The notes under the pieces: generated by a model | What the model saw: the letters and a program-made list of their open reading frames with translations, nothing else | Told to the model about the DNA's origin: nothing | The model's database searches: none | Position numbers and translations under genes: made by a program | In this document: piece after piece, positions 1 to 62,961 of the stretch | Layout of the letters: the number at the start of each line of letters is the position of its first letter | Numbering within the stretch: the first letter of the stretch is position 1 | Source of the DNA: a virus | Taxonomy: Duplodnaviria > Caudoviricetes | DNA: 62,961 nucleotides | Strand: one strand, 5' to 3' | Virus record (IMG/VR): IMGVR_UViG_3300048592_000259 | Span: 1 to 62,961 of that record

Positions 1-127
1 TCGCGGACGATCTGCGCGGCCTCGATCATCGCCGGCCGGATGTCGAGTTCGCCACCGAAGTCCACCTTCGCCCACGCGGGCGCGGCGGCGGTGAAGGCGT
101 GCAGGATGTTCTTGATGTCCGAGTCGT
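1..127. repeat. Terminal direct repeat identical to 62835-62961 (circular assembly overlap; unit genome ~62,834 bp)
   Basis: TCGCGGACGATCTGCGCGGC...GATGTCCGAGTCGT occurs identically at both ends. 127 bp matches a common assembler k-mer, and the repeat falls inside a continuous ORF. Confidence 0.95.
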
Positions 128-2396
128 TTTCCTCGGTCGCGAGGCTCACCAGGTCCGCGTTGCCGTACGCCTTCGCGAACAGCGCGGCGCGGTAGCGGTC
201 GACGAACTGCTTGGTGAATTTTCCCTCTTTCGTGACCAGGTTGTTGCGCTCGTCGGGCGGCACGGCGCGCAGGAACGACCGCAGCGCCGCGTCGTTGTCC
301 GGCGTGTCGATCGCACCGTTGTCCGAGACGTTCAGCCCCTCCGGATCCAGCGCGCGCGCGTCGTTCTGCGCTTGCTCGGGCGACGACAGGTTCAGGTGGC
401 TCTGCGGGTTCGACAGCGCGCCGATGTTCGGCCGCGCGTTCTCGGCGTCGTCGTAGACGCGCACCAGGATCGGGTTCTTGACCGCGGCAATCGCCTCGGG
501 CGGGATGCCGTGTTCCTTCGCGTTCTCGATCAGCGCTGCGCGGTACGTCTCCGCGCTCCCGCGCCGGTACGCCTCTTGGAGGCCCGCGACGCGGCCGTTG
601 TTGAGCGCGCGGATCGTGCCCGGCGCCGGCTTGGTGAAGTAGTCGCCGTTCACCGAGCCGTCGGCGTTGTTCGAGGCCAGCACGTCGTCGGCCTCGACGA
701 CCGCGTAGCGCACGCCGATCTTCGACCCGTCGCCCATGACGACGCGCGACGTGTGCCCGAAGTTCGTGTCCGGGATGGCCGAGGCGTTGGCGGCCACCGA
801 CACCATCGGCGCCGCCTCGTTCGGGGACTTGCCGGTGCCGAGACGATCGTAGTCGGGGTTGTTCGCGATCGCGTTCATCTGCGCGACCGACGCGGGCCGC
901 GAGCGGTCCCGCGGCTGCATCTGGAGGTCCGGCGGGCTCGTCACGTCGGCGCGCAGGGGCGCATTCGGCGGCGCGCCGGCAGGCTCGTACGGATCCGCCG
1001 CCGCGCCCGACTGGACGGCGGCGCCCGCGGCGCGCGCGACCGGGCCGGCATCGGGCTTCTCCCACGGCTTGGGCACCGAGAAGTCGCGCAGGGCCGAGTT
1101 GTCGGCGCGCGAGGCGGTCGCCATGCGGTCGAGCGCGGCGTTCGCGTCATCGTCGGACAGCGGGGGCAGGTCGGGCAGCGTGGAAGAGCCGCCCCCTTCC
1201 TCTCCCTGGGCGGCGGACGCGGGGCTCTTCTCCGCGGGGGCGACAGGCGCGGCGCCCGTCGCCGGCGCGGGCTCGCCGCGCAGCGCCGCGAGGCGGGCGT
1301 CCTCGGCCGCGCGCGCCGCGTATACCTCGTCGGCGTTCCGGTCGGCGTCCAGGCCCGGCGTCGGGTCGGGCGTGCCTTGGGGCGGCGGCACGATCGGCGG
1401 GCGCGTGACCGTCTCGGGCGACGGCAGGAGCCCGGTCGGGGCCGCGGCCGGCGCGGGGACCGCCTCGGGCTGGCGCCGCAGCCGTTCGATGCCGTGGCCG
1501 ATGCTGCCCGCGACGCCGCCGCCGAGTCCGCCGAGGATGCCCGCGTTCAGGATGTCCGACACGCCCTCGGGCGAGAAGGTCTTGATCGACGGGTCGACGT
1601 GTTCGACCGCCTTGCGCTCCAGGACGGTCTGCGCGCCTTCGGTCGTCGCCTCGGCGCCCACCTGCTTCGCGATGTCGACGAGCGCGCCGCCGCGCGGCTT
1701 CGCCTTCCCGACGACCTTCCCGATCAGCCGGGCCTCGGGCAGCACGTCGAGCAGGCCCGCCGGCACGCCGTAGCCGATCGCCGCGAGCGGGTCGGTCTTC
1801 CCGGTCTGCTCGTAGGTGTCGCCCTGGATCAGGCCCGCCTCGGTGCCGATCGACGTGGCGCCCGCGCCCGCGATCGCGCCGCGCTGGACCGCCTTGCCGG
1901 CGACCTTCGCGCCCGCCACCCCCGCCGCCTCGCGCGCCGCCTCCATGCCCGCGCCGCGCGCGATCGCCTGCCCGCCGGCCGCGCGCGCAGCTGCGGCGAC
2001 CGCGCCGCGGCCCGCGAGGTTCGCCGCGAAGCCGCCGACGCCGCCGCCCAGCGCCGACGTGACGGCGAACGGGGCGAGCTCGCCCAGGCCCCCGGCGACG
2101 TACTTCGCGGCGTCACCGACCGAGGCGATGTCCTCGAAGCGCGAGACGGCGCCCGCGTCCTTCTCGGCCGCGGCGCTCGCGCGCAGCGCGCCCTGCCGGC
2201 CGTAGTCCTTGAGCCCGTCGATGCCCGTCAGGTCGCCCGCGATCGACGTGAGGCCGTAGACCGCGCCCTTCGTCGCCTCGATGCCGCGCTTGACGCCCTT
2301 CTTGAACTCGCCGCCGAGGGTCGGGGGCTCGAAGCCGGACGTGAGCGGATCGAAGAACTCGGGCTGCTTCGCGAGCGGGTCGACGAACTCGGCCAT
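1..2396 (-). CDS. N-terminal part of giant DarB-like polyvalent virion protein, including a ddrB-like ParB domain; continues across the junction into 62834..51746
   Basis: ATG at 2396 after AGGAG, reading MAEFVDPLAKQPEFFDPL...; no in-frame stop seen to base 1. Position 65 equals 62899, in frame with the 3717-aa ORF. Motifs QPRDRSR, YAVVEADD, LNNGRVAGLQEAY and RAALFAKAYG fit ddrB-ParB. Confidence 0.88.
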   Translation of the reverse strand, partial: MAEFVDPLAKQPEFFDPLTSGFEPPTLGGEFKKGVKRGIEATKGAVYGLTSIAGDLTGIDGLKDYGRQGALRASAAAEKDAGAVSRFEDIASVGDAAKYVAGGLGELAPFAVTSALGGGVGGFAANLAGRGAVAAAARAAGGQAIARGAGMEAAREAAGVAGAKVAGKAVQRGAIAGAGATSIGTEAGLIQGDTYEQTGKTDPLAAIGYGVPAGLLDVLPEARLIGKVVGKAKPRGGALVDIAKQVGAEATTEGAQTVLERKAVEHVDPSIKTFSPEGVSDILNAGILGGLGGGVAGSIGHGIERLRRQPEAVPAPAAAPTGLLPSPETVTRPPIVPPPQGTPDPTPGLDADRNADEVYAARAAEDARLAALRGEPAPATGAAPVAPAEKSPASAAQGEEGGGSSTLPDLPPLSDDDANAALDRMATASRADNSALRDFSVPKPWEKPDAGPVARAAGAAVQSGAAADPYEPAGAPPNAPLRADVTSPPDLQMQPRDRSRPASVAQMNAIANNPDYDRLGTGKSPNEAAPMVSVAANASAIPDTNFGHTSRVVMGDGSKIGVRYAVVEADDVLASNNADGSVNGDYFTKPAPGTIRALNNGRVAGLQEAYRRGSAETYRAALIENAKEHGIPPEAIAAVKNPILVRVYDDAENARPNIGALSNPQSHLNLSSPEQAQNDARALDPEGLNVSDNGAIDTPDNDAALRSFLRAVPPDERNNLVTKEGKFTKQFVDRYRAALFAKAYGNADLVSLATEENDSDIKNILHAFTAAAPAWAKVDFGGELDIRPAMIEAAQIVR

Positions 2397-2399
2397 CGG

Positions 2400-3992
2400 T
2401 CACTTCTCCTGGGCGTAGCGAGCGCGGTACTGCTTGCGGAGGTAGTCGTCGTCGAAGCTCTTGTTCCGCGGATCGGCGCGCGCGAGCTTGAGGTAGTCGT
2501 CCTCGCTCGGGATGGTAGCGGGCTTCGCAGCGCCGCCGCCGGCCGGCAGCGAAACTTGGCGCGCCTGGCCGGTCGTCTCGTCGATGACGTACACCTGGTC
2601 GGGCAGCGTCGACAGCGGGTTGTTCGGGTCGCTGCCGCCCTTCGCGTGGATCGCCGAGTACTTCGGCGCCTTGGACTTCCCCTGCGCGGCCAGGATCGTG
2701 TCGACGAGCCGCGTGCGCTTGTCGGGGTCCGTCTCCGTCTCCAGCGCCGCGAGGTTGTCCGAGAGGCGCTTCCGATCGGCGAGGCCCATCGACGCGAGGT
2801 TCTGCGCGATCGCCTGCGACTGGACCTGCCCCGACAGGAGCGCGGCCTTCGCGGGCGCGTTGTCGCGCTGCTCGGCCAGGTTCTCGGCGCCCTGCGCGAG
2901 CGCGGCTTCCGCCACCGCGTCGCGGTTCGCGTCGACGCCCACCGCCGGGCGCGGCCCGAGCGGGATCTGGTTGTCGCGCACCTGGCCGGCGTACAGAGCG
3001 GCCGCGCGCATCGCGTTCTCGCGCTCCCCGCGGCTGTAGATGTTCGACCCGCCGATGTGCGTCAGCGTGCGCACCTGGTCGTTCGCCACCTTGGCCGCGT
3101 CCTTGCGCTCGGCCGCGTCGGCGTCGTACCGGGCGTTCGCCGCGGCCTGCTGGTTGCGCTGCCCGTACGCCGCCGCGACCATGCCCTTCTGCGCGCCGGT
3201 CACGGCCAGCGCGTTCGCGCGCTCCAGGTCCCCGCCGCGGACGTAGCCCGAGACGAGGGCGTCGACGTTCGCGAGGTCCTTCGAGTAGGTCGACGGCACC
3301 ACGTTCGTCGCGCCGGCACCCGCGTCCGCGCGCACGACGCCGCCGGAGTACTCGGTGCCGCCCGGACGCCCGCCGGGACCCGCGAGCGGGCCGGTACCGG
3401 GCGTCATCGTCACGCCGGCCGGAAGCGTGGCAATGCCTTGATCCTGCGCGGCCACGCCACCCGGCCGACCCGGCCAATCCGTCTGGCCTTGCGTCGGCGA
3501 CCCGGTGGCGGGGGGGGTGACGAGCGGCGAGGGAGCCGCAGGAGCCCCGGCAGGTTGCGGGGCGACCGGCTTGAAGTTGGCATCGAGGGCGGTCTTGATC
3601 GGCGCGACGGCCGCGGACGCGCCCTCTCGCATGAACTGGTCGGTGGGCCGCGTGAAGCGGTCGGGATCGTTCGGCTGGTAGCCCAGCGTCGTCAGGGCGG
3701 CGTTGCCCGCGGCGTCGAGGCCGGCCGCGAACGGGAGCGCGAAGGCGCCCGCCACGGCCTTCGCCGCGCCGCGGATCGGCGCCTGCGCGGCGTCGATCCC
3801 GTCGAGCAGACCGCCCGAGGGGTTCGAGGGGCCGCGCTCGTCGTCGATTTCCGGCGCGTTCGGCGTGCCCCCGCGCCGCGCGGACGCGCGCGCGACGGCC
3901 TGCGGCAGCTGACCGGTGATCGAACCGGCGACCTGGCGGGTGCCGAGGCCGGTGGGGCGTTGATCGTCCAACGTGTTGGGGTAGGGCATCAT
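2400..3992 (-). CDS. Putative internal virion (ejection) protein, 530 aa
   Basis: High-GC3 frame, Ala/Gln/Pro-rich and helical, coupled to the upstream gene, located just before the giant gene. Confidence 0.7.
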   Translation of the reverse strand: MMPYPNTLDDQRPTGLGTRQVAGSITGQLPQAVARASARRGGTPNAPEIDDERGPSNPSGGLLDGIDAAQAPIRGAAKAVAGAFALPFAAGLDAAGNAALTTLGYQPNDPDRFTRPTDQFMREGASAAVAPIKTALDANFKPVAPQPAGAPAAPSPLVTPPATGSPTQGQTDWPGRPGGVAAQDQGIATLPAGVTMTPGTGPLAGPGGRPGGTEYSGGVVRADAGAGATNVVPSTYSKDLANVDALVSGYVRGGDLERANALAVTGAQKGMVAAAYGQRNQQAAANARYDADAAERKDAAKVANDQVRTLTHIGGSNIYSRGERENAMRAAALYAGQVRDNQIPLGPRPAVGVDANRDAVAEAALAQGAENLAEQRDNAPAKAALLSGQVQSQAIAQNLASMGLADRKRLSDNLAALETETDPDKRTRLVDTILAAQGKSKAPKYSAIHAKGGSDPNNPLSTLPDQVYVIDETTGQARQVSLPAGGGAAKPATIPSEDDYLKLARADPRNKSFDDDYLRKQYRARYAQEK

Positions 3993-5869
3993 GCGCTCCC
4001 GTCAAAGCGGTACTGGTCGACGCGCTGATAGGCGTCCGTGACGCCTGCGGATCCGGACATGCCGGCCGAGACGTGCATCGCCGCGAACGCGCCCGCCGCA
4101 AGCTGCGACGTGCTGGCCGCGATCGTCTTCAGGGCCTCCACGCGCACCTTCATTTCTTCCAGCAGGCGCGCGAGAGACGAATCGAACTCCTTCACCTGGA
4201 TCTCGTAGTACGCCAGGTTGTTCCGCAGACGCGACTCCACGCGCGTCACGTCGACGCGGCGCTGTTCGGTCACGTCGGAAAGCTCGGCCCGATACTTGTC
4301 GATGTCCGCGGAGTACTCGGCCACCTGGGCGCGCACGATGTCGGTCCCGGACCCCACGCGGTCGCGCTCAGCGGCGATCAGCGCGGCGAACTCGGCGACG
4401 GCGGCGCGCAGACCCTCCGCGCGGGCGTTCACGATCGACACCTTCACGTCGGACTTCGCCTTGTAGCCCTCGATCGTCGCGGCGAACGCGCGCGCCGAGG
4501 CTTCCAGGAGTCCGACCTTCGCCGCCTCGCCCTCGACCTGGCTCTTGAAGGCGTCGAAGCGCGACTTCTCCGCGCCGACGCGCTCGGCGTACGCCTGGAC
4601 GCGCGCGCGGTACCCGTCGATCTTCGTCTTCTCCACGTCCGCGAACGCCTGCACGCCCGCGACCTGGCCCTTGTAGATTTCGATTTGCGTCGACACGGCC
4701 TGCACGCGCGCGGTGAAAATCTTCACCGTCTGCTCGTTCAGCTGCCCGATGGCCTGCTGCGCCTCGACCTGGGCCTTGAACCCTTCGATTTCGGCGAGCG
4801 CGGCGCGGATGCGCGTCTCGAACACGCGCGCCTTCGCCTCGTAGGCGCCGACCATCGCGTTGAAGACGGTCGCCTTCGCGTTGTACAGCGCGATGTCCGC
4901 CTCGACGCGGTACCGCGCGGCCTGGAACATCCGGTCGGCGAGCGCCAGGTACCGCTGGGTCAACTGCGCTTCGAGCGCGATGCCGTTCGTGACGGCGAAG
5001 CGAAGGTTTTCGATTTCCCACGTCGCCGCCTGGACCAGGATGTCCCGCGCGATCGTGCCGGCGGCGAGCCGCGCCGTCTCTCGTGCGCTGTTCACCTGCT
5101 CGACGAGCATCCCCGGCGGCATCTCGAAGCCGCGCGCCGCCCAATCGCTGAACGCCTGGTCGACGGCGCGCTCGCCGTCCTGGTCGACGCGCACGCGCGC
5201 GCGATCGAACAGGGCGCTCTCGACGGCCGGCGTCAGGCCGGTCCCGCCGCCCAGCATGGTCGTCACGCGCGCCTTGAGCGTGTCGAACAGGTCGCTCTCG
5301 TACGGCGTCTCGGTCCAGTTCAACTCGACCGACGGCGCGACCTCGGCCCACACGGGCGCCGTGTCGCCGAAGGTCGGCATCGTCGGCGCGACGAACGTGG
5401 GGATGCTCACGGCGAGCATCGCCCCGACCTCGGGCAGCGTGATCGTCGGCGCGTCCGGGACGGTCGGCAGGTTGACCGGCGGCGCCTCGGGCACGCCCGA
5501 CGTGTCGATCGCGGCCGGCGAGTCCGGGATGTTGACCTGGGTGATCGGCGGCACGAACGTCGGCACGTCGTCGACCGTGAGCGCGAGCCCTTCCAGAAGC
5601 TCGGACCCATCGCCCATGACCGGGATCGACATGGGCGCCGGCAGCGACAGGATCGGCTTGTCGGGCGCGTCCAGGTCTTGCCGGTTCGGCAGCGTGTCGT
5701 CGGGCAGCGTGAACTGCGGCGGGAGGACGCCCCCGAGCGGCGACGGGAGATCCGCGAGCGCCGCGGTCGCCTCCTTGGCCTGCTGGAGCGCGTCGTCCGC
5801 GCGCGCGGCCATCGACGAAATCTGGTCCTTGACCAGGTTGTACGGGCGGTCGTAGTACTCGGAACCCAT
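3989..5869 (-). CDS. Virion structural protein, 626 aa (Pro-rich N-half, coiled-coil C-half)
   Basis: True start MGSEYYDRPY at 5869 overlaps the stop of the upstream gene (TGATG); the longer ORF-track N-terminus is off-frame shadow. Confidence 0.75.
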   Translation of the reverse strand: MGSEYYDRPYNLVKDQISSMAARADDALQQAKEATAALADLPSPLGGVLPPQFTLPDDTLPNRQDLDAPDKPILSLPAPMSIPVMGDGSELLEGLALTVDDVPTFVPPITQVNIPDSPAAIDTSGVPEAPPVNLPTVPDAPTITLPEVGAMLAVSIPTFVAPTMPTFGDTAPVWAEVAPSVELNWTETPYESDLFDTLKARVTTMLGGGTGLTPAVESALFDRARVRVDQDGERAVDQAFSDWAARGFEMPPGMLVEQVNSARETARLAAGTIARDILVQAATWEIENLRFAVTNGIALEAQLTQRYLALADRMFQAARYRVEADIALYNAKATVFNAMVGAYEAKARVFETRIRAALAEIEGFKAQVEAQQAIGQLNEQTVKIFTARVQAVSTQIEIYKGQVAGVQAFADVEKTKIDGYRARVQAYAERVGAEKSRFDAFKSQVEGEAAKVGLLEASARAFAATIEGYKAKSDVKVSIVNARAEGLRAAVAEFAALIAAERDRVGSGTDIVRAQVAEYSADIDKYRAELSDVTEQRRVDVTRVESRLRNNLAYYEIQVKEFDSSLARLLEEMKVRVEALKTIAASTSQLAAGAFAAMHVSAGMSGSAGVTDAYQRVDQYRFDGSA

Positions 5870-7065
5870 CAGATCCTCCGCGAGGACGGGTCGAGGGGCA
5901 CGCGCGCGTCGGTCACGCGGATCATGTCGCCTTCGACGTTGCCGATCAGGAAGCGCCAGAAGCGCGACCGTGCGCCGCGCCCGATGCGGGTGCGGTTGAC
6001 GGTCGGCGCGGTCGCCGTGCGCTCGGGGAAGTCGTAGAAGTAGCGCTCCTCCACGCCGTTGCCGGTGATGCCGATGCCGAAGCGCATGCGGCCGCCCGAG
6101 TACGCGACGTAGGCGTAGCTCGCGTGGCGCAGCGACGTGTCCGCGCGCGCCTTCTCGGTCGCGGGCGTCGCGGTGTCCTGCATGCCGGTGGTCGCGAGCG
6201 CGTCGATCGGCTCGCCCTCGTCGTCGTCGCCGGTCATCGCGAAGATGCCGTCGGCCGTCGCCGCGAAGATGATCCCGCCGATCACGGCGATCGCCTCGAT
6301 CCGCTTGTGCGTGTAGCGGGACATCGCGAAGGTGTCGGTCGACGCCGCCCATGCGCCGCCCACGTCCTGACTGTCGCCCGCGTCGTCCGCCAGGAACACG
6401 GCCTCGCGCGCGGTGTTCGACCCCTCCGCGACGTGCGACGCGGCGTCGTTCAGGCGGAACGACTCGTCCGCCTCGTTCACGAACGTCCCGCGCGACTGCC
6501 CAGCGTCGTTCAGGACGAACGCCTCGAAGGCGTGCTGGTGGATGGTCTGGCGGTCGATCGCCGTGCTGTGCAGCGTCAGGGCCTCCGACAGCATCCGGAA
6601 TGCCTGCTGGTGGGTCGCGGCCGACACCAGCACCGACTCGGCGGCGTGGTTGACCAGGCGGGCGCCGAAGCCGGCCCGATCGTCGAACACGAACGACTCG
6701 CGCACGCGCTGGGCCGGGATCTTCGCCGCCGCGCCGTCGTTGAAGACCAGGGCCTCCGCGACCAGGTTGCGCTGGGTCGACCGCAGGCGATCGCCGATGA
6801 CGACATGCTCGACCGCCTCGTTCATGCCCTCGACGACGTTCTTCGTCGCGTCGCCCAGGGCCAGCGCCTCGCGCGCGAAGGCGATGACGGTGCGCATGCT
6901 CGCGCCGTCGTCCAGCACCATGACCTCGACGACCTTCTGCGCCACCTTGCTCGCGCCCTGGCCGTCGCCCAGCGCGACCGCCTCCACCGCACGCGAGACG
7001 GTGGCGGCGCGCAGGTGGTCGTTCAGCGCGAAGGATTCCTCGGCTACGTCGCAGGGCTCGGCCAT
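5869..7065 (-). CDS. Virion structural protein, 398 aa, with ~21-aa AxExxxLxD repeats
   Basis: Coupled start/stop overlaps on both sides; repeats such as AEESFALND, AVEAVALGD, AREALALGD, ADESFRLND. Confidence 0.75.
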   Translation of the reverse strand: MAEPCDVAEESFALNDHLRAATVSRAVEAVALGDGQGASKVAQKVVEVMVLDDGASMRTVIAFAREALALGDATKNVVEGMNEAVEHVVIGDRLRSTQRNLVAEALVFNDGAAAKIPAQRVRESFVFDDRAGFGARLVNHAAESVLVSAATHQQAFRMLSEALTLHSTAIDRQTIHQHAFEAFVLNDAGQSRGTFVNEADESFRLNDAASHVAEGSNTAREAVFLADDAGDSQDVGGAWAASTDTFAMSRYTHKRIEAIAVIGGIIFAATADGIFAMTGDDDEGEPIDALATTGMQDTATPATEKARADTSLRHASYAYVAYSGGRMRFGIGITGNGVEERYFYDFPERTATAPTVNRTRIGRGARSRFWRFLIGNVEGDMIRVTDARVPLDPSSRRI

Positions 7066-9635
7066 CAGAACACTCCCACGATGCAGAAGTTGCCGCCGAG
7101 AAGCTCGGGCAGGGTCGAGGCGCCCAGCACCGCGCTGTCGGTGGACGCGAACGGATTCAGGACCTTATCGTATGCGAGAACATCGGTCGGCCCGAGGCAG
7201 TTCGAGTTAATTTGGATGAACTGCGTAAGCTGTGTCTCATCGTCGGGCGACTTGATGAACCACAGCGGGCGCCAGCCGGCGTTCACGCGCGTCTCGTTCC
7301 AGACCTTGACCAGCGGGAAGGCCGAATCCGAGGCCAGCCACACGTCGAGGACCTGGGTGAAGTCCCCGAAGGTCGTCGTCGAGAAGGTGTACCAGCCCAG
7401 GCTGAACGACTCCTTCGTCACGATCGACGCGACGGGCGCCCCGATCGACAGCCAGTTGCCGCTGTCGGCCATGTCGATGCGGGTCTGGTGATTCGGCCAG
7501 AGCTGGCTCCCGATCGAGAACGTGTGGCTGAACCCCTGCACCGTGTTGTCGCCGAAGCCCGTCGGGCTGTTGTAGTAGCCGATGTTCGGGTCGCCGACCG
7601 CCTCGTAGTGGAACAGGTGGAAGTGCGATACCTCGCGCTTTTCGCGGAGCAGGGCGTAGTAGTAGGCGCACCGATCGTTGAACGGCACGGCGATCGCCGA
7701 ATGCAGGCCAAGCTGCGAGTAGCTGTCGCGCCACTCGTCCCACCCGAACTTCTTCATGCGCCAGACCGAGCGCGGCTGGTCGAGCATGTTCGACCACGGG
7801 ATCGGCGGATCGAATCCGCGGTCGATGTAGTCTGACGTGCGATCGCCCGACCCCATCGTGGTCGCCAGCGTCTCGTAGTAGCCGGCGTCGACGCGCTTGA
7901 ACGTCTCGATGTAGACCGCCTCGCCAAGCTCCGCGCGATCGTCGAATACCGACGTGTAGAACATGCCGGGGATGCCGAAGGGCCCGGTGTGCGTCTCGCG
8001 CGTGAAGTTGCCGATCGGGATGTCCTCGTTCCCGGTGTAGCTGTCGTTCGTGACGTAGGTGGGCGCCGTCCGCGGGTCGAAGAAGTACTTCACGACGTGC
8101 AGGTCGTTGCCCTGGAACATGACCATCATCGTCGTGTCGCACTTCGGCGGCGGCGCCGACGTGGACCCGTCCGACCGCATGTCGTGGGACATCAGGTAGC
8201 CCAGCATGGGCTCGGGGAACTTGATCTGCTGGTAGGGCGCGGTCCCGCCGTGGAAGATGCGCCCCTCGCCGGCCTTCCCGAAGCCCGACGCGCCCGGCGA
8301 CGCGAGCGGCGTCGCGACGATTTCGTCGAGCGCCTGGTAGCACGCCTCGCGGCCGTCCTGATTCAGGATGCCGAACAGCGCGTCAATCTGGCCCTGCCCG
8401 AGACGGTCGATCTTCCACAGGTTCGCGTCCATCGTGTCCGGGTGATCGTTCCGGAGCTCGACCATGCGCTGCTTGAGCGTGGTGGCGCCCTTCGGCGGGT
8501 CGACCGCCACCGGGATCAACTGGATCTTCGCGCGGTAGTGCACGCCGCGCTGGTAGCGGTCCGTCGGGTCGTAGGTCCAGGCGGTGTTGTGCGCCTCGCT
8601 GCCGCGCTCGTTGAAGGCCCACCCCATCGTCGTGCCGTACGCCTCGAAGTCGTTGTAGAACGCGGCGACGGGTTCCTTCGGGACCAGCTGCACGATCTTG
8701 CCGGCGCGCACCCAGGCGTCGAAGATCGTCTCCAGCGCGGGGAACGTCTCGCCGGTCGGGTACCCGCCGAACAGCGACAGGGCTTCCTCGCCGGCCGTGT
8801 CGCCCATCTTCTCGACGAGCGTCGCGAAGTCCTCGGTCGTCGTCTCGGGGAACAGCGGGAGCGGCATCGCGATGATGCCGCGCGTCGCGCTGATTTCGAC
8901 CAGCCACCACCCGCCGTCGTTGTCCTTGGTGAGGCCGTGGGTCCGGTAGAACCGGAAGTCGTAGCGAAGCTGCCGGCCGTCGACCAGCACGGTGCGCTCG
9001 TAGAGGCTGATCGTCTCGTCGAGCGAGTCCACGTCTTCCTCGTCGTCGAAGAACTCGACGGCGTTCGCGTAGATGGACTTCTTCGCCTGGCGCCCGAAGC
9101 CCAGGAGGATCTGTACGAGCTTGCGCATCGACCCGCTGAACAGCGACGCGCGCAGCCGCGAGTACTGCGTCCATCGGAAGTTGCCCGACTCCGGCCCCTG
9201 GTACTCCTGGAACTCCTGCCACGGGCGGACGGCCAGCTTGCGCATGCGCTGGACGCTGGCCTTGAGCTTGAACAGGCGCGCGCAGTCGGCCGTCGGGCGG
9301 AAGGCGCGAAGGTACTGCTCGCCGTCGATCGTTTCCAGCGTGCCGTTCGAGACGACGCCCGACACGAAATCGGGGCGCTTCGTCTCGACGACCTCGAACG
9401 ACGTGTCCTCGGGCTCGGGATCCGCGACGATCTGGACGATGTTGACCCCGCCCGCGCTGATCGCGTAGGCGTAGGCCGATGGCGAAAGGGGGATGTACCC
9501 CTTCAGCATCGTCAGGCCGCCGGCCGATCGCCGCTGGATCACGCGGTCGAGCAGCTGCATCGCCTGCGGGAGGTACCTGCGCCCGGAAGTGCCCGAGCGG
9601 ACACTTACCGGGGGCAGGTCGAACCGCGTCGTCAC
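7065..9635 (-). CDS. Virion/tail structural protein, 856 aa
   Basis: Long high-GC3 ORF within the morphogenesis operon; function inferred from position. Confidence 0.75.
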   Translation of the reverse strand: MTTRFDLPPVSVRSGTSGRRYLPQAMQLLDRVIQRRSAGGLTMLKGYIPLSPSAYAYAISAGGVNIVQIVADPEPEDTSFEVVETKRPDFVSGVVSNGTLETIDGEQYLRAFRPTADCARLFKLKASVQRMRKLAVRPWQEFQEYQGPESGNFRWTQYSRLRASLFSGSMRKLVQILLGFGRQAKKSIYANAVEFFDDEEDVDSLDETISLYERTVLVDGRQLRYDFRFYRTHGLTKDNDGGWWLVEISATRGIIAMPLPLFPETTTEDFATLVEKMGDTAGEEALSLFGGYPTGETFPALETIFDAWVRAGKIVQLVPKEPVAAFYNDFEAYGTTMGWAFNERGSEAHNTAWTYDPTDRYQRGVHYRAKIQLIPVAVDPPKGATTLKQRMVELRNDHPDTMDANLWKIDRLGQGQIDALFGILNQDGREACYQALDEIVATPLASPGASGFGKAGEGRIFHGGTAPYQQIKFPEPMLGYLMSHDMRSDGSTSAPPPKCDTTMMVMFQGNDLHVVKYFFDPRTAPTYVTNDSYTGNEDIPIGNFTRETHTGPFGIPGMFYTSVFDDRAELGEAVYIETFKRVDAGYYETLATTMGSGDRTSDYIDRGFDPPIPWSNMLDQPRSVWRMKKFGWDEWRDSYSQLGLHSAIAVPFNDRCAYYYALLREKREVSHFHLFHYEAVGDPNIGYYNSPTGFGDNTVQGFSHTFSIGSQLWPNHQTRIDMADSGNWLSIGAPVASIVTKESFSLGWYTFSTTTFGDFTQVLDVWLASDSAFPLVKVWNETRVNAGWRPLWFIKSPDDETQLTQFIQINSNCLGPTDVLAYDKVLNPFASTDSAVLGASTLPELLGGNFCIVGVF

Positions 9636-9636
9636 A

Positions 9637-10242
9637 TCAGCTGTCCGACGCGCTCACTTCGTAGCCGCACAGCCAGGTGTCGTCATCGTTCGCGATGCGC
9701 ACCGTGCCGAATTTCACGGCCGAGATGAGAACGCCGGTCGTGCCCGCGCGCGTGTTCACCGACAGCAGGCCGGCGCCGTAGATGTTCAGCGTCGTCGTGC
9801 AGTTGATGGTGAACGCGGCCATGCTCGCGGCGTTGGTGATCTTCCCCGCCGCGGCGCTCGCCGGGACGAACTGCTGGCGCGTCGACTCGACGTAGCCCTC
9901 GGTGCCCGAGTTGATTTCGCCGCTGTTCGCCGCGAAGTTCGCCGCCGTCCAGTTGGCCGCGGGCGTCGCGTTGTTGCCGTAGGGCGCGATGTACCAGGCC
10001 GCGTTCTTCGCGGTGCCGCCCAGCACCACGTCGAGGATGTGCAGGATGCCGGCGTCCGGGACCAGGTTCTTGTGCCGGCGGAAACTGGCGGGCAGGCCCT
10101 TGATGCCCTCGACGTAGTGATTGTCGAAGCGGAGCGAGCCGCCGAAGACCAGCACGCCGCCGTCGACCGTGCGCTCGAAGTTCTCGCGACGGACCGCGCG
10201 CAGGATGTCGGCGCCGAAGCGTTGGATCAGGTTGCGGGACAT
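9637..10242 (-). CDS. Virion structural protein, 201 aa
   Basis: SD AAGGAG before ATG; beta-rich, Ala/Thr/Gly-rich composition typical of tail proteins. Confidence 0.75.
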   Translation of the reverse strand: MSRNLIQRFGADILRAVRRENFERTVDGGVLVFGGSLRFDNHYVEGIKGLPASFRRHKNLVPDAGILHILDVVLGGTAKNAAWYIAPYGNNATPAANWTAANFAANSGEINSGTEGYVESTRQQFVPASAAAGKITNAASMAAFTINCTTTLNIYGAGLLSVNTRAGTTGVLISAVKFGTVRIANDDDTWLCGYEVSASDS

Positions 10243-10261
10243 GGCTATCTCCTTGGGGTGG

Positions 10262-11452
10262 TTACGACACGGCCGCTACGACTTTGCGGTTGTTCAGCGC
10301 GATCGCCCCGCCGCCCGCCGTGAGGCGGATGCGCTGCGACTGCGGTTGCAGGAGGCTTCCGTCGGGCATGCCGACGACGAAGCCGTTCTCGGCGAGCCAG
10401 ATGGCGACGCGCTTGTCCGACGCGCCCAGGTCGCCACCGAAGTCGCTCGCGAGGGCGGCGCCACTCGCGAACGGGATGGGCCGCGCGCCGTTCGTGCGCA
10501 CGCGCTCCAGGTTCTTGGGCTCGGTGCCGCGGTAGAAAACGACGCCCTTCGCCGTTCCGACGAAGAACCCGCTGTCGACCGGTTCCAGCAGCACGATGCG
10601 CTCCGACTCCTGCACGAATCCGTGGCGCGGATCGTACAGGCCATAGCGCAGCGGGGGCGACACCAGGACCACATTTCCCCGCGCGACGAGCAGGCGCCCG
10701 CGCCAGGTGCGCACGATGTTGCCGCCGGGCATCCGCGCGAGGCCCTGGGTCGACGCGATGCGCCCCGGCGCGCGCTGCCCGAGCATGTACGACGGCAGGC
10801 CGACCGGCGCCACTTCGCGCAGGTGAAGGACCTCGCCGTTGGGCTGGGTCGCGTAGACCGCGATCGCGGTCACGTCGCCCTCGGCCGGCTGGGGCAGCGC
10901 GAGCAGGATGCCGCCTCCCTCGACCACCTGGACGAACGACAGGGCCGAGAGCGCCCCTTCCTCGTCGCCGCGCAGGTAGGCGATCGCCACGGCGTACTGA
11001 CCGGCGTACATGCCGCCCGACCCGGCCGGCGTGGCTCCGGGGGCGTTCGCGTCCTCGACGCCGATGCCCCGCGTCGTGCCGTCGGGCAGGATCCGCCCGA
11101 TCGTGGTCCGGTTCGCGAAGGCGTACCCCTGCGGCAGGTCGCAGAAGGACGCCCGGTCGTCGCTCGCGAGCGTCGCGCGCGCGGCCAGGGTCAGGTCCGT
11201 CTCGTCCCAGGTCGCCTCGCTGATCGCCGTGCCGACCTGGGCGAGCGATACGCCGGTCGCGGGCGACTGCCACAGCGCCTTGCGGCCGGCGGCCGCCACC
11301 TTGGCCGTCCCGAGGCCCGGCCGGCGCTCCAGAACGCCGTCGCGGTCGAAGTCGATGTTCACCGCGTCGACGACGGCGCCAGGCGCGAGCCCGGTGTCCT
11401 TCGACACGTTGTCGATGCCTACGGTGAACGGTCCGATCACGAGTTCCATCAC
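10262..11452 (-). CDS. Putative tail nozzle/head-closure-type virion protein, 396 aa
   Basis: N-terminal GIDNV...AVNIDFDRDGVLERRPG resembles podovirus stabilisation/nozzle proteins; position in the operon. Confidence 0.6.
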   Translation of the reverse strand: MMELVIGPFTVGIDNVSKDTGLAPGAVVDAVNIDFDRDGVLERRPGLGTAKVAAAGRKALWQSPATGVSLAQVGTAISEATWDETDLTLAARATLASDDRASFCDLPQGYAFANRTTIGRILPDGTTRGIGVEDANAPGATPAGSGGMYAGQYAVAIAYLRGDEEGALSALSFVQVVEGGGILLALPQPAEGDVTAIAVYATQPNGEVLHLREVAPVGLPSYMLGQRAPGRIASTQGLARMPGGNIVRTWRGRLLVARGNVVLVSPPLRYGLYDPRHGFVQESERIVLLEPVDSGFFVGTAKGVVFYRGTEPKNLERVRTNGARPIPFASGAALASDFGGDLGASDKRVAIWLAENGFVVGMPDGSLLQPQSQRIRLTAGGGAIALNNRKVVAAVS

Positions 11453-14400
11453 GCCACCGTCGGGTTGCCGATCGCGCTACCGCCGATCGGGGTCATGGGG
11501 AGCCCGCGGGGGAACGATCCGCAGACGAAGCTGTTGTCGGCGTGCGTCAGGGTCGCCGCACCGATCGCGCTGGCGTCGAAGCCCTGCGGCCGCGCGCCAG
11601 GACCGGCCACGGGGGCGCCCAGGACCGCCGCGAGGAAGCCGGACGCTGCCACGGTCCGCTTGAGGCGCGGAACGCCCCATTCGGTCATTTCCGGGCCGTA
11701 CGGGGCAACCGGGTCGCCCTCCTGCCACTTCGCGGGCGTCCCCATCGCGGTCGCCTCGAAGCCGGCGCCGCCGAGCGCGACGATCTGGAAGCCCGAGACG
11801 CGCGGGGCGCCGAACGGCGTGGCGGTCTTGAGCGAGTCCACGATCAGGTTGCGGGTCTTGAGCTCGACCTTGGGCGCTCCGAAGGCCCCACCGACGATCG
11901 ACGCCGGCGTCACCCCCGCGCGGCGCCGCACGCGCATCCGATCGCGGAACGCCCCGAAGCCCGCCTCCATGTCCAGGTAGTCGGCGCCAGGGACCGCGAT
12001 CGAGCGGATGCGGAACTCGACTCGGGCGGTCCCGAACAGCGTCTGGACGCCCATCTTCGGGATGACGGGCTCGGGCGGGTGCACGCGCGCGGTCCCCATC
12101 GCGAGGGACGACCAGCCGGCGACCTGGATCTCGCGGTTGAACAGGTCGACGCTCGCCTGCCCGAAGACGTTGACCATGCCGGCCGGCGCGAGCGTCCGCG
12201 GGAGCCAGACCGGCCACGGGTTCGTCACCACAGGCTCGCTGAAGGCGGTGCCGGCGATGCCGAAGCCGCCCACGTTGATCGTCTGCGGGTAGTTGAGGCG
12301 CGGGACGCCGAAGGCCCCGCGCATCCCGAGCGGCGCGACCTTCCGGTTCTTCAGGTCGACCGAGGGCACGCCCAGCACGTCGTCCTGGTGCCCGGCAGTC
12401 GTCACGCGACGGGTCCCGAGGCTCACGAACGCGGTGCCGAACACCGGCCGCTCGGGGTGGTCGGACGTGTGGATGTTCTCGTCGATCTGGACCCAGCGGC
12501 CGCCGTTGTTGAGCACGGCCTGCGTCGTCACGTCGAAGGTGCAGTAGATCGTGTGCGGCGAGATCCGCGGCTTCGAGGTCGTCGGGTCGACCTGCCACGG
12601 GTCCTTGATGCCGACGGGGAACAGCGATCGCGGCTTGTTCGAGCGCACGTCGCCGAAGCGGTCTTCCTCGGACGAAAAGAAGATGCCGTGCGGGAAGATG
12701 CTATTCGCGCGGACCGTGTGCGCGCCGAACAGCGTCGTCAGGCTCGACGAGCTCGGATAGATGACGTTCGTGCGCACGCTCGCCGTGCCGTAGAGCGACG
12801 CCGCGAAGCCGGTCGTCGCGATCGGCTGCGGGGCCGGCGGGTCCGGCGTCGTCTTCGCCGCGCGCGCGAAGGGCGACACGTTCCCGGCGTTGATGCCGGC
12901 GGTGCGGATCGTCTTCGTGCGGTACTCGACCGCGGCCGCGCCGAACACGGTCGACGCGAGCGTGGGCGGCTCGACGTACTTGTTCCGGTTGTCGACGATC
13001 GGGCGGCCGAACTCGCTCATGTCGTAGCCGTACGGCATGGGCGTGAAGTTGCGGTTGTGCACGAACGGCTCGCCGACGCGCTCGACCCAGGTGAAGCGCG
13101 GCGCGACGAGGTTGAAGTGCTCGTACACGATCGTCGTGCCCCACGTCTCGGCGCCGATCGACGCGGGCTCCACATAGCGACGCGAGAGCCACACCAGCGG
13201 CTCGGACACGCTCGCGGTGTCCGGGTTGAAGTAGGGCGCGACCGTGCGCACGCGGAACGCGGTGAAGGCGTCGCCGAAGGCGCTCTGGTCGCCCGCGCCG
13301 ATGTTGCCGAAGTAGCGGCGCGTGTTCTCGACGCCCGCGGTGCCGAACAGCGTCGCGACAAAGCCTTGCGCCGGCGCGAGGCGCGCGTTGTTGTACACGA
13401 CGAGCCAGTTTCCGACGTAGCCAGCCTCGAAGCCCTGCGCCGGCAGGTCGCGGATGCGGAAGGCGACCATGTTGGCGCCCCACGCCGTTGCCTCGAGCCC
13501 CGGCACGTCGACCGCGCGCGCGGTGTTCTCGACGCTCGCGTAGCGCGACACGACGGCGCTGTCCCACGAGTCCGGCTTGACGTTCCGGTTCCGGTTCTCG
13601 ACCGTCATCCAGATCGGGGAGCCGAACACGCCTCCGTCGCTCGGCGTGACGCTGAAAATCTGCGTCACGTACCGGCGCATGTTCACGACCTCCGGCAGGC
13701 CCCAGCGCTCCGAGGGCAGCGTCTCCGCGAGGACGTAGCCCTGCGGCGTGACGACCTGCGGCGATCGCGAGACGCGCGGATCCCCGAAGGCCGTCTCCTT
13801 GAAGCCGAAGCCGAGCAGGTCGACGAACTGCGTGTTGTCGTGGACCCATTGGACGCCGAAGGCGCTCGCCTCGAACCCGGTCGGGTCGACGAAGTGCGTC
13901 CGGTCGACGGCCGCGAGCCCGAACACCGTGGCCGGCACGAAGAACGGGAACACCGTGCGCGTCTTGAACTCGACCTTCGCGGTGCCGAACGCCGTGGGCA
14001 GGATCGGCGGCGGGTCGACGTAGCGGATCGACGACTCGAGCCGCGCGGTGCCGTACGTGGTGCCCGCGATGCCCGCCGGGGCGACCGTGCGGTTCAGGTG
14101 CGAGGTCCAGGCGGTGCCGAAGCCCGCGAAGGCGTTGAAACCGACGGGGCGGACCTCCTGGTTGTAGTTGATGACCGTCGCGGTACCGAAGCCGGCTCCG
14201 GTCGGCACGCTCGCGGGCGCGACGAAGCGCGTGTAGAGGCTCACCCACGCGACGCCGAAGCCCCCCGCGGGGATGCCGGTCGGGAAGACCTCGGGCGTCT
14301 TCGTGACGACGGCGGTGCCGATCGCGCCGGCCGCGAGGCCACTTGGCAGCAGGTAGCGCGAGCCGAACGTCAGAACCGCGGTACCGAAACTGGCCCAATG

Positions 14401-14763
14401 CTCGCCGCGCGGGCGAACTTCTCCGTCTTCGGCCGCGAGATCGAACCAGACCGCATCGCCCGCGGGCGGCGTGTACGGGCGGTTGAAGTTGAAGTCCGCC
14501 CGAGCGAGTTTGATGATCGTGACCGACGGCACGAACGACGAGTCGAATCCGATCGGTCCAACGTATTGGCGCCACGACGCGGTGAGAGCGCCGATCGCGC
14601 CAGCCGCGAATCCGACCGGCAGGACGATCTGGTTCCAAGTGACGAGCGGATCGCCGAGAGCGCCGTAGTTGTCGCCGCCAGCGACGACGTACTGCGCAGA
14701 GGAACTGGATGCTGCCTCGGTCCCAGCGATCGGGGCGCCAGCGATTGGGGCGTGGCCGAGCAT
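11449..14763 (-). CDS. Large repetitive virion/tail protein, 1104 aa, ~22-aa VxPxGxxxxxFGxxxV repeats
   Basis: Dozens of degenerate repeats visible in the translation. Confidence 0.8.
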   Translation of the reverse strand: MLGHAPIAGAPIAGTEAASSSSAQYVVAGGDNYGALGDPLVTWNQIVLPVGFAAGAIGALTASWRQYVGPIGFDSSFVPSVTIIKLARADFNFNRPYTPPAGDAVWFDLAAEDGEVRPRGEHWASFGTAVLTFGSRYLLPSGLAAGAIGTAVVTKTPEVFPTGIPAGGFGVAWVSLYTRFVAPASVPTGAGFGTATVINYNQEVRPVGFNAFAGFGTAWTSHLNRTVAPAGIAGTTYGTARLESSIRYVDPPPILPTAFGTAKVEFKTRTVFPFFVPATVFGLAAVDRTHFVDPTGFEASAFGVQWVHDNTQFVDLLGFGFKETAFGDPRVSRSPQVVTPQGYVLAETLPSERWGLPEVVNMRRYVTQIFSVTPSDGGVFGSPIWMTVENRNRNVKPDSWDSAVVSRYASVENTARAVDVPGLEATAWGANMVAFRIRDLPAQGFEAGYVGNWLVVYNNARLAPAQGFVATLFGTAGVENTRRYFGNIGAGDQSAFGDAFTAFRVRTVAPYFNPDTASVSEPLVWLSRRYVEPASIGAETWGTTIVYEHFNLVAPRFTWVERVGEPFVHNRNFTPMPYGYDMSEFGRPIVDNRNKYVEPPTLASTVFGAAAVEYRTKTIRTAGINAGNVSPFARAAKTTPDPPAPQPIATTGFAASLYGTASVRTNVIYPSSSSLTTLFGAHTVRANSIFPHGIFFSSEEDRFGDVRSNKPRSLFPVGIKDPWQVDPTTSKPRISPHTIYCTFDVTTQAVLNNGGRWVQIDENIHTSDHPERPVFGTAFVSLGTRRVTTAGHQDDVLGVPSVDLKNRKVAPLGMRGAFGVPRLNYPQTINVGGFGIAGTAFSEPVVTNPWPVWLPRTLAPAGMVNVFGQASVDLFNREIQVAGWSSLAMGTARVHPPEPVIPKMGVQTLFGTARVEFRIRSIAVPGADYLDMEAGFGAFRDRMRVRRRAGVTPASIVGGAFGAPKVELKTRNLIVDSLKTATPFGAPRVSGFQIVALGGAGFEATAMGTPAKWQEGDPVAPYGPEMTEWGVPRLKRTVAASGFLAAVLGAPVAGPGARPQGFDASAIGAATLTHADNSFVCGSFPRGLPMTPIGGSAIGNPTVA

Positions 14764-14766
14764 GGT

Positions 14767-15867
14767 CTACGGATCCCAATAAGTGATGCGCGTGCGGCTG
14801 ACGATATGCCATTGGCTTCCGGTGTTGCTTCCGCTGCCGCCGGCGCCCTGCCGCCATTTGCCCGGATCGCGATAGCGTCTCGTCGACTCTGGCGTGTAGT
14901 AGTTGACCCCGTGAGGATCGAAGCGACCGCCGAACGTCATAGATTCCATCGTCGGCCAGCCGCTCGACCAGTTTCCGTAGTAGTAGTCGATGGTGTACAG
15001 ATCGCGGTAGTACATCAGCACGACGTCGTCGGTGCCGTTGTGCACTGTATCCGGCGGGGAATCGGCAAGCGAAATGTTCCCCGGCATGAGGCCGACGCCT
15101 TGATCCCGCCCCAGCTGCGCCGACCATGCCGAAAACCCGCCGGTCGCGTTGTTCGCGGTGCCGTAGGCGTTGCGGGATCGCCGCGTCGCCGTGTAGCTAT
15201 AGTTGTACGAGACGCCGACAGGCCCGCAGGCGTAGTACCACCCGCCGGAAGTCGGCAGGTTGTACGAATGAGCTCGCGTCCAGATGCCGAACGGCGCGCG
15301 CAGCAGACGCGATCGACCCAGGCAGTACTGCAAGAGGCTGATGCCGTTATTCCCCGACGTGTTGAAATCGGCCCACAGGAAGCACTCGGCGGTGCCCGAG
15401 TCGAACCTTAGACCGCTGCCGTTCACGATCGACACGCCGCCCGTGCCGCTGATGGCCGCGTTCCACACATAGCCGTCGTGCGTGAGGGTGTTGCCGTTGC
15501 TGAATGTCACGCTCGATTTCGCCGACCAGTCGACCTCGTAGGCCGTGACACAGCTATCGGCACCCGAATCGAGGTTCCGCGCCGACTTCGTGACGTGGAC
15601 GGTCTTCGCGCCCGCCGAGAAATTCACCAGCGCGCCAGCGTTGCTCGAAGCGATGACCGTCGTGCGCGAGAGCGTCGTGCCGGACGAGGTGTACGTGCCG
15701 ACACCGACCTCCCACTCCGCGCCACCGTCGATGCAGTACACGCACTGGTTGCCGTCGCCGATCGCGGCGAACGACTGAAAGCCGGTCATCGCCCCGCCGA
15801 GCGTGAGCGTCCCCGTCCCGGTCGTGGTCGAGGTTTCCTTGACGCGATCGGCGTACTTGAGTGCCAT
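14767..15867 (-). CDS. Tail fibre/receptor-binding protein, 366 aa
   Basis: Start MALKYADRVKETSTTTGTGTLTL at 15867 (TGATG overlap). The N-terminal anchor with WEVGVGTY...LSRTTVIASSN is typical of tail fibres; the C-terminal domain is aromatic-rich and lower in GC. Confidence 0.75.
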   Translation of the reverse strand: MALKYADRVKETSTTTGTGTLTLGGAMTGFQSFAAIGDGNQCVYCIDGGAEWEVGVGTYTSSGTTLSRTTVIASSNAGALVNFSAGAKTVHVTKSARNLDSGADSCVTAYEVDWSAKSSVTFSNGNTLTHDGYVWNAAISGTGGVSIVNGSGLRFDSGTAECFLWADFNTSGNNGISLLQYCLGRSRLLRAPFGIWTRAHSYNLPTSGGWYYACGPVGVSYNYSYTATRRSRNAYGTANNATGGFSAWSAQLGRDQGVGLMPGNISLADSPPDTVHNGTDDVVLMYYRDLYTIDYYYGNWSSGWPTMESMTFGGRFDPHGVNYYTPESTRRYRDPGKWRQGAGGSGSNTGSQWHIVSRTRITYWDP

Positions 15868-16211
15868 CAGACGGGGACCGCGAGCGCGCGGATCTGGTCG
15901 TTGTACTGGACGCCACCATCGGGGTCCTGCACAACAGCAACGTACTGGTTGGTGTCCGTGTCGATGCCATCGAATCGGTAGTCGCCGTTCTTGTCGGTGA
16001 AGGTGCGCCCGACCCGCGCCATCGTCTTGCGCCAGAACAGGAACACGGCGCAATTCACGATCGGCGTGCTGTTGTTCTCGACGACGTGACCGACGAGCGA
16101 CCCGTCCTTGTTGAGGCGGTGCGCGATGTCGGCGCGCGCATAGAACGGGAACTCGATCACGCTGAACGAGCTGACCGACTTGCCGATGGCGCCGAGGTTT
16201 GCCATTACCAA
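15867..16211 (-). CDS. Small virion protein with carboxypeptidase-regulatory/prealbumin-like fold, 114 aa
   Basis: Motif AVFLF...RTFTDKNGDYRFDGI...YVAVVQDP. Confidence 0.65.
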   Translation of the reverse strand: MVMANLGAIGKSVSSFSVIEFPFYARADIAHRLNKDGSLVGHVVENNSTPIVNCAVFLFWRKTMARVGRTFTDKNGDYRFDGIDTDTNQYVAVVQDPDGGVQYNDQIRALAVPV

Positions 16212-17389
16212 GCCCCGCCGATTTGGAAGACGAGGCAGGTGTTAGAAGATTGGAACGTGAGCATGAATTTCTTGCCCGCATAGCGAGTGCCGGCGGCCCC
16301 ATCAACGATATCGAGATTACTGCCCGGAAGCGTGTGTCCCGTGGCGTACATGCCGCGATGGCACCCGCGCGGGCCGGAGGAAATCGACTCGTCGATGAGC
16401 AGGTCGCACATGATGAGCCCGCCGGCAGCCGGCGCCGGATACGTCACGCCGCCGCCCATTGCGCCAACGGTGTTGCCGCTTACGCAGATCGCGAGCGGGT
16501 AGAGGCGATTCAACATCACCGATCCGCCGGTCTGAAGATACGACCGCGCCGCGAACCCGTAATTCGGGGCGGACGTGTTGAACGTCGATCCGATCCTCGC
16601 CGTCATGCTCGGAGAGAGCGTCCAGCTGGTGGAACCGCTCGTGTCGGAGAAGATCATCGTGTTGTAGATGTCCCCCGGCGTGAACGAAGCGAAGTCCCCG
16701 AAGAAAACGCCGCCAGCCGAGCCGCCGCCCGTGTCCGGATAGCTGGTGTTGCCCACGGTCGAAATGATGTAGAACGTCCGCTCGTCTCCGAACGCGATCC
16801 AGTAGCGCGCCGCCGTGCTGGCCGCGCCGCTTTTGCGCCAGTAGTACCCGCCCGACTGCTGCACGTCGGTCGGAAACGGGCCGCTGCCGCTCGCGACAGC
16901 CACGCCAGCCGCGGACATGCTCTCGAAGCCCCGCACGCGACAAGACGTGGTGCCCGTGTCGTCGAGCCCCATGATGAAGCCGTTGCTGCCGGGCCCCTGC
17001 TGATACGAGCGCAGGTTCGTGCTGGTCTGCGCGATCGTCCAGTCGCACGGAGCGACTTTCGCCGTCGCCGAGGAACTCGTGGTGCCGGGCGTCGCAGGTG
17101 TGCCGCCTACGGTGATGTCGTAGGTGTTCGCTGTGACGTTGAAGATGAAGAAGTCGCCGTTGTACTCGGCTTGGTCCCAGCCGGCGTGCCGGATAACGCG
17201 GTCCGAACTGAAGCCGTGCGCGGTCTTCGTGACGGTCGCCACGGAACCGACGCGCGCGATCGACGTGACCGTCTGCGAGTTGTACCCGTTGACGAGCAGC
17301 GCATCGAGCAGCGCCGCGGCATCCCCGGCCGTGCCGGAGAGTCGCGGCGCACCCGTATCGCCGAAGTAGAAGACACGCGCCAGTCCCAT
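16205..17389 (-). CDS. Tail fibre-like virion protein, 394 aa
   Basis: GDAAALLDALLVNGYN...SVATVTKTAHGF N-terminal motif of phage fibre proteins; Gly/Ser/Thr-rich. Confidence 0.7.
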   Translation of the reverse strand: MGLARVFYFGDTGAPRLSGTAGDAAALLDALLVNGYNSQTVTSIARVGSVATVTKTAHGFSSDRVIRHAGWDQAEYNGDFFIFNVTANTYDITVGGTPATPGTTSSSATAKVAPCDWTIAQTSTNLRSYQQGPGSNGFIMGLDDTGTTSCRVRGFESMSAAGVAVASGSGPFPTDVQQSGGYYWRKSGAASTAARYWIAFGDERTFYIISTVGNTSYPDTGGGSAGGVFFGDFASFTPGDIYNTMIFSDTSGSTSWTLSPSMTARIGSTFNTSAPNYGFAARSYLQTGGSVMLNRLYPLAICVSGNTVGAMGGGVTYPAPAAGGLIMCDLLIDESISSGPRGCHRGMYATGHTLPGSNLDIVDGAAGTRYAGKKFMLTFQSSNTCLVFQIGGAW

Positions 17390-17401
17390 CGCTGCGACCA
17401 G

Positions 17402-17809
17402 TTACAGCTTGAAGATCCGGTTCGGGCCGTTGTCCCAGGTGATGATGATGTCGCCGCCGTTCGGCGTGATCGGCAGGCCCGTGGCCGTGTCGATGTACGC
17501 GATGAGCGGGGACGTGCCGGCGACGCCCGTGTCCTTGTAGATCAGGATGAACTCGATCGACGTGCCGCTGACGCTCGTGAACGTCACGTCCGCGCCGTCG
17601 ACCGCGCCTCCGGTCGTGGTCTTCGAGCCCAGCGTGGCCGGCGTCGTGATGATCGCCGAGCCGGAAACGTCGCTGTAGAACTCGTGCGTGCTCGCGTTGA
17701 CCGAGTAGGCGCCCGAGTCGCCCATCGTCACCTTGATGGTGTCGGTGAGCCAGTTGAACGCGCCCTCGGCGAAACGCTGACGGCCCTTGTCGAAAAGCGT
17801 GTTGGACAT
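17402..17809 (-). CDS. Conserved virion structural protein, 135 aa
   Basis: SD AGGAG; C-terminal SPLIAYIDTATGLPITPNGGDIIITWDNG...IFKL motif common in phage virion proteins. Confidence 0.75.
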   Translation of the reverse strand: MSNTLFDKGRQRFAEGAFNWLTDTIKVTMGDSGAYSVNASTHEFYSDVSGSAIITTPATLGSKTTTGGAVDGADVTFTSVSGTSIEFILIYKDTGVAGTSPLIAYIDTATGLPITPNGGDIIITWDNGPNRIFKL

Positions 17810-17818
17810 TGCTCTCTC

Positions 17819-18529
17819 CTACCAGTCGGGGTTGAACGTCGTGTGCTTCTTGCGGCGATCCAGCTGGCGGCGGTTCACGTCCGCCGACGGGCGCGGGCCG
17901 AAGCTCGCGGTGAACATGCCCTCGTGCATCAGGGCCTTCTTCTCGTCCTGGGTGTCGCTGTCGCGGCGCAGGTACGCGAGGCGCAGCGCCCAATCGACGA
18001 GCAGCGGGTGGTACTTCTCCGGGATCTCGGGCGACGTGGCCGGCACCAGCACGGTCGGCGGATCCGCGTCGGGGTTCGCCGGCACTTCCAGCGCGATCGC
18101 GACGAGCGCGCGCCGGTAGACCGACAGCTTGATGGCCGCGTCGCGCGTCGGGCGGCGGACCAGGTGCAGGTAGACCTGCTGCGGGTCGAGGAACCATTGC
18201 GGGTCGCCTTCGAGCGTCCGCCAGTCGGTTCCCTGCGAGAAGCGATCGTCGAGCGTCTCGGGGGCGATGCCGGTCAGCAGCTTGCCCGCCCAGCGGGCCG
18301 TGCGGACCTGGATGATCTTCGGGTGCAGCGCGTAGCGCGCCTCGCCGGCGGTCCCGGCGATTTCGACGACCTCGGGCGTCGAGTCGTCTTCCAGGAGGCG
18401 CGCACGGATGCACGCCTCGTCCTGGGCGAGGTTGAAGTACGACAGGATCTCGTCGTCCGTCCACAGGGGCGGAACGGCGATGTCGTCCGCCCGGCGGCGG
18501 AACTGGACGACGAGCTCCTGGGCGTTCAC
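17819..18529 (-). CDS. Head-tail adaptor protein, 236 aa
   Basis: GTG start (GTGA overlap); LWTDDEILSYFNLAQDEACIRARLL and PEIPEKYHPLLVDWALRLAY motifs of podovirus adaptor proteins. Confidence 0.75.
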   Translation of the reverse strand: MNAQELVVQFRRRADDIAVPPLWTDDEILSYFNLAQDEACIRARLLEDDSTPEVVEIAGTAGEARYALHPKIIQVRTARWAGKLLTGIAPETLDDRFSQGTDWRTLEGDPQWFLDPQQVYLHLVRRPTRDAAIKLSVYRRALVAIALEVPANPDADPPTVLVPATSPEIPEKYHPLLVDWALRLAYLRRDSDTQDEKKALMHEGMFTASFGPRPSADVNRRQLDRRKKHTTFNPDW

Positions 18530-19020
18530 TTCGCGCCGTCCTTCGTCGTCGTCTCGGCCTTGACGGTGCGGCCCTTCGGCGCGGCGGGAGCCCCACCGGT
18601 CGAACCGGACGGCGGGCCGTCCAGATCGTTCTCCAGTTCCTCCCACAGCGAATCGCGCTCGTGACGCTCGACCGTGAAGCCGGCGAGCGCCGACACCTTC
18701 ACGAGGTTGGGCTTGCCGTCCGGATCGAAGGCGTCCGCGTCGTCGGTCGATTCGAGCATCTTCCGCATGACGCCCTTGATGTGCGCGTTGCGGTCGAAGC
18801 CCTTGGACTTCTCGTCGTCCAGATCCTCGGGGGACATGCCCACGGGGATGCAGCCGCGCGCGATCGCCTCGCGGCGGAACATGCGCGGGATTTCGGTGCC
18901 CGTCGGCAGGCCGCTGACGACGATCGTGTGCCCGCTGGTGAGCCCGATCTGGCAGTCGCCTTCCGGGTGCCACATCTTCACGGCGCCCGGCTGCTTGGCC
19001 GGGGTGGTCTTCGCGTTCAT
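18526..19020 (-). CDS. Hypothetical protein, 164 aa
   Basis: SD AGGA, high GC3, coupled to the adaptor gene. Confidence 0.7.
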   Translation of the reverse strand: MNAKTTPAKQPGAVKMWHPEGDCQIGLTSGHTIVVSGLPTGTEIPRMFRREAIARGCIPVGMSPEDLDDEKSKGFDRNAHIKGVMRKMLESTDDADAFDPDGKPNLVKVSALAGFTVERHERDSLWEELENDLDGPPSGSTGGAPAAPKGRTVKAETTTKDGAK

Positions 19021-19043
19021 GTCGTTATGTCCTGTCCTGGTGG

Positions 19044-19074
19044 AGAAAAAGGCGGGCGCGATGCTCCGCGCCCG
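19044..19074 (-). terminator. Rho-independent terminator after the capsid/decoration genes
   Basis: Minus strand CGGGCGCG-GAGCAT-CGCGCCCG followed by CCTTTTTCT. Confidence 0.65.
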
Positions 19075-19124
19075 AAATGTTCCGTGCTGGCGGAACTCCT
19101 TGAACCTCGGCCGACCCTGGGGGA

Positions 19125-19523
19125 TCAGCCTTGGTTGAACTGGCTGCGGTTCTCGACGTAGTAGCGCACGCGCAGGCGGACCTTGCCCGAGCCCGCGGCC
19201 GGCGTCGACGTGCCGACCCAGCGCACCGTCAGCGCTGTGGCGACCGCGTGGACGTAGCCCGTCGGCACGAGCGCGACGATGCCGAGCGCGTGGACGTTCG
19301 CGTCGTTCTTGTAGCGGTTCTGCGACCCCGAGTCGCCAACATCGAGAACGTCGGCCGTGTCCGATCCGAAGACCGTCTTGACCACGATGTCGCCGTCGGT
19401 GATGACCGCGCCCGCCGGCAGGTCGAGGACCGGAACGTCCACGCCGCTGGTGAGATCCGACGCGAGGATGTCGACGTACGCTTCGATCGGCTGTTGCCGA
19501 CCCGAATTCTTCTGGTGTGCCAT
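19125..19523 (-). CDS. Putative capsid decoration/cement protein, 132 aa
   Basis: Directly downstream of the MCP gene; SD AGGAG; beta-rich LPAGAVI...DVGD...GKVRLRVRY pattern. Confidence 0.65.
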   Translation of the reverse strand: MAHQKNSGRQQPIEAYVDILASDLTSGVDVPVLDLPAGAVITDGDIVVKTVFGSDTADVLDVGDSGSQNRYKNDANVHALGIVALVPTGYVHAVATALTVRWVGTSTPAAGSGKVRLRVRYYVENRSQFNQG

Positions 19524-19544
19524 GTGCGATTTCTCCTGACGTGC

Positions 19545-19583
19545 GAAGGCGACCTGGCGGGAGTGCCCGCCGCGGTCGCCTTC
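19545..19583. other. Long intergenic stem-loop between MCP and decoration genes
   Basis: GAAGGCGACC-TGGCGGG-AGTG-CCCGCCG-CGGTCGCCTTC inverted repeat. Confidence 0.6.
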
Positions 19584-19630
19584 AGGGTTCGGCTAGAGGG
19601 GTGTCCTCCGCGCCGTGGTGCCGGGTTGGA

Positions 19631-20728
19631 CTACTGGAGGTAGTGGTCGCAGGTGACGATGCCGAAGTCCTCGGTCGAGGCATCGTAGATGCTGTAGAAC
19701 TTCGGCTTCAGCAGGCCGAACATCTTGTCGATGTTGATGCCTTGCTGCGAGTTGTACTGGAACGTCTTCTCGTCCCACTCGGGCGGGCCCAGGTCCGCCA
19801 TGCCGAGCGACTGCGCACCGCACAGGAGCGACCGCGTGCCGTTGACCGCGTTGCCGGAGCCCCACTTCGTCGCCGTGCCCTTGGTGTTGTAGACCAGGCG
19901 ATGCTCGTGGATCACCGCGCCGTCGATCGTCACCGTCGCGCCCGTGAACCACGGCGAGTCGGTGCCCTTCGCGGCGGCGACGCTCGTGACCGCGCGCTGG
20001 TAGTCCGCGTCCTTCTTCAGCGCGGCCAGCGTTTGCGGGTGCACGAACAGGATGTAGTACTCCTTGCCGCCCGACATCAGCGGCTTGACGTAGTGCTCCT
20101 TCGCGTACGCGATCAGGTCCACGATCATCGTGTACTTCGGCACGAAGCCCGTGGTGATCGTCGACGTGTCGGACGCGAGCAGCGACGTGCCGTTGAACAT
20201 CAGCGCACGCTTGCTCGACGGCGCCGACACGTCGCTGGCGAAGGCCAGGTTCGCGAAGGCGGACGAGACGCGCGCGGCGCCGTTGTTCTTGTAGGCGTAG
20301 CTGATGCCCGACATCGTGAGCAGCACCAGCTGGTCGACGCGGTTCGCGAGCCAGTAGGCCAGGCGGTCCTTGCCCGTCTCGCGGAACTTGATGACCGTCT
20401 TCTGGTCCGCGAGCTTGCCCTTGTTCTTGACGCCGTGCGAGATCAGGTCGATGTTCACGACCTGGCTGTACGACTGCATCGCTTCCTCGTTGCCTTCGCG
20501 TTCGTTGTCGCCCTGAACGCCGTCTTCCACGAGGTCCGCGACCAGGTGCATGATGACCTGTTCGCCCTTCTCGGTCTTCGTGAGTTCCGTGATCCGCTGG
20601 ATCACGTTGTTCTCGCCGGTACCGGTGAAACGCTTCGTGAACATCTGGTCGCGTGCGGCTTCCCACACGTCGCGGGACCAGACGATCTTCTGCTTGGGGG
20701 TGAGTGCTGCGAAATTCGTGGCGGCCAT
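19631..20728 (-). CDS. Major capsid protein, N4-gp56/DUF4043 family, 365 aa
   Basis: TNFAALT...WSRDVWEAARDQMF, IQRITELTKTEKG, GDNEREGNEE and DFGIVTCD motifs; SD AGGAG; follows the scaffold gene. Confidence 0.92.
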   Translation of the reverse strand: MAATNFAALTPKQKIVWSRDVWEAARDQMFTKRFTGTGENNVIQRITELTKTEKGEQVIMHLVADLVEDGVQGDNEREGNEEAMQSYSQVVNIDLISHGVKNKGKLADQKTVIKFRETGKDRLAYWLANRVDQLVLLTMSGISYAYKNNGAARVSSAFANLAFASDVSAPSSKRALMFNGTSLLASDTSTITTGFVPKYTMIVDLIAYAKEHYVKPLMSGGKEYYILFVHPQTLAALKKDADYQRAVTSVAAAKGTDSPWFTGATVTIDGAVIHEHRLVYNTKGTATKWGSGNAVNGTRSLLCGAQSLGMADLGPPEWDEKTFQYNSQQGINIDKMFGLLKPKFYSIYDASTEDFGIVTCDHYLQ

Positions 20729-20941
20729 CGTGGCTCTCCTGGAAAAGGTCGTGTCTTCGGGTCACGCTGTTACGCCGCGTGCGCGGAAACACGGACTTTC
20801 CGGTGCCGAGGGACCGCCTCACTCACGCAGGGGGGGGCGCGGCCGCTGTTTTACGCCTGGCGGCAGGGCTGGATCGTCCGGGACGCTGAACCGACCAACC
20901 GGGGGGACGGGGCCCGGCTGGTCGGATGATGCACGAATCAG

Positions 20942-21961
20942 CTACCCGCTGACAACATCCCCGCGCTCTTTCCGCTTGTCTTCCTCGCTCATGTTGCGGA
21001 AAGCGTTCTCGGACATGCCGGCCACGTCCACTTCGGTCGTGCGCGTGGTGCGCCCGCCGCCGGCCGTGGGGGTGCGCGGGGCCTGGGCGCCGGCAGCGAC
21101 CGCGGCCTTCTTCGCCGAGTTCGCCGTGCGCTGGGCGTTCGGATCCGGCCTGCCGTCGCCGTCGTCGTCGCCCTTGCCATTCGGCGCGTACAGCGGGCCG
21201 ACCTTCTTCGCGGCCTTGCGCAGCGCCACGTCCGGGGCCTCGCCCTTCGCCATGTAGAAATCGCGCCACTCGACGACCTCGGCGACCGCCGCCTTGTTCA
21301 GCGTCTTCGCGTTCTTGCTGTCGAGGAATGGGAACTCGGCGACGACCTCGCTGGCGGCGACGTTCAGCAACCGCGCGTTCTCCCGCGCGATGGCCCGCTG
21401 GTCCGCCGCGTCGGTGGCTCGCGCCAACGTCTCGGCCTGGATCTGGTCCATGATGGCGTCGGCGGCGTCCTCGTCGCCCTCCATCAGCTTCGTGCGGTAC
21501 TGCCGGTTGAGCTCCTTCAGGTCGACCGGCTTCGCTGCCCCGCCACCTTCGCCGCCCTCTCCCTCGCCTCCCGCGATCGCGCGCCGTTCCGCGAGGGCAC
21601 CTTCGGCGCGCAGACGTGCTTCGCGCTCGGCTTGAAGCTCGGTGTTGACCTCGTTGAAGCGCGCGCGGGGAATGGTGTCGCCGCCCTCGGCGACCGAACG
21701 TAGCGCGTCAGGGTCGAGCGCATCGCCCTGTCCACCGCCGCCATCACCATCGCCGCCAGCTGCACCGCCCTCGCCTCCGGCTCCGTCGCCGCCGGCCGCA
21801 TCGGGGTCGACCACATCGCCGCGGTCCTCGCCCTGCGTCGTATTGGAGGCGCCGCCATCATCGCCCCCACCGTCACCGCCACCGCCATCATCACCGCCGC
21901 TGACGCGCGTTTCGATCGCGCCGCCATCGTCGTCGTCCGGATCCAGCACGGGCTTGCCCAT
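20942..21961 (-). CDS. Capsid scaffolding protein, 339 aa
   Basis: Start MGKPVLDPDDDD after GGAG; acidic Gly-rich N-terminus, IPRARFNEVN motif, C-terminal MSENAFRNMSEEDKRKERGD; lies between portal and MCP. Confidence 0.8.
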   Translation of the reverse strand: MGKPVLDPDDDDGGAIETRVSGGDDGGGGDGGGDDGGASNTTQGEDRGDVVDPDAAGGDGAGGEGGAAGGDGDGGGGQGDALDPDALRSVAEGGDTIPRARFNEVNTELQAEREARLRAEGALAERRAIAGGEGEGGEGGGAAKPVDLKELNRQYRTKLMEGDEDAADAIMDQIQAETLARATDAADQRAIARENARLLNVAASEVVAEFPFLDSKNAKTLNKAAVAEVVEWRDFYMAKGEAPDVALRKAAKKVGPLYAPNGKGDDDGDGRPDPNAQRTANSAKKAAVAAGAQAPRTPTAGGGRTTRTTEVDVAGMSENAFRNMSEEDKRKERGDVVSG

Positions 21962-21999
21962 CGCATGCTCCTGTCTGAGTTTTATGAGAACTGCTGGGA

Positions 22000-22191
22000 C
22001 TACTTCGTCTTGCCAGCGCCCTGGCTCATCGCGTCGAGCGCCGCGGCCTTCTCCTTCGCCAACTTCCGCACCGCCTTCAGGCGGGCGGGGTCCTTCTGGA
22101 TCTCGTACGCGCGCGTGAGGATGCGCAGGTCGTCTTCGATTTCCCACGAGCGATCCACGCTGGGGACCGCACCGCTTGCCTTCTTCGTCAT
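22000..22191 (-). CDS. Small conserved head-module protein, 63 aa
   Basis: SD GGAGG; MTKKASGA...WEIEDDLRILTRAYEIQKDPARLKAVRKLAKEK. Confidence 0.7.
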   Translation of the reverse strand: MTKKASGAVPSVDRSWEIEDDLRILTRAYEIQKDPARLKAVRKLAKEKAAALDAMSQGAGKTK

Positions 22192-22210
22192 GACAGCCTC
22201 CTGGTGGGTG

Positions 22211-24358
22211 CTACGCGGGCGGCGCCGGGGGCGGCGGCGTGCCGCCACCTTCGATGCCGCTGGTGATGCCGACGTTCGCGCTCTCGGGCTTCGCCGGGAC
22301 GAGCGGGGACGTGTTCTGTTCGATGACCTGGGGCTCGGCCGGCGCCGGCAGGAGGCCCGCGGGCGCAGCCGGGATGATCGGCGCGGCGTCCTGGTCCTCG
22401 AAGCCCGCGCTCTTGAGCAGGCCATCGGCGATGCCCGACACGGCAGGCATGCTCGCGATCGTGGCGCCGGTCTGCGCCGCGGCGAACATCGACGTGACGC
22501 GCTCGTTGACCGTCTCGGCCTTGATCTTGTCCGCCGTGACCTGGGCGAGCGCGCCCTGGGCCTGCGCGAGCGCCGCCTTCGCCTGGGTGAGCGGGTCGAC
22601 CTGCGTGGGCGACGCGGCCATCTGCTCGATGATGTCCGACTTCTCCAGCAGGTTCGAGTGCCGGATCATCACGTTGTCCGGGACGCGCACGCCGACCTTG
22701 CGCATTTCGAGCGCCTGTTGGAACTGGCTGTTCTCGAACGTCACCTGCATCGGCTGTTCCGTGACCACGGTGTCGTAGTCGCCGGCCGTCAGGTCGTTCT
22801 TCCAGCGGCCTTCCTCGGGGGAGTACTCGTTCACCGTGTAGGTCTTGTCGACCTTCTTGCCGGTGCGCGGGTCGGTTTCGGTGATGCGGAACACGCGCTT
22901 GTTGTCCATGAAGCGCGTCATCAGGTAGTGGAAGAAGTCCGCGACCATGCGGCGCGTGCGCGACAGGTTGTCGAGCGGCACGGCAAGCTGCTGTTGCGAC
23001 GCGAACTGCTTCGACTGGATCGCGATGCCCGAGACTTCGCGCCCCTGGGTGCCGCGCATCGCGTCGGGGACCGTTACCTCCTTGAGCGCGTTGAAGGCGT
23101 GTTCGATGAGACGGTCCATGCCTTGCGGGGCCTGGTTCGCCATGATCTTCTCGGGCTTCTGCGCGCCCTGCTTGTAGACGATGACGATGCCGGTCTTCGA
23201 GCCCACGTCCTCCAGGTCCTCGACGGTGTGCGACACCAGCGAGTTTTCCTCGACCGTCCACCCGCTGTTCGCCGTCGTGTTGACGATGTGCACGAACTGG
23301 CTGATGGCCTTGTTCAGGACCTCCTGCGGGCTGATGGCGTTGTCGACCATGCCGCGCGTCTCGCCGCGGCGAAAGTAGCAGAAGAACGGGACGACCGTGA
23401 AGCGATCGTAGGGCGACGTTTGATCGAACAGCGTCGCCCAGCGCGACGTGATGCACCATTGGACCACGCGGCGCATGCGCACCGACGGCGTGGCGCCCTG
23501 CGTGACCCACTCCTGGATCTGGTCGGGCGTGGCGTAGTCGACGGGCTCGACCTCGCCGGTCGGGAACACGACGACCTTCGTGCGCTGGTACTTCCAGTAC
23601 TGCCGCATGATGAGGCGATAGCGGCGCGTGCCTTCCTCGTCGGTCCAGCGGTCCCAAAACTGCGTCGACGTGCGCGATCCGAACTTCGCGCGCTTGCCCT
23701 CGTCGTCATCGTCTCCGAAGTCCGCCTCGCTGTCGTAGGCGTGGGCCTCCATGAGCTTCTGGCGCGCTTCCTCGCCCAGGTATTCGGCCACCTGGTCGGC
23801 GGTGAACCACAGAGTCACCGTCACGTCGTACCAGGACGACGGGTCGTAGCCCTTCGCGTCCGGGTCCGGGATCACGTCGCGCGGGTCGAGCGTTTCGACG
23901 CTGATGTCGCCGAACACGTTCTGGTCGAAGTCCATGCGGATGTCGAAGTACCCGCGCTGTTCGATCAGCCCGTCCGCGAAGACCTGCGTTTCCTTCCAAT
24001 GGAAGTGGGTGTGGTCGCACACCTGCATCGCGATCTTCGAGCGCAGCGCCGCCTGGAGCTCGTCGCCCTCCTGGCCGCGCGGCCGGAAGGTGATGTCCAT
24101 GCGGTTGTGGATCTGGTAGCCGATCGCGCTGTTGACGCCCGGCATGACCAGGTTCAACTCGTACCAGGGGCGGTTCCCCGAGTCCTTCAGCCGTTGCTTG
24201 TCCTCGTCCGACCATTGCTTGCCGGCGCCGAGGTAGAAGTCGTTGCACCGCTGCGCGCGGCGGATGTAGTCGCGATGGCCGCGGTCGAGGCAGTACTGGT
24301 AGCGCGACCAGTTGATGTCGGCCAGCTGCGTGGCGGTGGGCTGCGTGGTCGTCGTCAT
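22211..24358 (-). CDS. Portal protein (P22-like), 715 aa
   Basis: FYLGAGKQW, ELNLVMPGVNSAIGYQ, GMVDNAISPQEVLNK and SGIAIQSKQ motifs; follows terL. Confidence 0.9.
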   Translation of the reverse strand: MTTTTQPTATQLADINWSRYQYCLDRGHRDYIRRAQRCNDFYLGAGKQWSDEDKQRLKDSGNRPWYELNLVMPGVNSAIGYQIHNRMDITFRPRGQEGDELQAALRSKIAMQVCDHTHFHWKETQVFADGLIEQRGYFDIRMDFDQNVFGDISVETLDPRDVIPDPDAKGYDPSSWYDVTVTLWFTADQVAEYLGEEARQKLMEAHAYDSEADFGDDDDEGKRAKFGSRTSTQFWDRWTDEEGTRRYRLIMRQYWKYQRTKVVVFPTGEVEPVDYATPDQIQEWVTQGATPSVRMRRVVQWCITSRWATLFDQTSPYDRFTVVPFFCYFRRGETRGMVDNAISPQEVLNKAISQFVHIVNTTANSGWTVEENSLVSHTVEDLEDVGSKTGIVIVYKQGAQKPEKIMANQAPQGMDRLIEHAFNALKEVTVPDAMRGTQGREVSGIAIQSKQFASQQQLAVPLDNLSRTRRMVADFFHYLMTRFMDNKRVFRITETDPRTGKKVDKTYTVNEYSPEEGRWKNDLTAGDYDTVVTEQPMQVTFENSQFQQALEMRKVGVRVPDNVMIRHSNLLEKSDIIEQMAASPTQVDPLTQAKAALAQAQGALAQVTADKIKAETVNERVTSMFAAAQTGATIASMPAVSGIADGLLKSAGFEDQDAAPIIPAAPAGLLPAPAEPQVIEQNTSPLVPAKPESANVGITSGIEGGGTPPPPAPPA

Positions 24359-24468
24359 CGCTCACTCCGCGCGGGGTCGCGCTTCGATGTCGCCGCCAGC
24401 GAATAGGAAGGCGCCAGGTCTGAGCCCGGCTGCTGGACGGCGAGGGTACGCGGAATCGGCATGGGCAT
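24355..24468 (-). CDS. Possible 37-aa coupling mini-ORF between terL and portal
   Basis: ATG overlaps the terL stop (TGATG) and its TGA overlaps the portal ATG (ATGA). Confidence 0.4.
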   Translation of the reverse strand: MPMPIPRTLAVQQPGSDLAPSYSLAATSKRDPARSER

Positions 24469-25988
24469 CAAGCCGACTGGTGGGATTCGTCTTCGCCACG
24501 GGCCTTGGCGCGCATCTTGGCGAGCTTCATCATGGTCGTCTCCTGGACCGTCTTGCGGGGCTCGACCGACGACGCGAAGGTGATCGCCAGGGAGTCGCCG
24601 CTGTCCGGCGATGCCAAGCCCCGCTCCTTCATGTCCTCCTTGCGCTCCAGCTGCATCTTCTCCGTCGTGGCGAAGCCGTACTCGGGGCCGGTGAGATCCG
24701 CCGCGATTTCCTCGTCCACCTGGCCGTCGATCGTCGCCGGCAGCGTGCCGCCCTCGCGAAGCCACTCGCGCATGCGGTACCAGAGTTCCATCCGGCGGTT
24801 GAAGAAGCGCCGCGGGTCGATCGCCGCCTCGCCCACCTGGACCGCGTACAGCCGATCCTTGATCTTCGGCCGGCGCCGCAGGTTGTCGTAGACGCCCCAG
24901 CCCATGCCGGTCACGTCGATAAACACGCCGTCGGGGTCGAACGCCGCGATTTCCTCGGCCGCCACGTCGGCGAGCAGCATCAAGTCCTGGATGCGGTGGC
25001 GCTTGAACGGCCAGGTCTTCAACTGCTGGCGGAAGCAGAAGACGGACTGGTCGTCGCCGTGCCGCGCCACGTCGATGCCCATGACCTTCGCGTACGTCTC
25101 GAAGCCGCGCGCGGTGCGCTGCTGGGCCTGGGTGACTTCCTCGAAGCTGATGAACTGGAGCGTCGAGGCCCGCGGGAACACGCCGCGCACGCGCACGCGG
25201 AAGAAGTCGCTGTCCTCGCCGTAGTCGTCCTTCCATTGCTGGATCTTGCGCTGGTCGGCCTTCCGGGCGTTGCGCGCGTCGACCTGGTAGTGGTGCCACC
25301 GATGCTTGAACTTCCCGAAGCAGGCGTGAAAGCGCCCGCTGTTCTTCGTCGGGTTGCCGAACACGAACCACATGGCGCCGGCGGTGGTCATCGCGCCCTC
25401 GGTGACCTCCCAAATCTTGTCGTCGATCAGCGATGCCTCGTCGAACAGCACCAGGACGAACTTCTCGTGCGTGCCGGCGAACGCTTCCGAGGCGTGGGCC
25501 GACCAGGGGATCGCCGACGCGAACCACGTCTCGGGGTAGATGACGTGCTTGAACGACGTGGCGGTCCAGTCGAACAGGTCGCGCACCATCGACATGCGGT
25601 GCCACTTCGCGAGCTCGCGCCAGGTCTTCGTGAGCAGCTGGGTCCGCGTGTTCGCGGTGACGACGACCTGCGGATGCTCGCGCGTCGACGTGAACCACTC
25701 GATGATCCAGGCGACGAACGCGGTCTTGCCGACGCCGTGGCCGGACGACACGGCGAACTGGAGCGCCTCGGGCAGCGTCGAGACGACGCCTTCCTCCAGC
25801 GCGGTCTTCAGGTCGCTCAGTAGCTCGGCCTGCCACTTGTCCGGGCCGGGGTCGTCGCGTAGCGGGCCGGTCCCCCACGGGTAGGCCCACATGACGAAGC
25901 CCATCGGGTCGTAGGCGAACCGGCCGGCATCGTCCGCCAGGGCGTGCGCCTGGGCCGCGGTCAGCGGGGTGCGCCCGCCGAGGCTCAT
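24468..25988 (-). CDS. terL: Terminase large subunit, 506 aa
   Basis: Walker A SGHGVGKT, Walker B LFDEAS, coupling motif GNPT, nuclease motifs GIDVARHGDD and SPDSGDSLA. Confidence 0.95.
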   Translation of the reverse strand: MSLGGRTPLTAAQAHALADDAGRFAYDPMGFVMWAYPWGTGPLRDDPGPDKWQAELLSDLKTALEEGVVSTLPEALQFAVSSGHGVGKTAFVAWIIEWFTSTREHPQVVVTANTRTQLLTKTWRELAKWHRMSMVRDLFDWTATSFKHVIYPETWFASAIPWSAHASEAFAGTHEKFVLVLFDEASLIDDKIWEVTEGAMTTAGAMWFVFGNPTKNSGRFHACFGKFKHRWHHYQVDARNARKADQRKIQQWKDDYGEDSDFFRVRVRGVFPRASTLQFISFEEVTQAQQRTARGFETYAKVMGIDVARHGDDQSVFCFRQQLKTWPFKRHRIQDLMLLADVAAEEIAAFDPDGVFIDVTGMGWGVYDNLRRRPKIKDRLYAVQVGEAAIDPRRFFNRRMELWYRMREWLREGGTLPATIDGQVDEEIAADLTGPEYGFATTEKMQLERKEDMKERGLASPDSGDSLAITFASSVEPRKTVQETTMMKLAKMRAKARGEDESHQSA

Positions 25989-26668
25989 GGGTCGATCCGC
26001 TCGGCGGTGCCGGCGTAGGTCTTCCCGTGGCGATCGCGGATGGCCTTCTCGGCGCGCTCGCGCGACTGGCGCAGGCGTTCGTCGAAGTCCCCGGCGCCCC
26101 CGACCTCGACCTTCGCGACCAGGCTCCCCTCGTTCGTCGCGAGCAGCTTCAAGGCGTCGAGCTTCGAGTGCATCCTGACCTTGTGGGTGTGCCCGATCAC
26201 CCGCGTCTCGCCGGTCGACGGATCCGTGGCCTTCAATTCGGCCCGCTCGAAGGACGCGACCATCGCCGAGACGTGCCGCGGCAGGTCCTTGAACGCCTTC
26301 AGGTCCCCGTTCTCGTCGAGCAGGTCGGCGACGTTCCCGAAGGCGACCAGGGCAATCTCGTCCAGGGTCTTCTCGGCCGACCGCTTGTACCGGGAGCGTA
26401 GTGCGCGCTCACCACGGGCAATTTCCGAGGAAATCCGAGGGTCTTTCGTCAGGCGCGGCCCCTCGGTGTCGGCGGTCGCCAGGGACGCCTCGGGGTACGC
26501 CTCGCGGTAGGCGCGCGTGGCGTTGAAGTGGACCAGGTAGCGGGAGACGAACAGCCGTTGCTGGATCGTCAGCGGGGCGGCGAGGGCCCGGCCCTTCGCG
26601 ACCTTGGGCTTCGCGGGGCGACCACGACGCTTGGTCGGGTCAGAGCCCTTGGGCTTGGCGCTCGGCAC
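25985..26668 (-). CDS. terS: Terminase small subunit, 227 aa
   Basis: LTIQQRLFVSRYLVHFNATRAYREAY HTH motif and KLDALKLL; immediately upstream of terL. Confidence 0.88.
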   Translation of the reverse strand: MPSAKPKGSDPTKRRGRPAKPKVAKGRALAAPLTIQQRLFVSRYLVHFNATRAYREAYPEASLATADTEGPRLTKDPRISSEIARGERALRSRYKRSAEKTLDEIALVAFGNVADLLDENGDLKAFKDLPRHVSAMVASFERAELKATDPSTGETRVIGHTHKVRMHSKLDALKLLATNEGSLVAKVEVGGAGDFDERLRQSRERAEKAIRDRHGKTYAGTAERIDP

Positions 26669-27122
26669 GGGTCTGGAAGGTGCGCACCACGTCGTTCACG
26701 GCCTTGGTCAGGGCGTGCACGATTTCAAGCTCGCGGAACCGCTCGGTCGGGCCGGGGCGCTTCATCGGGACCAGCGAGTAGACCGGCGGGACGTGCCGCG
26801 GGATCTTGACCGCCCGGGCGATCACCACGATGCCGTCGTCGGTCCGGTAGTGCGTCAGGGCCGGGTCGTCCAGGGCCGGCGCCGCGCGCCGGATGACGCT
26901 CGCGCACGCCTCCAGGAAGGGCTCGGCGATCGCGTTGAAGCCCTGATGGTCCCGCGTCTGGTTGATGGCGCCCACGCCGAACATCAGGTCGTTGGTCCGG
27001 AACCGCTGGGCCGGCGACGCGCAGGTCGGTGAAGCGGCCACGCCGACCGCGTACCAGGCGGCGCATTCGATGAAGGCGCCCCGGAGGCGGAATCGGGCGA
27101 AGGCTCCCGCGTCGAGCGTCAC
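26640..27122 (-). CDS. Hypothetical protein, 160 aa
   Basis: GTG start with GTGA overlap to the upstream gene; high GC3. Confidence 0.55.
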   Translation of the reverse strand: MTLDAGAFARFRLRGAFIECAAWYAVGVAASPTCASPAQRFRTNDLMFGVGAINQTRDHQGFNAIAEPFLEACASVIRRAAPALDDPALTHYRTDDGIVVIARAVKIPRHVPPVYSLVPMKRPGPTERFRELEIVHALTKAVNDVVRTFQTRAERQAQGL

Positions 27123-27514
27123 CGCTGCCCCTTCGGGGGCACCCAACGGCAGTCGGGCAGCGACAGTTCGCACGACGAGCAGCGGATGAGCCCGGACCGG
27201 TGGAGGCGGAAGTCCTTGCCGTTGCAGCGCGGGCACCCGGCGATGTCGACCTCGATCATGCCGGGGCCGACGACCTTGGCGTTGCGCATCTCGCGCTGCC
27301 GCACCTGGGCCTGGGCCGAGACGTGCGCCACCGCGGTCCGCAGCTGCCGCATGCTGAACGGGCGCACGTTGTCGATCGGGGCGGTGGGCTTCGCGGCGCC
27401 CATCGGCTCCGGGACCCCATCCGAATGGGGTTGGAATGCCTCTGGAATGGGATTCGGAAGGGATACGGCGGACGGCGGCGCGTCGCTGGTGCGGTCGCCG
27501 GGCTGGTCGGTCAT
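27119..27514 (-). CDS. Zinc-ribbon protein, 131 aa
   Basis: MTDQPGD start; C-terminal CPRC...CSSC; first gene after the promoter at 27621-27649. Confidence 0.6.
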   Translation of the reverse strand: MTDQPGDRTSDAPPSAVSLPNPIPEAFQPHSDGVPEPMGAAKPTAPIDNVRPFSMRQLRTAVAHVSAQAQVRQREMRNAKVVGPGMIEVDIAGCPRCNGKDFRLHRSGLIRCSSCELSLPDCRWVPPKGQR

Positions 27515-27620
27515 GGATGGGCCCCCTGTGGGGCTCGCGCCCCTCGTCGAGCATCCTGGGGAGGACCGCAGCCGGGGGGATGGCCGGAGCGTTGCGCGAC
27601 GAGGGGGTTCGCCAGCCGCG

Positions 27621-27649
27621 ATGCTAACCGGCGCCCACGCGCGCCGCAA
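27621..27649 (-). promoter_or_regulatory. Putative sigma70-type promoter for the packaging operon, followed by a structured 5' UTR
   Basis: TTGCGG-17-TAGCAT on the minus strand; downstream 10-bp stem CCCCTCGTCG (27540-27549) / CGACGAGGGG (27597-27606). Confidence 0.45.
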
Positions 27650-27671
27650 TGGCTGTCGGCTGACGCCGCAC

Positions 27672-27926
27672 CTATTCGTCGGACGGGATGCCGGCGATGT
27701 CGGCGAACGTGGCGAGCGCCAGCTGGTCGATGCGGTTCCCCAGCCACGCCGCGAGTTCCGCCCGAGCCTTCGCGCGGATTTCGAGATAGCTCGCGCCGAC
27801 CAGCGGCCAGGTCACGTCGGCCGCGACGACGACCTCGGGCACCAGCGGCGCTGGCAGCGGGATCTTCGCGAGCGCGGGCGCGGCGAAGACGGCGGCGAGG
27901 CTCCCGAGGAGCCCGCGGCGGTTCAT
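27672..27926 (-). CDS. 84-aa protein: Tat-like signal plus a segment resembling the major capsid protein
   Basis: MNRRGLLGSLAAVFAAPALA N-terminus; LAAWLGNRIDQLALAT versus MCP LAYWLANRVDQLVLLT; ATGA overlap with the upstream gene. Confidence 0.65.
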   Translation of the reverse strand: MNRRGLLGSLAAVFAAPALAKIPLPAPLVPEVVVAADVTWPLVGASYLEIRAKARAELAAWLGNRIDQLALATFADIAGIPSDE

Positions 27927-28171
27927 GGCGCGAGCCCGCACACGCGGGCGTATCGGCGCAGCAGGGAGCGCGAGCGCGGGACGCGCATGAACGTCATCAC
28001 GATCCGGTTGATGCCGTAGTCGCAGGCGGCGCACACGCCCAGGAAGCGCCGGCCGTTCGCGCAGACCTGCCACTGGTGGACCGACGGGGCGCCGCATCGG
28101 CAGCACGGCACGCGCGAGATCCCGCGCGTCGTGTACGGCTTCACCCGGCCGGCGTAGCGGACCCTCCCCAT
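27923..28171 (-). CDS. Zinc-finger protein, 82 aa, probably leaderless
   Basis: CCRCG...CAAC; TACAAT at 28184-28179 lies 7 nt before the ATG. Confidence 0.6.
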   Translation of the reverse strand: MGRVRYAGRVKPYTTRGISRVPCCRCGAPSVHQWQVCANGRRFLGVCAACDYGINRIVMTFMRVPRSRSLLRRYARVCGLAP

Positions 28172-28227
28172 GCTCGGAATTGTATGCCAATTGGGGTGCA
28201 ATTGACCCCCAAGCGGGGGCTCGCGCG

Positions 28228-28274
28228 AGGGTCTATCCAGACCCTATCCAGACCCTATTTAGACCCTAAATAGG
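28228..28274. repeat. 11-bp tandem repeats (CTATCCAGACC x2, CTATTTAGACC, partial fourth) with AGGGTCT/AGACCCT inverted repeat
   Basis: Directly visible in the AT-richer divergent intergenic region. Confidence 0.8.
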
Positions 28275-28302
28275 CACCAACCGGTGAGTCCCGCGCCCGT
28301 GA

Positions 28303-28318
28303 TGTTCCACATGAAACA
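28303..28318. promoter_or_regulatory. parS-like site TGTTCCACATGAAACA
   Basis: 15/16 match to chromosomal parS TGTTCCACGTGAAACA; the palindrome extends to GA...TC flanks. Confidence 0.6.
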
Positions 28319-28363
28319 TCGCGCCGCGGCCGGTGTTGCACGCGCGCAACTGGCCGACGAACG

Positions 28364-28405
28364 GTATCAACCTAGATTGATACTGCGCAGGATATGCGCT
28401 ACGAT
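28364..28405 (+). promoter_or_regulatory. Early promoter TTGATA-17-TACGAT overlapped by palindromic operator GTATCAA-N6-TTGATAC
   Basis: -35 at 28377-28382, -10 at 28400-28405; perfect 7-bp inverted repeat at 28364-28383. Confidence 0.7.
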
Positions 28406-28441
28406 GGGGTTGTGCCCTCGGTTCCCTCCCTCGGAGTCCCC

Positions 28442-28567
28442 ATGATCCCCCATCCCCGCCCCTACGCCTGCGCCTGCGGTCACCACGCCTTCTGGATCAA
28501 CGGCAAGGGCTGGGTGTGCGTCTGCGGGTCGCCCCGCCCCTTCTACCTCGAAAGGAAAGCAGCGTGA
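28442..28567 (+). CDS. 41-aa Cys-rich mini protein (CxC...CxC), not in the ORF track
   Basis: SD GGAG; MIPHPRPYACACGHHAFWINGKGWVCVCGSPRPFYLERKAA; stop overlaps the next GTG; alternative in-frame leaderless GTG at 28412. Confidence 0.6.
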   Translation: MIPHPRPYACACGHHAFWINGKGWVCVCGSPRPFYLERKAA

Positions 28568-28929
28568 CCATGCCCCTCGGAAGCACCGGCAGCCTCACCA
28601 ACTACCTGATGTCCGGCACCAAGGGCCAGCCCGTGCCCGCGGTCGGGATGGGCGCCACCCTCCTGGGCTGGACCGACCGGCACCCCGCGACCATCGTGGC
28701 CGTCGGCCCGAACGCGCGCTGGGTCGACGCCCAGGACGACGACTACAAGCGGATCGACAAGAACGGGATGAGCGAGTCGCAGGAGTACGAGTTCTCCCCG
28801 AACCCGAAGGCGCCGATCGTCCGCTACTCGCTGCGCAAGGACGGCGGCTACGTCCGGGTCGGCGACTCCATGAGCGGCGCGCGCCTGCGGATCGGCGACC
28901 GCGACTGCTACTACGACTTCTCGTTCTGA
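28564..28929 (+). CDS. Conserved phage hypothetical protein (C-terminal YYDFSF)
   Basis: PAVGMGATLLGWTDRHPATIV...GMSESQEYEF pattern; SD AAGGA; start 28564 or 28570. Confidence 0.75.
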   Translation: MTMPLGSTGSLTNYLMSGTKGQPVPAVGMGATLLGWTDRHPATIVAVGPNARWVDAQDDDYKRIDKNGMSESQEYEFSPNPKAPIVRYSLRKDGGYVRVGDSMSGARLRIGDRDCYYDFSF

Positions 28930-28941
28930 CCGGAGCCCACG

Positions 28942-29157
28942 ATGATCGACACCAAGCGCCAAGAGCATGACGACTTCGTGGCCGGCGGCGACGACCGCTT
29001 CGACGGGTTCGACCGCGGCGATCTGGACCGCGACCACGAGGCCGACCAGAACGCCATGAACGAGGCGGAGGCGGCTGACGAGCGCCGCGCCCGCCGCATC
29101 GCCGACAGGATCGACGGCTACGACCGCGACGACATCGGCGAGTCGCCCGACTACTGA
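28942..29157 (+). CDS. Small acidic early protein, 71 aa
   Basis: SD GGAG; Asp/Glu-rich, ends DRDDIGESPDY. Confidence 0.75.
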   Translation: MIDTKRQEHDDFVAGGDDRFDGFDRGDLDRDHEADQNAMNEAEAADERRARRIADRIDGYDRDDIGESPDY

Positions 29158-29171
29158 CCAGGAGCCCCACC

Positions 29172-29459
29172 ATGCCCCGCACCGTCCAGTTCTTCGCGAA
29201 GCACGTCTACGGCAAGCGCGAGCTGTACCCCTTCAACGCGGACGCGAAGAAGTTCGCCGAAATCGCCGGGACCAAGACCCTGCTCCCGCGCCACATCGAC
29301 GCGATGCGCGACCTGGGCTTCGCGGTCGAGGAAGTGGCCCCGTGCGCCGACGGCTCGTGCGTCACCGTCGCGAAGTTCGACCCGAGCGGCATCGCCGCCA
29401 ACTGGCGCCTGCCGATGACCCGCGCCGAGGAAGCGGCCGAGGCCGGGAGGCGCGGATGA
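29172..29459 (+). CDS. Hypothetical phage protein, 95 aa
   Basis: SD AGGAG; VYGKRELYP...FAEIAGTKTL motif. Confidence 0.75.
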   Translation: MPRTVQFFAKHVYGKRELYPFNADAKKFAEIAGTKTLLPRHIDAMRDLGFAVEEVAPCADGSCVTVAKFDPSGIAANWRLPMTRAEEAAEAGRRG

Positions 29460-29830
29460 GACACCACTACGCCGCGATGCTCGCCGCCCCCTGCATGGGC
29501 CTGCTCCAGGGCACCGAGCGCAGCGACCGCGGGAGCGCCGCCACCCTGCTCGCCGACCGCATCGCGAACGGCGAAGCCTTCCCCGGCGAGCGCGTCGTCC
29601 GCGTGCTGCCCGACGGCCGCATCTGCGGGCTGCTCAAGATGATGTTCACGACGGGGCTGTGCGTCGACCTGGACGAAGACGCTTACGCTTACCGCTACTG
29701 CTACGCGACGACGCGCGAGGCGTCCGTGGCGCTCGCCGCGTGGGACGGCACGGGAGATCCGCCCGGCCCGTGGATCAAGCGCAAGGGCCTGGGCGGTGAC
29801 GTGCGCGGCCCTGGCTCGCCGGAGGTATGA
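29456..29830 (+). CDS. Hypothetical protein, 124 aa
   Basis: SD GGGAGG, ATGA overlaps; MMFTTGLCV...YRYCY...WDGTGDPPGPWIKRKG. Confidence 0.7.
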   Translation: MRHHYAAMLAAPCMGLLQGTERSDRGSAATLLADRIANGEAFPGERVVRVLPDGRICGLLKMMFTTGLCVDLDEDAYAYRYCYATTREASVALAAWDGTGDPPGPWIKRKGLGGDVRGPGSPEV

Positions 29831-30081
29831 CCATGAAGGTAATCCCGATCACCTTCGAGGACGTGAGCCGCGCGTTCGCCTCGGGCGACTGCCCGGACGA
29901 CTGCGAACACCTTCACCGCTGGGACGAGAAGCACGGGCCCGGCATGTACGAGCCGTTGTGCGAGTGCCGGCTGTCGGCCGACGGCGGCGACGCCGAGGAC
30001 TGCCCGATCGTGGATAAGTTCGTCGACGAGAACGACGCCGACGACGACCAGGAGGAACCGCCGTGCGCATCGCCTTCTTGA
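29827..30081 (+). CDS. Acidic Cys-rich hypothetical protein, ~84 aa
   Basis: SD GGAGG; CPDDCEH...CEC...DCP. Confidence 0.65.
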   Translation: MTMKVIPITFEDVSRAFASGDCPDDCEHLHRWDEKHGPGMYEPLCECRLSADGGDAEDCPIVDKFVDENDADDDQEEPPCASPS

Positions 30082-30221
30082 TGCTCTGCCCGTTGGTCCT
30101 CGCCAACGTGGTGCTGTGGTGGGCCGTCGCGAAGATGCCGTTCGTGTCGATCGCGTGGCTCGTGGCTTTGTGGGTCTGCTGGCGCATCGTGCGCGCCGAT
30201 TGGGAGAGTCGATCATGGTGA
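30063..30221 (+). CDS. 52-aa two-TM membrane protein, not in the ORF track
   Basis: SD AGGAGG before GTG; MRIAFLMLCPLVLANVVLWWAVAKMPFVSIAWLVALWVCWRIVRADWESRSW. Confidence 0.6.
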   Translation: MRIAFLMLCPLVLANVVLWWAVAKMPFVSIAWLVALWVCWRIVRADWESRSW

Positions 30222-30421
30222 ACCCGGAAGCGAAGAAACGCGCCGCCAACTTCATGGCCGGCCTGTGCCTGGGCCTGACCATCGGCCTGTTCGCGGGCGG
30301 CATGGCCCTCGCGATGGTCGGCGAGAACGGCGCCGCGAGTTGCATCCTGCTCGTCGCGGCCGGGTCGTGCATCAGCGGCGTCGCCCTGGGTTCGATGTAC
30401 GCCGATTCGCTGGAGCGTTGA
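30215..30421 (+). CDS. 68-aa two-TM membrane protein
   Basis: SD GGGAG; MVNPEAKKRAANFMAGLCLGLTIGLFAGG..., two hydrophobic stretches. Confidence 0.6.
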   Translation: MVNPEAKKRAANFMAGLCLGLTIGLFAGGMALAMVGENGAASCILLVAAGSCISGVALGSMYADSLER

Positions 30422-30422
30422 C

Positions 30423-31091
30423 ATGGACGACACGACGGAAGGCGCGCGCCTGCGCGACGAGGGCATGGCGACGGCGATCGCCCACGCCGAGCGCGACGCG
30501 CCCGGCTGGGGCAGGGCCGCGCTCCTGATGGTCGAGGCGTTCTGCAAGAACCTCGGCCAGCTGCCGTTCATGAACGAGGACGTGCGCGTCTACGCCTACG
30601 CGCGCGGCCTGCCGCTGCCGCCGGACGATCGCGCCTGGGGCGGCGTCATGCGCACCGCGCTCCTGCACAAGGTCGTGCGCCAGATCGGCACGCGCCCCGT
30701 GAAGGCGGCGAGCGGGCACCGCGGGCCGCGCGCGCTGTGGATCGCCTACGACGCACCGATGCAGCCGGAGCTTCCCGAGCATCCGCGCATCGGCGCCCTG
30801 GTCGCCGAGGTCGAGCGGTTGCGCGAGCGGATCCGCGTCGAGCGCGGCAATCACCTGGGGACGCTGACGCTCCTGCGCGTGCAGAAGCGCGTCAACCGGA
30901 CGCTGCGCCGGCAGCTCGCGCGCGCCATGAGCCAGCGGATCACGCACCTGGGCGCGGCGAAAGACGACCGGGGCAACATCATCGAACACCTGGCGTCGCC
31001 GGCCTGCTGGTGCCGCCCCACGCTGGATTACGTCGACCCGCTGACCGGCAACGGCGTGTGGGTCCACAAGGAGAAGGCCGATGCCTCGTAA
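30423..31091 (+). CDS. Hypothetical mosaic protein, 222 aa
   Basis: SD GGAG; N-terminal GARLRDEGM...RAWGGV domain, coiled coil, C-terminal HxxxxxCWCxP...WVH motif. Confidence 0.7.
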   Translation: MDDTTEGARLRDEGMATAIAHAERDAPGWGRAALLMVEAFCKNLGQLPFMNEDVRVYAYARGLPLPPDDRAWGGVMRTALLHKVVRQIGTRPVKAASGHRGPRALWIAYDAPMQPELPEHPRIGALVAEVERLRERIRVERGNHLGTLTLLRVQKRVNRTLRRQLARAMSQRITHLGAAKDDRGNIIEHLASPACWCRPTLDYVDPLTGNGVWVHKEKADAS

Positions 31092-31299
31092 CCCGAAGAC
31101 CGTGGACGTACTCGCCGCCACCCAACGACGCAGGCTCGCGACGATCGGCAAGCAGCTCGCGGCCGTCTACGCGCGCATCGCGAAGGAGCGCGACAAGATC
31201 GACGACCTGATTTCCGAAGCCGAGGCGATCCGGGAGAACTGCGACAGCGCGCTCACGAGCATGGTCGAGGCGCGCGACGCCCTGTCGCAATACCTATGA
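31081..31299 (+). CDS. Coiled-coil hypothetical protein, 72 aa
   Basis: Overlapping start and stop, high GC3. Confidence 0.65.
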   Translation: MPRNPKTVDVLAATQRRRLATIGKQLAAVYARIAKERDKIDDLISEAEAIRENCDSALTSMVEARDALSQYL

Positions 31300-31553
31300 C
31301 CGGCCCCGTCCTGATCCCGTACCCGCACGTCAGCCTGGCGGCGGTCGCGGACCACCTGCGCAAGGTCGCCGACAAGATCGACAAGGGCGACTTCGGCGCG
31401 GTCGGATGCTGCTCGGTCGTGGTCCTCGGGAACAAGCTGAACGTGTTCGGCTTTGGCTCCGACGCCGCCGGCCCGTCGTGCGCCGCGGTGCTGATGGCCG
31501 GCGCGCACCAGTTGATTGAAACGATCGTCCACCACGGGGAAAGCAATGGGTGA
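31296..31553 (+). CDS. Hypothetical protein, 85 aa
   Basis: ATGA overlap, high GC3. Confidence 0.65.
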   Translation: MTGPVLIPYPHVSLAAVADHLRKVADKIDKGDFGAVGCCSVVVLGNKLNVFGFGSDAAGPSCAAVLMAGAHQLIETIVHHGESNG

Positions 31554-32571
31554 CAAGACCGGCATCGAATGGACCGACGCGACGTGGAACCCGGTCACGG
31601 GCTGCTCGAAGGTGTCGGCCGGCTGCAAGAACTGCTATGCGAAGTACCAGGCATGGCCGCGCCTCGCGAACGCGCGCGGCACCGTCTACTTCGGGCGCCA
31701 CTTCGAGGACGTGAAGTACCACGTCGACCGCCTCGACGATCCGCTGCGCTGGACCAAGCCGCGCCGCATCTTCGTGAACAGCATGTCGGACCTGTTCCAC
31801 GAGAAGGTCCCGTTCGACTTCATCGACAAGGTGTTCGCCGTGATGGCGCTCGCGCCGCGGCACACCTTCCAGATCCTCACGAAGCGGCCGGAGCGGATGC
31901 GCGAGTACATGGCCCGCGACGAGACGCGCGCCAACGCCATCGGGCACGCATGGATGATGCTGGGCCGGATGCCGAGGTACAGGCACGAAGACGTGCTGCA
32001 TCGCGTGTGGCCGCTGCCGAACGTCTGGCTGGGCGTGAGCGTCGAGGACCAGGCCAACGCGGACCTGCGGATCCCGATGCTGCTACGCACGATCGCGGCT
32101 ATCCGATGGATCAGCGCGGAGCCGCTGCTCGGGCCGGTCGACCTCAAGATGATGGAGTACGAGACGTGCGCCGAACGTGACGGCAAGGGCCTCGTGCTCG
32201 GGACGCGCGAGCGGATGCTCGATTGGGTCGTCGTCGGCGGCGAGAGCGGGGCGGGAGCCCGGCCGATGCACGTGGCATGGGCGCGCGACATCGTCGCCCA
32301 ATGCCGGCAGGCCGACATTCCGGTGCTGGTGAAGCAGCTCGGCGCCGACCCGCGCGGCTGGTGCGCGTCGAACGTGCCCGAGAACATCGGCGACGACGAG
32401 CATCGGCAGCTGATGCGCGACGACCCGGAGCTCTGCGACAACTACGAGGCGCACGAGCAGGCCGGGCATTGCAACAGCTACGGCAAGCGGTGCGTGATGA
32501 TGACCGACCGCAAGGGCGGCGACATGACCGAATGGCCGGCCGACCTTCGGGTGAGGGAGTATCCGCGATGA
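31546..32571 (+). CDS. Phage Gp37/Gp68 (DUF5131) radical-SAM-like protein, 341 aa
   Basis: IEWTDATWNPVTGCSKVSAGCKNCYA, IFVNSMSDLFH, FQILTKRP, SAEPLLGP, WVVVGGESG motifs. Confidence 0.9.
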   Translation: MGDKTGIEWTDATWNPVTGCSKVSAGCKNCYAKYQAWPRLANARGTVYFGRHFEDVKYHVDRLDDPLRWTKPRRIFVNSMSDLFHEKVPFDFIDKVFAVMALAPRHTFQILTKRPERMREYMARDETRANAIGHAWMMLGRMPRYRHEDVLHRVWPLPNVWLGVSVEDQANADLRIPMLLRTIAAIRWISAEPLLGPVDLKMMEYETCAERDGKGLVLGTRERMLDWVVVGGESGAGARPMHVAWARDIVAQCRQADIPVLVKQLGADPRGWCASNVPENIGDDEHRQLMRDDPELCDNYEAHEQAGHCNSYGKRCVMMTDRKGGDMTEWPADLRVREYPR

Positions 32572-33401
32572 CCGACGAGCTACGAGAAATACTCATGCAC
32601 GCGACCATCTACGACCAGATCGACGCGCTCGTGAGGGCGCTGCGAATCCAACGGCAGATTGACGAGAACGGCGTCGAGGTCGCCGTGTCGCGGGAGTCTG
32701 TCGACATGGCGATCAAGGAGCTGCTGAAGCTCCGTGCCGATCGCGACGAGGCGCGCGACGGCCGAGCCCAAAACTGGCAGAACATGTACCAGTGGATGGT
32801 CGTGGCGACGAGAATGCGCAACGAACTGAACGGCGCTCGCCTGGCCCTGAACGCGGCCGAGGCCATGCTCGCGGCGGCGGTGGACGAGCGCGACGCCGCT
32901 CGCGCGCGGGCAGAGGCGGCCGAGGCGAAGCTCAACGCGCCCGAGCTCATCGACTTCCGCGAGGCCGTCGTCGCCGAGGCCGCGCACCAGCGCGAGCGTT
33001 GGGGAACCGACCACGACGCCGGCAAGACGCCAGCCGACTGGTTCTGGCTCGTCGGCTATCTCGCGGGCAAGGCCCTCGCGGCGACGAAGGGCGAAGCTCT
33101 TCCTCGCTACCGGCACGTCAAGTACGGCACGACCTACGAAGTGATCGCGGTCGTCGAGAACGAGAACAACCGCGGGCAGAGCATCGTCGTCTATCGCGGC
33201 GAGAGCGACGGGAAGCGATGGGCTCGCCCGGCCGAGCAATTCTTCGACGGGCGCTTCGAGGAACTGCCGGCGCAGCTGCCCGACAAGCTGCTCCACCACA
33301 TCATCACGACCGCAGCCGCGTGCGCGAACTGGCATGCGCACGTCCTCGGCAAGACGAACTTGCGGCCGGGCATCGCGCCGCCGCCGGGGGAGGCGCCGTG
33401 A
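32568..33401 (+). CDS. Coiled-coil plus MazG-like helical domain with inserted DUF1653-like domain, 277 aa
   Basis: EAAHQRERWG..HD..KTPADWFWLVGYLAGKA and HHIITTAAACANW flank RYRHVKYGTTYEVI...VVYRG...WARPAEQFFDGRF. Confidence 0.65.
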   Translation: MTDELREILMHATIYDQIDALVRALRIQRQIDENGVEVAVSRESVDMAIKELLKLRADRDEARDGRAQNWQNMYQWMVVATRMRNELNGARLALNAAEAMLAAAVDERDAARARAEAAEAKLNAPELIDFREAVVAEAAHQRERWGTDHDAGKTPADWFWLVGYLAGKALAATKGEALPRYRHVKYGTTYEVIAVVENENNRGQSIVVYRGESDGKRWARPAEQFFDGRFEELPAQLPDKLLHHIITTAAACANWHAHVLGKTNLRPGIAPPPGEAP

Positions 33402-34024
33402 CGCCAAAGCCATTCGTGACGCTCGTGTGCGGCTTCGGCCGCTGCGGATCCTCGCTCGTCATGCAGATGCTCGATGCCGGCGGCATCCCGGGCACCGGGA
33501 AGTACCCGGCCTTCGAGCCCGAGGAAACCGCCGTTGTGCTGCACGGCGAGACGCTGGACAAGGCGTGGCTCGCCGCGCAGGTCGGCAAGGCGGTGAAGGT
33601 GCTGGACCCGCAGCGCGGGCGCCTGCCGGCCGGCGTGCCGATCCGGGCCATCTGGATGTCGCGCAACCCGGACCAGCAGGCCGCGTCGCAAGCGAAGCTC
33701 ATGGGGTCGATGTTCGCCGGCTTCGGCATCCCGCTGCCGCGCGAGGACCGACGCGCGCTGATCCGCGGATACAAGGCCGACATGCCGCGCGTGCGTCGCG
33801 TGTTGAAAAACGCCGGAGCGCCCGATCCGATGTACGCCAGCTTCGAACACGCGCTGGCGTGCCCCGGCGGCTTCGCCTATGCGGTCGACAAGCACCTGGG
33901 CGGCGGACTCGACACGGCGGCGATGGAGGCGGTCGTCGTGCGGCGCGGCCCCGAGTGTCAGCCCGACATGGCGCTCGAACTGCGGCTGATTCGCGAGCGC
34001 GAGGCGCGCGGGGTGCAGGCATGA
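33398..34024 (+). CDS. Sulfotransferase-like P-loop protein, 208 aa
   Basis: GTG start (GTGA overlap); VCGFGRCGSSLVMQML 5'-PSB-like loop, KAVK, IWMSRNP..Q..S 3'-PB-like motif. Confidence 0.7.
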   Translation: MTPKPFVTLVCGFGRCGSSLVMQMLDAGGIPGTGKYPAFEPEETAVVLHGETLDKAWLAAQVGKAVKVLDPQRGRLPAGVPIRAIWMSRNPDQQAASQAKLMGSMFAGFGIPLPREDRRALIRGYKADMPRVRRVLKNAGAPDPMYASFEHALACPGGFAYAVDKHLGGGLDTAAMEAVVVRRGPECQPDMALELRLIREREARGVQA

Positions 34025-34485
34025 TCCTCTGGCAGCGCACCACGAAGTTCGACGAGCGCGGCGCGCGCCTGGCCGATCGCCACTACTCGCGCCGCAAGGT
34101 CGGGTCGCCGCAGTTCATGCCGCCCGGGCAGACCATCATCCTGGTCACGCCCGCGGCCGATGCCGTCTTCGGCTGGTGGCGCCCGCATCCGGGTTCCGGG
34201 CTCCAGTCGATGAACGGCCTGGACGGCTGGACGTGCACGATCTTCCGCAACGAGTCGTCGACGCGATCGAGCGACCTGATCCTCGATGCCGAGCTCGCCA
34301 TCGCCGAGGCCGGCCACGGATGCGGGCCGGACGGCATGCTGACCTACGTTTTCGATCGGAAGGTGCGATCGACCAACCCCGGCTTCTGCTTCAAGTGCGC
34401 GGGCTGGGACCCGCGCGGTCGCAGCGCCGATCGGCGCAAGACGCTGCTCGCGAAGCCGTTCGATCGCGCTGGAGTCCAACGATGA
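34021..34485 (+). CDS. Mom-like GNAT-fold putative DNA-modification protein, 154 aa
   Basis: ADRHYSR at the N-terminus and LTYVFD...NPGFCFKCAGW at the C-terminus, resembling Mu Mom-family motifs. Confidence 0.55.
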   Translation: MILWQRTTKFDERGARLADRHYSRRKVGSPQFMPPGQTIILVTPAADAVFGWWRPHPGSGLQSMNGLDGWTCTIFRNESSTRSSDLILDAELAIAEAGHGCGPDGMLTYVFDRKVRSTNPGFCFKCAGWDPRGRSADRRKTLLAKPFDRAGVQR

Positions 34486-34973
34486 TCTTCTACAGCCAGA
34501 TCCGCCGGAAGGTACCGAAGTTCGAGGTGTTCCTGACGGCGAACGGCGCCCAGGTGCTTCGCCCGACGAACGAGTGGGAGGTCGCGCGCTTCATCGCGGG
34601 CGGCGAGACGGGCATTGTCTACCGGAACAAGCGCGACGAAGTGTCGTTCGTCGGCCCCGCGGAGGGCGCCTTCTCGGCCTTCCGCAGCGGCCAGCCGTGG
34701 CGCGTCGACCAGAAGAACGGGAAGGCGCTGCGCAGCAAGCCGGTGGCCGCGACGATCCGCGCGCGCGACGGCGACGAGTGCTTCTACTGCGCCCTCGCGG
34801 TGTCGATCGAGGACGAGTCGGTCGAGCATCTGGTCGCGCGCGCGCACGACGGCCCGAACCACATCAGCAACCTGTTCCTGGCGCATCGGCTGTGCAACGC
34901 GAAGGCTGGGCACCTGTCCGCGCCCGAGAAGATCCGCCTGCACGTCGCCGCGCGCCTCGCGAGGGCAGCATGA
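34482..34973 (+). CDS. HNH endonuclease, 163 aa
   Basis: RDGDECFYC...SVEHLVARAHDGPNHISNLFLAHRLCN. Confidence 0.85.
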   Translation: MIFYSQIRRKVPKFEVFLTANGAQVLRPTNEWEVARFIAGGETGIVYRNKRDEVSFVGPAEGAFSAFRSGQPWRVDQKNGKALRSKPVAATIRARDGDECFYCALAVSIEDESVEHLVARAHDGPNHISNLFLAHRLCNAKAGHLSAPEKIRLHVAARLARAA

Positions 34974-35164
34974 CGCCGCCGACCGCTGACGAGATCCGCG
35001 CGTGGCGCGAGGCGCGCAGCCTGACCACGAAGGAGGCCGCCGATCGCGTCTACGTCTCGCGGCGCACGTGGCAGGCGTGGGAGAAGGGCACGAACATCAT
35101 GCCGGCCGGCCTGTGGGAACTCGCGCAGTTGAAGGACCAGGGAGCGCCGGTCGGGACTGCATAA
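34970..35164 (+). CDS. XRE-family HTH protein, 64 aa
   Basis: EIRAWREARSLTTKEAADRVYVSRRTWQAWEKG. Confidence 0.85.
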   Translation: MTPPTADEIRAWREARSLTTKEAADRVYVSRRTWQAWEKGTNIMPAGLWELAQLKDQGAPVGTA

Positions 35165-35191
35165 AAAAGGGGCACCCGAGGGCGCCCCTTC
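35163..35191. terminator. Terminator between convergent operons (stronger for the minus strand)
   Basis: AAAAAAGGGGCACCC-GA-GGGCGCCCCTTC; the minus strand gives a hairpin followed by TTTTTT. Confidence 0.8.
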
Positions 35192-35215
35192 TCCCGCCTG
35201 GGTCCGCGGTTCTGT

Positions 35216-35680
35216 TTACGGCGCGGGACTCGTGGTGAAGTCGATGCGCCCGCCGACCGCCTCGCCCGCGATGACTTCCACGTCGCCGAGCAGCGTGAGC
35301 GGCTTGACGCCCTCGCCCGTGTCCACGTCCGCTTCGCAGGTGACCTGCGCGGTGCCGAGCGTGCCGGTCGGCGTGATCGTCGCCGTGCCGTCGCCGTTGT
35401 CCTGCACCGTCAGCACGTCGGGGTTGCTCGAACCCCACACGGGATTGCCGTCGATCGCCGCAGCGTTGCCCTTGCTGTCGACGAAGACGGCCGCCGCGAG
35501 GGCGATGAAGCCGATTGCGAGTTTCATGTCGAAGTCTCCTTGGAAGGTGAGGGTGTTTCGCCCGATCCGCACCGTCACCTGGGGCTTCGGCGCGGGGACA
35601 GGTTCCTTGCAGTCGGGCGCGCAACCGCAGAACGTCCGACAGAACAGGTACCGCATGAACTTGAAGAAAGTGTCGGGCAT
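35216..35680 (-). CDS. Ig-like (Big_2-type) domain protein; long form 154 aa, internal start at 35527 gives 103 aa
   Basis: SD AGGAG before 35680 and AAGGAG before 35527; PVWGSSNPDVLTV...GTATIT...GTAQVT Ig motif. Confidence 0.65.
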   Translation of the reverse strand: MPDTFFKFMRYLFCRTFCGCAPDCKEPVPAPKPQVTVRIGRNTLTFQGDFDMKLAIGFIALAAAVFVDSKGNAAAIDGNPVWGSSNPDVLTVQDNGDGTATITPTGTLGTAQVTCEADVDTGEGVKPLTLLGDVEVIAGEAVGGRIDFTTSPAP

Positions 35681-35688
35681 CGCGGCTC

Positions 35689-36072
35689 CTACGACGGGTT
35701 GCGCACCTTGGCGGCCATGATGAGGGCGAGGTAAGCGACGAGAACGAAGTCGATCACCAGCCCCATGAACGCCTGCATCGGACCCTGGAACACGTAGGCG
35801 GTCGTCGCCAGCGCGAGGAAGTTGCACAGCGCCAGCCCGATGCCGAAAGCGCGCCACCGTGTTCCGTGCGAGTACGCGCCGATCGTACACGTCGCGAAGC
35901 CCATCAGCAACGCGCCGACCATGATTTGCTCGAACCCCAGGCTGTAGACCGCGCTCATCACGTTGCCGCGCACGCGCGGGAAGAAGAAGCCCGAACACCA
36001 TGTCAGCTGCCGGATGCCGGCGAGCAGCAGGACGAAGTTGAACAGGCCGAGGGCGAGGGGGTTGAGGATCAT
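35689..36072 (-). CDS. Multi-pass membrane protein, 127 aa
   Basis: About four hydrophobic segments; within the lysis region. Confidence 0.65.
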   Translation of the reverse strand: MILNPLALGLFNFVLLLAGIRQLTWCSGFFFPRVRGNVMSAVYSLGFEQIMVGALLMGFATCTIGAYSHGTRWRAFGIGLALCNFLALATTAYVFQGPMQAFMGLVIDFVLVAYLALIMAAKVRNPS

Positions 36073-36088
36073 GGTCGGCGTCGACGGG

Positions 36089-36709
36089 TCAGCGGTTGCG
36101 TCCGCGGTTCTTCTTCCCGGCGCCCGGGAAGCCCGGCTGGTCCAGGTCGCGCTCGCTCGGGTGCTTCCAGGTTTCCTCGACGTAGGCTTGCGGCAGGCCG
36201 CCGTTCGCCCACTTGCCGAGCGCGTTCACCTTCGGCGCGCCGGCCGCGATCCACGCCGCGTAGTTGTCGCTGGCCGACAGCTGGTTGTTGTAGGCGTAGG
36301 ACGCGCCGAGCGGATTCCAGCCGATCGTGCCCGGGCTCGTCATCACTTCGTTCCACGGCAGGCCCTCGACATCGGGGCCGACGACGGCGAGCTCGCGCGG
36401 CTTCGTCCCGCCGAGCATGCCGAGGATGATGTTCGCCTGGTTGTAGTCGGCGACGCTCGCGCCGACCATCGCGCCCAGCAGGCCCTTCATCCAGAAGTCG
36501 CGCGCGAAGTACTTGCCATCGCCCGACAGGTACGGCGCCAGCACGTCGCCCAGGAGGCGCGCGCGCTGGTCCGCGGGCAACGACTGGTCGCTGAAGCGCG
36601 GGTCCTGCGGCAGCAGGGTGGGAACCGTCGGCGCCGGCGCGGGGCCTTGCATCGCGCGCAGGGACGCCAGCAGGGCCTCGGTCGAGGCGATCGCTTGTGC
36701 CAGATCCAT
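36089..36709 (-). CDS. Hypothetical protein, 206 aa
   Basis: SD AGGAG before MDLAQAIAST; high GC3. Confidence 0.7.
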   Translation of the reverse strand: MDLAQAIASTEALLASLRAMQGPAPAPTVPTLLPQDPRFSDQSLPADQRARLLGDVLAPYLSGDGKYFARDFWMKGLLGAMVGASVADYNQANIILGMLGGTKPRELAVVGPDVEGLPWNEVMTSPGTIGWNPLGASYAYNNQLSASDNYAAWIAAGAPKVNALGKWANGGLPQAYVEETWKHPSERDLDQPGFPGAGKKNRGRNR

Positions 36710-36738
36710 GATGCTCTCCTGTCCTTGTTGTGGGTGGG

Positions 36739-37956
36739 CTACTGCTTCGCGGGCGGATCCGTCGCGCGTTGGGCCGGACGCTGTTGCAGGCTCAACCCGT
36801 AGAAGAAGCCCGTGATCGACCCCAGCACGCCGGAAATGACCGCCGTGATGACGACGTTCTGCATGTCGGCCGAGAAGCTGAACGACGCGGCGACCAGGCC
36901 GATGGTTTCGAGCGTCACGCGCTCCGCGCCGAGCGCCGCCACCAGCGTCAGGAAGAAGGTCGAGAAGCCGCGCCCGGCCAGCACGATCGTCACCACGAAG
37001 ATGACCATGAGCAGCAGCGGAATCGTGACGAGCAGGGCCGGGTTGCGCAGCACGGAGCCGGGCGCGTTCTGCACGTCCGTCGACCACTTCCGCGCCTCGG
37101 CGATGCCCCCGCCGACTTCGGTGAGCGTCGCGACGTACTGCACGATCGCGTTGTCGGCGGCCTGGGCCACGGTCTTGTCATCGGCGACCTTCTCGACCGC
37201 CTCTTGCAGGTTGATCGCGCCGACCGTCTTCGTCAGCACGTCGGCGAGGATCGGCGCGGCTTCCTCGATCTTGCGGCCCTTCACGCCGCCATCGCTGATG
37301 ATCTTCGCGATGCTCGGAAGGTACTGCGCTGCGATCGACAGCAGGGGGAGGACGATCGGGGCCATTTTGGGTGCGTCCTGTTCGGGGTTGAAGATCCTGC
37401 CGTCGTCGGTCGACGCCGGCTCGTAGATCGTGCCGCGGTCCTCGATCGGCGCGGGCGCCTGCTCGGCGGCCGTCGCGAGGGTGCCGCCGTAGCGGATGAA
37501 GACCTGCCGCGCGGCGGACATCGTGTACCGCGGGTTGTTCTCGTTCGCGCCCGGCAGGCTCGTCCACTCCTGTTCGAGCTTCGCGACCGCATCCTCGAAG
37601 CGGCCGGCGATCACGTCGCCGAGGGCACCGCGGTCCGCCAGGCCCACCACGAAGGCGAAGTCCTGCTCGGGCGGCGTGAAGCCGCGCAGGTCGTCCGGGT
37701 AGCGCTTCCGGATGCCGGCCCAGGTCGTGCCAAGGTGCTGGTACGCGCCGCTCGCGCGCGCGCCGTTCGTCGTCGTGATGCCGTCGTAGGGGTGCTTCGA
37801 CAGGTCGGTGAGATCCGGCCGGCCGTTGACGCGGTAGTACGCGCGGTCGGTCTGGTCCGTCTCGCCTTCGCGCACGACGCGGCCCATCGCCTTGACGTTC
37901 GCGTTCGCCATCGCGGCGCGCACGTCGGCGGACGTGAAGTAGCGCGGATCTACCAC
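36739..37956 (-). CDS. Endolysin (lambda R/GH104-type lytic transglycosylase) fused to a C-terminal holin-like membrane domain, ~405 aa
   Basis: VREGET, ASGAYQHLGTTW, FTPPEQD and EWTSLPG motifs; C-terminal TM segments ending GFFYGLS; exact start uncertain. Confidence 0.8.
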   Translation of the reverse strand: MVDPRYFTSADVRAAMANANVKAMGRVVREGETDQTDRAYYRVNGRPDLTDLSKHPYDGITTTNGARASGAYQHLGTTWAGIRKRYPDDLRGFTPPEQDFAFVVGLADRGALGDVIAGRFEDAVAKLEQEWTSLPGANENNPRYTMSAARQVFIRYGGTLATAAEQAPAPIEDRGTIYEPASTDDGRIFNPEQDAPKMAPIVLPLLSIAAQYLPSIAKIISDGGVKGRKIEEAAPILADVLTKTVGAINLQEAVEKVADDKTVAQAADNAIVQYVATLTEVGGGIAEARKWSTDVQNAPGSVLRNPALLVTIPLLLMVIFVVTIVLAGRGFSTFFLTLVAALGAERVTLETIGLVAASFSFSADMQNVVITAVISGVLGSITGFFYGLSLQQRPAQRATDPPAKQ

Positions 37957-37996
37957 GTCGATCCCCGGAGGGGTCCCGCCAGCATGGACAGGAGGA

Positions 37997-38368
37997 TCAT
38001 GCGGTGCGCGCCGCCGGCCGGAAATCGTCGCTGTGATAGCGCACGAGCATGGCAATCCGCACGCGCGCGAACATCGTGGCGACCAGGTGCCCGAACATCA
38101 CGCACACCAGCGCGACGATGTTCGAGTACTCCGACCAGATGACGACCCCGGAAATGACGCACCAGAACAGCCCCACGCGGATCGCCGCGAGCGTGAGGAC
38201 CTGCGCCTGCACCCGCTGCGAGTCCTCGCACAATCCGAAGATCGCGCACATGACACGCAGGCGGCTGAACTCCATGAAGTAGAGGTTCACCATCGTCCAC
38301 AGGGAAATGAGGACGACGGCGGAAGCGGCGAGAGCGACGATCGTGTTCAAGAACGCGGCGCTAATCAT
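37997..38368 (-). CDS. Membrane protein (holin/antiholin candidate), 123 aa
   Basis: Three hydrophobic segments; directly upstream of the endolysin gene. Confidence 0.6.
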   Translation of the reverse strand: MISAAFLNTIVALAASAVVLISLWTMVNLYFMEFSRLRVMCAIFGLCEDSQRVQAQVLTLAAIRVGLFWCVISGVVIWSEYSNIVALVCVMFGHLVATMFARVRIAMLVRYHSDDFRPAARTA

Positions 38369-38708
38369 CGGATTTGCCCCCTTTCGAGAGAACGGCCCGA
38401 ATGATGCGAACCAGGAAACCGGCCGGGTCTGACCGCAGCGCCTCGAAGATGGAGCGCCCCGCGAGAAGGATGTCCTCTGCGATGAATGCCGACCCCGCGA
38501 TGATCGCGATGCGAAGGCTCGGCGACGCGGCGATTTCCTGGAGCCCGTAGTACAGCACGATGGCGATGGTCCCGGCGGCCGACAGGCTCCGGAGAAGCCC
38601 CGGGCATCCGCCGTGCCGGTCGATCAACAGCCATCGCGACAACGCCCCCATGAAGACAGCACCCGCGATAATCAGCAGGGAGGCCCATTCCAGGAAAAAC
38701 GACTGCAT
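38361..38708 (-). CDS. Holin candidate, ~115 aa
   Basis: Three TM segments and a charged C-terminus; first gene of the lysis cassette; alternative start 38732. Confidence 0.6.
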   Translation of the reverse strand: MQSFFLEWASLLIIAGAVFMGALSRWLLIDRHGGCPGLLRSLSAAGTIAIVLYYGLQEIAASPSLRIAIIAGSAFIAEDILLAGRSIFEALRSDPAGFLVRIIRAVLSKGGKSDD

Positions 38709-38791
38709 CCCTACGGCCCCTTGCGCCAGCACGCGCTATTGGCGCCGGCCTCTGCGGGACCGTGCGACCGGGGAACGCTTCCGCGCGGAGA

Positions 38792-39337
38792 TTACCCGGA
38801 AGGGGCGGGGGGATCAACCGGGCTGGATTTCGGCTTCGTGTAGGAGGCGATGAGGGCGTCGATTCGGTGGTACTCCGACTCGGGGAGTTCCATCGGGTTC
38901 GCGGTGCCGAGCTCGCGGCACACGAATTCGCTCGCGAACATCACGGCGTCGGCCGGCATGCCCTTGCCCTCGCGCTCGATCGCCCACGCCTGGAACTGCG
39001 GGTCGCGGACCAGGTGGATCAGCTGCGCGACCTTCGGCGACATCTTCGTCGTCCCGAGCTTGCCGACGAGCAGCCCGTCGACGTTCACGATCTGCGTCGG
39101 CGGCTTGTTCGGATCCTGCGGCGCGGCCGGCGCGGGCGCCTCGACCGGGGCCTCGCCGGGCGCGAGCTCGCGCGCCGCGTGCGACGGCGCCTCGCGCGCC
39201 CGCTGGGTCGGCACGTCGACGACGCGCCCCGACGACGGGAGCAGCGCCAGGAAGTCGGCGATGTCCTCGGTGGCGATCGACAGCGTGCAGCGGAAGACCG
39301 CGCCGTCTTCGGTGAGGATGCTTCGCGCGAGCTTCAC
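38792..39337 (-). CDS. Hypothetical protein, 181 aa
   Basis: GTG start with GTGA overlap; RDPQFQAW...EFVCRELG motif. Confidence 0.6.
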   Translation of the reverse strand: MKLARSILTEDGAVFRCTLSIATEDIADFLALLPSSGRVVDVPTQRAREAPSHAARELAPGEAPVEAPAPAAPQDPNKPPTQIVNVDGLLVGKLGTTKMSPKVAQLIHLVRDPQFQAWAIEREGKGMPADAVMFASEFVCRELGTANPMELPESEYHRIDALIASYTKPKSSPVDPPAPSG

Positions 39338-39657
39338 GGCGTCACCTGGATCAGGCCTTCGCGCCACAGGTAGAGCAGCGTGCGGTCCATCGCGCGGCGC
39401 ATCGCGTCGCGTCGCTCGTCGCGGGACATTTTCGATCCCTGGTCGATCGCGCTGTGGCACGACGAGCAGCCGATGGCGCCGAAGCAGTCGTCAGCCTTCC
39501 GGTGCGCGCCCTTGCCGTGTTCGCTCGCGTTGCTGTGGCACCAGACCGACGTGGCGTTGTCGCGGTTGCAAATGCCATCCAGCTGAATCTGGCACGGGCG
39601 ATCGCGCGCGAGGCGGCGCAATTTCTCGTTCTCGTAGCGCGTCGTCTTCGGGAACAT
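39334..39657 (-). CDS. DUF1364/YbcO-like Zn-binding putative nuclease, 107 aa
   Basis: LARDRPCQIQLDGIC...TSVWCHSN...GKG...KADD..GAIGCSSCH. Confidence 0.85.
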   Translation of the reverse strand: MFPKTTRYENEKLRRLARDRPCQIQLDGICNRDNATSVWCHSNASEHGKGAHRKADDCFGAIGCSSCHSAIDQGSKMSRDERRDAMRRAMDRTLLYLWREGLIQVTP

Positions 39658-40124
39658 CAGAAGCCCTCGTTGAACACGGCGTCGGACAGGCGTTGCGCTT
39701 CGGCGACCGTGAGGCCCGGCATGATGCCGGCGCACAGCACGGCGACGACGCTCTCGTAGATTTGCTCGAACTCGGCCTGGTCCATGTTGCCGAAGGCGAT
39801 GCTCTTTGCCTCCAGCCGCGCCTCGCCGTCGATGCCCAGGACGATTTCGTAGTAGCCGGCCTGGATCACCAGGTCCTTGCGGAATCGCTCGAACGACTTC
39901 ATGGCCGGCGCGCCAGCGATCGACTTCCCCTCGGGGTTCCATTGCTCGAACGCCATGTGCGCGAGCGCGAAGAACTTCCGGTGGAACTGCGGATTGCGCA
40001 TCCGCTTCACGGTCGCGAGGACCGCGCGCCCCTCTTGCAGCTTCGCGACCAGCGATTGCGAGTAGCGATCGCCGGGCGCGAGCGTGCCCTTGTCGGTCTT
40101 CACCAGCATCATCGGCTCGGACAC
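39657..40124 (-). CDS. DUF1367-family protein, 155 aa
   Basis: RNPQFHRKFFAL, FERFRKDLVIQAGYY, AKSIAFGNMDQAEF. Confidence 0.85.
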   Translation of the reverse strand: MSEPMMLVKTDKGTLAPGDRYSQSLVAKLQEGRAVLATVKRMRNPQFHRKFFALAHMAFEQWNPEGKSIAGAPAMKSFERFRKDLVIQAGYYEIVLGIDGEARLEAKSIAFGNMDQAEFEQIYESVVAVLCAGIMPGLTVAEAQRLSDAVFNEGF

Positions 40125-40137
40125 GCTCGCTGCTCCC

Positions 40138-40287
40138 CTACGCGCCGCCGAACGTCCGACGCGGCACGATCTTCGGGATCGCGGGCGCCGGCGTCTTGCC
40201 TGCCGGCTTCGGCACCGCGCCCTTCGGCGCTGCCTTGCCCTTCACGATGTTTGCTACCTTCGCTGCCTTCGCTTTCGCCATGTTCAT
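40138..40287 (-). CDS. 49-aa Lys/Ala/Pro-rich basic peptide (histone H1-tail-like)
   Basis: SD GGAGG, TGATG overlap with rep; MNMAKAKAAKVANIVKGKAAPKGAVPKPAGK. Confidence 0.6.
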   Translation of the reverse strand: MNMAKAKAAKVANIVKGKAAPKGAVPKPAGKTPAPAIPKIVPRRTFGGA

Positions 40288-41309
40288 CACCTCCCCTCTG
40301 CGGTCTTGATCCGCTCCACGAAATGCTCTTGTGACTCGCCAGGTCGCGGTGTGATTCCGAGTTCGCGTCCGCGCTTCGCCGCACCCTCTGGCGTCTTCCA
40401 CCAGGCGGGCCCGCCGCTGTCGAGAACCGGCGGTCCCTTCCCGGTCATCCATTCGGTGTGCAACTTCTCGCAGTCGGCGAGCAGCATGCCGAGCGTGTGC
40501 CCCTTCTGGACGTAGAAGCGTTCGTCGCTCGTGACGTAGTGCGCCGCCACGTCCGGCGCCGCAGCGCCCAGGCGCTTCACGAGTTGCGCGATCTGCGCGT
40601 TCACCGTCGCGTTGCGCACGGGATCGGCGCCGTACCGCTTCCGGTAGGCCGCGCTGTAGCGTTCCCATACCTCGACCGTGATCGGCACCCTGCCGGGCGC
40701 CTCGGGCGGGGGTGGGGCCTTTCGTTTCTGACCTGTCGGGCCTGTCGACGACCGCGAAGCGGCGTCGGCAGTCCGGGGTTTTACCGGTACCGGTACCTGT
40801 ACCTGTGTATCGGATGGGGTTCGGACCCCATCGGAATGGGATTCGGATGGGGTCCGTTTTTCGACCGTTCGTCGGCTGTCAAACCGGGCGATCAGGGCGT
40901 CCCGGCGCGCGGCCGGAAGGTCCCCTCCGTATTCGCGGAGCGCGTCCGCGGCGGCGCCCAGGACGGTCGCCTCATCGGGCAAGGACTCGAACGACCCGAA
41001 GATGTGGGTCGCGTACTTGGCACTGATCTTGCCGATGTGCTTGAGGGACTTGTGGATAACTACGAAGCCAGTCCCATTGCAATGGGATGCGAACCCCATT
41101 CGAGTGAGGTCCGAAAGGGATTCGGATGCCTGTTCCTGGGTGAGCCCGAGGTCGGCGACCAGGTAGGCAATCGGCAGGTGGAAGGCGCCCGCCGCGTTCC
41201 CGTGCCGGCAGGTCACCAGGTACAGGGCGACGAGCTTGGACAGGGGCGCGAGCCGGGCGATCGACGGCGAGGTCCAGAAACCGCTGGAGACGGTGGCGAA
41301 CTTCCTCAA
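40287..41309 (-). CDS. Replication initiation protein (lambda O-like organisation), 340 aa
   Basis: TTG start after GGGAGGGG; N-terminal FW...LYLVTCRHGNAAG.F.LP..Y...DLG domain; central low-complexity linker carrying DNA repeats; follows cro. Confidence 0.75.
   Translation of the reverse strand: MRKFATVSSGFWTSPSIARLAPLSKLVALYLVTCRHGNAAGAFHLPIAYLVADLGLTQEQASESLSDLTRMGFASHCNGTGFVVIHKSLKHIGKISAKYATHIFGSFESLPDEATVLGAAADALREYGGDLPAARRDALIARFDSRRTVEKRTPSESHSDGVRTPSDTQVQVPVPVKPRTADAASRSSTGPTGQKRKAPPPPEAPGRVPITVEVWERYSAAYRKRYGADPVRNATVNAQIAQLVKRLGAAAPDVAAHYVTSDERFYVQKGHTLGMLLADCEKLHTEWMTGKGPPVLDSGGPAWWKTPEGAAKRGRELGITPRPGESQEHFVERIKTAEGR
40811..40856. repeat. Iteron-like repeats (putative origin) inside the rep gene
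   Basis: CGGATGGGGTT, CGGACCCCAT, CGGAATGGGATT, CGGATGGGGTC in tandem; related copies at 41080-41130. Confidence 0.6.
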
Positions 41310-41324
41310 GATCCCCTCCCGGGG

Positions 41325-41537
41325 CTACTTGCCGCGTTTCTTGGGGCGGGCCCGAGCCGGCGTCGCGAGGCGCGGCCAGAGATAGAGGACCTGGTAGACG
41401 CGCCCCTCGGGAATCGTCTCGCCCCACGACGACACGGCCTGCGCGCTCACGCCAAGACGCGCGGCGAACTTGCGCTTGGACATCTTGAGTCGACTGAGGC
41501 AGTCGGCCAGGGAGAGTGTTGGGGTTGGTTTGTCCAT
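41325..41537 (-). CDS. Cro-like HTH regulator, 70 aa, leaderless
   Basis: KRKFAARLGVSAQAVSSWGETIPEGRVYQV; -10 TACGAT lies 6 nt before the ATG. Confidence 0.85.
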   Translation of the reverse strand: MDKPTPTLSLADCLSRLKMSKRKFAARLGVSAQAVSSWGETIPEGRVYQVLYLWPRLATPARARPKKRGK

Positions 41538-41543
41538 GCTCGG

Positions 41544-41624
41544 ATCGTAACGGTTCGCCTCGGATGGTGTCAACCTAGCTTGTATCAAAGTGAGTTGACA
41601 TTGCATCGGCGCGAAGGATAACAT
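41544..41624. promoter_or_regulatory. Back-to-back sigma70 promoters with overlapping operator boxes
   Basis: Minus: TTGACA(41573-41568)-18-TACGAT(41549-41544). Plus: TTGACA(41595-41600)-18-TAACAT(41619-41624). Boxes GTGTCAA-N6-TTGTATC and GTATCAA-N6-TTGACAT. Confidence 0.8.
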
Positions 41625-41652
41625 TGCGTGTCGTTTCGTGAAAGGGGACCCC

Positions 41653-41928
41653 ATGAGTCGAGAGCTTCGCCGCCGTTCGCGCGAGTTGTTCCCGTCGATG
41701 CCGAGAGAGCGCCGCGCGGTATGGGTGCGCGCGCAGCTGATCGCCGCGAGCGCGCAGACGCGCCGCTTCGCGCCGATCGGCACGAAGTACATGCACCCGA
41801 CCACCGACGAAGTGCCGCTGTTCCTCGCCCGCACGCTCGGTCCGCGCGCCACCGTCACCGTCATCCCTGACTTCCAGGAGCGCGTCCGATCGATCGGCCG
41901 CGCCGTCGCCCGCCGCCTCTCCCGATGA
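41653..41928 (+). CDS. Hypothetical basic protein, 91 aa
   Basis: SD AAGGGG; first gene after the rightward promoter. Confidence 0.6.
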   Translation: MSRELRRRSRELFPSMPRERRAVWVRAQLIAASAQTRRFAPIGTKYMHPTTDEVPLFLARTLGPRATVTVIPDFQERVRSIGRAVARRLSR

Positions 41929-42176
41929 GCCTGCTGAACTTCATGGACCGGCTGTGGCATGGTCCGATCGTCGCCGCGACCGATCGCCGGCACGGCTACC
42001 AATGCCGGCTGGTGTCGCAAGGCGCGCGCTTCGGCTGCGTCGACGTGACAGCGCGGCCGCGCATGTTCGGATCGTGGACGATCCTCGACGTTCGGTGGCG
42101 CGGCGTGTCGATCATGCGCGCGCTGTCCGTCGAGGACCTTCTGTACCTTCACCGTGAACTGGAGAAGCAACGATGA
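41925..42176 (+). CDS. Hypothetical protein, 83 aa
   Basis: ATGA overlaps on both sides. Confidence 0.6.
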   Translation: MSLLNFMDRLWHGPIVAATDRRHGYQCRLVSQGARFGCVDVTARPRMFGSWTILDVRWRGVSIMRALSVEDLLYLHRELEKQR

Positions 42177-42988
42177 GCCAACCGATCGCCACCGTCCGAG
42201 CGTCGTCCTGGGGCGACCTGTTCGACTGCTCGTACCGCTGGTACTGGAAGAACGTGATGGGGATGCGCCTGCCCTACCGCGGCGCGGCCGTGGTCGGCAC
42301 CGCGATCCACAAGGGGAGCGCCGTGTACGACCAGGCGCGCCTGAACAAGCAGAAGCCATCGGTCGAAGAAGCGGCGCAGGTCGCCGCCGACGCGATCAAC
42401 AAACCGGACGACGAGGACAAGCAGCCGCCCGAGTTCGACGAGGAAATGACGAAGGGCGAAGCCGTCGATTTCGCGGTGAAGCTCACGACGAAGTACTGCA
42501 CGACGCTCGCCGACGACCTGGAATACTCGTCGGTCGAGGTCAAGTGCAAGGGCCTCGACGTGCAGACCGACAACGGCGTGATCCGGCTGACCGGCACGAC
42601 CGATCGCGTCCGCGTGTTCCCGAACAGGACCAAGGGCATCCTCGACTTCAAGAGCGGCGGCAAGGCGGTCGGCACCGATGGCGTCGCCGACGTGTACGGG
42701 CACGGCGTCCAGCTGGGCGTCTACACGCTGATGGTCGAGCAGGAGACGAAGCAAGCGCTGGAAGGCCCCGCGTCGATCGTGGGGCTCCAGACGAACAGCA
42801 AGCTGCGCGTCGGGCTGGGCGAAGTCGCCCAGCCGAAGCGGCCTCTGGTCGGCACGGCGAAGGTGCCGGGGCTGATCGAAATTGCGGCGGGTTACATGAA
42901 GTCGGGCATCTTCCCGCCGAACCCGAAGTCGGTGCTGTGCAGCAAGAAATGGTGCCCGGCATACGACGTGTGCATCTACCACGAGTGA
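42173..42988 (+). CDS. PD-(D/E)XK (RecB/Cas4-like) exonuclease, 271 aa
   Basis: RASSW...C, GTAIH, LTGTTD, ILDFKSG, QLGVY, C-terminal CSKKWCPAYDVC. Confidence 0.85.
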   Translation: MSQPIATVRASSWGDLFDCSYRWYWKNVMGMRLPYRGAAVVGTAIHKGSAVYDQARLNKQKPSVEEAAQVAADAINKPDDEDKQPPEFDEEMTKGEAVDFAVKLTTKYCTTLADDLEYSSVEVKCKGLDVQTDNGVIRLTGTTDRVRVFPNRTKGILDFKSGGKAVGTDGVADVYGHGVQLGVYTLMVEQETKQALEGPASIVGLQTNSKLRVGLGEVAQPKRPLVGTAKVPGLIEIAAGYMKSGIFPPNPKSVLCSKKWCPAYDVCIYHE

Positions 42989-42992
42989 GCCC

Positions 42993-44081
42993 ATGAACCA
43001 GACCACGAACGAAGCGAATATCAAGGACCTTAAGGACGTGTCGTCGGACACGGCCAGCGCGCTGGTCGTGCCCCCGCAGATGGGGAGCATGGTCGCGCGC
43101 GAGGAAATCGACATGCAGATCGCGACCGCCCACAAGTACCCGCGCAACATCGGCGCGTTCCGCAATCTCGCCATGTCGATCGCAACGCTGAACGAGGGCG
43201 TCGCGGCCGAGTGCCTGTTCGCTTTGCCGCGCGACGGCAAGGTGATCGAAGGCCCGAGCATCCGTCTCGCGGAAATCATCGTCTCGTCATGGCGCAACGC
43301 TCGCGTCGGATCCCGCACGATCCACGAGTCGCAGGATTCGATCGTCGCCCAGGGCATCTTTCACGACCTGGAGACGAACGTCGCGATTTCGTCGGAGGTC
43401 GAGCGCCGCATCGTCGACAAGGATGGCAAGCGGTACAAGACCGACATGATCCTGACGACGAAGAACGCGGCGCAGTCGATTGCGCTGCGCAACGCGATCA
43501 CGCGCGGCGTCCCGCGAGCTATCTGGTGGGACGTGTACCAGGCGGCGCGGCGCGTCGCGGCCGGCGACCAGAAAAGCCTCGCGACGAAGCGGGCCGACGC
43601 GATCGCTGCCTTCGCCATCTTCGGCGTCGACCTGTCGCAGATCCTCGAAATGCTGGGGCGCGAGAGCGAACACGACATGACGCGCGAGGACCTGGTGCAG
43701 CTGTTCGGCGTGCACAGCGCGATCAAGGACGGCGAGTCGACGCCCGAGGACGCCTTCCCGCCGAAGAAGGACCTGCGCCGCAAGACCGTCGACAAGGGCG
43801 GCGAGGCGGGCGCCGGCCAGGACGCGGCGAAGGTCGACGCCGAGAAGAAGCCGGCCGAGGAAAAGGCGCCCGTCGTCGACGTGGCCCAGGAGACGGTCAA
43901 GGTCGCGAGCGCGGAGGCGAAGCCGAAACCGCCGACGCAGGGCGTCGCGCCGGCCGGCATCCCGCCGCCGGAGGACCAGGTGCCCGCGCCGAAGGTGGCA
44001 CTCGCGACGCCCGACCGCAGCCCGGATCCCGACCCGGCCCCCGCCCGCCCTGCGCGCCGCTCGCGCGGGAACATGGAGTAG
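42993..44081 (+). CDS. Putative single-strand annealing/recombination protein, 362 aa
   Basis: Follows the exonuclease; QIATAHKYPR, LPRDGKVIEGPSIRLAE, SIALRNAI; disordered C-tail. Confidence 0.6.
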   Translation: MNQTTNEANIKDLKDVSSDTASALVVPPQMGSMVAREEIDMQIATAHKYPRNIGAFRNLAMSIATLNEGVAAECLFALPRDGKVIEGPSIRLAEIIVSSWRNARVGSRTIHESQDSIVAQGIFHDLETNVAISSEVERRIVDKDGKRYKTDMILTTKNAAQSIALRNAITRGVPRAIWWDVYQAARRVAAGDQKSLATKRADAIAAFAIFGVDLSQILEMLGRESEHDMTREDLVQLFGVHSAIKDGESTPEDAFPPKKDLRRKTVDKGGEAGAGQDAAKVDAEKKPAEEKAPVVDVAQETVKVASAEAKPKPPTQGVAPAGIPPPEDQVPAPKVALATPDRSPDPDPAPARPARRSRGNME

Positions 44082-44084
44082 GCC

Positions 44085-45707
44085 ATGCACATCGAAACGA
44101 TGGAGGTCAGCAACTTCCTGGGGGTGTCGCACGTCGCGATCACCCCGAAGGCGAAGGTCGTCCTGGTGGCCGGGGCGAACGGCGCGGGCAAGACGAGCGT
44201 GTACCAGGCCATCCGGCTGGCGTGGCTCGACGAGCTCCCCCGGATCGAACTGAAGCGCGACGCCGCGGCCCTGCTGCGCGGCGGCGCGGCGAAGGGGTCG
44301 GTGATGGTCAAGTCCGACCGGGGGACCACGGCGATCACGCTGCCCTCGCGCACGCGGGCGGGGAGCGCGATGCTGGGCACGAACACGACGATCGCCCTGG
44401 CGCCGTCCGAGTTCACCGGCTGGGCGCCCGAGGACCGCAAGCGGTTCGTCCTCGCGATGTCCGGCACCGCCCTCAACCGGGACGCCATCGCCAAGCGGCT
44501 GGAGGCGCGCGGCATCCCGGCCGAACTGATTGCGGAGATCCGGCCGCTGCTCGCCGCCGGGTTCGACAGCGCGATGGGGTCGGCGCGCGACCGGGCGGCG
44601 CAGGCGCGCGGCGCGTGGCGCGCGGTGACGGGAGAGGTCTACGGGTCGAAGAAGGCCGAGGGCTGGCGCCCGGACGACGTGCCGGCCCTGCCCGAGCCCC
44701 CCGTCGGCATGGACGAGGCGATCGCCAACCACGACGCCGCGGTGCGCGCGCACTCCGCGCTGGTGGAGCGCGCGGCAGCTGCGGCGAAGGCGGTCGAGCA
44801 GCGGAAGGTGGACCGCACGCTGGTCGCCACCAAGCCGGAAGTGCTGGCCGCGATCGAGGCGAACCGCGAGAACGCGGGCGCCGAGGAAGAACGCGAGACG
44901 CTGGCCTGCCCGGACTGCGGGTGCGCCCTGCTGCTCGTGAACGGCAAGCTGGAGAAGTACACGCCGCCGGCCACGGGCAAGCGGGTGAAGGCGTCGGTGC
45001 GCGCCGCGGCGAAGCGCGCGTTCGAGGCGGCGATCATCAACCAGAACGCGATTGCGCAGGCCGAGGCGCGCCTGGCCGGCCCCATGCCCGAGCCGCCGGC
45101 CGAGGGCGAGGTCGCCGCCGCGCTGGAGGCGAAGGCCGAGCGCGCCGACGTGCTGCGCACGCTCCAGGGGCAGCACGAGAAGTACGCCGAGGCGAAGCGC
45201 GCGGCCGACACGCAGTCCGACCGCATGGCGTCGGCGCGCAAGCACCACGAGAACGTCGGCGCGTGGGAGAAGGCCGAGGAAGCCCTGTCGCCCAACGGCA
45301 TCCCGTCGGAACTGATCGGGGAGGCCCTGGCGCCGCTGCGCGCCGCGATCGGCGCCGTGACGACCGACGCCATCCGCGACTGGCCGCTGCCGGTGATCGG
45401 CGACGACTGCAACGTCACGGCATGGGGCCGGCCGTACGGGCTCCTGTCCGAGTCGGAGCAATGGCGCGTCGACGCGGTGCTGGGCGCGGCGGTGGCGAAC
45501 GTCACGGGCATGCGCTTCCTCGCGCTCGACCGCGCCGACATTCTGGAGCCGGCGCAGCGCGGGCCGCTGATGGACTGGCTGCTCGCGACGACCGACGCCG
45601 GCACGCTCGACCAGGCGTGGATCTTCGCGACGCTCAAGGGCGACCCGAAGATGCTCGCCGAGGATGGCGTCGAGTCGCATTGGATCGTCAACGGGTCCGA
45701 GGCATGA
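44085..45707 (+). CDS. SMC/Rad50/SbcC-like ABC ATPase, 540 aa
   Basis: Walker A GANGAGKTS, central CPDCG hook, signature-like LSESEQWR, Walker B-like LALDRAD. Confidence 0.8.
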   Translation: MHIETMEVSNFLGVSHVAITPKAKVVLVAGANGAGKTSVYQAIRLAWLDELPRIELKRDAAALLRGGAAKGSVMVKSDRGTTAITLPSRTRAGSAMLGTNTTIALAPSEFTGWAPEDRKRFVLAMSGTALNRDAIAKRLEARGIPAELIAEIRPLLAAGFDSAMGSARDRAAQARGAWRAVTGEVYGSKKAEGWRPDDVPALPEPPVGMDEAIANHDAAVRAHSALVERAAAAAKAVEQRKVDRTLVATKPEVLAAIEANRENAGAEEERETLACPDCGCALLLVNGKLEKYTPPATGKRVKASVRAAAKRAFEAAIINQNAIAQAEARLAGPMPEPPAEGEVAAALEAKAERADVLRTLQGQHEKYAEAKRAADTQSDRMASARKHHENVGAWEKAEEALSPNGIPSELIGEALAPLRAAIGAVTTDAIRDWPLPVIGDDCNVTAWGRPYGLLSESEQWRVDAVLGAAVANVTGMRFLALDRADILEPAQRGPLMDWLLATTDAGTLDQAWIFATLKGDPKMLAEDGVESHWIVNGSEA

Positions 45708-46054
45708 CGACCGACAAGCGCCCGCCCGAGTCGATCGCGCTGGAGAAGCTCGTCAACACGGCGATCGAGCAGTACGGCGACCAGGCGGTTCTGTGGGCGT
45801 GGAGCCACCTGTTCGCCGCCTTCATCCCGCTGGCCGCGTCGATGCTGCACGAGCAGCGCATGTTCGAGGCGGCGAAGAAGGCGGGCCTGGGGGCGGACGA
45901 CGTGGAGCAGGCGTTCGTCCTGCTCGCGTCGTTGCGCGGCGAGCCCTCCGACCATAACGCCTGGGTCGCGGCCGACGTGATCCAGAAATACGCGAAGGAT
46001 CCGGCGCGGCTGCTGGTCGCGATCCAGTCCGTCACGAAGAAGGAAACGCACTGA
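45704..46054 (+). CDS. Hypothetical protein, 116 aa
   Basis: ATGA and TGATG coupling, high GC3. Confidence 0.65.
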
Positions 46055-46521
46055 TGGCCGCTGTTAATCTGGTGATCCTGCTGGGGAATCTCGGCGCCGA
46101 CCCCGAGGTCCGCTACATGCCGAACGGCGAGGCGACATGCTCGTTCCGCATGGCGACGACGGAGAAGTGGAAGGACAAGAGCGGCGAGCAGAAGGAGCGG
46201 ACCGAGTGGCATCGCGTCGTGCTGTTCGGTCGCACGGCCGAGGTCGCCGGGGAGTACTTGAAGAAGGGGCGCTCGGTCTACATCGAAGGGCGCAACCAGA
46301 CGCGCGAGTACGAGAAGGACGGCGTGAAGCAGTACATCCACGAGGTCGTCGCCACGCGCATGCAGATGATCGGCGACGGCGGCGATCGCCGCGATGGCGC
46401 GCCGGCCCGCAGCCAGAGCGGAGGCGACTACCGCGCAGCCCGCGACGGATCGAAGGCGCCCGCGGCGGGCGGCACGACGCGCAAGTCGGGCGCCGACTTC
46501 GACGACGACATCCCATTCTAG
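46054..46521 (+). CDS. ssb: Single-stranded DNA-binding protein, 155 aa
   Basis: [38 protein letters not shown]-terminal DFDDDIPF. Confidence 0.96.
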
Positions 46522-46563
46522 GTATCAACCGGGGTTGACACGTCGGCCCCGGTTCGTCACCAT
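46522..46563 (+). promoter_or_regulatory. Operator GTATCAA-N6-TTGACAC overlapping a -35 TTGACA (weak -10 CACCAT)
   Basis: Same palindrome as at 28364 and 41582; also an AACCGGGG/CCCCGGTT hairpin. Confidence 0.6.
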
Positions 46564-46589
46564 TCCGATTCACCTGGGGAGGTCGGGCC

Positions 46590-47027
46590 ATGCTGCCCTA
46601 CGAAGGCGCTACCAGCGGCGAAAAAGCCGCCGCTGACATGCAGAAGATTCTGGCGAAGTTCGGCTGCACCCGGTTCGGGACGATGATGGACTACGCCGAC
46701 GGCTTCCTTCTGGTCCAGTTCGGCTATCGCGGGCGCGACGTGAGCCTCAAGGCGAGCGTGCACGGCTACGCCGCGGCGTGGCTGAAGGAGCATCCGTACA
46801 GCTATCGCTCGCGCGTCAGCAAGGCGGACCACGAGCAGAAGGCGAAGCAGGTCGCGGCGATCGCGGTCTACTCCATCCTGCGCGACTGGATCAAAGGCCA
46901 GATCACCGCGATCGAAACCGGCGTTCTGTCGTTCGAGGGCGCGTTCTTCGGCCAGATCATGCTTCCCAACGGCCGCACGGTCCTCGAAGAATGCGCGGCG
47001 ACCAACCTGCTTCCGGCGCCGAAGTGA
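46590..47027 (+). CDS. Conserved phage hypothetical protein, 145 aa
   Basis: SD GGGGAGG; ILRDWIKGQITAIETGVLSFEGAF. Confidence 0.75.
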   Translation: MLPYEGATSGEKAAADMQKILAKFGCTRFGTMMDYADGFLLVQFGYRGRDVSLKASVHGYAAAWLKEHPYSYRSRVSKADHEQKAKQVAAIAVYSILRDWIKGQITAIETGVLSFEGAFFGQIMLPNGRTVLEECAATNLLPAPK

Positions 47028-47290
47028 TGGCCGGCACGATCCACGGCGAGCCCGGCGCCGGCACCCTGACCGGCACGCGCATCCTCGGCATCATCGACTA
47101 CGCGCGTGCGCACGCCATCCACCCCGACGCCGACGGCAACTACTGGCTGTCGGTGAGCGCGCAGGCGTGGCACCGGCTGCGCGTCGCGGAAGCCCGCGCG
47201 GCGTGGCAGGCGCTTTACCGCGGCGTGCGCCTGGCGCGCAAGGCGGGCGCTCGCGTGCGCGTGCTGCTGGACGACCAGGAGGTCGCGTGA
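47027..47290 (+). CDS. 87-aa protein with a segment weakly resembling the major capsid protein
   Basis: TGATG and GTGA coupling; IIDYARAHAIHP...YWLSVSAQ versus MCP LIAYAKEHYVKP...YILFVHPQ. Confidence 0.6.
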   Translation: MAGTIHGEPGAGTLTGTRILGIIDYARAHAIHPDADGNYWLSVSAQAWHRLRVAEARAAWQALYRGVRLARKAGARVRVLLDDQEVA

Positions 47291-47817
47291 TAATCGCCGA
47301 GGCCCCTGACGGCCGGAAGGCGGTGTTCTCGGACGACCGCCACTACCGCTACCACCTGCACATCCCGATCGACCAGGGGTTGCTGGGTGGGTGCAACGGC
47401 GCGATCGCCTTCCTGATGCTGAACCCGTCGACGGCGACGGAGCTCGTCAACGACCCGACGATCGACCGGTGCTACGCGCGCGCGAAGGCGTGGCACTTCG
47501 CCGCGCTCCAGATCATCAACCTGTTCGCCCTGCGGTCGACGGACCCCGCCGCCCTGTACGCGCACGCCGCCGGCAAAGGGCCGGAGCCGACCGGCGGGCG
47601 GATGAACGACGAGGCGATCGTCAAGGTCGCGACCGGATGCCAGATGCTCGTCTGCGGCTGGGGCCGGCATGGCAGCTATCTCGGGCGCGCGGCCGGCGTA
47701 CTGTCGATGCTGCGCACGGCCGGCGCGAAGCCACACTACCTGCGCATCAACGACGACGGGACGCCGGCACACCCGCTGTACCTCCCCTACGAGCTTTCCC
47801 CCCTCCCCCTTTGGTGA
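47287..47817 (+). CDS. DUF1643-family protein, 176 aa
   Basis: YRYHL, FLMLNPSTA, DPTIDRC, NLFALRSTDP, CGWG, HPLY. Confidence 0.88.
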   Translation: MIIAEAPDGRKAVFSDDRHYRYHLHIPIDQGLLGGCNGAIAFLMLNPSTATELVNDPTIDRCYARAKAWHFAALQIINLFALRSTDPAALYAHAAGKGPEPTGGRMNDEAIVKVATGCQMLVCGWGRHGSYLGRAAGVLSMLRTAGAKPHYLRINDDGTPAHPLYLPYELSPLPLW

Positions 47818-47821
47818 CGAC

Positions 47822-48190
47822 ATGCTGGCTATCCCGGTAATCGAAGGCGAGCCGCCCGAGGAAACGACCGCGCGCGTGAAGGCGGCAATCGCCGCGTTCG
47901 ACGCCGCCGTCGACAAGATCATCGACGGGCTCGACCCGGCAGATGCGAGCGTCGTGCGGGCGCTCGTGGCGCGCGGCATGGCCGAACACATCCCCTCCTT
48001 CGACGCGCGACTCTGGCACTTGGAGGCGGCGTTCTCCATGCTGTTCTTCGCGGTGCAGCAGCTTCGCCCGGAGCGCGTCGAGGAATGGTCGAAGCGGAAT
48101 CAGCAGATCGCCGAAATGACGATGGCGATGACCACCGAAGCAATCAAACAGCACGGAGACAAATCACATGGCAGCAAAGCCGTTCATTGA
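47822..48190 (+). CDS. Hypothetical helical protein, 122 aa
   Basis: In operon, plausible codon use. Confidence 0.55.
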   Translation: MLAIPVIEGEPPEETTARVKAAIAAFDAAVDKIIDGLDPADASVVRALVARGMAEHIPSFDARLWHLEAAFSMLFFAVQQLRPERVEEWSKRNQQIAEMTMAMTTEAIKQHGDKSHGSKAVH

Positions 48191-48518
48191 CACGCTGCGC
48201 GCGCTGCGCGACGGCCAGACCGAGGACGACCTGGCGAACGAGTTGAACGCCCTGGTCGAGGCCGTCGCGACGACCGGGAAGAAGGGCACGCTGACGCTCA
48301 CCATCACCGTGCAGAAGATTTCCAAGAACAGCGAACAGCTGGTCCTGGTCGACGACGTGAAGACGAAGCTCCCGAAGGCCGACCGTGGCGCGTCGATCTT
48401 CTGGCCCACCCCCGAGAACAACCTGGTGCGCCACGATCCGCGCCAGGGCAAGCTCGAACTGAAGCGCGTGCCGGTGGTCGAGGAACCGCCGCGCGTCGCA
48501 GGAGACGGCAATGCCTGA
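48168..48518 (+). CDS. Conserved phage protein usually paired with DUF2303, 116 aa
   Basis: SD GGAG; LVEAVATTGKKGTLTLTITV...NLVRHDPRQ. Confidence 0.75.
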   Translation: MAAKPFIDTLRALRDGQTEDDLANELNALVEAVATTGKKGTLTLTITVQKISKNSEQLVLVDDVKTKLPKADRGASIFWPTPENNLVRHDPRQGKLELKRVPVVEEPPRVAGDGNA

Positions 48519-49305
48519 CGAAGTGAAGGTCGAACTGACCAAGCCCGGCAACGACAACCTGATCCCGTACCAGCGGGCGAACGGCGCGCCGTTCGTGGTC
48601 CGGCCGAACGACCACGCGGTCCAGGCGGTCGAACACCTGCTGCCGTCGCCGCACCGCCGCCGCGGTCACACGGCGATCGGCGACGTGGCGTCGCTCATCG
48701 CCGCGTGCAAGGCGCGGGACCCGAGCGGCGTGGCGCCGATCTACTGGACGCGCGACGGTGACATCGACATCGTGCTGAACGATGACGGGTGGCGCGACGA
48801 GCGCCTGGGCTTCGCCCTGGTGCCGACGCCGGAGTGGAAGCAATGGGCGGCGCTCGACGGCTTCTGGCACGGGCACGGGTCGATCCTGGAAGCGTTCGAG
48901 GATCGCCAACAGGACTTCCAGGACCCGTCGCCGGCCAAGATGCTCGAACTGCTGCGCGCCGTGAAGATCACCACGAACGGCCGCGTCGTGTCGGCGAAGT
49001 CGATCGACACGGGTTCGATCACGCTGGAGTACGAGGCGACGAACTCGGTCGCGCAGGGCACGACGTTCCCGGCCGACTTCAAGCTCGGGCTCCGGCTGTT
49101 CGAGGGCACGCCGCCCTACGAACTGGTGTGCCGGCTGCGCTACCGCACCATCGACTCGAAGCTCCAGCTGTCGGTGCGCATCGTGAACCGGCAACCGGTC
49201 GAGGAGGCTGTCGTGAAGGACATGATGACCGCGATCGCGACCGGCCTGCCGAACAACCCGCGCTACCGCGTGCGCGAGCTTCCCCGATCGGTCGCGGCGT
49301 TCTGA
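48511..49305 (+). CDS. DUF2303/YfdQ-family protein, 264 aa
   Basis: TPEWKQW, PSPAKMLE, FKLGLRLFEG, CRLRYR; paired with the preceding gene. Confidence 0.75.
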   Translation: MPDEVKVELTKPGNDNLIPYQRANGAPFVVRPNDHAVQAVEHLLPSPHRRRGHTAIGDVASLIAACKARDPSGVAPIYWTRDGDIDIVLNDDGWRDERLGFALVPTPEWKQWAALDGFWHGHGSILEAFEDRQQDFQDPSPAKMLELLRAVKITTNGRVVSAKSIDTGSITLEYEATNSVAQGTTFPADFKLGLRLFEGTPPYELVCRLRYRTIDSKLQLSVRIVNRQPVEEAVVKDMMTAIATGLPNNPRYRVRELPRSVAAF

Positions 49306-50450
49306 TGCAGGCCGACATCCGGGAGGGCGACGCGCTCGCCCGGCTACGCGAAATGCCGCATGGGTCCGTCCGCACCATCGTCACGTCGCCCCCGTATTGG
49401 GGGTTGCGGGACTATGGTGTGGCGGGCCAACTCGGCCTGGAGAAAACGCCCGGCGAGTTCATCGCGAACATGGTGGAGGTCTTCCGCGCTGCGCGCGATG
49501 TGCTTGCAGACGACGGCACGCTCTGGCTGAACATGGGCGACACCTACGCATCGACCGGGGGCGGTGGCGCGGCGCCCGGCGCAACGGCGCAGGTAGGGAA
49601 CACGCGCGCCGGGGCCGTCGGCGACCGCGCCCCACGCACGCCGCCGACGGGCCTCAAGCCGAAGGATCTGTGCATGATGCCGGCGCGCCTCGCGATCGCG
49701 CTCCAGGACGACGGCTGGTATCTCCGCCAGGACATCATCTGGAACAAGCCCAATCCAATGCCCGAGAGCGTCACCGATCGGTGCACGAAGGCCCACGAGT
49801 ACCTGTTCCTGCTGTCGAAGCGCGAGCGGTACTACTTCAACGCCGACGCCATCCGTGAGCCGATCGCCGAAGACACGATGGCGCGGTACGAGCGCGGGAG
49901 ATCCGACGACCACAAGTGGGCGGACGGCGGGCCGGGCGGGCAGACGATCGCCCGGAGCTTCGACCACATGAAGAAGCCGGTCGCCGGCTGGGCGAACGAC
50001 GGCGGATCCCACAGCGCGATCGACCACGCCCAGGAGCGCGATGGGCGCGACGGGAAGCTGCTGACGCCACCCACGCGCCGGTCGGGCAACAAGGAGCGCA
50101 AGCCGGCGAGCGTCCGCGGCGTGCCCGAGGGGAGCGGGAAGAACCAGGCCGGATCGGTGCCCTGGGAGGGCAGTACGCGCAACAAGCGATCGGTCTGGAC
50201 GATCCCGACCGAGGCGTACGCCGAGGCCCGCTTCGCGACGTTCCCGCGCGCGCTGGTGCGCCCGTGCATCCTGGCGGGGTCCGAGGTCGGCGACACGGTG
50301 CTGGACCCCTTCGGCGGCTCCGGAACGACGGTCGAGGTTGCCCTGGCGTTCGGCCGGCGCGGCGTGATGATCGAATTGAACCCGAAGTACGCCGAGCTCG
50401 CGCGGCGCCGGCTGTCCGGCGTGACGCTCGGGCTCGCCCTGGAGGCATGA
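49305..50450 (+). CDS. Solitary DNA methyltransferase (N4-C/N6-A, beta class), 381 aa
   Basis: Motif IV TSPPYWG, IIWNKPNPMPESV.DR, motif I VLDPFGGSGTT. Confidence 0.92.
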   Translation: MQADIREGDALARLREMPHGSVRTIVTSPPYWGLRDYGVAGQLGLEKTPGEFIANMVEVFRAARDVLADDGTLWLNMGDTYASTGGGGAAPGATAQVGNTRAGAVGDRAPRTPPTGLKPKDLCMMPARLAIALQDDGWYLRQDIIWNKPNPMPESVTDRCTKAHEYLFLLSKRERYYFNADAIREPIAEDTMARYERGRSDDHKWADGGPGGQTIARSFDHMKKPVAGWANDGGSHSAIDHAQERDGRDGKLLTPPTRRSGNKERKPASVRGVPEGSGKNQAGSVPWEGSTRNKRSVWTIPTEAYAEARFATFPRALVRPCILAGSEVGDTVLDPFGGSGTTVEVALAFGRRGVMIELNPKYAELARRRLSGVTLGLALEA

Positions 50451-50452
50451 CC

Positions 50453-50671
50453 ATGCGCGCACGCGCGATGCTCGAAGACCCGGAACGAGCGCCCCTCACG
50501 ATCAAGCTGACGGCGACGGTCGCGGAGTGGGTTGCCCTGCGCGGCGACATCCTGCGCTTGCGCGAGTCGTCGACGATTTCGCCGGGCGCGGACGACCTGC
50601 TGCGCCTCATCAACGAAGGCGTCGCGCTCGCGCGCCAAGCGTTCTATCCGAAGGAGCGGGACGATGGCTGA
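50453..50671 (+). CDS. Hypothetical protein, ~72 aa
   Basis: SD GGAGG; alternative start 50447. Confidence 0.6.
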   Translation: MRARAMLEDPERAPLTIKLTATVAEWVALRGDILRLRESSTISPGADDLLRLINEGVALARQAFYPKERDDG

Positions 50672-51149
50672 ACAAGAAGTAACGATCCCCTGGTGCCCGT
50701 TCTGCGCGGGCAAGCCGGAGGTCCTGAAGCTCCCCGGCGCGCGCGCCGTGTGCTGTACGTCGTGCGGCGCGCTCGGGCCGGCGGCGCACGAGAGCGACTT
50801 CCCCGGCCGGACCGAAGCGGAGGCCCTGAACCTGTGGAAGAAGCGCGGCGGCGTCGGCAACACGCGCATCGCCGCGGTGCAGGCCGGCGTCACGCCCGAC
50901 ACCTGCATCGTCGCCGAGAACTTGCAGAAGGCGATCGAGAAGGTCATGGCGAACGAGTACGGCAACGTCGACGTGTCGGTGCTGCTGCTTCTCGACACGA
51001 AGACGAAGCGGCTCGGCATCATCAAGCACCGCCTCGACGACCTGGGCTTCCAGCAGGTCCTTCAGGCGATCCTGTCGGGGCTGGTCGGGCCCGGCGGGCC
51101 ACTCGCGCCGCAGCGGCAGCACGGCGGGCTCATCATCCCAGGGAGGTAG
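50664..51149 (+). CDS. Lar-family restriction-alleviation Zn-ribbon protein with C-terminal extension, 161 aa
   Basis: SD AAGGAG; CPFCAG...CTSCGALGP...EALNLWKKR. Confidence 0.7.
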   Translation: MAEQEVTIPWCPFCAGKPEVLKLPGARAVCCTSCGALGPAAHESDFPGRTEAEALNLWKKRGGVGNTRIAAVQAGVTPDTCIVAENLQKAIEKVMANEYGNVDVSVLLLLDTKTKRLGIIKHRLDDLGFQQVLQAILSGLVGPGGPLAPQRQHGGLIIPGR

Positions 51150-51151
51150 TG

Positions 51152-51385
51152 ATGGCGCGTGTTCGAGTACTGCGACGGGTCCTGGACGAGATTGCGGCCC
51201 AAACCGCCGACGCGGCGGACATCGACCCGTCGTCGTTCGGCTACGGCTACGCCGAGGTCGACGACGCGCCGCGCGTCCAGGTCGACGGCGCGCTCACCCT
51301 CTCCCAACTGCTCGTCGTGGCCGCTGGCCTCGCGCGCGTCGTGGAGATCCAGCAGCAGGACCAACCCCAGGAGAAGACGCCATGA
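51152..51385 (+). CDS. Hypothetical protein, 77 aa
   Basis: SD GGGAGG; ATGA overlap with the next gene. Confidence 0.6.
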   Translation: MARVRVLRRVLDEIAAQTADAADIDPSSFGYGYAEVDDAPRVQVDGALTLSQLLVVAAGLARVVEIQQQDQPQEKTP

Positions 51386-51633
51386 AGGTCGTGATAGGCA
51401 GGGTCGTGCACGTCTGCGCAGCAACCATCCACCCGCAACGCGCGGACGAACCGATGGCGGCGATCGTCACGGCGGTCCGCAGCGGCTTCGCCACCGACAC
51501 GGCGAACGGTGACGCCTACGTCGATGTCACCGTTTTCCCGCCCGGCGAGCCGCCGGTCCCGCTGTCGAACGTGTGCCTGTCGGAGTACCGGCGCTCGGGG
51601 CTTTCGGCCTACCCCCCTCAGCACGCAGGCTGA
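51382..51633 (+). CDS. Hypothetical protein, 83 aa
   Basis: SD AGGAG; IGRVVHV...AAIVTAV...VDVTVFPPG pattern. Confidence 0.65.
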   Translation: MKVVIGRVVHVCAATIHPQRADEPMAAIVTAVRSGFATDTANGDAYVDVTVFPPGEPPVPLSNVCLSEYRRSGLSAYPPQHAG

Positions 51634-51742
51634 CGATCGCCGCGGGGACGTAGAACACGCCCCACAGCGCGATCGCGACCCACCCGATCGGCGTCGCCAG
51701 CAGCCCGACGACGCCGATCGCGGTCAGCAGGTACCACCCCAC
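51527..51742 (-). CDS. Possible small membrane protein downstream of the giant gene, 71 aa
   Basis: GTG 3 nt after the giant gene's stop; hydrophobic hairpin WYLLTAIGVVGLLATPIGWVAIALWGVFYV; tail overlaps the convergent gene. Confidence 0.45.
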   Translation of the reverse strand: MGWYLLTAIGVVGLLATPIGWVAIALWGVFYVPAAIVSLRAEGGRPKAPSAGTPTGTRSTAGPAARRAGKR

Positions 51743-51745
51743 GAT

Positions 51746-54700
51746 CTACTGCGCCAGGCGTTCGCGCAGGTCGTTGCGCATGCCGGCGGGCGCCGCCTTC
51801 ACGAAGCGTTCGCTGCGCGTGGTCTGCATTTCCTTCACGCGGCGCGCGATGTCGCTCGGGCGAATCTGGATCTTCGCTTCGGGGTTCTTCTCGTTCCAGT
51901 CGCGCAGCTGCGCGAGCGCGTCGTTCACCTTCGCCTTGTCCTTCTCGAAGATGCCGGTCGCCCAGCGGTCGGCCACTTCGCCCTGCACCGCGCGCACCAG
52001 GTTCGCGGTCTGCTGGCCTTCGCTGATGATGCGCGACTCGGCGGCCACCTTCGACGGGTTGAACCCCGTGGCGCGGGCGATCGCGTCGGTCGTGTCGGTC
52101 GCGATGACGCGCCGGCCGCGGCTGTCGAGCGCGTAGCCGCCCTGGATCATGTCGACGGCCTTCGCCGCGTCCTGGAGCGCCTTCGGCGCGAACTGGCGCG
52201 CCGCGGCGCCGAACTCGCCCGACTGCGCGCTCGTGACGGCATCCGCGACGCTGCGCGCGAGCCCGCCGGCCGGCCCCAGCACGTCCACGATGTCGCGGCC
52301 CTTGTCGACGTTCGACTTCTTCGCGAGGCCCGTGCCGGGGATCAGGTTGCCCATCCCCATGCGGCCCTGCACGTCGAGCGGGAAGCCGGGCATCGTCGAC
52401 GCGCCGTGCAGCACGAACGCGCCCAGGTCCTTCCCGAGGGTCGAGACGATGAACGCGCGCTTCTGCTCCTTCGTGTTCCAGTTGTACCCGAGGGACTGCG
52501 CGATCGTGTCGATCAGGTCGTCCAGGTCGTCCGAGAACGGGAGCCCGGAGATCCCGGACGCCAGCATCAGCAGGCCCAGCGCGTACGCGCGCTCGCGCGG
52601 GGGCAGGCGCTTCAGGAACTCCAGGTAGGCGATCGAGTACTGCTTGAACGTCATCACCGTCGCGCCGATCGGGCCGCGCGCCCAATTCGGCCGGTTCGCC
52701 TTGTTGTAGACGCCCTGCGTCTCCGCGATCGCGTTGACCGCGAAGTCGTAGGCGCTCTTGGCGCCGGCGTCGGCAAGCTGCTCGGCGTTCCAGTCCTTCG
52801 CCATCCCGAAGGCGGCGAGGAAGGTGGACCGGCGGTTGAACTGCTCGGCGACGGCGAACATCGACCCCCACACCTTGAGGCCCTTCCGGAGGTAGATGTT
52901 CGACCCGAGCCCGCGGATCGACTCGGCGTACAGCTGGTGGATTTCGTGCGGCGAGACGGTGCCCTCGCGCTCGGCGCGCGCGAGCGCCGCGGCCGTGGCG
53001 GGATCCGTCGGCCGCGTCACCGCCTCCTTCATGCCTCGCGCGAGCGCGCCCGCGGCCTTGGTCGCGCCGAACTGCGACAGGTAGGGCAGCGTCATCATGA
53101 ACGGCTGGGTCGTGTTCACGACCGCCGACGCGACCGACCCGCCGAGGTACTGGACGAACAGGAAGCCGCGCAGCGACGCCGCTTCCTCCTTCGGGTCCTG
53201 GAGGTAGGTGACGAGCTTGACCGCCTCGTCCTTCACGTCGCCCATGCGCTTCGGGATCGCCTCGACCGCATCGTTCATGTCGGCGTTGTTGAGGTTCCCC
53301 GACGCCGCGCGCGCGTTGCTCGTGATGAAGGCCGACAGCACGCGCTGGGCGTCCTGGTCGAAGCCGGCGATGCCCTGGCGTTGCAGCAGGCGCTTGAGCG
53401 CGCTGCGGTTGTTCAGGGCCATGCGGATGAACTCGTGGAACGCCTCGCGCTGGTCGGCGCCGGTCGCCTTCGCGAACAACTCCAGCGTGTCCGGCGTCAT
53501 CCCGCGGAACATCTTGTGGGCTTCCTTCGACAGCGTGCCCTGGGTGACTTGGGCGTTCGGGAACTCGGCGCGCAGCGACCGCGCCATTGCGTTCGCGTCC
53601 GCCTGGCGCTCGAACATGCCGAAGTAGACGCGGTTGTCGCCCTGCACCGCGTCGACGGTGTACTGGCCGAAGCGCATCAGCGGCGCGTAGCCCTCGCGGA
53701 TCAACTCGCGCACGCGGCCGTACCGGTTCAGGATCTCGCCGGCCGTCGCGGAAAGCTCCGCGCGCGCCGCCTCGGTCGTCGCGGCCTGCGACAGGCGGAT
53801 CAACTCGCCAGAGAGGGCCTGGGACGCGCCGTGGTGCGTCAGGAGCATGGCCTGGTCGATGAACGCCTTGTCGACCTTCCCGCGCGCCAGGCGAGCCATT
53901 TCCGACTGCGAGAGCGTTTCCAGCGACCGTTCGATCGCCGCGCGCGACTCCTGGTAGAGGCCGACCTGGCGCGGCGTCAGGTGGAAGCGATCGCGCAACT
54001 CGGCTTCGGTGTACTCGCGCTCGTCGATCAGCGTGCCGTGGAACAGCGGCACCGACACGGCGCGCACGTCCTTCGACGACGGGCCGATCTTGAGGACGCC
54101 CGAGAGCCCTTCGAGCTTCGGCAGGAGGTCCTTCGCCCGGTCGGCCGCGTCGTTCGCGATGCGCGACACGTCGTTGACGTACCGCTGCGCCTGGTCGTAG
54201 ACCCGCTTGAACTCGGGCACGACGGTCGCCTTGTGGAACTGCGTGCCGACGGTCTTGTGCCAGGGGTTGAAGACGCGCTGGGTCGTCAGGTGGTCCTGGA
54301 TGCGATCGGTGATCCTCGACACGGTGCCGCGGGACACCCCGAACGGCAGGCCGGGCTCGGCGACGATCCATTGCGGGTCAGCCTCGCCGACTTCCGGCTG
54401 GGCGGCATCGCCGGCCGTGTAGCGGCGCAGCGGTTCGGCCGCGACCGGCTTGGCCTCGTCGTCCGCTTCCTCCCCGCCCTCGGGCGCCGCGGCGGCGCCG
54501 TTGTCCTCCACCCCGATCCCGAGGGCCTTGTCGAGTTCGCGCTGGCGCTCCAGTAGCTCCTGGACCTTCGCGGCCTGCGGGTAGGGCTTCTCCGACTCGG
54601 CGCGCGCGACGGCCGCGTTGGCCGCGTTCTTCTCGGCCACGGCCGTCATCCGGGCCGCTTCCTCCGTCACGTCGCGCACCAGCCCTTCGAGGCGCTGGAT

Positions 54701-57700
54701 GTTGCCGTCGGCCGACTCGCCGGCCGTGGTCGCGTAGCTGTTCGCGCCCTGGAGCGCGAGGCGCACGGTCACATGGTCGCCGTAGCTCGCCTTCTCCTTC
54801 GTCACGGCGACCGGGAAGCCGCCCAGGTGCCCGACGACGATCGGCGGCTGGTTCATGCCGACTTCGCTGACGGCGCGCGCGAAGGCGCCCGCCGCCTCCA
54901 CGCGGTCGGCGTAGCGGCGATCGCCCACGGTCATCAGGAAGGCGTCCCCGCGCGTCGACACCACGCGGCCCGCGTCGAGCTTCGCGCGCTCGGCGTAGGC
55001 ACGCTGGTTCGTCGCGTACTGTTCGAGCTTCGTTGCCTCCAGCCGGAGCCGGTAGGCGTTCTCGTTGTGGCGGGCCTGGGACGACGTGAGGCGCGACAAC
55101 TCGCCGTCGACGTTGGCCTTTTCGAGGATGAGCGGGTTCCCCGAGGCGAACGCCTTCAACTCGGCGTAGGTCAGGGCGCGGTCGCTGACTTCCTCGATTT
55201 CGCGCACCGACGGATCCGCGCGCATCACCTGGTCGATGAAGGCCGACTTGCGCTCGACCGCCGACCACATGAAGGCGTCGAAGGACCCCTCGGTGATGTA
55301 GTGCCAGAGTTCGACTTCCTCGTTCTCGTTGCCCTGCCGCACCATGCGGCCGTTGCGCTGTTCAACGTCGGCGGGACGCCACGGCACGTCCAGATGGTGC
55401 AGGGCCTTCAGGAGGCGCTGGACGTTCGTGCCGGCGCCCATCTTGTCGGTCGAACCCAGCAGGATGCGCACGCGGCCGGCGCGCACGTCCTCGAACAGCC
55501 GATCCTTCTTGAGGTCGGTGTCCGCGTCCTGGATGAAGGCGACTTCGTTCGCCGGCACGCCCGCCTTCACGAGCTTGTCGCGGATGTCCTGGTAGACGCT
55601 GAACTTGCCCTTGTGGGGCGTCGAGAGGTCCGAGAAGATCAACTGCGACGACTTCGCCGCGCGCGTCTCGGTCCAGATCCGCAGGACGTTGGCGACCGCC
55701 TTGTTCACCTTCGACTCGGGGTCGTCCGCCGCCTTCGGGTCGACCAGGCGCATGTCGAGCGCGGCCTTGCGACCCTCGCTCGTGATCTTGAGCATGTTGT
55801 CCTGCCGCGGGTCGACCGTGCCGGTCTTGATCGCCTCGGCGCGCGCCACGAGATCCGCGACGAACGCTTCCATTTCGGCGGTCTTCGGCGAGGTCATCGA
55901 CTGCGGCTTGCCGCCGCGCAGCTTCGGCACCGGCAGCTTGAGCATGTCCGCCGTCTTCACGTCGGCGAACTCCCCGAACATCTGCGCGAGCTCGCCCACG
56001 TTGACGAACTTCGCGAACCGGGTCTTCGGAGCGTACCCGCCGCCGTCGGCGCGCATCTCGTACTGCGTGACCGCCTCGCCGAACTGAGCGGCCCAATTGT
56101 CGAATTGGTCGAGCCCCGCGGCCTGGAGGGACTTCATGCCCAGGTACCGCTGCATCGTGAACATTTCCGTCACGCTGTTCGCGATCGGGGTGCCGGTCAT
56201 GAAGACCACGGCGCCGCGGCCGTTCGCCTGGTCGTTCAACCACGCCGTCTTCAACAGCATGTCGGTCGACCGCTGCGAGTCCGCCGTGCCGATACCCGGC
56301 ATGCGGTCCATTTTCGTCTCGAAGCCGAGGTTCTTGAAGTAGTGGGCTTCGTCGACGAACAGGCGATCGACGCCGAGTTCCTCGAAGCGCACCACGTCGT
56401 CCTTCGCCGCCATCGCCAGTTGCCGGTCGAGGCGCGCCTTCAGGTCCTTCTTGCGCTTCTCCAGGCGCTTCTGGAGACGGCTGTTCTTCCCGCCGCCCTG
56501 GGTCTGAGCCTGTTCGAGGATGGCTTCCTCGACCTGCCGGATGCGCTCCTGGATGAAGTTGGCGACGTACTCGTCCGACATCGCGAGCTTCTGGAACGAC
56601 GAGTGCGTGATGACGATGCCGTCCCAATTCCCGGTCGCGATGCGCGAGGCGAGCTCCTTCCGCTTTTCGGCGACCAGATCCTCCTTGCGCGCCAGCAGCA
56701 GGTTCGCGTTCGGGTACAGCTGGAGCCATTCCCGCGAGTACTGTTCCAGCATGTGATTCGGAACGACGTGCATCGGCTTGCGCGCCGCGCCGATCCGCTT
56801 CAACTCCATGCTGCCGGCGATCGCCGTGAAGGTCTTGCCGGCGCCGACCGCGTGCGCGAGCAGGGTGTTCCCGCCCGTGACGATCCGCCACGCACCGTCC
56901 TTCACGTTCTGGCGCAGCTTGATGAGCGGGTTCGTGCCCGGCAGCGTCAGGTGCGACCCGTCGTACTTCCGCAGCTGGGTCGTGTTGAACTCGTCGTTGT
57001 AGAGGCGAGCGAGCGCGTCGCGCACGTCGTCGGTGCGCATCCACCACGCCTCGAACTCGGCGCGGATCGCGTCGATCTTCTCGGCCGCGGCCAGCGTCGC
57101 GGCGGTGTTGACCGTCGTGGTGCCGTCCGAATGGTGAATCAGGATCTTCGGCTTCTGCTGGTTCAGGGCCGACTCGAACAGCGACAGCGCGTGCAGTTCG
57201 GGCGTGCCCCATACCCCGCGCATCTGCGGCGTGTCCGTGTTCACCGAGCGCGGCGTGACGCGCCAGTCCGATGTGGTGGGCGAGAAGTGGATGTCGAAGG
57301 CGTTGCGCTGCGGGGTGCCGAACGTCTCCTGCGCGAAGCGCGCCAGCACGTCGGTCGGAATCCACCGCTGGCCCAGGCGGGCGCGGATGGCCGACGGCAC
57401 CAGGTCTTGCGGGATGACGGCGCGCAGCGCCTTGGCGTTCGCCTCGAAGGCCGGATCGGTCAGGGCGGCCGCCTCCGCTTCCCGGAGCTTCGCGCGCACG
57501 TTGCCCGACAGGTACGCCTCGGACTGCTGCCACGAACGTTCCACCGGGTCGAGGTAGATGCGCCCGTCGAGCCCGCCGATCAACTCGGCCTCGGAGAAGC
57601 CCGTCAGCCGGCTCATGTGCGCCAGGTCGACGCGCCCGAGCTCGTTCAGGGAGGCGGTCAGCGCGTCGATCGCGTTGTCGGCCGACGTGATCGGCACCGA

Positions 57701-60700
57701 CCGCTGGACCGTGCGCTGGGTGAACACGTCGGCCTTCGCCGCCGTCTTCTTCTCGGGGTTCCACTTCTCCAGGGCGAGCAGGAGCGGCGCGTCCGAGTCT
57801 TCGATGATGGTCGCGCGGTTCGCCTTCTCGTTCAGGTAGCCGTGCTTCTTGACGAAGGCGTCGTAGGCGTCGTTCAGGGCCGCGGCGGTGGCGTCGAAGC
57901 GCGCCTGGTCGTCCGTCTCGACCTGGGTGCGCAGGTGCGCGCGCGCGGCGTCGCGAATGGCGATCGCCGCCGTCACCTTCGCCGCGTCCAGGTGGCTCAT
58001 GGGCTGGAGCAGCCCGCGGCCCTTCTGGAAGACCTTGCCGTTCTTCACGACCAGCGCGCCCGGCTTGATGTCGTCCGGCGCCGGGATCGGCTCGTCGAAC
58101 ACCTTCGAGGTCGCGATCGGCTTCACCCCGTCGGCGGGGAGCTTGGCGATCGCGTCGCGGATGCTCGCCGGCAGGTCGCGGCCGTCCGACTTGAGCGCTG
58201 CGTCGCCGCGGCCGTACATCGTGCCCTCGCGCGTCATCCGCCCCATCATCATTTCGGGATGGGCGACGAAGTACTCGTTGACGCGCAGGTCGCCGTCCGC
58301 CGATTTGATCGTGTCCAGGTTCAGCCACTTCGCCTCGCCGGGCGCGGGATCCGCCTCGCGCTCGCGCTTGCGCAGGAAGATGATGTCCGTCGTGACTTCG
58401 GTGTTCGCGTTCGCCTTGAAGGCGTCGTTCGGCAGGCGGATCGCGCCCAGGAATTCGCCCTTGCGCGCGATCAGCGCGCGGGCCGCGCTGTTCATCTTGT
58501 CCATCGTGCCGTCGCTCGTGACGAACGCGACGACGCCGCCAGGGCGCACGCGGTCGAGCGCCTTGGCGAAGAAGTAGTCGTGGATGAACAGCTTGTGCTT
58601 GTTGTACTTCGGGTCGCTGACGGTGTAGTCGCCGAACGGGACGTTCGAGATTGCCACGTCGAAGAAGCCGTCCGGGAACTGCGCCTGCTCGAAGCCCTGC
58701 ACCCGCACGTCGGCGGTCTGGTACAGCTGCTTGGAGATCCGGCCGGACAGGCTGTCGAGTTCCACCCCGGCGAGCGTCGACGCGCTGCGCGCGGCGTCCG
58801 GCATCAGGCCGAAGAAGTGGCCGACGCCCATCGCGGGCTCCAGGACGCGACCGCCCTTGAAGCCCATGTGCGCGAGCGCGTCCCACATCGACGTGATGAT
58901 CTGCGGCGCGGTGTAGTGGGCGTTCGGCGTCGACCCGCGCGCGAGTTCGTATTCCTCCTTCGTCAGGAGGTCGAATAGCTCGCGGCGCTCCTTCGCCCAC
59001 TCGGGGGACTGGCCGCGTTCCATCGACATCGGGCCGTAGCCCGACCGGTTCGTCTCCTTCAGCCAGCCGTCGAAGTAGTCGTAGTGGCCGAGGTAGAAGG
59101 CGTTCTTCATGCCGCCCCACCCGACGTAGCGCGAAAGCGTCTCCTGCTCGGCCGGCGTCGCGGCGCGGCCCTCGGATTCGAGCGTCTTCAGGACGCGGAT
59201 CGCTTCGAGGTTGCCGGCGTACTTCTGCTTCAACCCGCCGGTCCCGATCGTCTCGGGCCGCGTGATGCGGAAATTTACGCCCGTGCGCGTGGGCGGCTTG
59301 TACGCGATGGGGCGTCGTACCCGTTCGCGTCCGCCTCCCTTGTCTCCGCGTCCTTGGTCAGCAGCAGGTCCGGAATCACCGCCGCTTCCGCCTCGACGAG
59401 AGCGGTCCCCGGATCCGCCCCCTTCGCGATCAGGCTGTCCATCATCGCGTCGACCGCGTTGAACGTTTCCTCGGCCTTCGCCGCCACCGTCGCGTTGAGC
59501 GTCCCGTCCGCCTGCATCTGCTCGAACGCTTCCGGGTCCGCCTCCTTGAGGCTTCGCCGCGCCATCGTTTCGTACTTCTTGGGTGCCACCTTGGCCTCCT
59601 TGCGAGAACAGGTCGTCGAACAGGTCCGCGATCGCGCCGGGCGACTCCTTCTTCGCGCGCGCGACGACGGCCTTACGCTCCGGAACCGGGTCGCCGAACA
59701 GGTCGAGCGTTTCGCGCGCGTGGTATTCGCGCGCCTCTTTGCGACCACCGAGCCGGAAGTCGTGGCGCGGGAAGATGCCGGCGGCCTGAATCGAACCCGT
59801 GATCGGGTAGGAATTCGGGTCCGCCGTCACGGGCGCATCGACGATGGCGTCGCGCAGGAATCCGTTGGACACGGCCACCGAGGCTACGCGCCCGAGATTG
59901 TTCGGAACGCCGACCGCGAAGATGCCGTTGCCGCTTCCGGACGCCCGCGCGAGGCGGGACAGCATCGCGCCGGTCCGCAGGTTCTCCTTGAATCGTTCGT
60001 GCGGGATTTCTGCGAGCAGGGTGATCTTGTTGTCGGCCCCCACGCCGATGAGCGCGATCATGCCCGGCTTCTGGATCTTCTTGCCGATCCGCGCTACGTC
60101 GTATTCGTTTTCGACGCGATCGTAGCCGAGATCCTTCGCCGGGGCGGGCGCGTTCGCCGCGAGGGTGCGGACTTCCGCCACGAACCTTTTCCGCTTCCGG
60201 TCAATCCGGATCAGCCCGAACTTGTTCGTGTCGAGGATGACGTGCCCGCCGTATAGCTTCGCGAGCGCCTTATTTCCGAGAATGTAGTCGGTCAGGTTGA
60301 CATCGGAGCTCGATGCCTCGGGGCGCCCGGACGGGTGGTTGTGCATCAGGTAGAACTTGTCCGCGTCGAGCGACTTCGCGATGTACTCCAGGCGCAGCAG
60401 GAACATCTTCGGCGAGCCGACGAACGCCGCGGTTACTGACGGCAGGCGCGAGGTCACCGCTTCCTCGTGGATGACCTTACCGCCCTTGGTGAAGACGTAG
60501 CGCATCGTCTCGTAGCGCGGGTCGCGGTAGACCTGTGCGACCGCCGCCAGGTCGGCGTAGCTCGTGACCGGCTTCCCGAGCAGCGTCGATTCCCCGTCGC
60601 GGATCATGTCGAGATTGATCGCCGCGGCGAGGACCGACACGCGGCCGGCCTGGGTGAGTTCGCGCATGGCGCCGTCGCGCGCGGCCTTCGCCTTCGCGTT

Positions 60701-62961
60701 CTCGTCGGCGCGCTTCGGCAGCGCGTCCACGGCCTTGAGCGCGGCCGTCTGCGCCGCCGCCACCAGGTCGTCGGTGCGCTTCGCCGTCTCGGCGCGCTGG
60801 GCCTTCGTCATGGACGCGCCGGGCTCGAACAGCGCCTTCTGGCCGGCCGCGGCGCCCACGTCGGCGTCGCGATCGCTGCCGGTCAGGGCGAAGCCCTTCG
60901 GGTCGGGCGCACGATCGCGCTTCGCCGCGTCGGCCTCGCGCTTGGCGGCGATCGCCGCGTCGACCTTCGCGGCCTGTTCCGTCTGCGCAACAAGCGAGAA
61001 ACCGCCGGTCGCCGCATTGTCGCTATCCCCTTGACTTGGGGGTACAATTGGGGTTGTGGACCTTCCCGATTCCTTCCCCTCCGGCGCCTCCTTCCTCGAC
61101 GTGGAAGGCGTGCCCGTGTCGCTCGGCGCGGGCGTCAAGGGGCTGTACTGCGCCGCTTGGGACGGCAAGGCGCCGCGACCCTTCCCGGTCGACTCGGCGC
61201 GGTCCAACGGCGCCCCGGTGAGCGAAGACGGCTTCCGCGCCTTGGTCGCCTCCTTCCACGCCGCGTCGTAGATCGCCTTCATCTTCGCGTTCAGGGTCGC
61301 GATGATGCGGGCCTCGAACGGTGTCGGGTCGCGCTTCTCCGCCTCCAGCTTGCGTTCCAGCTTCGCGCGGCGCTCGTACAGCGGGTGCGCGATTTTCTTG
61401 GCGCCGAGCATCGCCGGCAGGTTCACCTGCACTTCGGCGACGATGCCGCCGACGTTCACGTTGAACTTGGCGTCCCGGTAGCCGTCGACGGGATCCGCCG
61501 AATCGTCCAGGAGATTGCGCCGGCCGTTCGGCAGCACGTCGAACGCCGCGAGGATCTGTGCGACCGCCTCGCGCGCCTCGGCCGGCGTGTCGGCGACGAT
61601 CGTGCCGCGCAGCACGTCCTTGATCCTGGCCGCGTCGCCCGCGTAGTCGGCCTGGATCTTCTCGACGGCGCGCGCGGTGCCCTTGAGCGGCGCCAGCTTG
61701 GCCTTGCCGCCGATCGCCGCGGCGATCGTCTCCAGGGCGGCGTCGAAGTCGGGCTTCGCCGCCTCGGCCGCGGAGTAGATCATGGACAGCGTTTCCCGCG
61801 CGTCGGGCGGGAGCTTCTCGGCGTGCGCATCGCCCTTGAGCGGGTCGTCCAGGATGTCGACCTGCTTCTCGTCGAACACCTTGAACTCGACCGCCTCGGA
61901 CGTGTCGCCGTTGCTCGCGTGGATCGCGCCGTCGAAGCCCGCGGCCTTGAGCTTCGCGACTTCGGCGGGGTCGTCGAGGAACTGGTAGGCGTCGAAGTAG
62001 AGGTCGCCCAGCTTCGATGGGTCGCGCTTGAGAAGGTCCGCGACGTTCGAGTACTCGGCCGAGAAGCCCTCGTCCCAATTGTTCGTGCCTTCGATCGCGT
62101 GGGCGAACTTGAGCGCGATGCGCTTCGCCTCTGCCGCGCCGAGCTCGCGCTGGATCGCGTCGAGCCCGATGAACGGGTCGTCCGGCTGGTCGATGAACGG
62201 GTTGTCGAGCGTCAGGCGCGCGCGCAGGACGCGCGGGTCGACGGCGTACTTGTCTTGAATCCGGTCGTTCGGCTCGTCGGCGTAGGTCTGCGCGGCCTCG
62301 CGCTTGTCGACGAACGTGATGGACGGGTTGCGCGTCTGGACCTTGCGGCCGTCGCGCTTGCCGTGTTCGCCGCGGTAGACGACCGCGGGCAGCTTGGAAC
62401 GCTTCAGCCCTTGGGCGGGCTTGGCCGCTTGAGCGGCGGTTCCTTGCTGTTGATCCGGTTCCCCGCGGCGACGATCAGGTGCGTCAGGCTCTCGACCTGC
62501 GCCGTCCTCGCCTCGTTGCGGGGCTGCGCGGCTGGGGCCATTTTCGGCGGCGATCCGGGGTGCTTCGCTGCCATACGAGTCCTCCAGGAACCGGTTGACG
62601 CGGGCCGTCAGGTCCGCGGTCGTGGCCGGCGCGCGCCCGAACATATCGCCCGAGGTCGCCGCCTGCTTCTCATCGTACAGGAAGCGCGCGGCCTCGGAAA
62701 AGCCCGCCGCCAGGCGCTTCGGCGACCGCGTGTTCTGGAGCATCAGCCCCGTCATCGCGACCGTCATCGGGTCGCGGCCCAGGAGATCCGGCTGGCGCAG
62801 CACTTCCTCGCCCTTGAGCCCCCGCGACTTCGCCTCGCGGACGATCTGCGCGGCCTCGATCATCGCCGGCCGGATGTCGAGTTCGCCACCGAAGTCCACC
62901 TTCGCCCACGCGGGCGCGGCGGCGGTGAAGGCGTGCAGGATGTTCTTGATGTCCGAGTCGT
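51746..62961 (-). CDS. Main part of the giant DarB-like polyvalent protein (total ~4,494 aa): ART-like, RelA/SpoT, JAB/RadC, N6-adenine MTase, SNF2 helicase and PLxRFG domains
   Basis: ART-like VYRG...GFDG...EFKVFD (~62390-61860); RelA/SpoT KGTARAVEK, DVLRG, GYRD, EVQ, HPLYE (~61780-61370); JAB HNHPSG...SSSD (~60340); MTase LEPAMGVG and NVPF; helicase AVGAGKT, VDEAH, TGTP, QRNGRMVRQGN; PLMRFG at 53683-53666. Confidence 0.92.
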   Translation of the reverse strand, partial: DSDIKNILHAFTAAAPAWAKVDFGGELDIRPAMIEAAQIVREAKSRGLKGEEVLRQPDLLGRDPMTVAMTGLMLQNTRSPKRLAAGFSEAARFLYDEKQAATSGDMFGRAPATTADLTARVNRFLEDSYGSEAPRIAAENGPSRAAPQRGEDGAGREPDAPDRRRGEPDQQQGTAAQAAKPAQGLKRSKLPAVVYRGEHGKRDGRKVQTRNPSITFVDKREAAQTYADEPNDRIQDKYAVDPRVLRARLTLDNPFIDQPDDPFIGLDAIQRELGAAEAKRIALKFAHAIEGTNNWDEGFSAEYSNVADLLKRDPSKLGDLYFDAYQFLDDPAEVAKLKAAGFDGAIHASNGDTSEAVEFKVFDEKQVDILDDPLKGDAHAEKLPPDARETLSMIYSAAEAAKPDFDAALETIAAAIGGKAKLAPLKGTARAVEKIQADYAGDAARIKDVLRGTIVADTPAEAREAVAQILAAFDVLPNGRRNLLDDSADPVDGYRDAKFNVNVGGIVAEVQVNLPAMLGAKKIAHPLYERRAKLERKLEAEKRDPTPFEARIIATLNAKMKAIYDAAWKEATKARKPSSLTGAPLDRAESTGKGRGALPSQAAQYSPLTPAPSDTGTPSTSRKEAPEGKESGRSTTPIVPPSQGDSDNAATGGFSLVAQTEQAAKVDAAIAAKREADAAKRDRAPDPKGFALTGSDRDADVGAAAGQKALFEPGASMTKAQRAETAKRTDDLVAAAQTAALKAVDALPKRADENAKAKAARDGAMRELTQAGRVSVLAAAINLDMIRDGESTLLGKPVTSYADLAAVAQVYRDPRYETMRYVFTKGGKVIHEEAVTSRLPSVTAAFVGSPKMFLLRLEYIAKSLDADKFYLMHNHPSGRPEASSSDVNLTDYILGNKALAKLYGGHVILDTNKFGLIRIDRKRKRFVAEVRTLAANAPAPAKDLGYDRVENEYDVARIGKKIQKPGMIALIGVGADNKITLLAEIPHERFKENLRTGAMLSRLARASGSGNGIFAVGVPNNLGRVASVAVSNGFLRDAIVDAPVTADPNSYPITGSIQAAGIFPRHDFRLGGRKEAREYHARETLDLFGDPVPERKAVVARAKKESPGAIADLFDDLFSQGGQGGTQEVRNDGAAKPQGGGPGSVRADAGGRDAQRDGGGEGRGNVQRGRRDDGQPDREGGGSGDRSRRGGSGGDSGPAADQGRGDKGGGRERVRRPIAYKPPTRTGVNFRITRPETIGTGGLKQKYAGNLEAIRVLKTLESEGRAATPAEQETLSRYVGWGGMKNAFYLGHYDYFDGWLKETNRSGYGPMSMERGQSPEWAKERRELFDLLTKEEYELARGSTPNAHYTAPQIITSMWDALAHMGFKGGRVLEPAMGVGHFFGLMPDAARSASTLAGVELDSLSGRISKQLYQTADVRVQGFEQAQFPDGFFDVAISNVPFGDYTVSDPKYNKHKLFIHDYFFAKALDRVRPGGVVAFVTSDGTMDKMNSAARALIARKGEFLGAIRLPNDAFKANANTEVTTDIIFLRKREREADPAPGEAKWLNLDTIKSADGDLRVNEYFVAHPEMMMGRMTREGTMYGRGDAALKSDGRDLPASIRDAIAKLPADGVKPIATSKVFDEPIPAPDDIKPGALVVKNGKVFQKGRGLLQPMSHLDAAKVTAAIAIRDAARAHLRTQVETDDQARFDATAAALNDAYDAFVKKHGYLNEKANRATIIEDSDAPLLLALEKWNPEKKTAAKADVFTQRTVQRSVPITSADNAIDALTASLNELGRVDLAHMSRLTGFSEAELIGGLDGRIYLDPVERSWQQSEAYLSGNVRAKLREAEAAALTDPAFEANAKALRAVIPQDLVPSAIRARLGQRWIPTDVLARFAQETFGTPQRNAFDIHFSPTTSDWRVTPRSVNTDTPQMRGVWGTPELHALSLFESALNQQKPKILIHHSDGTTTVNTAATLAAAEKIDAIRAEFEAWWMRTDDVRDALARLYNDEFNTTQLRKYDGSHLTLPGTNPLIKLRQNVKDGAWRIVTGGNTLLAHAVGAGKTFTAIAGSMELKRIGAARKPMHVVPNHMLEQYSREWLQLYPNANLLLARKEDLVAEKRKELASRIATGNWDGIVITHSSFQKLAMSDEYVANFIQERIRQVEEAILEQAQTQGGGKNSRLQKRLEKRKKDLKARLDRQLAMAAKDDVVRFEELGVDRLFVDEAHYFKNLGFETKMDRMPGIGTADSQRSTDMLLKTAWLNDQANGRGAVVFMTGTPIANSVTEMFTMQRYLGMKSLQAAGLDQFDNWAAQFGEAVTQYEMRADGGGYAPKTRFAKFVNVGELAQMFGEFADVKTADMLKLPVPKLRGGKPQSMTSPKTAEMEAFVADLVARAEAIKTGTVDPRQDNMLKITSEGRKAALDMRLVDPKAADDPESKVNKAVANVLRIWTETRAAKSSQLIFSDLSTPHKGKFSVYQDIRDKLVKAGVPANEVAFIQDADTDLKKDRLFEDVRAGRVRILLGSTDKMGAGTNVQRLLKALHHLDVPWRPADVEQRNGRMVRQGNENEEVELWHYITEGSFDAFMWSAVERKSAFIDQVMRADPSVREIEEVSDRALTYAELKAFASGNPLILEKANVDGELSRLTSSQARHNENAYRLRLEATKLEQYATNQRAYAERAKLDAGRVVSTRGDAFLMTVGDRRYADRVEAAGAFARAVSEVGMNQPPIVVGHLGGFPVAVTKEKASYGDHVTVRLALQGANSYATTAGESADGNIQRLEGLVRDVTEEAARMTAVAEKNAANAAVARAESEKPYPQAAKVQELLERQRELDKALGIGVEDNGAAAAPEGGEEADDEAKPVAAEPLRRYTAGDAAQPEVGEADPQWIVAEPGLPFGVSRGTVSRITDRIQDHLTTQRVFNPWHKTVGTQFHKATVVPEFKRVYDQAQRYVNDVSRIANDAADRAKDLLPKLEGLSGVLKIGPSSKDVRAVSVPLFHGTLIDEREYTEAELRDRFHLTPRQVGLYQESRAAIERSLETLSQSEMARLARGKVDKAFIDQAMLLTHHGASQALSGELIRLSQAATTEAARAELSATAGEILNRYGRVRELIREGYAPLMRFGQYTVDAVQGDNRVYFGMFERQADANAMARSLRAEFPNAQVTQGTLSKEAHKMFRGMTPDTLELFAKATGADQREAFHEFIRMALNNRSALKRLLQRQGIAGFDQDAQRVLSAFITSNARAASGNLNNADMNDAVEAIPKRMGDVKDEAVKLVTYLQDPKEEAASLRGFLFVQYLGGSVASAVVNTTQPFMMTLPYLSQFGATKAAGALARGMKEAVTRPTDPATAAALARAEREGTVSPHEIHQLYAESIRGLGSNIYLRKGLKVWGSMFAVAEQFNRRSTFLAAFGMAKDWNAEQLADAGAKSAYDFAVNAIAETQGVYNKANRPNWARGPIGATVMTFKQYSIAYLEFLKRLPPRERAYALGLLMLASGISGLPFSDDLDDLIDTIAQSLGYNWNTKEQKRAFIVSTLGKDLGAFVLHGASTMPGFPLDVQGRMGMGNLIPGTGLAKKSNVDKGRDIVDVLGPAGGLARSVADAVTSAQSGEFGAAARQFAPKALQDAAKAVDMIQGGYALDSRGRRVIATDTTDAIARATGFNPSKVAAESRIISEGQQTANLVRAVQGEVADRWATGIFEKDKAKVNDALAQLRDWNEKNPEAKIQIRPSDIARRVKEMQTTRSERFVKAAPAGMRNDLRERLAQ
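59275..59589 (-). CDS. Overprinted TnpV-like protein, 104 aa, nested out of frame in the giant gene
   Basis: SD AAGGAGG 5 nt before GTG; high GC3 in this frame while the host frame is a Gly/Arg linker; KYETMARRSLKEADP...GTL...EAEAAVIPDLL. Confidence 0.65.
   Translation of the reverse strand: MAPKKYETMARRSLKEADPEAFEQMQADGTLNATVAAKAEETFNAVDAMMDSLIAKGADPGTALVEAEAAVIPDLLLTKDAETREADANGYDAPSRTSRPRARA
61043..61055 (+). promoter_or_regulatory. Putative antisense promoter (-10 TACAAT) for a leaderless nested ORF
   Basis: TACAAT-TGGGGTT-GTG parallels the early promoter TACGAT-GGGGTT-GTG at 28400; no canonical -35 at 17 bp. Confidence 0.5.
61056..61271 (+). CDS. Antisense nested 71-aa protein directly behind the RelA/SpoT domain (candidate antitoxin/immunity protein)
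   Basis: Globular-looking sequence with an upstream -10 box, opposite a Ser/Pro/Thr low-complexity linker of the host protein. Confidence 0.55.
   Translation: MDLPDSFPSGASFLDVEGVPVSLGAGVKGLYCAAWDGKAPRPFPVDSARSNGAPVSEDGFRALVASFHAAS
62404..62574 (-). CDS. Overprinted 56-aa basic protein nested out of frame in the giant gene, not in the ORF track
   Basis: SD GGAGG 6 nt before ATG; MAAKHPGSPPKMAPAAQPRNEARTAQVESLTHLIVAAGNRINSKEPPLKRPSPPKG; GC3 bias shifts to this frame. Confidence 0.55.
   Translation of the reverse strand: MAAKHPGSPPKMAPAAQPRNEARTAQVESLTHLIVAAGNRINSKEPPLKRPSPPKG
62835..62961. repeat. Terminal direct repeat identical to 1-127
   Basis: Exact sequence match. Confidence 0.95.

Follow-up and report, generated by a model that had tools for sequence, protein, structure and literature searches.

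For bacteria, capsid proteins rank among the principal cues that a phage has infected the cell, and Lit reads the Gol peptide of T4 gp23. In the part of the CapRelSJ46 report that deals with its trigger, the sensor acts in the cytoplasm and is triggered by the SECPhi27 capsid protein Gp57 (PMC9712102). In the AlphaFold model presented there, CapRelSJ46 contacts the beta-sheet and the spine helix of the P-domain of the HK97-fold capsid protein, and escape mutations fall in this contacted capsid surface (PMC9712102). Virus-encoded fragments have also been considered as decoys: in Bodo saltans virus, ankyrin-repeat proteins carry fragments of essential viral genes, and the section of Deeg et al. 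2018 on these proteins proposes that they are host-defence decoys (PMC5871332).

Here, we describe a small phage gene, which we call the mini-gene, that invites comparison with both. It is like the CapRelSJ46 and Lit cases in that it carries a short conserved capsid stretch of the kind that the host sensor reads there, but the triggers in those cases are stretches of the full capsid protein in the cytoplasm, whereas the mini-gene is a separate gene with an export-type leader. It is like the Bodo saltans virus proteins, as they are portrayed in that section, in that pieces of the virus's own essential proteins are placed on a constant module in a multi-copy accessory family; it differs in that Bodo saltans virus is a eukaryotic giant virus, with an ankyrin-repeat module, catalytic-domain fragments and a decoy role that is a proposal (PMC5871332). 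By analogy, the CapRelSJ46 system would be a precedent for a sensor that reads the copied capsid surface, so that the function suggested from the sequence alone (decoy, assembly modulator or exclusion factor) stays plausible.

The window, that is, the whole stretch of 62,961 bases that was analysed, is a complete virus record with direct terminal repeats and a GC content of 69%. According to PHROG scans that covered 47 ORFs, the head and packaging genes form a leftward unit of terS (25985-26668), terL (24468-25988), portal (22211-24358), a scaffold-like ORF (20942-22147) and the major capsid protein (MCP; 19631-20728, minus strand, 365 residues), after which come connector and tail genes. A divergent intergenic region (28202..28393) separates this unit, which also includes a Cys-rich ORF and the mini-gene, from a rightward block that begins at ~28394, with replication and recombination genes farther along. 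By gene layout, the transcription unit headed by the mini-gene continues into terS, terL, portal, scaffold and MCP. A promoter scan reported a single sigma-70-like site, on the plus strand at 28377-28405, in or near the divergent region; scans around the mini-gene found neither a minus-strand promoter-like site nor a terminator-like site, and Rfam and tRNA scans of the window gave no matches. The nearest named phage among 50,697 records is Acidovorax phage AP1, with a match confined to the MCP gene (79.5% DNA identity), and near-identical DNA is present in wastewater runs of several studies.

The mini-gene (27672..27926, minus strand) consists of 84 codons plus a stop, and its GC content at codon positions 1/2/3 (0.75/0.51/0.93) fits the coding signature of this GC-rich genome. 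The start codon, an ATG at 27926, shares bases with the stop codon (TGA) of the 92-residue ORF upstream (27923-28201), giving ATGA. An alternative reading of 172 residues from a TTG at 28190 was rejected, since the GC pattern of the added part (0.93/0.60/0.61) indicates that it is not coding in the mini-gene frame. We conclude that the mini-gene is a real accessory gene for an 84-residue protein in which a Tat-type leader is joined by a flexible linker to a single long helix. The sequence-only reading, in which a Tat-like leader precedes a copied MCP helix in a mini-gene, is thus borne out by the coding signature, the ATGA start and the significant match to the MCP described below.

Variants of the locus were found on contigs from three wastewater runs in two studies, which cover 27106-28125 or more and carry 10-29 differences. 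The 255 bases of the mini-gene differ at two places only: a synonymous change at 27858 (codon 23), and a change at 27911 that converts codon 6 from CTC to TTC (L6F) and yields the family-typical RRGFL. The region 27106-28125, which contains the mini-gene, differs by ~1%, the adjoining 26942-27106 is swapped for diverged sequence of equal length, and 25-26 of the 343 bases in 26600-26942 differ; there looks to be a mosaic boundary in these alignments just downstream of the mini-gene unit. The only RNA-labelled run (X7) gave no contig over the mini-gene; the data are contigs, and the other runs are probably DNA.

The leader (residues 1-20, MNRRGLLGSLAAVFAAPALA; 27867..27926, minus strand) has a twin arginine followed, by eye, by a weakly hydrophobic stretch of 16 Ala/Gly/Leu residues and then ALA ahead of K21. 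A Tat motif has the form S/T-R-R-x-F-L-K, with a weakly hydrophobic stretch and an A-x-A site that has a basic residue nearby; in the mini-gene we find N-R-R-G-L-L, GLLGSLAAVFAAPALA with a mean Kyte-Doolittle value of 1.86, and ALA before K21. The mini-gene family is like the Tat signals of PF10518 in its RR followed by F/L-L, its Ala/Gly-rich weakly hydrophobic stretch, its basic residue near the A-x-A site and its position at the extreme N-terminus, but unlike them its leader is only ~20-22 residues long, scores below the model threshold and is conserved past the likely cleavage site. The mini-gene protein had no match to the Pfam TAT_signal model (PF10518) at E values up to 1, and NCBIfam gave no Tat model match for five family members, the mini-gene protein included, among eight proteins scanned. 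TAT_signal did match 8 of 9 relatives (E 0.003-0.33), with at most 17.8 bits, below the gathering cut-off; the curated score of 22.7 bits was reached neither by the mini-gene protein nor by its relatives. Thus, the twin-arginine-like N-terminus that had been claimed holds as a motif seen by eye, but the Pfam and NCBIfam Tat models do not recognise it. Because the RR motif is joined to a weakly hydrophobic stretch, Tat targeting is predicted, with the C-terminus outside the cytoplasm, and we infer that the leader may direct Tat export of the mini-gene peptide.

The constraint on the family leader acts on the peptide. An HMM built from 116 leader sequences matched the mini-gene in the window with an E value of 2e-10 and matched nothing else there; the mini-gene leader reads as a divergent copy, with L at residue 6 and without S-L-M after the A-x-A site. 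In family members from loci L003-L166, leader residues 23-30 are (D/E/S)-S-L-M followed by a Pro- or Val-rich stretch. We analysed codon use in 65 family members; as these were picked for RR and A-P-A at fixed places, those columns cannot vary. Per-site differences were 0.40/0.28/0.64 at codon positions 1/2/3; R3, R4, A16, P17 and A18 are each encoded by 4-5 synonymous codons, and both TCN and AGY codons are used for Ser24. This synonymous diversity, together with the pattern across codon positions, argues for constraint on the peptide rather than on a DNA element. Met26, four residues past the likely cleavage site, is kept in 63 of the 65 members, and leader conservation spans ~30 residues, extending past the likely signal-peptidase site. 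Since this exceeds what a signal peptide needs, the leader may have a second reader other than Tat; bacterial Tat signals are far less conserved than the phage-family leader is across unrelated phages.

The remainder of the protein is simple. An AlphaFold2 model (pLDDT 73.8) has a helix at residues 3-20, an unstructured segment at 21-40 and a helix at 41-78, and thus consists of two helices and a linker only. The Pro/Val-rich linker (residues 21-40; 27807..27866, minus strand) has no secondary structure in the model (pLDDT 51-63) and varies in length and sequence across 13 aligned homologues. The long helix (residues 41-78; 27693..27806, minus strand) is modelled with block-mean pLDDT values of 89, 93 and 84 over residues 51-80, and most of it, residues 46-78 (27693-27791, minus strand), is the part that copies the MCP.

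The identity of the MCP is well established by its matches to Pfam PF13252 (Phage_capsid_3; E 9.7e-38), to phrog_334 (E 3.4e-84) and to PDB sequences (26de_S, E 1e-134; 8h89_A, E 4.6e-32; also 9vye and 7eel). Its AlphaFold2 model, although of low confidence (pLDDT 57.8), matches HK97-fold capsids, with Foldseek placing it on the capsid of Ralstonia phage GP4 (8h89; E 1.5e-10, TM 0.52). The model contains a helix at residues 11-28, strands at 49-62 and 87-92 that form an E-loop hairpin, and then a helix at 120-140; since HK97-type capsid proteins run from N-arm through E-loop to spine helix, we infer from the model that helix 120-140 is the spine helix. The copied stretch, MCP residues 111-143 (20300..20398, minus strand, from tblastn coordinates and the model), comprises this helix and the residues before it, in agreement with the earlier assignment of the copied region to the long spine helix of HK97-fold capsids. 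In 29 MCPs, R116, L123, W126 and D132 are invariant.

The similarity between the mini-gene and the MCP is significant by several measures. The ungapped identity of 13/28 to the phage's own MCP, noted from the sequence alone, was reproduced, and BLASTP lengthened it to 13/33, also ungapped (mini-gene residues 46-78 to MCP residues 111-143; pairwise E 4e-7). The similarity withstood shuffled controls: the Smith-Waterman score of the two proteins is 69, but shuffled sequences had a mean of 26 (sd 4), none of 5000 reached 69, and a Gumbel fit of the shuffle scores gave p ~1e-6. When the mini-gene was compared with 496 six-frame ORFs from the genome, the MCP scored highest after the mini-gene itself (69 versus 47 for the next), and the six-frame search of the whole genome gave E 3.9e-4. 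Similarly, when 15 structural and packaging proteins were compared with the six-frame window, the only cross-match at E ≤0.05 was that of the MCP to the mini-gene. A tblastn search of the mini-gene against the 50,697 phage records (2.3 billion bases) returned two matches, both MCPs, at weak E values of 1 and 6.

The similarity extends to DNA, in that 19-mers are shared between ~27720 and ~20327, as had been reported, where none is expected by chance. We read the shared 19-mer as identical residues (N-R-I/V-D-Q-L) that are probably encoded by the same preferred codons. Over the aligned 99 bases, 60 are identical: 21 of 33 first, 19 of 33 second and 20 of 33 third codon positions. Because identity is even across codon positions, with no third-position excess, and the two copies lie on the same strand, we rejected a recent DNA copy, a template of the DGR type and an antisense role.

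Homologues of the mini-gene retain the same architecture. Searched exhaustively with phmmer, 1.84 billion representatives yielded 13 matches, eight of which (P0002-P0007, P0009 and P0013) were dropped as spurious, being long, multi-stretch and low in complexity, as judged on P0005. The small homologues P0008, P0010, P0011 and P0012 start with MNRRGF and end in the same helix, and a profile search added others, so that 13 proteins could be aligned: that of the window and 12 small homologues, all 12 of which retain both leader and helix. In this alignment, L58, W61 and D67 are invariant and R51 is present in 12 of 13, and these four residues align with the MCP invariants R116, L123, W126 and D132. 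Indeed, a profile comparison of the 13 mini-gene proteins with the 29 MCPs by hhalign gave a probability of 87.4% and an E value of 3.7e-6 over 31 columns (mini-gene residues 48-78 to MCP residues 113-143), so that the alignment also held at the HMM level. P0008, P0012 and P0015 match phrog_334 with E values from 1.6e-5 (P0008) to 1.2e-3, P0008 and P0012 at profile positions 110-143 and P0015 at 84-136; P0008 also matches PF13252 at positions 106-137 (E 0.0068). A match of homologue P0016 to the portal family phrog_156 was set aside, as it does not map to the portal of the window phage. A shared-word homologue search with the mini-gene protein found only the protein itself, a weak test for longer proteins (276-2000 residues) with the family found none, and an ESM Atlas search gave leads that were all under 0.9.

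These alignments show that selection retains capsid-like features in the mini-gene helix. We conclude that in this helix the phage carries a copy of the spine helix from its own HK97-fold capsid protein, a copy that has diverged but is maintained by selection. The copy is like the spine helices of PF13252 and phrog_334 (26de/44ny, 8h89) in its ~31-33 ungapped residues and in keeping the invariant R, L, W and D, but unlike HK97 MCPs it is one helix, without N-arm, E-loop, P-domain sheet or A-domain, and hence cannot form a shell. The mini-gene protein is not a full HK97 fold, as it matches positions 106-139 of the 376 in the PF13252 profile (E 0.19).

The mini-gene had been treated as a one-off gene, but this did not hold: it is one member of a family of at least 399 small proteins of 44-163 residues (E ≤0.01, profile search, 8000 scored candidates). 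Members share MNRRGFLGSILALGAAPAIVRA and then (D/S)SLM, and beyond this their C-termini are completely different. The mini-gene protein matches MNRRGFLGSILALGAAPAIVRA at its N-terminus, is small (84 residues) and has a virion-like C-terminus. IMG/VR scans gave 5 loci, and then 80 loci kept from 141 confirmed stretches, from which 71 unique members of at least 70 residues formed the test set for copies from the same phage. With the leader removed and mini-genes masked, each was compared by tblastn to its own locus (≤10 kb on each side, E ≤0.01). Matches were obtained for 13/71 real sequences, compared to 1/71 shuffled and 1/71 reversed sequences, leaving 58/71 without a match. The 13 matches fall in 11 ORFs, of which 8 are MCPs that account for 10 mini-genes; these MCPs belong to four families (phrog_283, three; phrog_212, three; phrog_334, one; phrog_9953, one). 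The remaining targets are one phrog_644 ORF, of unannotated function, and two ORFs of no family. The phrog_644 case is a leader gene, L094:3157-3450, that is 52% identical over 29 residues to L094:12154-12555 (E 4.8e-5); the window also has a phrog_644 gene (17402-17809), and as this lies among the genes of the virion module, phrog_644 proteins are probably part of the virion.

An unselected PHROG scan of the same 71 members at E ≤0.001 matched five, all to virion proteins (three MCPs, one head-tail adaptor and one scaffold), and 66 had no match. In a PHROG scan of 29 members, a set biased upward because it was picked partly by existing capsid Pfam labels, 14 matched at E ≤0.01, and the named matches were all to head-and-packaging families, including portal and scaffold. 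A capsid or virion origin of the C-termini is thus established by sequence matches for a minority of the family; for the rest, short flanks and diverged pieces limit what could be detected. The family is large and phage-specific, with the same leader and variable C-termini, a detectable share of which are pieces of the phage's own virion proteins. A literature search at abstract level found no description of such phage genes. One 322,570-base IMG/VR contig, a jumbo phage that includes loci L106 and L110, carries at least three leader genes, one of which (L110:9320-9715) matches the MCP family phrog_3231 at profile positions 660-707 (E 8.4e-9).

The distribution of the family is sporadic and accessory, with no fixed partner gene. 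In 80 IMG/VR contigs with MCPs 68-82% identical to that of the window, some of which stop short upstream of terS, no leader ORF was found; the only other match of the leader HMM on these contigs had an E value of 0.94, and homologues of the two ORFs downstream of the mini-gene were likewise found in 0/80. As to similar MCP-fragment genes elsewhere, 12 small homologues have both leader and helix, and none was found on the 80 close-MCP contigs. The window has a single leader gene, and eight family loci have two; no neighbour family occurs in more than 8 of 72 loci. The leader patterns occurred in 599 stretches from 185,579 species genomes, but a single one was confirmed; it lies on a 5.7-kb contig from a metagenome-assembled genome. 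We conclude that this is a phage family, with few or no members among the prophages of those genomes.

We also compared the mini-gene with MCPs other than its own. Its scores are 60-75 with the 29 MCPs of its clade (69 with its own), and 37 with the distant phrog_334 MCP of locus L146, which is 23% identical to that of the window; conversely, the two mini-gene proteins of L146 reach 79 and 151 with their own MCP and 19-33 with the window MCP clade. By these scores, each mini-gene matches its own capsid type but, within the clade, not its own phage in particular. Specificity for the phage's own MCP within the clade was rejected, as identity is 39% to the own MCP and 36-48% to sister MCPs among the matches listed. 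The two L146 genes (L146:7624-7893 and L146:10004-10255) both copy the first ~50 residues of their MCP, with 58% and 62% identity (E 1e-17 and 5e-8). These two copy the MCP N-terminus, so within one capsid family different surfaces are copied in different phages.

We propose, with a probability of about one in three (0.35), that the mini-gene peptide is a Tat-routed capsid mimic that occupies a capsid-recognising partner, as a decoy or sequestering device. The leader would send the peptide to the host Tat machinery, where it would be exported or held at the inner membrane; the helix would mimic newly made capsid protein and occupy a partner that normally recognises the conserved capsid surface. 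Because the capsid residues are preserved, the helix is predicted to be read by whatever reads the capsid protein. The most likely partner would be a host factor that senses capsid protein, with the peptide as decoy or sequestering device; a decoy for a capsid sensor is a leading guess only. The near-unchanged state of the mini-gene in the variants, in which L6F shifts the leader toward the family consensus, speaks for mimicry, as does the sporadic accessory distribution, which is usual for counter-defence genes. Against it, a working export signal would remove the peptide from the cytoplasm, where CapRelSJ46 acts; no Tat model matches at threshold; most family members have no detectable virion piece; and the mini-gene is no closer to its own MCP than to sister MCPs. 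Moreover, the counterparts of L58 and W61 probably pack against the P-domain sheet in the capsid protein, so that their conservation could mean MCP binding or plain helix stability, not mimicry.

Binding to the MCP is the basis of an alternative that we consider unlikely, in which a membrane-tethered helix binds unassembled MCP or scaffold and slows or misdirects head assembly, timing the phage's own assembly or poisoning co-infecting relatives. The conserved mini-gene residues are those that the MCP family never changes, the near-equal match to all 29 clade MCPs is what a weapon against relatives would show, the mini-gene stands at the head of the unit that encodes terS, terL, portal, scaffold and MCP, and truncated capsid proteins are dominant-negative inhibitors in retroelements (Ty1 p22, Fv1). 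However, such a peptide would poison the phage's own capsid too, 80 phages of the same capsid type build heads without the mini-gene, and by the positive-inside rule the positive charges before the hydrophobic stretch would give an N-in, C-out topology with the helix outside the cytoplasm. In another alternative, the protein would be a small periplasmic or membrane protein that acts in the envelope without mimicry, for instance in superinfection exclusion or lysis timing, its helix having been recruited from handy phage DNA. The Tat-like leader with a single amphipathic helix, the lack of virion-protein similarity in most family members, and the position upstream of terS, where some phages keep lysis genes, are all in its favour. 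We nevertheless find such an envelope role improbable, since a lysin-like gene and three multi-spanning membrane ORFs lie elsewhere (35.7-38.7 kb), 8-10 kb from the mini-gene, which is therefore not in the lysis-cassette position of a holin or spanin; chance recruitment leaves unexplained both the retention of MCP-invariant residues and the own-locus matches (13 versus 1 per control, 10 of the 13 on MCPs).

Two further explanations have still less to recommend them. The conserved leader and hypervariable mature part of a small protein, and the failure to find a conserved neighbour gene in 72 loci, would fit a secreted, arbitrium-like signalling peptide whose variable mature part reports the phage type to neighbouring cells. 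We regard this as very unlikely, as the 72 loci have no linked receptor gene, the capsid-derived sequence is not explained, and the family is nearly absent from bacterial genomes and hence from prophages (1 locus in 185,579 species genomes); known arbitrium systems serve temperate phages. A functionless recombination remnant or chance likeness could account for the absence of the mini-gene from 80 relatives, but is already disfavoured and scarcely credible: the gene has a coding signature, 12 homologues retain leader and helix, no shuffle of 5000 reaches the MCP score, the profile-profile E value is 3.7e-6, the leader is under protein-level constraint, and the gene variants amount to one synonymous and one conservative change, compared to 25-26 of 343 bases at 26600-26942.

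The proposal of a Tat-routed mimic can be extended to the whole family, in a form that we hold to be doubtful. Many unrelated tailed phages might use a portable, near-invariant Tat-type leader to send copies of virion surfaces to the membrane or periplasm, capturing immune sensors of newly made capsid, portal or scaffold protein; the mini-gene, with a single leader and a single spine helix, would then be the simplest example. Captured sensors could be held at the Tat translocon or carried out with the peptide as passengers, much as partner proteins hitch-hike through Tat; this would resolve the conflict over topology, but is pure speculation. Phages with a widespread gene family in which one constant export-type leader bears copies of short, conserved capsid surfaces would have a new kind of accessory system. 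If the peptides do act as decoys or in sequestration, each of them would pinpoint exactly which capsid surface some host factor reads, and the sequence catalogue would become a map of immune targets. The mini-gene is a good test object, being a minimal leader, linker and helix with four conserved residues that are directly mutable. If the family acts otherwise, it is still large, conserved and unannotated, with members that current pipelines call hypothetical.

Several other genes of the window merit description. The Cys-rich ORF upstream of the mini-gene (27923..28201, minus strand, 92 residues, GC3 0.91) has the pattern CCRC...C...C..C and, given the ATGA overlap, is probably translationally coupled to the mini-gene; searches of Pfam, PHROGs and NCBIfam assigned it to no family, and none of the 80 close-MCP contigs gave a homologue. 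Downstream, a 176-residue ORF (27119-27649, minus strand) has a strong coding signal confined to its last ~230 bases, which encode CPRC...CSSC, similar to a zinc ribbon; the ~310 bases between this coding part and the stop codon of the mini-gene have no clear coding frame. A 438-residue lysin or metallo-endopeptidase-like ORF (36739-38055, minus strand) adjoins ORFs with several hydrophobic segments, of which there are three (35689-36072, 37997-38368 and 38361-38732, minus strand), and judging from these features the region 35689-38732 (minus strand) is likely a lysis cluster. At the ends of the window, a 797-residue ORF (3-2396, minus strand) matches related large-protein PHROGs, and a DarB-like ORF of 3,717 residues (51746-62899, minus strand) matches antirestriction, DNA methyltransferase and helicase PHROGs, with phrog_10089 as the top match (1793.6 bits).

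What the first reader, a model, noticed from the sequence alone, without database searches (positions are those of the whole stretch)
59275..62574. Genes within a gene: three small ORFs hidden in the inter-domain linkers of the giant polyvalent protein gene
Seen: each of three low-complexity linkers of the ~4,494-aa protein holds a second ORF with its own expression signal. They are 62574-62404 (same strand, SD GGAGG, between the ParB and ART domains), 61056-61271 (antisense, TACAAT box, after RelA/SpoT) and 59589-59275 (same strand, SD AAGGAGG, just before the MTase). Known: polyvalent proteins collect toxic or DNA-modifying domains and are injected with the genome, like P1 DarB. Inference: each enzymatic module may have been captured with its small partner gene (antitoxin, chaperone or regulator), which stays functional while the giant frame reads through it as a linker. 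That would be an effector-plus-partner architecture that standard gene callers miss.
Basis: partly seen in the sequence, partly recalled or inferred. Interest (0 to 1): 0.9.

Follow-up and report, generated by a model that had tools for sequence, protein, structure and literature searches.

The report
Small genes embedded in giant phage gene
Two of the three small reading frames hidden inside this phage's 4,494-residue injected-protein gene look like real genes read in a shifted frame, one of them conserved and unannotated in many cultured phages, while the third (antisense) one is a chance by-product of high G+C content.

Summary
The window is a complete phage genome whose DarB-like polyvalent protein gene (4,494 codons) wraps round the record's ends. 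All three ORFs exist where stated. ORF presence alone means nothing at about 69% G+C, but two same-strand ORFs stand out. At 62574-62404 and 59589-59275 the codon-position signature jumps from the giant frame to the +1 frame and back. Both starts carry the only two strong Shine-Dalgarno-plus-start combinations in the 13.5-kb gene.

ORF 59589-59275 encodes a 104-aa helical, distantly TnpV-like protein. A counterpart sits in the +1 frame directly upstream of the methyltransferase module in all 13 cultured phages examined. Twelve have an ATG preceded by a Shine-Dalgarno-like sequence; none is annotated. In close relatives the embedded frame is under purifying selection and the giant frame there evolves about neutrally, yet stays open more often than chance allows, so the stretch is probably dual-coding.

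ORF 62574-62404 has the same composition and signals but no homologues; positional analogues occur in nine cultured phages. It is probable, not shown. The antisense ORF 61056-61271 is a shadow ORF. No evidence supports an antitoxin role. Translation is untested.

The parts
51746..62961 (-). Giant DarB-like polyvalent protein gene, C-terminal 3,737 codons plus stop. It continues across the record's ends.
   Evidence: Open frame. Its methyltransferase region matches annotated 'DarB-like antirestriction' genes of Lessievirus, Gervaisevirus and Pavtokvirus phages. SNF2, ResIII and Helicase_C hits.
1..2396 (-). N-terminal part of the same gene, with ATG at 2396-2394. Bases 1-127 repeat 62835-62961 (terminal repeat). 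It holds the ddrB-ParB domain.
   Evidence: 127-nt repeat and 4,494-codon ORF after circularisation. PF18763 at 76 bits. 32% identity to P1 DdrB by tblastn, E 1e-28.
62404..62574 (-). Embedded ORF A, +1 frame, 56 codons, ATG start, TGA stop. Product P0003.
   Evidence: Codon-likelihood flip of up to 25 nats. GC by codon position 0.65/0.57/0.89 in this frame; the giant frame's GC3 is 0.57 here against 0.93 gene-wide. No homologues.
62581..62585 (-). GGAGG Shine-Dalgarno motif, 6 nt before the ATG of ORF A.
   Evidence: Read. One of only two SD-plus-start sites in the gene.
59275..59589 (-). Embedded ORF B, +1 frame, 104 codons, GTG start, TAA stop. Product P0002, a helical, distantly TnpV-like protein.
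   Evidence: Flip of up to 40 nats. GC 0.69/0.50/0.86 by position. Small-protein homologues P0005 (89% identity), P0006, P0009, P0012 and P0019. TnpV sub-threshold hits. AlphaFold2 pLDDT 78.9. Counterparts in 13 cultured phages.
59595..59601 (-). AAGGAGG Shine-Dalgarno motif, 5 nt before the GTG of ORF B.
   Evidence: No difference at these places among the 33 of 54 differences that one search lists for the 91%-identical wastewater relative; the other 21 were not shown.
59261..59275 (-). First conserved residues (N-F-R-I-T) of the methyltransferase module in the giant frame. The stop of ORF B overlaps the V-N codons.
   Evidence: N10, I13 and T14 invariant in alignment A2.
61019..61138 (-). 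Linker with no good coding signal in any of six frames. It reads like a former intergenic spacer now translated in the giant frame.
   Evidence: Mean codon log-likelihood -4.3 to -5.2 and GC3 at most 0.72 in all frames.
61056..61271 (+). Antisense ORF of 71 codons: a shadow ORF, not a gene.
   Evidence: Its third positions coincide with those of the giant frame, GC3 0.92 in both. 25 antisense ORFs of at least 71 codons in this gene. No promoter-like site. No Pfam hit.
60281..60373 (-). Core of the RadC-like JAB domain in the module upstream of ORF B.
   Evidence: PF04002 at 26.2 bits against a cut-off of 22.1, residues 147-177 of window:59603-60811.

Best explanation
The giant virion-protein gene is dual-coding at two inter-module linkers. 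At each, a small gene lies wholly inside the giant gene in the +1 frame, with its own Shine-Dalgarno sequence and start codon. It is presumably translated by internal initiation on the same late mRNA. Ribosomes that started at the giant gene's ATG read the same bases in frame 0 as a disordered Gly/Arg/Asp/Glu- or Ala/Pro/Gln-rich linker whose exact sequence does not matter.

ORF B (59589-59275) encodes a roughly 100-aa helical protein distantly like TnpV. It is an old, conserved companion of the DarB-type methyltransferase-helicase module. The most economical history is a small gene that once stood just upstream of that module and was read through when further modules were fused on. In a G+C-rich genome the frame one base back from a real gene rarely has stops.

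ORF A (62574-62404) is a second such gene, attached to the ddrB-ParB module. The antisense ORF is chance.

Shown: the composition shift, the signals, conservation, selection asymmetry in relatives, and the maintained open giant frame. Inferred: translation of the small ORFs, their origin, and any function. I guess that the ORF B product is an assembly, packaging or regulatory helper of the methyltransferase-helicase module.
For: 1. Composition. The giant frame is the best-scoring frame everywhere except at the two ORFs and one spacer. In all 10 embedded ORFs examined (A and B in the window, JC1, Bcep22, DC1 and Gervaise), GC by codon position in the embedded frame is 0.59-0.80 / 0.39-0.57 / 0.81-0.90. 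That matches the genes' normal 0.68 / 0.47 / 0.87-0.93. The giant frame's GC3 falls to 0.39-0.57 there.

2. Signals. The gene has only two strong SD-plus-ATG/GTG sites, and both are at the flips.

3. Conservation of ORF B. A +1 ORF of 105-117 codons sits at the flip and ends within about 15 codons of the methyltransferase start. An ATG preceded by a Shine-Dalgarno-like sequence was read in 10 of 10 Lessievirus, Gervaisevirus and Cimandefvirus phages, in Itty13 and in PEp14 (GAGG). In USP18 the flip and the +1 ORF are there, but the start was not settled.

4. Selection. In 9 of 9 within-genus pairs dN/dS is 0.16-0.53 in the embedded frame against 0.62-1.65 in the giant frame over the same bases. 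Three independent pairs pooled give 20/23/42 differences by embedded codon position, p 0.0066.

5. Deep divergence. Alignment z-scores against shuffles are higher in the embedded frame than in the giant frame:
- PEp14 with Itty13: 43.9 against 12.6.
- JC1 with Gervaise: 17.2 against 8.3.
- PEp14 with the window: 7.5 against 0.0.
- Gervaise with the window: 5.3 against 1.1.

6. Small-protein relatives with matching N-termini: P0005, P0006, P0009, P0012 and P0019.

7. Family signal. TnpV is the only or top Pfam hit for 6 of 8 family members tested, in the same register, E 5e-5 to 0.03.

8. Fold. AlphaFold2 gives a confident helical fold, pLDDT 78.9.

9. The giant frame is kept open. Given the embedded protein, the chance that it stays open is 0.61 (window), 0.10 (JC1), 0.20 (Bcep22), 0.17 (Gervaise) and 0.16 (Itty13). 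JC1 gp69 is found in virions by mass spectrometry (PMC9144972, passages read).

10. ORF A analogues. 9 of 9 cultured phages have an SD plus ATG and a +1 ORF of 48-62 codons. In 6 Lessievirus pairs dN/dS is 0-0.53 in the embedded frame against 1.3-2.7, or undefined with dS 0, in the giant frame.
Against: - No direct evidence of translation of either small ORF. The laid runs were contigs, which cannot show it.
- The window's own ORF A has no homologue, a low language-model recognition score and a low-complexity product.
- For ORF A analogues, position counts pooled over independent pairs are not significant (6/5/8, p 0.69). One pair, Gervaise with YL4 (4 differences), goes the other way.
- Openness of the +1 frame is expected anyway given the giant-frame residues, probability 0.58-1.0.
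- dN/dS in overlapping frames is confounded, and the pairs are not all independent. Across genera (JC1 with YL4, Bcep22 with Gervaise) both frames look saturated, with ratios of 0.8-1.6.
- TnpV matches are all below Pfam's cut-off of 27 bits. Two of 8 members (YL4, L008) gave no TnpV hit.
- The +1 ORFs of L007 and L008 at the same place are not detectably related to the family.
- The genomic context of the small-protein homologues could not be seen. They might themselves have been called inside giant genes.
Confidence: 0.72

Rival explanations
1. Fossil genes. The small ORFs are relics of once separate genes that were swallowed when modules fused. They are no longer expressed. The composition signal and start signals are leftovers, and the stretch now serves only as linker.
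For: Module shuffling is real. Relatives replace 60940-62402 or 60940-61847 with other sequence. The spacer at 61019-61138 looks like fused intergenic DNA. The window's ORF A has no homologues. Position counts for ORF A analogues are not significant.
Against: For ORF B the +1 periodicity, the Shine-Dalgarno-like sequence with its ATG or GTG, and the stop persist in lineages whose embedded proteins share only about 35% identity. Over that much divergence an unselected frame would lose them, and the giant frame's third positions would drift to about 0.9 GC. dN/dS is lower in the embedded frame. Embedded-frame similarity outlasts giant-frame similarity.
Confidence: 0.12
2. Programmed +1 frameshift. 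Some ribosomes translating the giant frame slip into the +1 frame near the SD-like sequence and stop at the embedded stop. This yields a truncated N-terminal protein with a TnpV-like tail rather than a free small protein.
For: The embedded frame is +1 in every case. From general knowledge, not tested here, SD-like sequences inside genes can stimulate frameshifting, as in prfB. The embedded frame is constrained, which fits any mode of translation.
Against: A start codon is kept where it was looked for: 10 of 10 ATG, ATG in Itty13 and PEp14, GTG in the window; in USP18 several candidate starts exist and none was settled. The distance from the Shine-Dalgarno-like sequence to the start, 5-9 nt, suits initiation. 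Small-protein homologues begin at the same residue. No in-frame stop or obvious slippery motif at the sites (read). Frame 0 is kept open downstream, which a terminating shift does not need.
Confidence: 0.07
3. A constraint at the nucleotide level, such as RNA structure, a packaging or regulatory site, or an internal ribosome landing site for the giant protein's own expression, shapes these stretches. The ORFs are incidental.
For: The low GC3 of the giant frame shows only that something other than frame 0 constrains the bases. The +1 frame would be open anyway.
Against: The constraint has exact three-base periodicity with the genome's normal codon-position profile. Substitutions favour embedded third positions. 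The embedded products form a protein family with conserved hydrophobic positions, a confident predicted fold and a TnpV likeness.
Confidence: 0.04
4. Assembly artefact or a compensated pair of frameshifts in this one metagenomic record.
For: The window is a metagenome-derived virus record.
Against: The same arrangement is present in independently sequenced cultured phages. Contigs of four public runs lie on 59079-59708 and 62402-62800 without gaps.
Confidence: 0.01

Closest known systems
Rz/Rz1 spanin genes of phage lambda, an embedded gene pair (recalled from general knowledge; not examined here)
   Same: A small gene lies wholly inside a larger gene in the +1 frame, with its own ribosome-binding site and start. 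Both frames are used.
   Different: Here the host gene is a 4,494-codon injected polyvalent protein. The embedded genes sit in disordered linkers between modules. There are two per gene. The products are unrelated to spanins. Translation is not yet shown.
TnpV, Pfam PF14198 (transposon-encoded protein of Tn4451-type elements; function unknown, as recalled)
   Same: The ORF B family matches the TnpV profile in one register, residues 5-57 against profile 24-76, in 6 of 8 members. Protein-atlas neighbours include clusters named TnpV at 0.87-0.88. Both are small helical proteins of mobile elements.
   Different: All scores, 14.8-23.6 bits, are below the family cut-off of 27. These are phage genes embedded in another gene. 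No transposon context.
Phage P1 Dar antirestriction system: DarB and DdrB with the small accessory proteins Hdf, DarA, DdrA and Ulx
   Same: The giant protein joins a DdrB-like ParB domain and a DarB-like methyltransferase-helicase. In P1, small separately encoded proteins are needed to load DarB into the head (recalled from Piya et al. 2017, not read). That is the kind of helper role I guess for the embedded proteins.
   Different: P1 Ulx, DdrA and Hdf show no similarity to the ORF B family. In P1 the genes are separate and not overlapping; ulx lies downstream of darB.
iddB inside ddrB of phage P1, an annotated internal ORF
   Same: It is a small ORF annotated inside the P1 homologue of this gene's ParB module.
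   Different: iddB is antisense and of unknown function. It is a precedent for annotation only. The antisense ORF in this window has no support.

Membership tests
Embedded out-of-frame overlapping gene | The ORF lies wholly inside another gene in a different frame. | tested here: met
   Both ORFs are in frame +1 of the giant ORF.
Embedded out-of-frame overlapping gene | It has its own translation start signal. | tested here: met
   GGAGG then 6 nt then ATG; AAGGAGG then 5 nt then GTG. These are the only two such sites in the gene. An ATG preceded by a Shine-Dalgarno-like sequence was read in 12 of the 13 cultured phages; USP18's start was not settled. This is sequence-level evidence only.
Embedded out-of-frame overlapping gene | Purifying selection acts on the embedded frame. 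| tested here: met
   ORF B counterparts: dN/dS 0.16-0.53 against 0.62-1.65 in 9 of 9 within-genus pairs; position counts p 0.0066. ORF A analogues: the ratio points the same way in 6 Lessievirus pairs, but position counts are not significant. The window's own copies could not be tested fully; one search listed only 33 of 54 differences.
Embedded out-of-frame overlapping gene | The host frame is kept open and is translated. | tested here: met
   Chance of staying open is 0.10-0.33 in the Lessievirus phages, Gervaise and Itty13, and 0.61 in the window. JC1 gp69 was found in virions with 51 peptides (PMC9144972, Table 6 passage). Whether any peptide crosses the linker is unknown; supplements are closed.
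Embedded out-of-frame overlapping gene | The embedded product is detected. | not testable with these tools
   The laid runs were contigs. No proteomic data could be searched.
TnpV (PF14198) | Score at or above Pfam's gathering cut-off of 27 bits. | tested here: not met
   P0002 scores 14.9 bits; the best member, P0012, scores 23.6 bits. This is a consistent remote likeness, not membership.
DarB-like polyvalent protein (the host gene) | Several enzymatic modules in one polypeptide, including an N6-methyltransferase and an SNF2-type helicase. | tested here: met
   ddrB-ParB and RadC-JAB score above their cut-offs; SNF2, ResIII and Helicase_C score near theirs. The methyltransferase region is 37-49% identical to annotated DarB-like proteins. 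ART is weak and RelA/SpoT is unconfirmed.
   No family match to any antitoxin; the PADLOC library was not searched.

The most novel reading that the evidence does not exclude
Giant DarB-like injected proteins of a wide group of podophages (Lessievirus, Gervaisevirus, Cimandefvirus, Ittyvirus, Pavtokvirus and uncultured relatives) carry a conserved set of hidden, out-of-frame embedded genes in their inter-module linkers. The small products, among them a TnpV-like protein tied to the methyltransferase-helicase module, are required partners of the giant protein, for example for folding, head packaging or keeping an enzymatic module silent in the producing cell. The linkers are then not spacers but dual-coding cassettes, and module shuffling moves enzyme and helper together.
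Probability: 0.35. Interest if true: 0.85.

Novelty: new variant of a known kind. Interest (0 to 1): 0.72.

Why it matters
If the embedded genes are expressed, every annotated genome of these phage groups lacks at least one or two real genes. These groups include phages studied for therapy against Burkholderia and Pseudomonas and for biocontrol of plant pathogens.

It would give the poorly understood giant antirestriction proteins a set of previously unseen partner proteins to test.

It would also show a route by which multi-module polyvalent genes grow in G+C-rich genomes: by reading through small neighbouring genes in the stop-poor frame without losing them. And it gives a simple recipe for finding more such genes, namely a codon-position composition flip together with a ribosome-binding site and start codon.

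Tried and rejected
- Afipia and metagenome loci L001, L002 and L004-L006 found with P0002 are the N-terminus of an amidase (family-profile E 0.001-0.1). I rejected them as composition matches.
- Long proteins P0007-P0018 that matched P0002 in several stretches are Ala-rich or repeat proteins by Pfam. They are not fused forms.
- tblastn of P0002, P0006 and P0012 against cultured phages or plasmids found nothing. The cultured counterparts were found only through position and a family profile.
- IMG/VR scans with P0002, P0006, P0012, the RadC module and the ParB module end found no relatives. A blastn of 62404-62961 against phages found nothing.
- Fold search of the P0002 model against the PDB gave no match better than E 3.7.
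- Complex prediction of P0002 with the first 520 residues of the methyltransferase module gave no verdict: score 0.42, but a control with an unrelated chain scored 0.72. It counts neither for nor against binding.
- P1 Ulx, DdrA and Hdf as relatives of the ORF B family: no similarity.
- The laid public runs are wastewater contigs. They show relatives and module swaps, not transcription. Parts without cover mean nothing.
- My first upstream control was misaligned (122 of 300 differences), and I discarded it.
- Literature. Searches found no report of embedded genes in DarB-like genes. The polyvalent-protein paper PMC5512222 holds none of the terms TnpV, overlapping, frameshift, linker or Bcep22 (term search only). 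In the JC1 paper PMC9144972 I read passages only. The Bcep22 founding paper is not held, and supplements are closed, so a mention there cannot be excluded.
Full report
**What the window is.** The window is a complete IMG/VR virus record of 62,961 nt with a 127-nt direct terminal repeat. G+C is about 69% in the part profiled, 45,000-62,499. After circularising, the minus-strand ORF that runs off the window's end joins the ORF at 2396-3.

The methyltransferase region matches genes annotated 'DarB-like antirestriction' in several phage groups: Burkholderia (Lessievirus), Ralstonia (Gervaisevirus, Cimandefvirus) and Erwinia (Pavtokvirus). It also matches Pseudomonas phage Itty13. Pfam results are as follows:
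- ddrB-ParB domain, 76 bits: confirmed.
- RadC-like JAB domain, 26.2 bits against a cut-off of 22.1: confirmed.
- SNF2, ResIII and Helicase_C: near-threshold hits.
- ART-PolyVal: weak, 16.5 bits against a cut-off of 31.2.

**The observation.** Openness is worthless as evidence here. The same gene holds off-frame ORFs of 1,252 and 1,401 codons and 25 antisense ORFs of at least 71 codons. Given the giant-frame residues, the +1 frame would be open over the two same-strand ORFs with probability 0.98-1.0.

**What sets two of them apart.**
- A per-frame GC3 plot and a codon-likelihood scan over the whole gene show that the giant frame scores best everywhere except three places.
  - 62578-62399: frame +1, margin up to 25 nats.
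  - 59623-59279: frame +1, margin up to 40 nats.
  - 61138-61019: a weak flip.
- The first two places are the same-strand ORFs, from start codon to stop codon.
- Inside them the embedded frame has the gene's normal G+C profile by codon position. It is 0.65/0.57/0.89 and 0.69/0.50/0.86, against 0.68/0.48/0.93 gene-wide. The giant frame's third-position G+C drops to 0.57 and 0.50.
- The gene has 35 strong Shine-Dalgarno motifs. Only two are followed by ATG or GTG at 4-9 nt, and they are these two starts.
- At 61138-61019 no frame codes well; it reads like a fused intergenic spacer.
- The antisense ORF shares its third positions with the giant frame (GC3 0.92 in both). It has no promoter-like site and no family hit. 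It is a shadow ORF.

**ORF B (59589-59275) is a conserved gene.**
- Its product P0002 has a 104-aa relative of 89% identity in a public assembly.
- An exhaustive search of 1.84 billion representatives found four more small proteins of 94-166 aa that align from the same N-terminus.
- Six of eight family members tested hit Pfam TnpV as their only or best match, in one register, at E 5e-5 to 0.03. All are below the cut-off. Atlas neighbours named TnpV agree, as a lead only.
- AlphaFold2 gives a confident helical fold, pLDDT 78.9. No PDB fold match was found.

**The same arrangement in cultured phages.** Thirteen cultured phages were examined: JC1, DC1, CSP3, Bcep22, BcepMigl, BcepIL02, YL4, Claudette, Cimandef, Gervaise, Itty13, PEp14 and USP18.
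- In all 13 a +1 ORF of 105-117 codons lies at a codon-bias flip and ends within about 15 codons of the methyltransferase module's first conserved residues. An ATG preceded by a Shine-Dalgarno-like sequence was read in 12; USP18 has several candidate starts, and I did not settle on one.
- Twelve of the 13 records annotate only the giant CDS. Itty13 annotates three ORFs on the opposite strand.
- The downstream flank is homologous in 21 of 21 pairs. The window's upstream module is unrelated to that of the cultured phages. The small gene therefore goes with the methyltransferase module.

**Selection.**
- In 9 of 9 within-genus pairs, dN/dS is 0.16-0.53 in the embedded frame and 0.62-1.65 in the giant frame over the same bases.
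- Three independent pairs pooled give 20/23/42 differences by embedded codon position, p 0.0066.
- Across genera both frames look saturated by this crude measure.
- Shuffle-normalised alignment scores stay significant in the embedded frame and not in the giant frame. Examples are PEp14 with the window at 7.5 against 0.0, and Gervaise with the window at 5.3 against 1.1.
- The giant frame is also kept. Given the embedded protein, it would stay open with probability 0.10-0.33 in the Lessievirus phages, Gervaise and Itty13.
- JC1's giant protein is in virions by mass spectrometry (PMC9144972, passages read).
- Together these results point to true dual coding.

**ORF A (62574-62404).** The composition and signal evidence is as strong as for ORF B. 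However, its product has no homologue and looks largely disordered.

In a wastewater relative the ART and RelA-like segment is replaced by other sequence. The joint falls at 62402, two bases after ORF A's stop. ORF A therefore travels with the ddrB-ParB module.

Nine of nine cultured phages have an analogous +1 ORF of 48-62 codons with SD and ATG at a flip about 2.5-2.9 kb into the gene, after a different upstream module. There the dN/dS asymmetry points the same way in six non-independent Lessievirus pairs. The position counts are not significant (p 0.69), and one four-difference pair goes the other way. I rate ORF A as probable.

**Mechanism and function.**
- The likeliest mechanism is internal initiation on the late mRNA in the +1 frame, while full-length translation reads the same bases as linker.
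- A +1 frameshift product, fossil genes and an RNA-level constraint are the rivals. Conserved start codons, N-terminally collinear small homologues, persistent three-base periodicity over deep divergence, and the selection asymmetry argue against them.
- Function is unknown. I guess a helper of the methyltransferase-helicase module. P1's small Dar helper proteins are not related, and the complex prediction gave no verdict.

**Novelty.** Embedded +1 genes are known in phages; Rz1 in Rz is the example I recall. Embedded genes in DarB-like polyvalent genes did not turn up in my searches. The Bcep22 founding paper and all supplements could not be read.

Noticed in passing
L010 (Pseudomonas phage Itty13, MW460249.1 1552-11899): The record annotates three CDS (978, 1,153 and about 1,098 aa) on one strand. 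The opposite strand holds a single frame open over the whole 10.3-kb locus that matches the DarB-like gene. The annotated CDS look like shadow ORFs, that is, a strand misannotation.
   Followed up: partly
window 60940, 61847 and 62402: Wastewater relatives are colinear on both sides but replace 60940-62402 (1,461 nt) by 1,005 other bases, or 60940-61847 by 984 other bases. This is module swapping inside the giant gene with shared breakpoints.
   Followed up: partly
window 61019-61138: A linker of lower G+C with no coding signal in any frame. It looks like a fused former intergenic spacer that the giant frame reads through.
   Followed up: partly
L008 5720-6019 and L007 5795-6055: Two distant IMG/VR relatives (60% and 44% G+C) also have a +1 ORF of 99 and 86 codons just upstream of the methyltransferase module, over a Gly/Arg/Glu-rich giant-frame linker. 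They are not detectably related to the TnpV-like family. In L007 the +1 frame would be open by chance with probability only 0.013. L008 has three further weak +1 flips, at 2116-2280, 3076-3165 and 4651-4800.
   Followed up: partly
L020 3989-4387 (phage P1, NC_005856.1 26577-26975): P1's ddrB, the homologue of this gene's ParB module, carries an annotated antisense internal ORF, iddB, of unknown function.
   Followed up: no
window 1-127 and 62835-62961: A 127-nt direct terminal repeat. The record is a circularly closed assembly, and the giant gene spans the junction.
   Followed up: yes
L021 10081-10215 and L023 10351-10485 (Bcep22 and DC1 giant genes): A weak third frame flip, 4-8 nats, late in the gene, with no start preceded by a strong Shine-Dalgarno motif (in Bcep22 only a weak AGGGG before GTG/TTG). 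Probably a composition effect.
   Followed up: no

Follow-up and report, generated by a model that had tools for sequence, protein, structure and literature searches.

The window analysed here, i.e. the whole stretch of 62,961 nt of a virus record (IMGVR_UViG_3300048592_000259), carries on its minus strand an open reading frame (ORF) of 3717 aa that encodes a DarB-like polyvalent protein (hereafter the host ORF), and a small ORF of 104 codons lies embedded in the +1 frame of this host ORF (Table 1). As the host frame is open to position 62959, the host ORF may run past the end of the window. Homologues of the host protein bear the RefSeq name 'DarB-like antirestriction'. Its C-terminal PLxRFG domain is matched by NF032893 with an E-value of 3.5e-148 (495 bits against a cut-off of 100), and the RadC-like JAB motif in its N-terminal part by PF04002 with 22.9 bits against a cut-off of 22.1, further RadC matches being weak. 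The Pfam matches of Methyltransf_11 and Eco57I in the methyltransferase segment are likewise weak; the three helicase Pfam matches lie slightly below their cut-offs, and a DrmD-like SNF2 region is matched with an E-value of 1.9e-14. Judged from these matches, the host protein combines an N6-adenine methyltransferase and an SF2 helicase in one large polypeptide, which is what characterizes a DarB-like protein, and its anti-restriction activity is putative. In phage JC1 the homologue of the host protein, gp69, is present in virions according to the JC1 paper (PMC9144972), which lists 51 peptides for it and a coverage of 15.6%.

Table 1. Features of the host ORF and of the small gene embedded in it (positions in the window)
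Feature	Position	Strand	Basis
Host ORF, DarB-like polyvalent protein, 3717 aa	51746..62899	-	Pfam, NCBIfam; RefSeq names of homologues
RadC-like JAB motif, host N-terminal part, aa 844-873	60281..60370	-	PF04002, weak RadC matches
ADLFDDLFS motif, host frame, directly before the linker	59603..59629	-	host translation
Shine-Dalgarno-like AAGGAGG	59595..59601	-	5-nt spacer to the GTG of the embedded gene; read directly
Host Gly/Arg/Asp-rich low-complexity linker, about aa 1100-1205	59285..59602	-	composition; same bases as the embedded gene
Embedded TnpV-family gene	59275..59589	-	104 codons from GTG to the TAA stop; +1 relative to the host frame
Folded core of the small protein, residues 1-78	59356..59589	-	four helices, acidic; AlphaFold
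Methyltransferase segment, host aa 1196-1760	57620..59314	-	begins directly after the embedded gene; homologues, alignment
Helical region behind the methyltransferase core, host aa ~1634-1723	57731..58000	-	predicted contact with the small protein
SNF2/ResIII/Helicase_C helicase region, host aa 2011-2523	55331..56869	-	Pfam, NCBIfam
PLxRFG domain, host C-terminal, aa 3070-3704	51788..53692	-	NF032893

The embedded ORF starts at a minus-strand GTG (59589-59587) and ends at a TAA stop codon (59277-59275). An earlier reading of this DNA, made from the letters alone (the sequence-only reading), had reported that an AAGGAGG motif and a GTG open a 104-aa protein at this place, and both were recovered exactly, at 59601-59595 and at 59589. 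An open alternative frame is by itself little evidence here, because the window, with a GC content of 68.8%, contains as many as 149 ORFs with a length of 150 aa or more. The decisive evidence that the embedded ORF exceeds chance comes from the frame plot. GC1/2/3 of the host ORF over its full length are 0.67/0.46/0.92; between 59320 and 59600, GC3 goes down to 0.38-0.47 in the host frame and up to 0.90-0.95 in the small frame, and past the embedded ORF the signal returns to the host frame. Over the same bases the host translation, within which the string NDGAAKPQGGGPGSVRADAGGRDAQRDGGGEGRG quoted by the sequence-only reading is found, is degenerate, just as that reading had described it: Gly makes up 28% of residues ~1096-1212, Arg 16% and hydrophobic residues 9%, compared with 27% hydrophobic residues in the whole protein. 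The GC3 switch, the ORF and the frame relation repeat in relatives.

To compare the locus among relatives, the methyltransferase segment (565 aa), whose homologues are 39-57% identical to that of the window, was used as the anchor. We examined 165 loci with a homologous methyltransferase domain, a few contigs being included twice. The ORF is present in 123 of them, in the +1 frame in 122 cases, in the +2 frame in one, and never in frame with the host; the +1 arrangement spans many assemblies and phyla, and the relatives of the window locus sit in viral contigs and prophage-like loci. At the same spot 11 loci have a different +1 ORF, which has no Pfam match. An ATG start candidate is found in 96 of the 108 unique loci, and an SD-like 4-mer precedes the candidate start in 49 of them, the background being 10% per start-like codon. 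In 67 of the 108 loci the host ORF starts merely 60-100 nt upstream of the small gene. The short N-terminal peptide that the host frame encodes in these loci, which are without the N-terminal fusion, contains the pattern QLx[LF]F in 62 of the 67 cases, at a place equivalent to that of ADLFDDLFS in the window, and this pattern occurs in 0 of 2297 background windows. The conservation of this peptide suggests that the host reading frame is really used.

The +1 ORF is also found in eight of ten cultured phages checked, i.e. JC1, Bcep22, Itty13, SopranoGao, Atu_ph08, PBC5, VvAW1 and Pavtok, and a search of the other two, Gerry and phi-SsuZKB4_rum, with the profile did not find an embedded ORF. The records of nine of the ten phages contain no coding feature for the embedded frame, the exception being PBC5, whose record covers the TnpV-like segment as the end of orf33. 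In this phage the segment continues the frame of the upstream ORF, hence either other modes of expression exist or the PBC5 record contains a frameshift. No description of the embedded gene was found in a search of the open literature on TnpV, polyvalent proteins, overprinting, DarB and Bcep22. The polyvalent-protein paper (PMC5512222) has no mention of TnpV, frameshift or overlapping in the text searched, and the JC1 paper (PMC9144972), which mentions the embedded class of Rz/Rz1, uses the word 'embedded' for Rz/Rz1 alone. Over a hundred related phages and prophages share the arrangement, and it is almost never annotated in them.

Both frames are open beyond chance among these relatives. The embedded ORF is crossed by an open host frame in 107 of the 108 unique sequences; an open third frame occurs in none of the 108. 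When only the 46 representatives below 60% identity are considered, the host frame is open in 45, compared with 6.0 expected from the codon usage of the locus or 17.0 expected from synonymous permutation within the ORF. The corresponding tail probability of 7e-31 for 45 of 46 assumes independence, and such probabilities overstate it, as the sequences are phylogenetically related. In the window alone the openness of the host frame is unremarkable (P = 0.48 by synonymous permutation and 0.75 by locus codon usage) and the Pfam match of the small protein is under threshold, so the case rests on the relatives, whose adjacent domain is 39-57% identical to that of the window. The +1 arrangement is also found in AT-richer DNA, where 8-12 stops would be expected in the host frame. 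As a natural control, 200 clostridial genomes were searched with PF14198 and 30 of their TnpV genes were sampled: 25 of them are stand-alone genes with 2-16 stops in the -1 frame, which is equivalent to the host frame, and the five stop-free ones lie inside ORFs whose open stretch reaches at least 886 nt upstream and continues up to the end of the locus.

Selection was assessed in one clade, comprising 49 Verrucomicrobia-type sequences. Nucleotide diversity at positions 1/2/3 of the small frame is 0.220/0.166/0.398, and, averaged over pairs of sequences, the small protein is 72.8% identical and the host-frame peptide 49.8%; as far as these 49 sequences go, the small frame is under purifying selection. 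Both composition and selection mark the small gene as the older reading, and as more constrained than the host linker. The sequence-only reading had taken the small ORF for a real gene overprinted on the host; the reality of the gene and the pairing of the two frames are borne out by the results above, and the direction has to be reversed, since composition and selection point to the host linker as the overprinting reading.

The resemblance of the small protein to TnpV had been proposed by eye in the sequence-only reading, and it proved to be right at the level of the family. The window protein has PF14198 (TnpV) as its sole Pfam match, with 14.9 bits and an E-value of 0.027 against a cut-off of 27 bits, but its homologues do match this family: two independent viral homologues at E-values of 0.011 and 0.012, as their only or top Pfam match, and 20 of 46 diverse positional homologues at E <= 0.01, the best at 2.1e-29. 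As the window protein in turn scores 51 bits against a profile built from the positional homologues, its membership is one of transitive homology, and by way of its homologues the small ORF is a divergent member of the TnpV family. Searching with a profile of the embedded ORFs gave 3062 cluster representatives (E <= 0.001), and stand-alone proteins of 76-215 aa predominate among the best 150 of these. Because the window copy is too divergent, single-sequence searches with it fail: a tblastn search of plasmids and phages gave no match, nor did a pattern search of viral contigs. An NCBIfam search also returned no match for the small proteins.

The AlphaFold model of the small protein (pLDDT 86.7, pTM 0.67) consists of four helices at residues 3-17, 19-28, 31-55 and 60-75. 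The pLDDT is above 90 up to about residue 75, and is 56-75 in the tail (residues 76-104). With a core pI of 4.3, the predicted structure is that of the helical acidic protein expected from the letters; and with 104 aa, four helices and its occurrence in a virus record, the protein has the attributes of a small (~80-130 aa), all-helical protein of a mobile element. A structure search of this model by Foldseek against PDB and BFVD, a check that had been suggested for the resemblance to TnpV, gave no match at E <= 0.001 and no functional hint; the top BFVD row (E 0.6, probability 0.99, TM 0.53) is part of a viral protein of 1093 residues. A sequence search of solved structures with the small protein returned designed helical repeats only, and no TnpV chain.

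It had further been proposed that the small protein may be an accessory subunit of the methyltransferase-helicase, and this proposal is supported in silico by a predicted complex. When the methyltransferase segment (chain 1) was modelled together with the small protein, the ipSAE was 0.77 (0.76, 0.78 and 0.77 in separate runs), while the best of three controls reached 0.00; the partner has a pLDDT of at least 82, and at least 70% of the contacts are common to the runs. The predicted interface comprises residues 439-528 of the 565-aa segment; predicted contacts include residues 43-65 of the small protein and host aa ~1689-1716. In a calibration, the same mark is attained by 116 of 157 solved complexes, compared with 2 of 215 mismatched pairs, counts that are only rough because our own alignments were used for the complex prediction. 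It is unlikely that the prediction reproduces a solved complex already known to the model, as the solved structures searched contain no TnpV chain. The predicted contact region is present in 17 relatives without the embedded ORF, with an identity to the window of 0.36, as well as in 42 loci with it, with an identity of 0.43, so that co-occurrence gives no support to the binding. Moreover, this methyltransferase lies within 1.5 kb of TnpV in only one of the 30 sampled clostridial genes, and 25 of the 30 are stand-alone, hence the function of TnpV is not tied to a methyltransferase partner in general. We put the odds that the small protein acts in trans as a partner of the polyvalent protein at about even.

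The strongest alternative also takes the gene as real and embedded, but assigns to it a function separate from that of the host protein, for instance as a recombination directionality factor of the Xis type or as a small regulator, the linker being simply a site that tolerates a gene. The stand-alone state of most clostridial TnpV genes, the retention of the contact region in relatives without the embedded gene and the different +1 ORF at the same spot in 11 loci are in its favour. An Xis-like role has been postulated for TnpV of Tn4451 (PMC3158075), and the acidic core with its pI of 4.3 is unlike a DNA-binding Xis; the predicted complex, with its controls at 0.00, and the association with the methyltransferase domain in 123 of 165 loci across phyla also argue for a link to the host protein. 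We consider a separate function possible, though on balance unlikely.

Taken as a whole, the locus is best explained as a selected gene of the TnpV family that is embedded in the +1 frame of a DarB-like gene, an older tnpV having been engulfed by the larger gene, and we regard this explanation as likely. Both frames are probably translated. According to it, tnpV would be the older gene, through which the host frame was later extended or fused, and selection would since have kept the host frame free of stops, chiefly by avoidance of T at the third positions of the small gene. Since there is no stop codon in the host frame, it would be read through if its N-terminus is translated: ribosomes in the host frame would read the shared bases as a Gly/Arg/Asp-rich, presumably disordered linker, which would join the RadC-containing N-terminal part to the methyltransferase-helicase part, and other ribosomes would start at the internal SD-GTG and yield the 104-aa protein. 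The latter would bind the helical region behind the methyltransferase core, and the embedding would secure both co-inheritance and co-expression of the two proteins.

A reading in which the engulfed tnpV is no longer translated, so that the host linker alone is made and the codon signature and open frame of the small gene persist as remnants, appears improbable to us. It would agree with the divergence of the window copy (Pfam E-value 0.027), with the low-confidence C-terminal tail (residues 76-104), which has an off-frame look, and with the presence of an SD-like motif in only 49 of 108 loci. However, a dead frame would gather stops, as the third frame did in all 108 loci, whereas the embedded ORF remains open and can be aligned even between relatives that share no more than 39-57% identity in the neighbouring domain; it bears the marks of purifying selection (72.8% versus 49.8% identity), ATG candidates are retained in 96 of 108 loci, and the window copy yields a confident predicted fold.

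The small frame might be joined to a neighbour by programmed frameshifting, either through a -1 slip where the small ORF ends, leading to a TnpV-methyltransferase-helicase product, or through a +1 slip from the N-terminal part, leading to an N-terminal-TnpV product that stops at the stop codon of the small ORF. A frameshift site would need the constant frame relation seen in 122 of 123 loci, and TnpV-like C-terminal ends do occur in longer proteins, as in PHROG 938 (profile positions 2078-2157), in orf33 of PBC5, and in a 500-aa representative with a TnpV-like domain at 411-490. But the distance from the stop of the small ORF to the methyltransferase ranges from +88 to -101 nt among adjacent loci, most of the small ORFs have an ATG of their own, and the host frame is open over the entire small gene, a condition that a -1 slip at the end of this gene does not impose. 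An XXXYYYZ heptamer in the -1 phase is found in only 5 of 108 loci, compared with 13 and 41 in the other phases, and is not conserved; a programmed -1 frameshift was rejected on this ground, and we hold recoding as a whole to be very improbable. Finally, an artefact, i.e. a frame left open by chance at high GC content or an in-frame domain displaced by two compensating indels or sequencing errors, is refuted for practical purposes in spite of the 68.8% GC, the many long spurious ORFs and the roughly one-half chance of an open host frame in the window, since a sharp GC3 switch coincides with the ORF, the +1 relation recurs across many assemblies and phyla, in 122 of 123 loci, and persists in AT-richer DNA, and profile and fold back a real protein.

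Beyond the window, we tentatively suggest that in many phages, prophages and conjugative elements the DarB-like polyvalent protein may have an obligatory hidden TnpV subunit, encoded out of frame in a linker and arisen by 'gene engulfment', in which flanking frames would fuse through the -1 frame of a pre-existing gene and the off-frame would become a disordered tether. If this is true, TnpV would be a partner or chaperone of methyltransferase-helicase anti-restriction machines, and unannotated genes would more generally hide in the linkers of giant phage proteins, as is hinted at by the second, unrelated type of +1 ORF in 11 loci. Cultured and well-studied phages gain a conserved gene, and the predicted complex offers the orphan TnpV family a concrete candidate partner. 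The locus would also represent an unusual route to overlapping genes, in which a large gene overprints a small one and the off-frame serves as a flexible linker; and composition-aware frame plots can reveal embedded genes that gene callers suppress in giant ORFs.

The arrangement can be compared with several known systems. With TnpV of the Tn4451-type elements the small protein shares the sequence family, the small size, the all-helical build and the location on mobile elements; the canonical genes are, however, stand-alone, with stops in the -1 frame in 25 of the 30 sampled, whereas the window copy is embedded and divergent. In Rz/Rz1 of phage lambda, the whole of one gene is contained in the +1 frame of the other, and the two products are both made and cooperate. 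The window pair resembles them in this geometry, but its proteins and function are unrelated, and the expression and interaction of its products are putative; its outer frame encodes a presumably disordered linker in a 3717-aa protein, and its inner gene comes from an old family with stand-alone members. DarB of phage P1 is reportedly a virion anti-restriction protein that needs separate helper proteins. The host protein is likewise a putative methyltransferase-helicase anti-restriction protein of the virion type, with additional RadC and PLxRFG parts; the helpers in P1 are separate genes of other families, and in the P1-like phage D6 the match covers no more than 61% of the methyltransferase query, with 34.6% identity. 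In viral overprinting, one of two overlapping frames may encode a disordered protein, and usually a new small gene arises inside an old one. The window likewise has two frames on one stretch, with the compositionally odd frame being of low complexity; but here, as composition, selection and the clostridial control suggest, the small gene would be old and the linker of the giant gene new.

The finding of an embedded small gene is real, and its support goes beyond what the sequence-only reading had to go on. With 68.8% GC and 149 ORFs no shorter than 150 aa in the window, an open frame by itself is worthless as evidence here. GC contents at codon positions 1, 2 and 3 over the giant DarB-like host ORF are 0.67, 0.46 and 0.92, respectively. 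From ~59600 to ~59320, however, the frame plot shows that position-3 GC of the host frame falls to 0.38-0.47 while that of the small frame rises to 0.90-0.95, and both return afterwards; by composition, the coding frame of these ~300 bases is the small one. The AAGGAGG and GTG that the sequence-only reading had described as opening a 104-aa ORF are present, and so is the degeneration of the host frame it had reported, the host translation over these bases being rich in Gly, Arg and Asp (Gly 28%, Arg 16%, hydrophobic residues 9%). In cultured podophages, homologous giant proteins carry the RefSeq label 'DarB-like antirestriction', and virions are reported to contain the JC1 homologue (PMC9144972). 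The host frame is also free of stops on its 5' side up to 62959 (window 62899-62961, minus strand), and the giant ORF may in fact start past the end of the record or on the other side of a permuted junction.

Features of the giant host gene and the embedded small gene in the window
Feature	Position	Strand	Basis or remark
Host ORF, 3717 codons	62899 to 51746	-	ORF and translation
RadC-like JAB motif	host aa 844-873	-	Pfam
Methyltransferase region	host aa ~1350-1480	-	Pfam
SNF2/ResIII/Helicase_C region	host aa 2011-2523	-	Pfam; most of the host-domain matches slightly below cut-offs
PLxRFG domain	host C-terminus	-	NF032893, E 3.5e-148
ADLFDDLFS (host frame)	59603-59629	-	weaker counterpart of QLx[LF]F
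AAGGAGG	59601-59595	-	GTG follows at 59589 after a 5-nt spacer
Small ORF, +1 frame of host ORF, 104 codons	GTG 59589, TAA 59277-59275	-	

Related loci were collected with the methyltransferase N-terminal segment, the host part directly after the small gene (window 58400-59269, minus strand), as the anchor query, which yielded 4 and then 80 viral contigs as well as 80 bacterial-genome loci, mostly Verrucomicrobiota MAGs, a few contigs being duplicated. Most of the tabulated loci show the composition switch directly upstream of the methyltransferase domain, with a +1 ORF of 90-200 codons. A profile iterated from the +1 ORFs of the relatives was run on the three forward frames of the sequence preceding the anchor in 165 loci and matched 123 of them. 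The frame relation proved conserved: the match lies in the +1 frame in 122 loci, in the +2 frame in one (L120) and in frame with the host in none; the window ORF scores 51 bits. In L120, the host frame is open for 147 nt only, so this locus may hold a broken copy. Another locus, L109, has its small gene 416-743 nt upstream, without overlap, and 3 stops in the host frame. Eleven loci without a match to the profile (L004, L022, L038, L044, L047, L062, L065, L075, L078, L080 and L084) contain a +1 ORF of 109-159 codons in the same place, ~320-515 nt upstream of the anchor, over which the host frame is open (0 stops); Pfam gave no match for these ORFs, a WETCFxSWL motif recurs in several, and the upstream host frame carries a [DE]LF motif.

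The TnpV resemblance noticed by eye is borne out through the relatives. The sole Pfam match of the window ORF is TnpV (PF14198), at a sub-threshold E of 0.027 (14.9 bits, cut-off 27), and TnpV is also the top Pfam match of two independent viral homologues (E 0.011 and 0.012). Among 46 representative members chosen at < 60% identity, 20 match PF14198 at E <= 0.01, the best at 2.1e-29. Members of the Firmicute type are canonical TnpV, the window copy belonging to the family as a divergent member through transitive homology. Against 1.84 billion proteins, the iterated profile retrieved 3062 cluster representatives at E <= 0.001, and of the best 150 most are stand-alone proteins with a length of 76-215 aa, a few being longer ones with the TnpV-type domain at the C-terminus. 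The window protein is acidic (pI 4.6, core 4.3); AlphaFold2 with the family alignment predicted four helices in residues 3-75 and a low-confidence tail (pLDDT 86.7), and no match at E <= 0.001 was found among solved and predicted viral structures.

Both frames are kept open. The host frame is stop-free in 107 of 108 unique small-ORF sequences, the exception being the non-overlapping L109, whereas the third frame carries stops in all 108. It is open in 45 of the 46 representatives, against 6.0 expected when synonymous codons were resampled from the usage of each locus and 17.0 when they were permuted within the ORF (tail 7e-31 assuming independence, which these sequences do not have), and in AT-richer loci it is open despite 8-12 expected stops. 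A natural control was provided by a PF14198 search of 200 clostridial genomes, 71 of which had a match. In 25 of the best 30 loci the equivalent frame has 2-16 stops, whereas the remaining five (L186, L189, L190, L197 and L198) have 0 stops and are canonical high-scoring TnpV genes inside longer ORFs in DNA of 39-56% GC; these ORFs stay open over no fewer than 886 nt on the upstream side and 1494 nt on the downstream side, to the locus end. In L189, where the methyltransferase is seen, it begins at a distance of 1283 nt downstream, so other domains lie between the two. TnpV therefore occurs both free and engulfed, and the second frame is kept open in engulfed copies only; the overlap may well have originated by engulfment. 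In the small frame of 49 Verrucomicrobia-type sequences, nucleotide diversity is 0.220, 0.166 and 0.398 at codon positions 1, 2 and 3, and pairs of small proteins share 72.8% identity on average, versus 49.8% for the overlapping host-frame peptides. In this one clade, ordinary purifying selection acts on the small gene, and the host reading is constrained mostly to staying open.

A -1 slip from the small into the methyltransferase frame is poorly compatible with the loci, since a slippery heptamer occurs in the needed phase in 5 of 108, versus 13 and 41 in the other phases. An own ATG is found in 96 of the 108 small ORFs and an SD-like 4-mer in 49, versus a background of 10% per start-like codon, and the small gene is probably translated independently. 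Sinorhizobium phage PBC5 (L207, AF448724.1) is arranged differently: its TnpV-like segment (locus 658-883) is in frame with the annotated upstream orf33, and the methyltransferase frame (orf23) opens only 1107 nt upstream of the anchor, which reflects either another mode of expression, in which TnpV forms a C-terminal domain, or a frameshift in what is an old record.

The host frame must be read through in 41 of the 108 loci, including the window, since it extends without stops over kilobases of upstream sequence and into recognisable domains. The remaining 67 have a host ORF that begins 60-100 nt ahead of the small gene; in 62 of them, its short N-terminal peptide contains QLx[LF]F (versus 0 of 2297 background windows) in the form M-A-x-R-R...QL[DSNE][LF]F, with no N-terminal fusion (L090, L094, L086 and 59 more). 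The middle residue varies (D/S/N/E), which fits a peptide motif rather than a nucleotide signal. Its sequence resembles the beta-clamp-binding consensus, and it would tether the methyltransferase-helicase via the off-frame linker.

We found no experimental test of TnpV function in the literature searched; a role in excision has been postulated from similarity to lambda Xis, according to one paper (PMC3158075). The sequence-only reading had suggested an accessory subunit of the methyltransferase-helicase. When host aa 1196-1760 (alignment of 44) were modelled with small-protein residues 1-80 (alignment of 46), binding was predicted with ipSAE 0.77 (0.76, 0.78, 0.77) versus 0.00 for the best of 3 controls, partner pLDDT of at least 82 and at least 70% of contacts common to the runs. 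In the tool's calibration, the mark was reached by 116 of the 157 solved complexes and by 2 of the 215 mismatched pairs, counts that hold only roughly here because custom alignments were used. Small-protein residues 1-5 and 43-65 would contact host aa ~1634-1723, a region that is helical and follows the methyltransferase core. The chances that the small protein is such a subunit seem evenly balanced, because 17 relatives lacking the embedded ORF have this region just as well and most free TnpV genes (best 30 clostridial loci) have no neighbouring methyltransferase. In ICEs of Streptococcus suis, small TnpV-carrying mobile elements are reported to integrate specifically into snf2 (PMC9815147), which may be the route of tnpV into methyltransferase-SNF2 genes, or may be a misreading of embedded tnpV.

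The +1 ORF is present in eight of ten cultured phages, i.e. JC1, Bcep22, Itty13, SopranoGao, Atu_ph08, PBC5, VvAW1 and Pavtok (profile E 4e-9 to 8e-27); a comparable +1 ORF of 131 codons in Ralstonia phage Gerry scores below thresholds, and the profile search found none in the tested Streptococcus element. None of the ten phage records annotates it as a separate gene. The records list the giant CDS alone with two exceptions: PBC5, where the segment is annotated as the end of orf33, and Pseudomonas phage Itty13 (L204, NC_070969.1), where the CDSs of the DarB-like region are all opposite in strand to the methyltransferase match, antisense ORFs probably having been called in place of the giant gene. 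No description of tnpV inside a DarB-like gene was found in the literature searched, including term searches within the accessible parts of PMC5512222 and PMC9144972, and the TnpV/DarB-like pairing appears to be new, as does the direction of overprinting. Among known architectures, the embedded Rz/Rz1 pair comes closest, and among families, TnpV.
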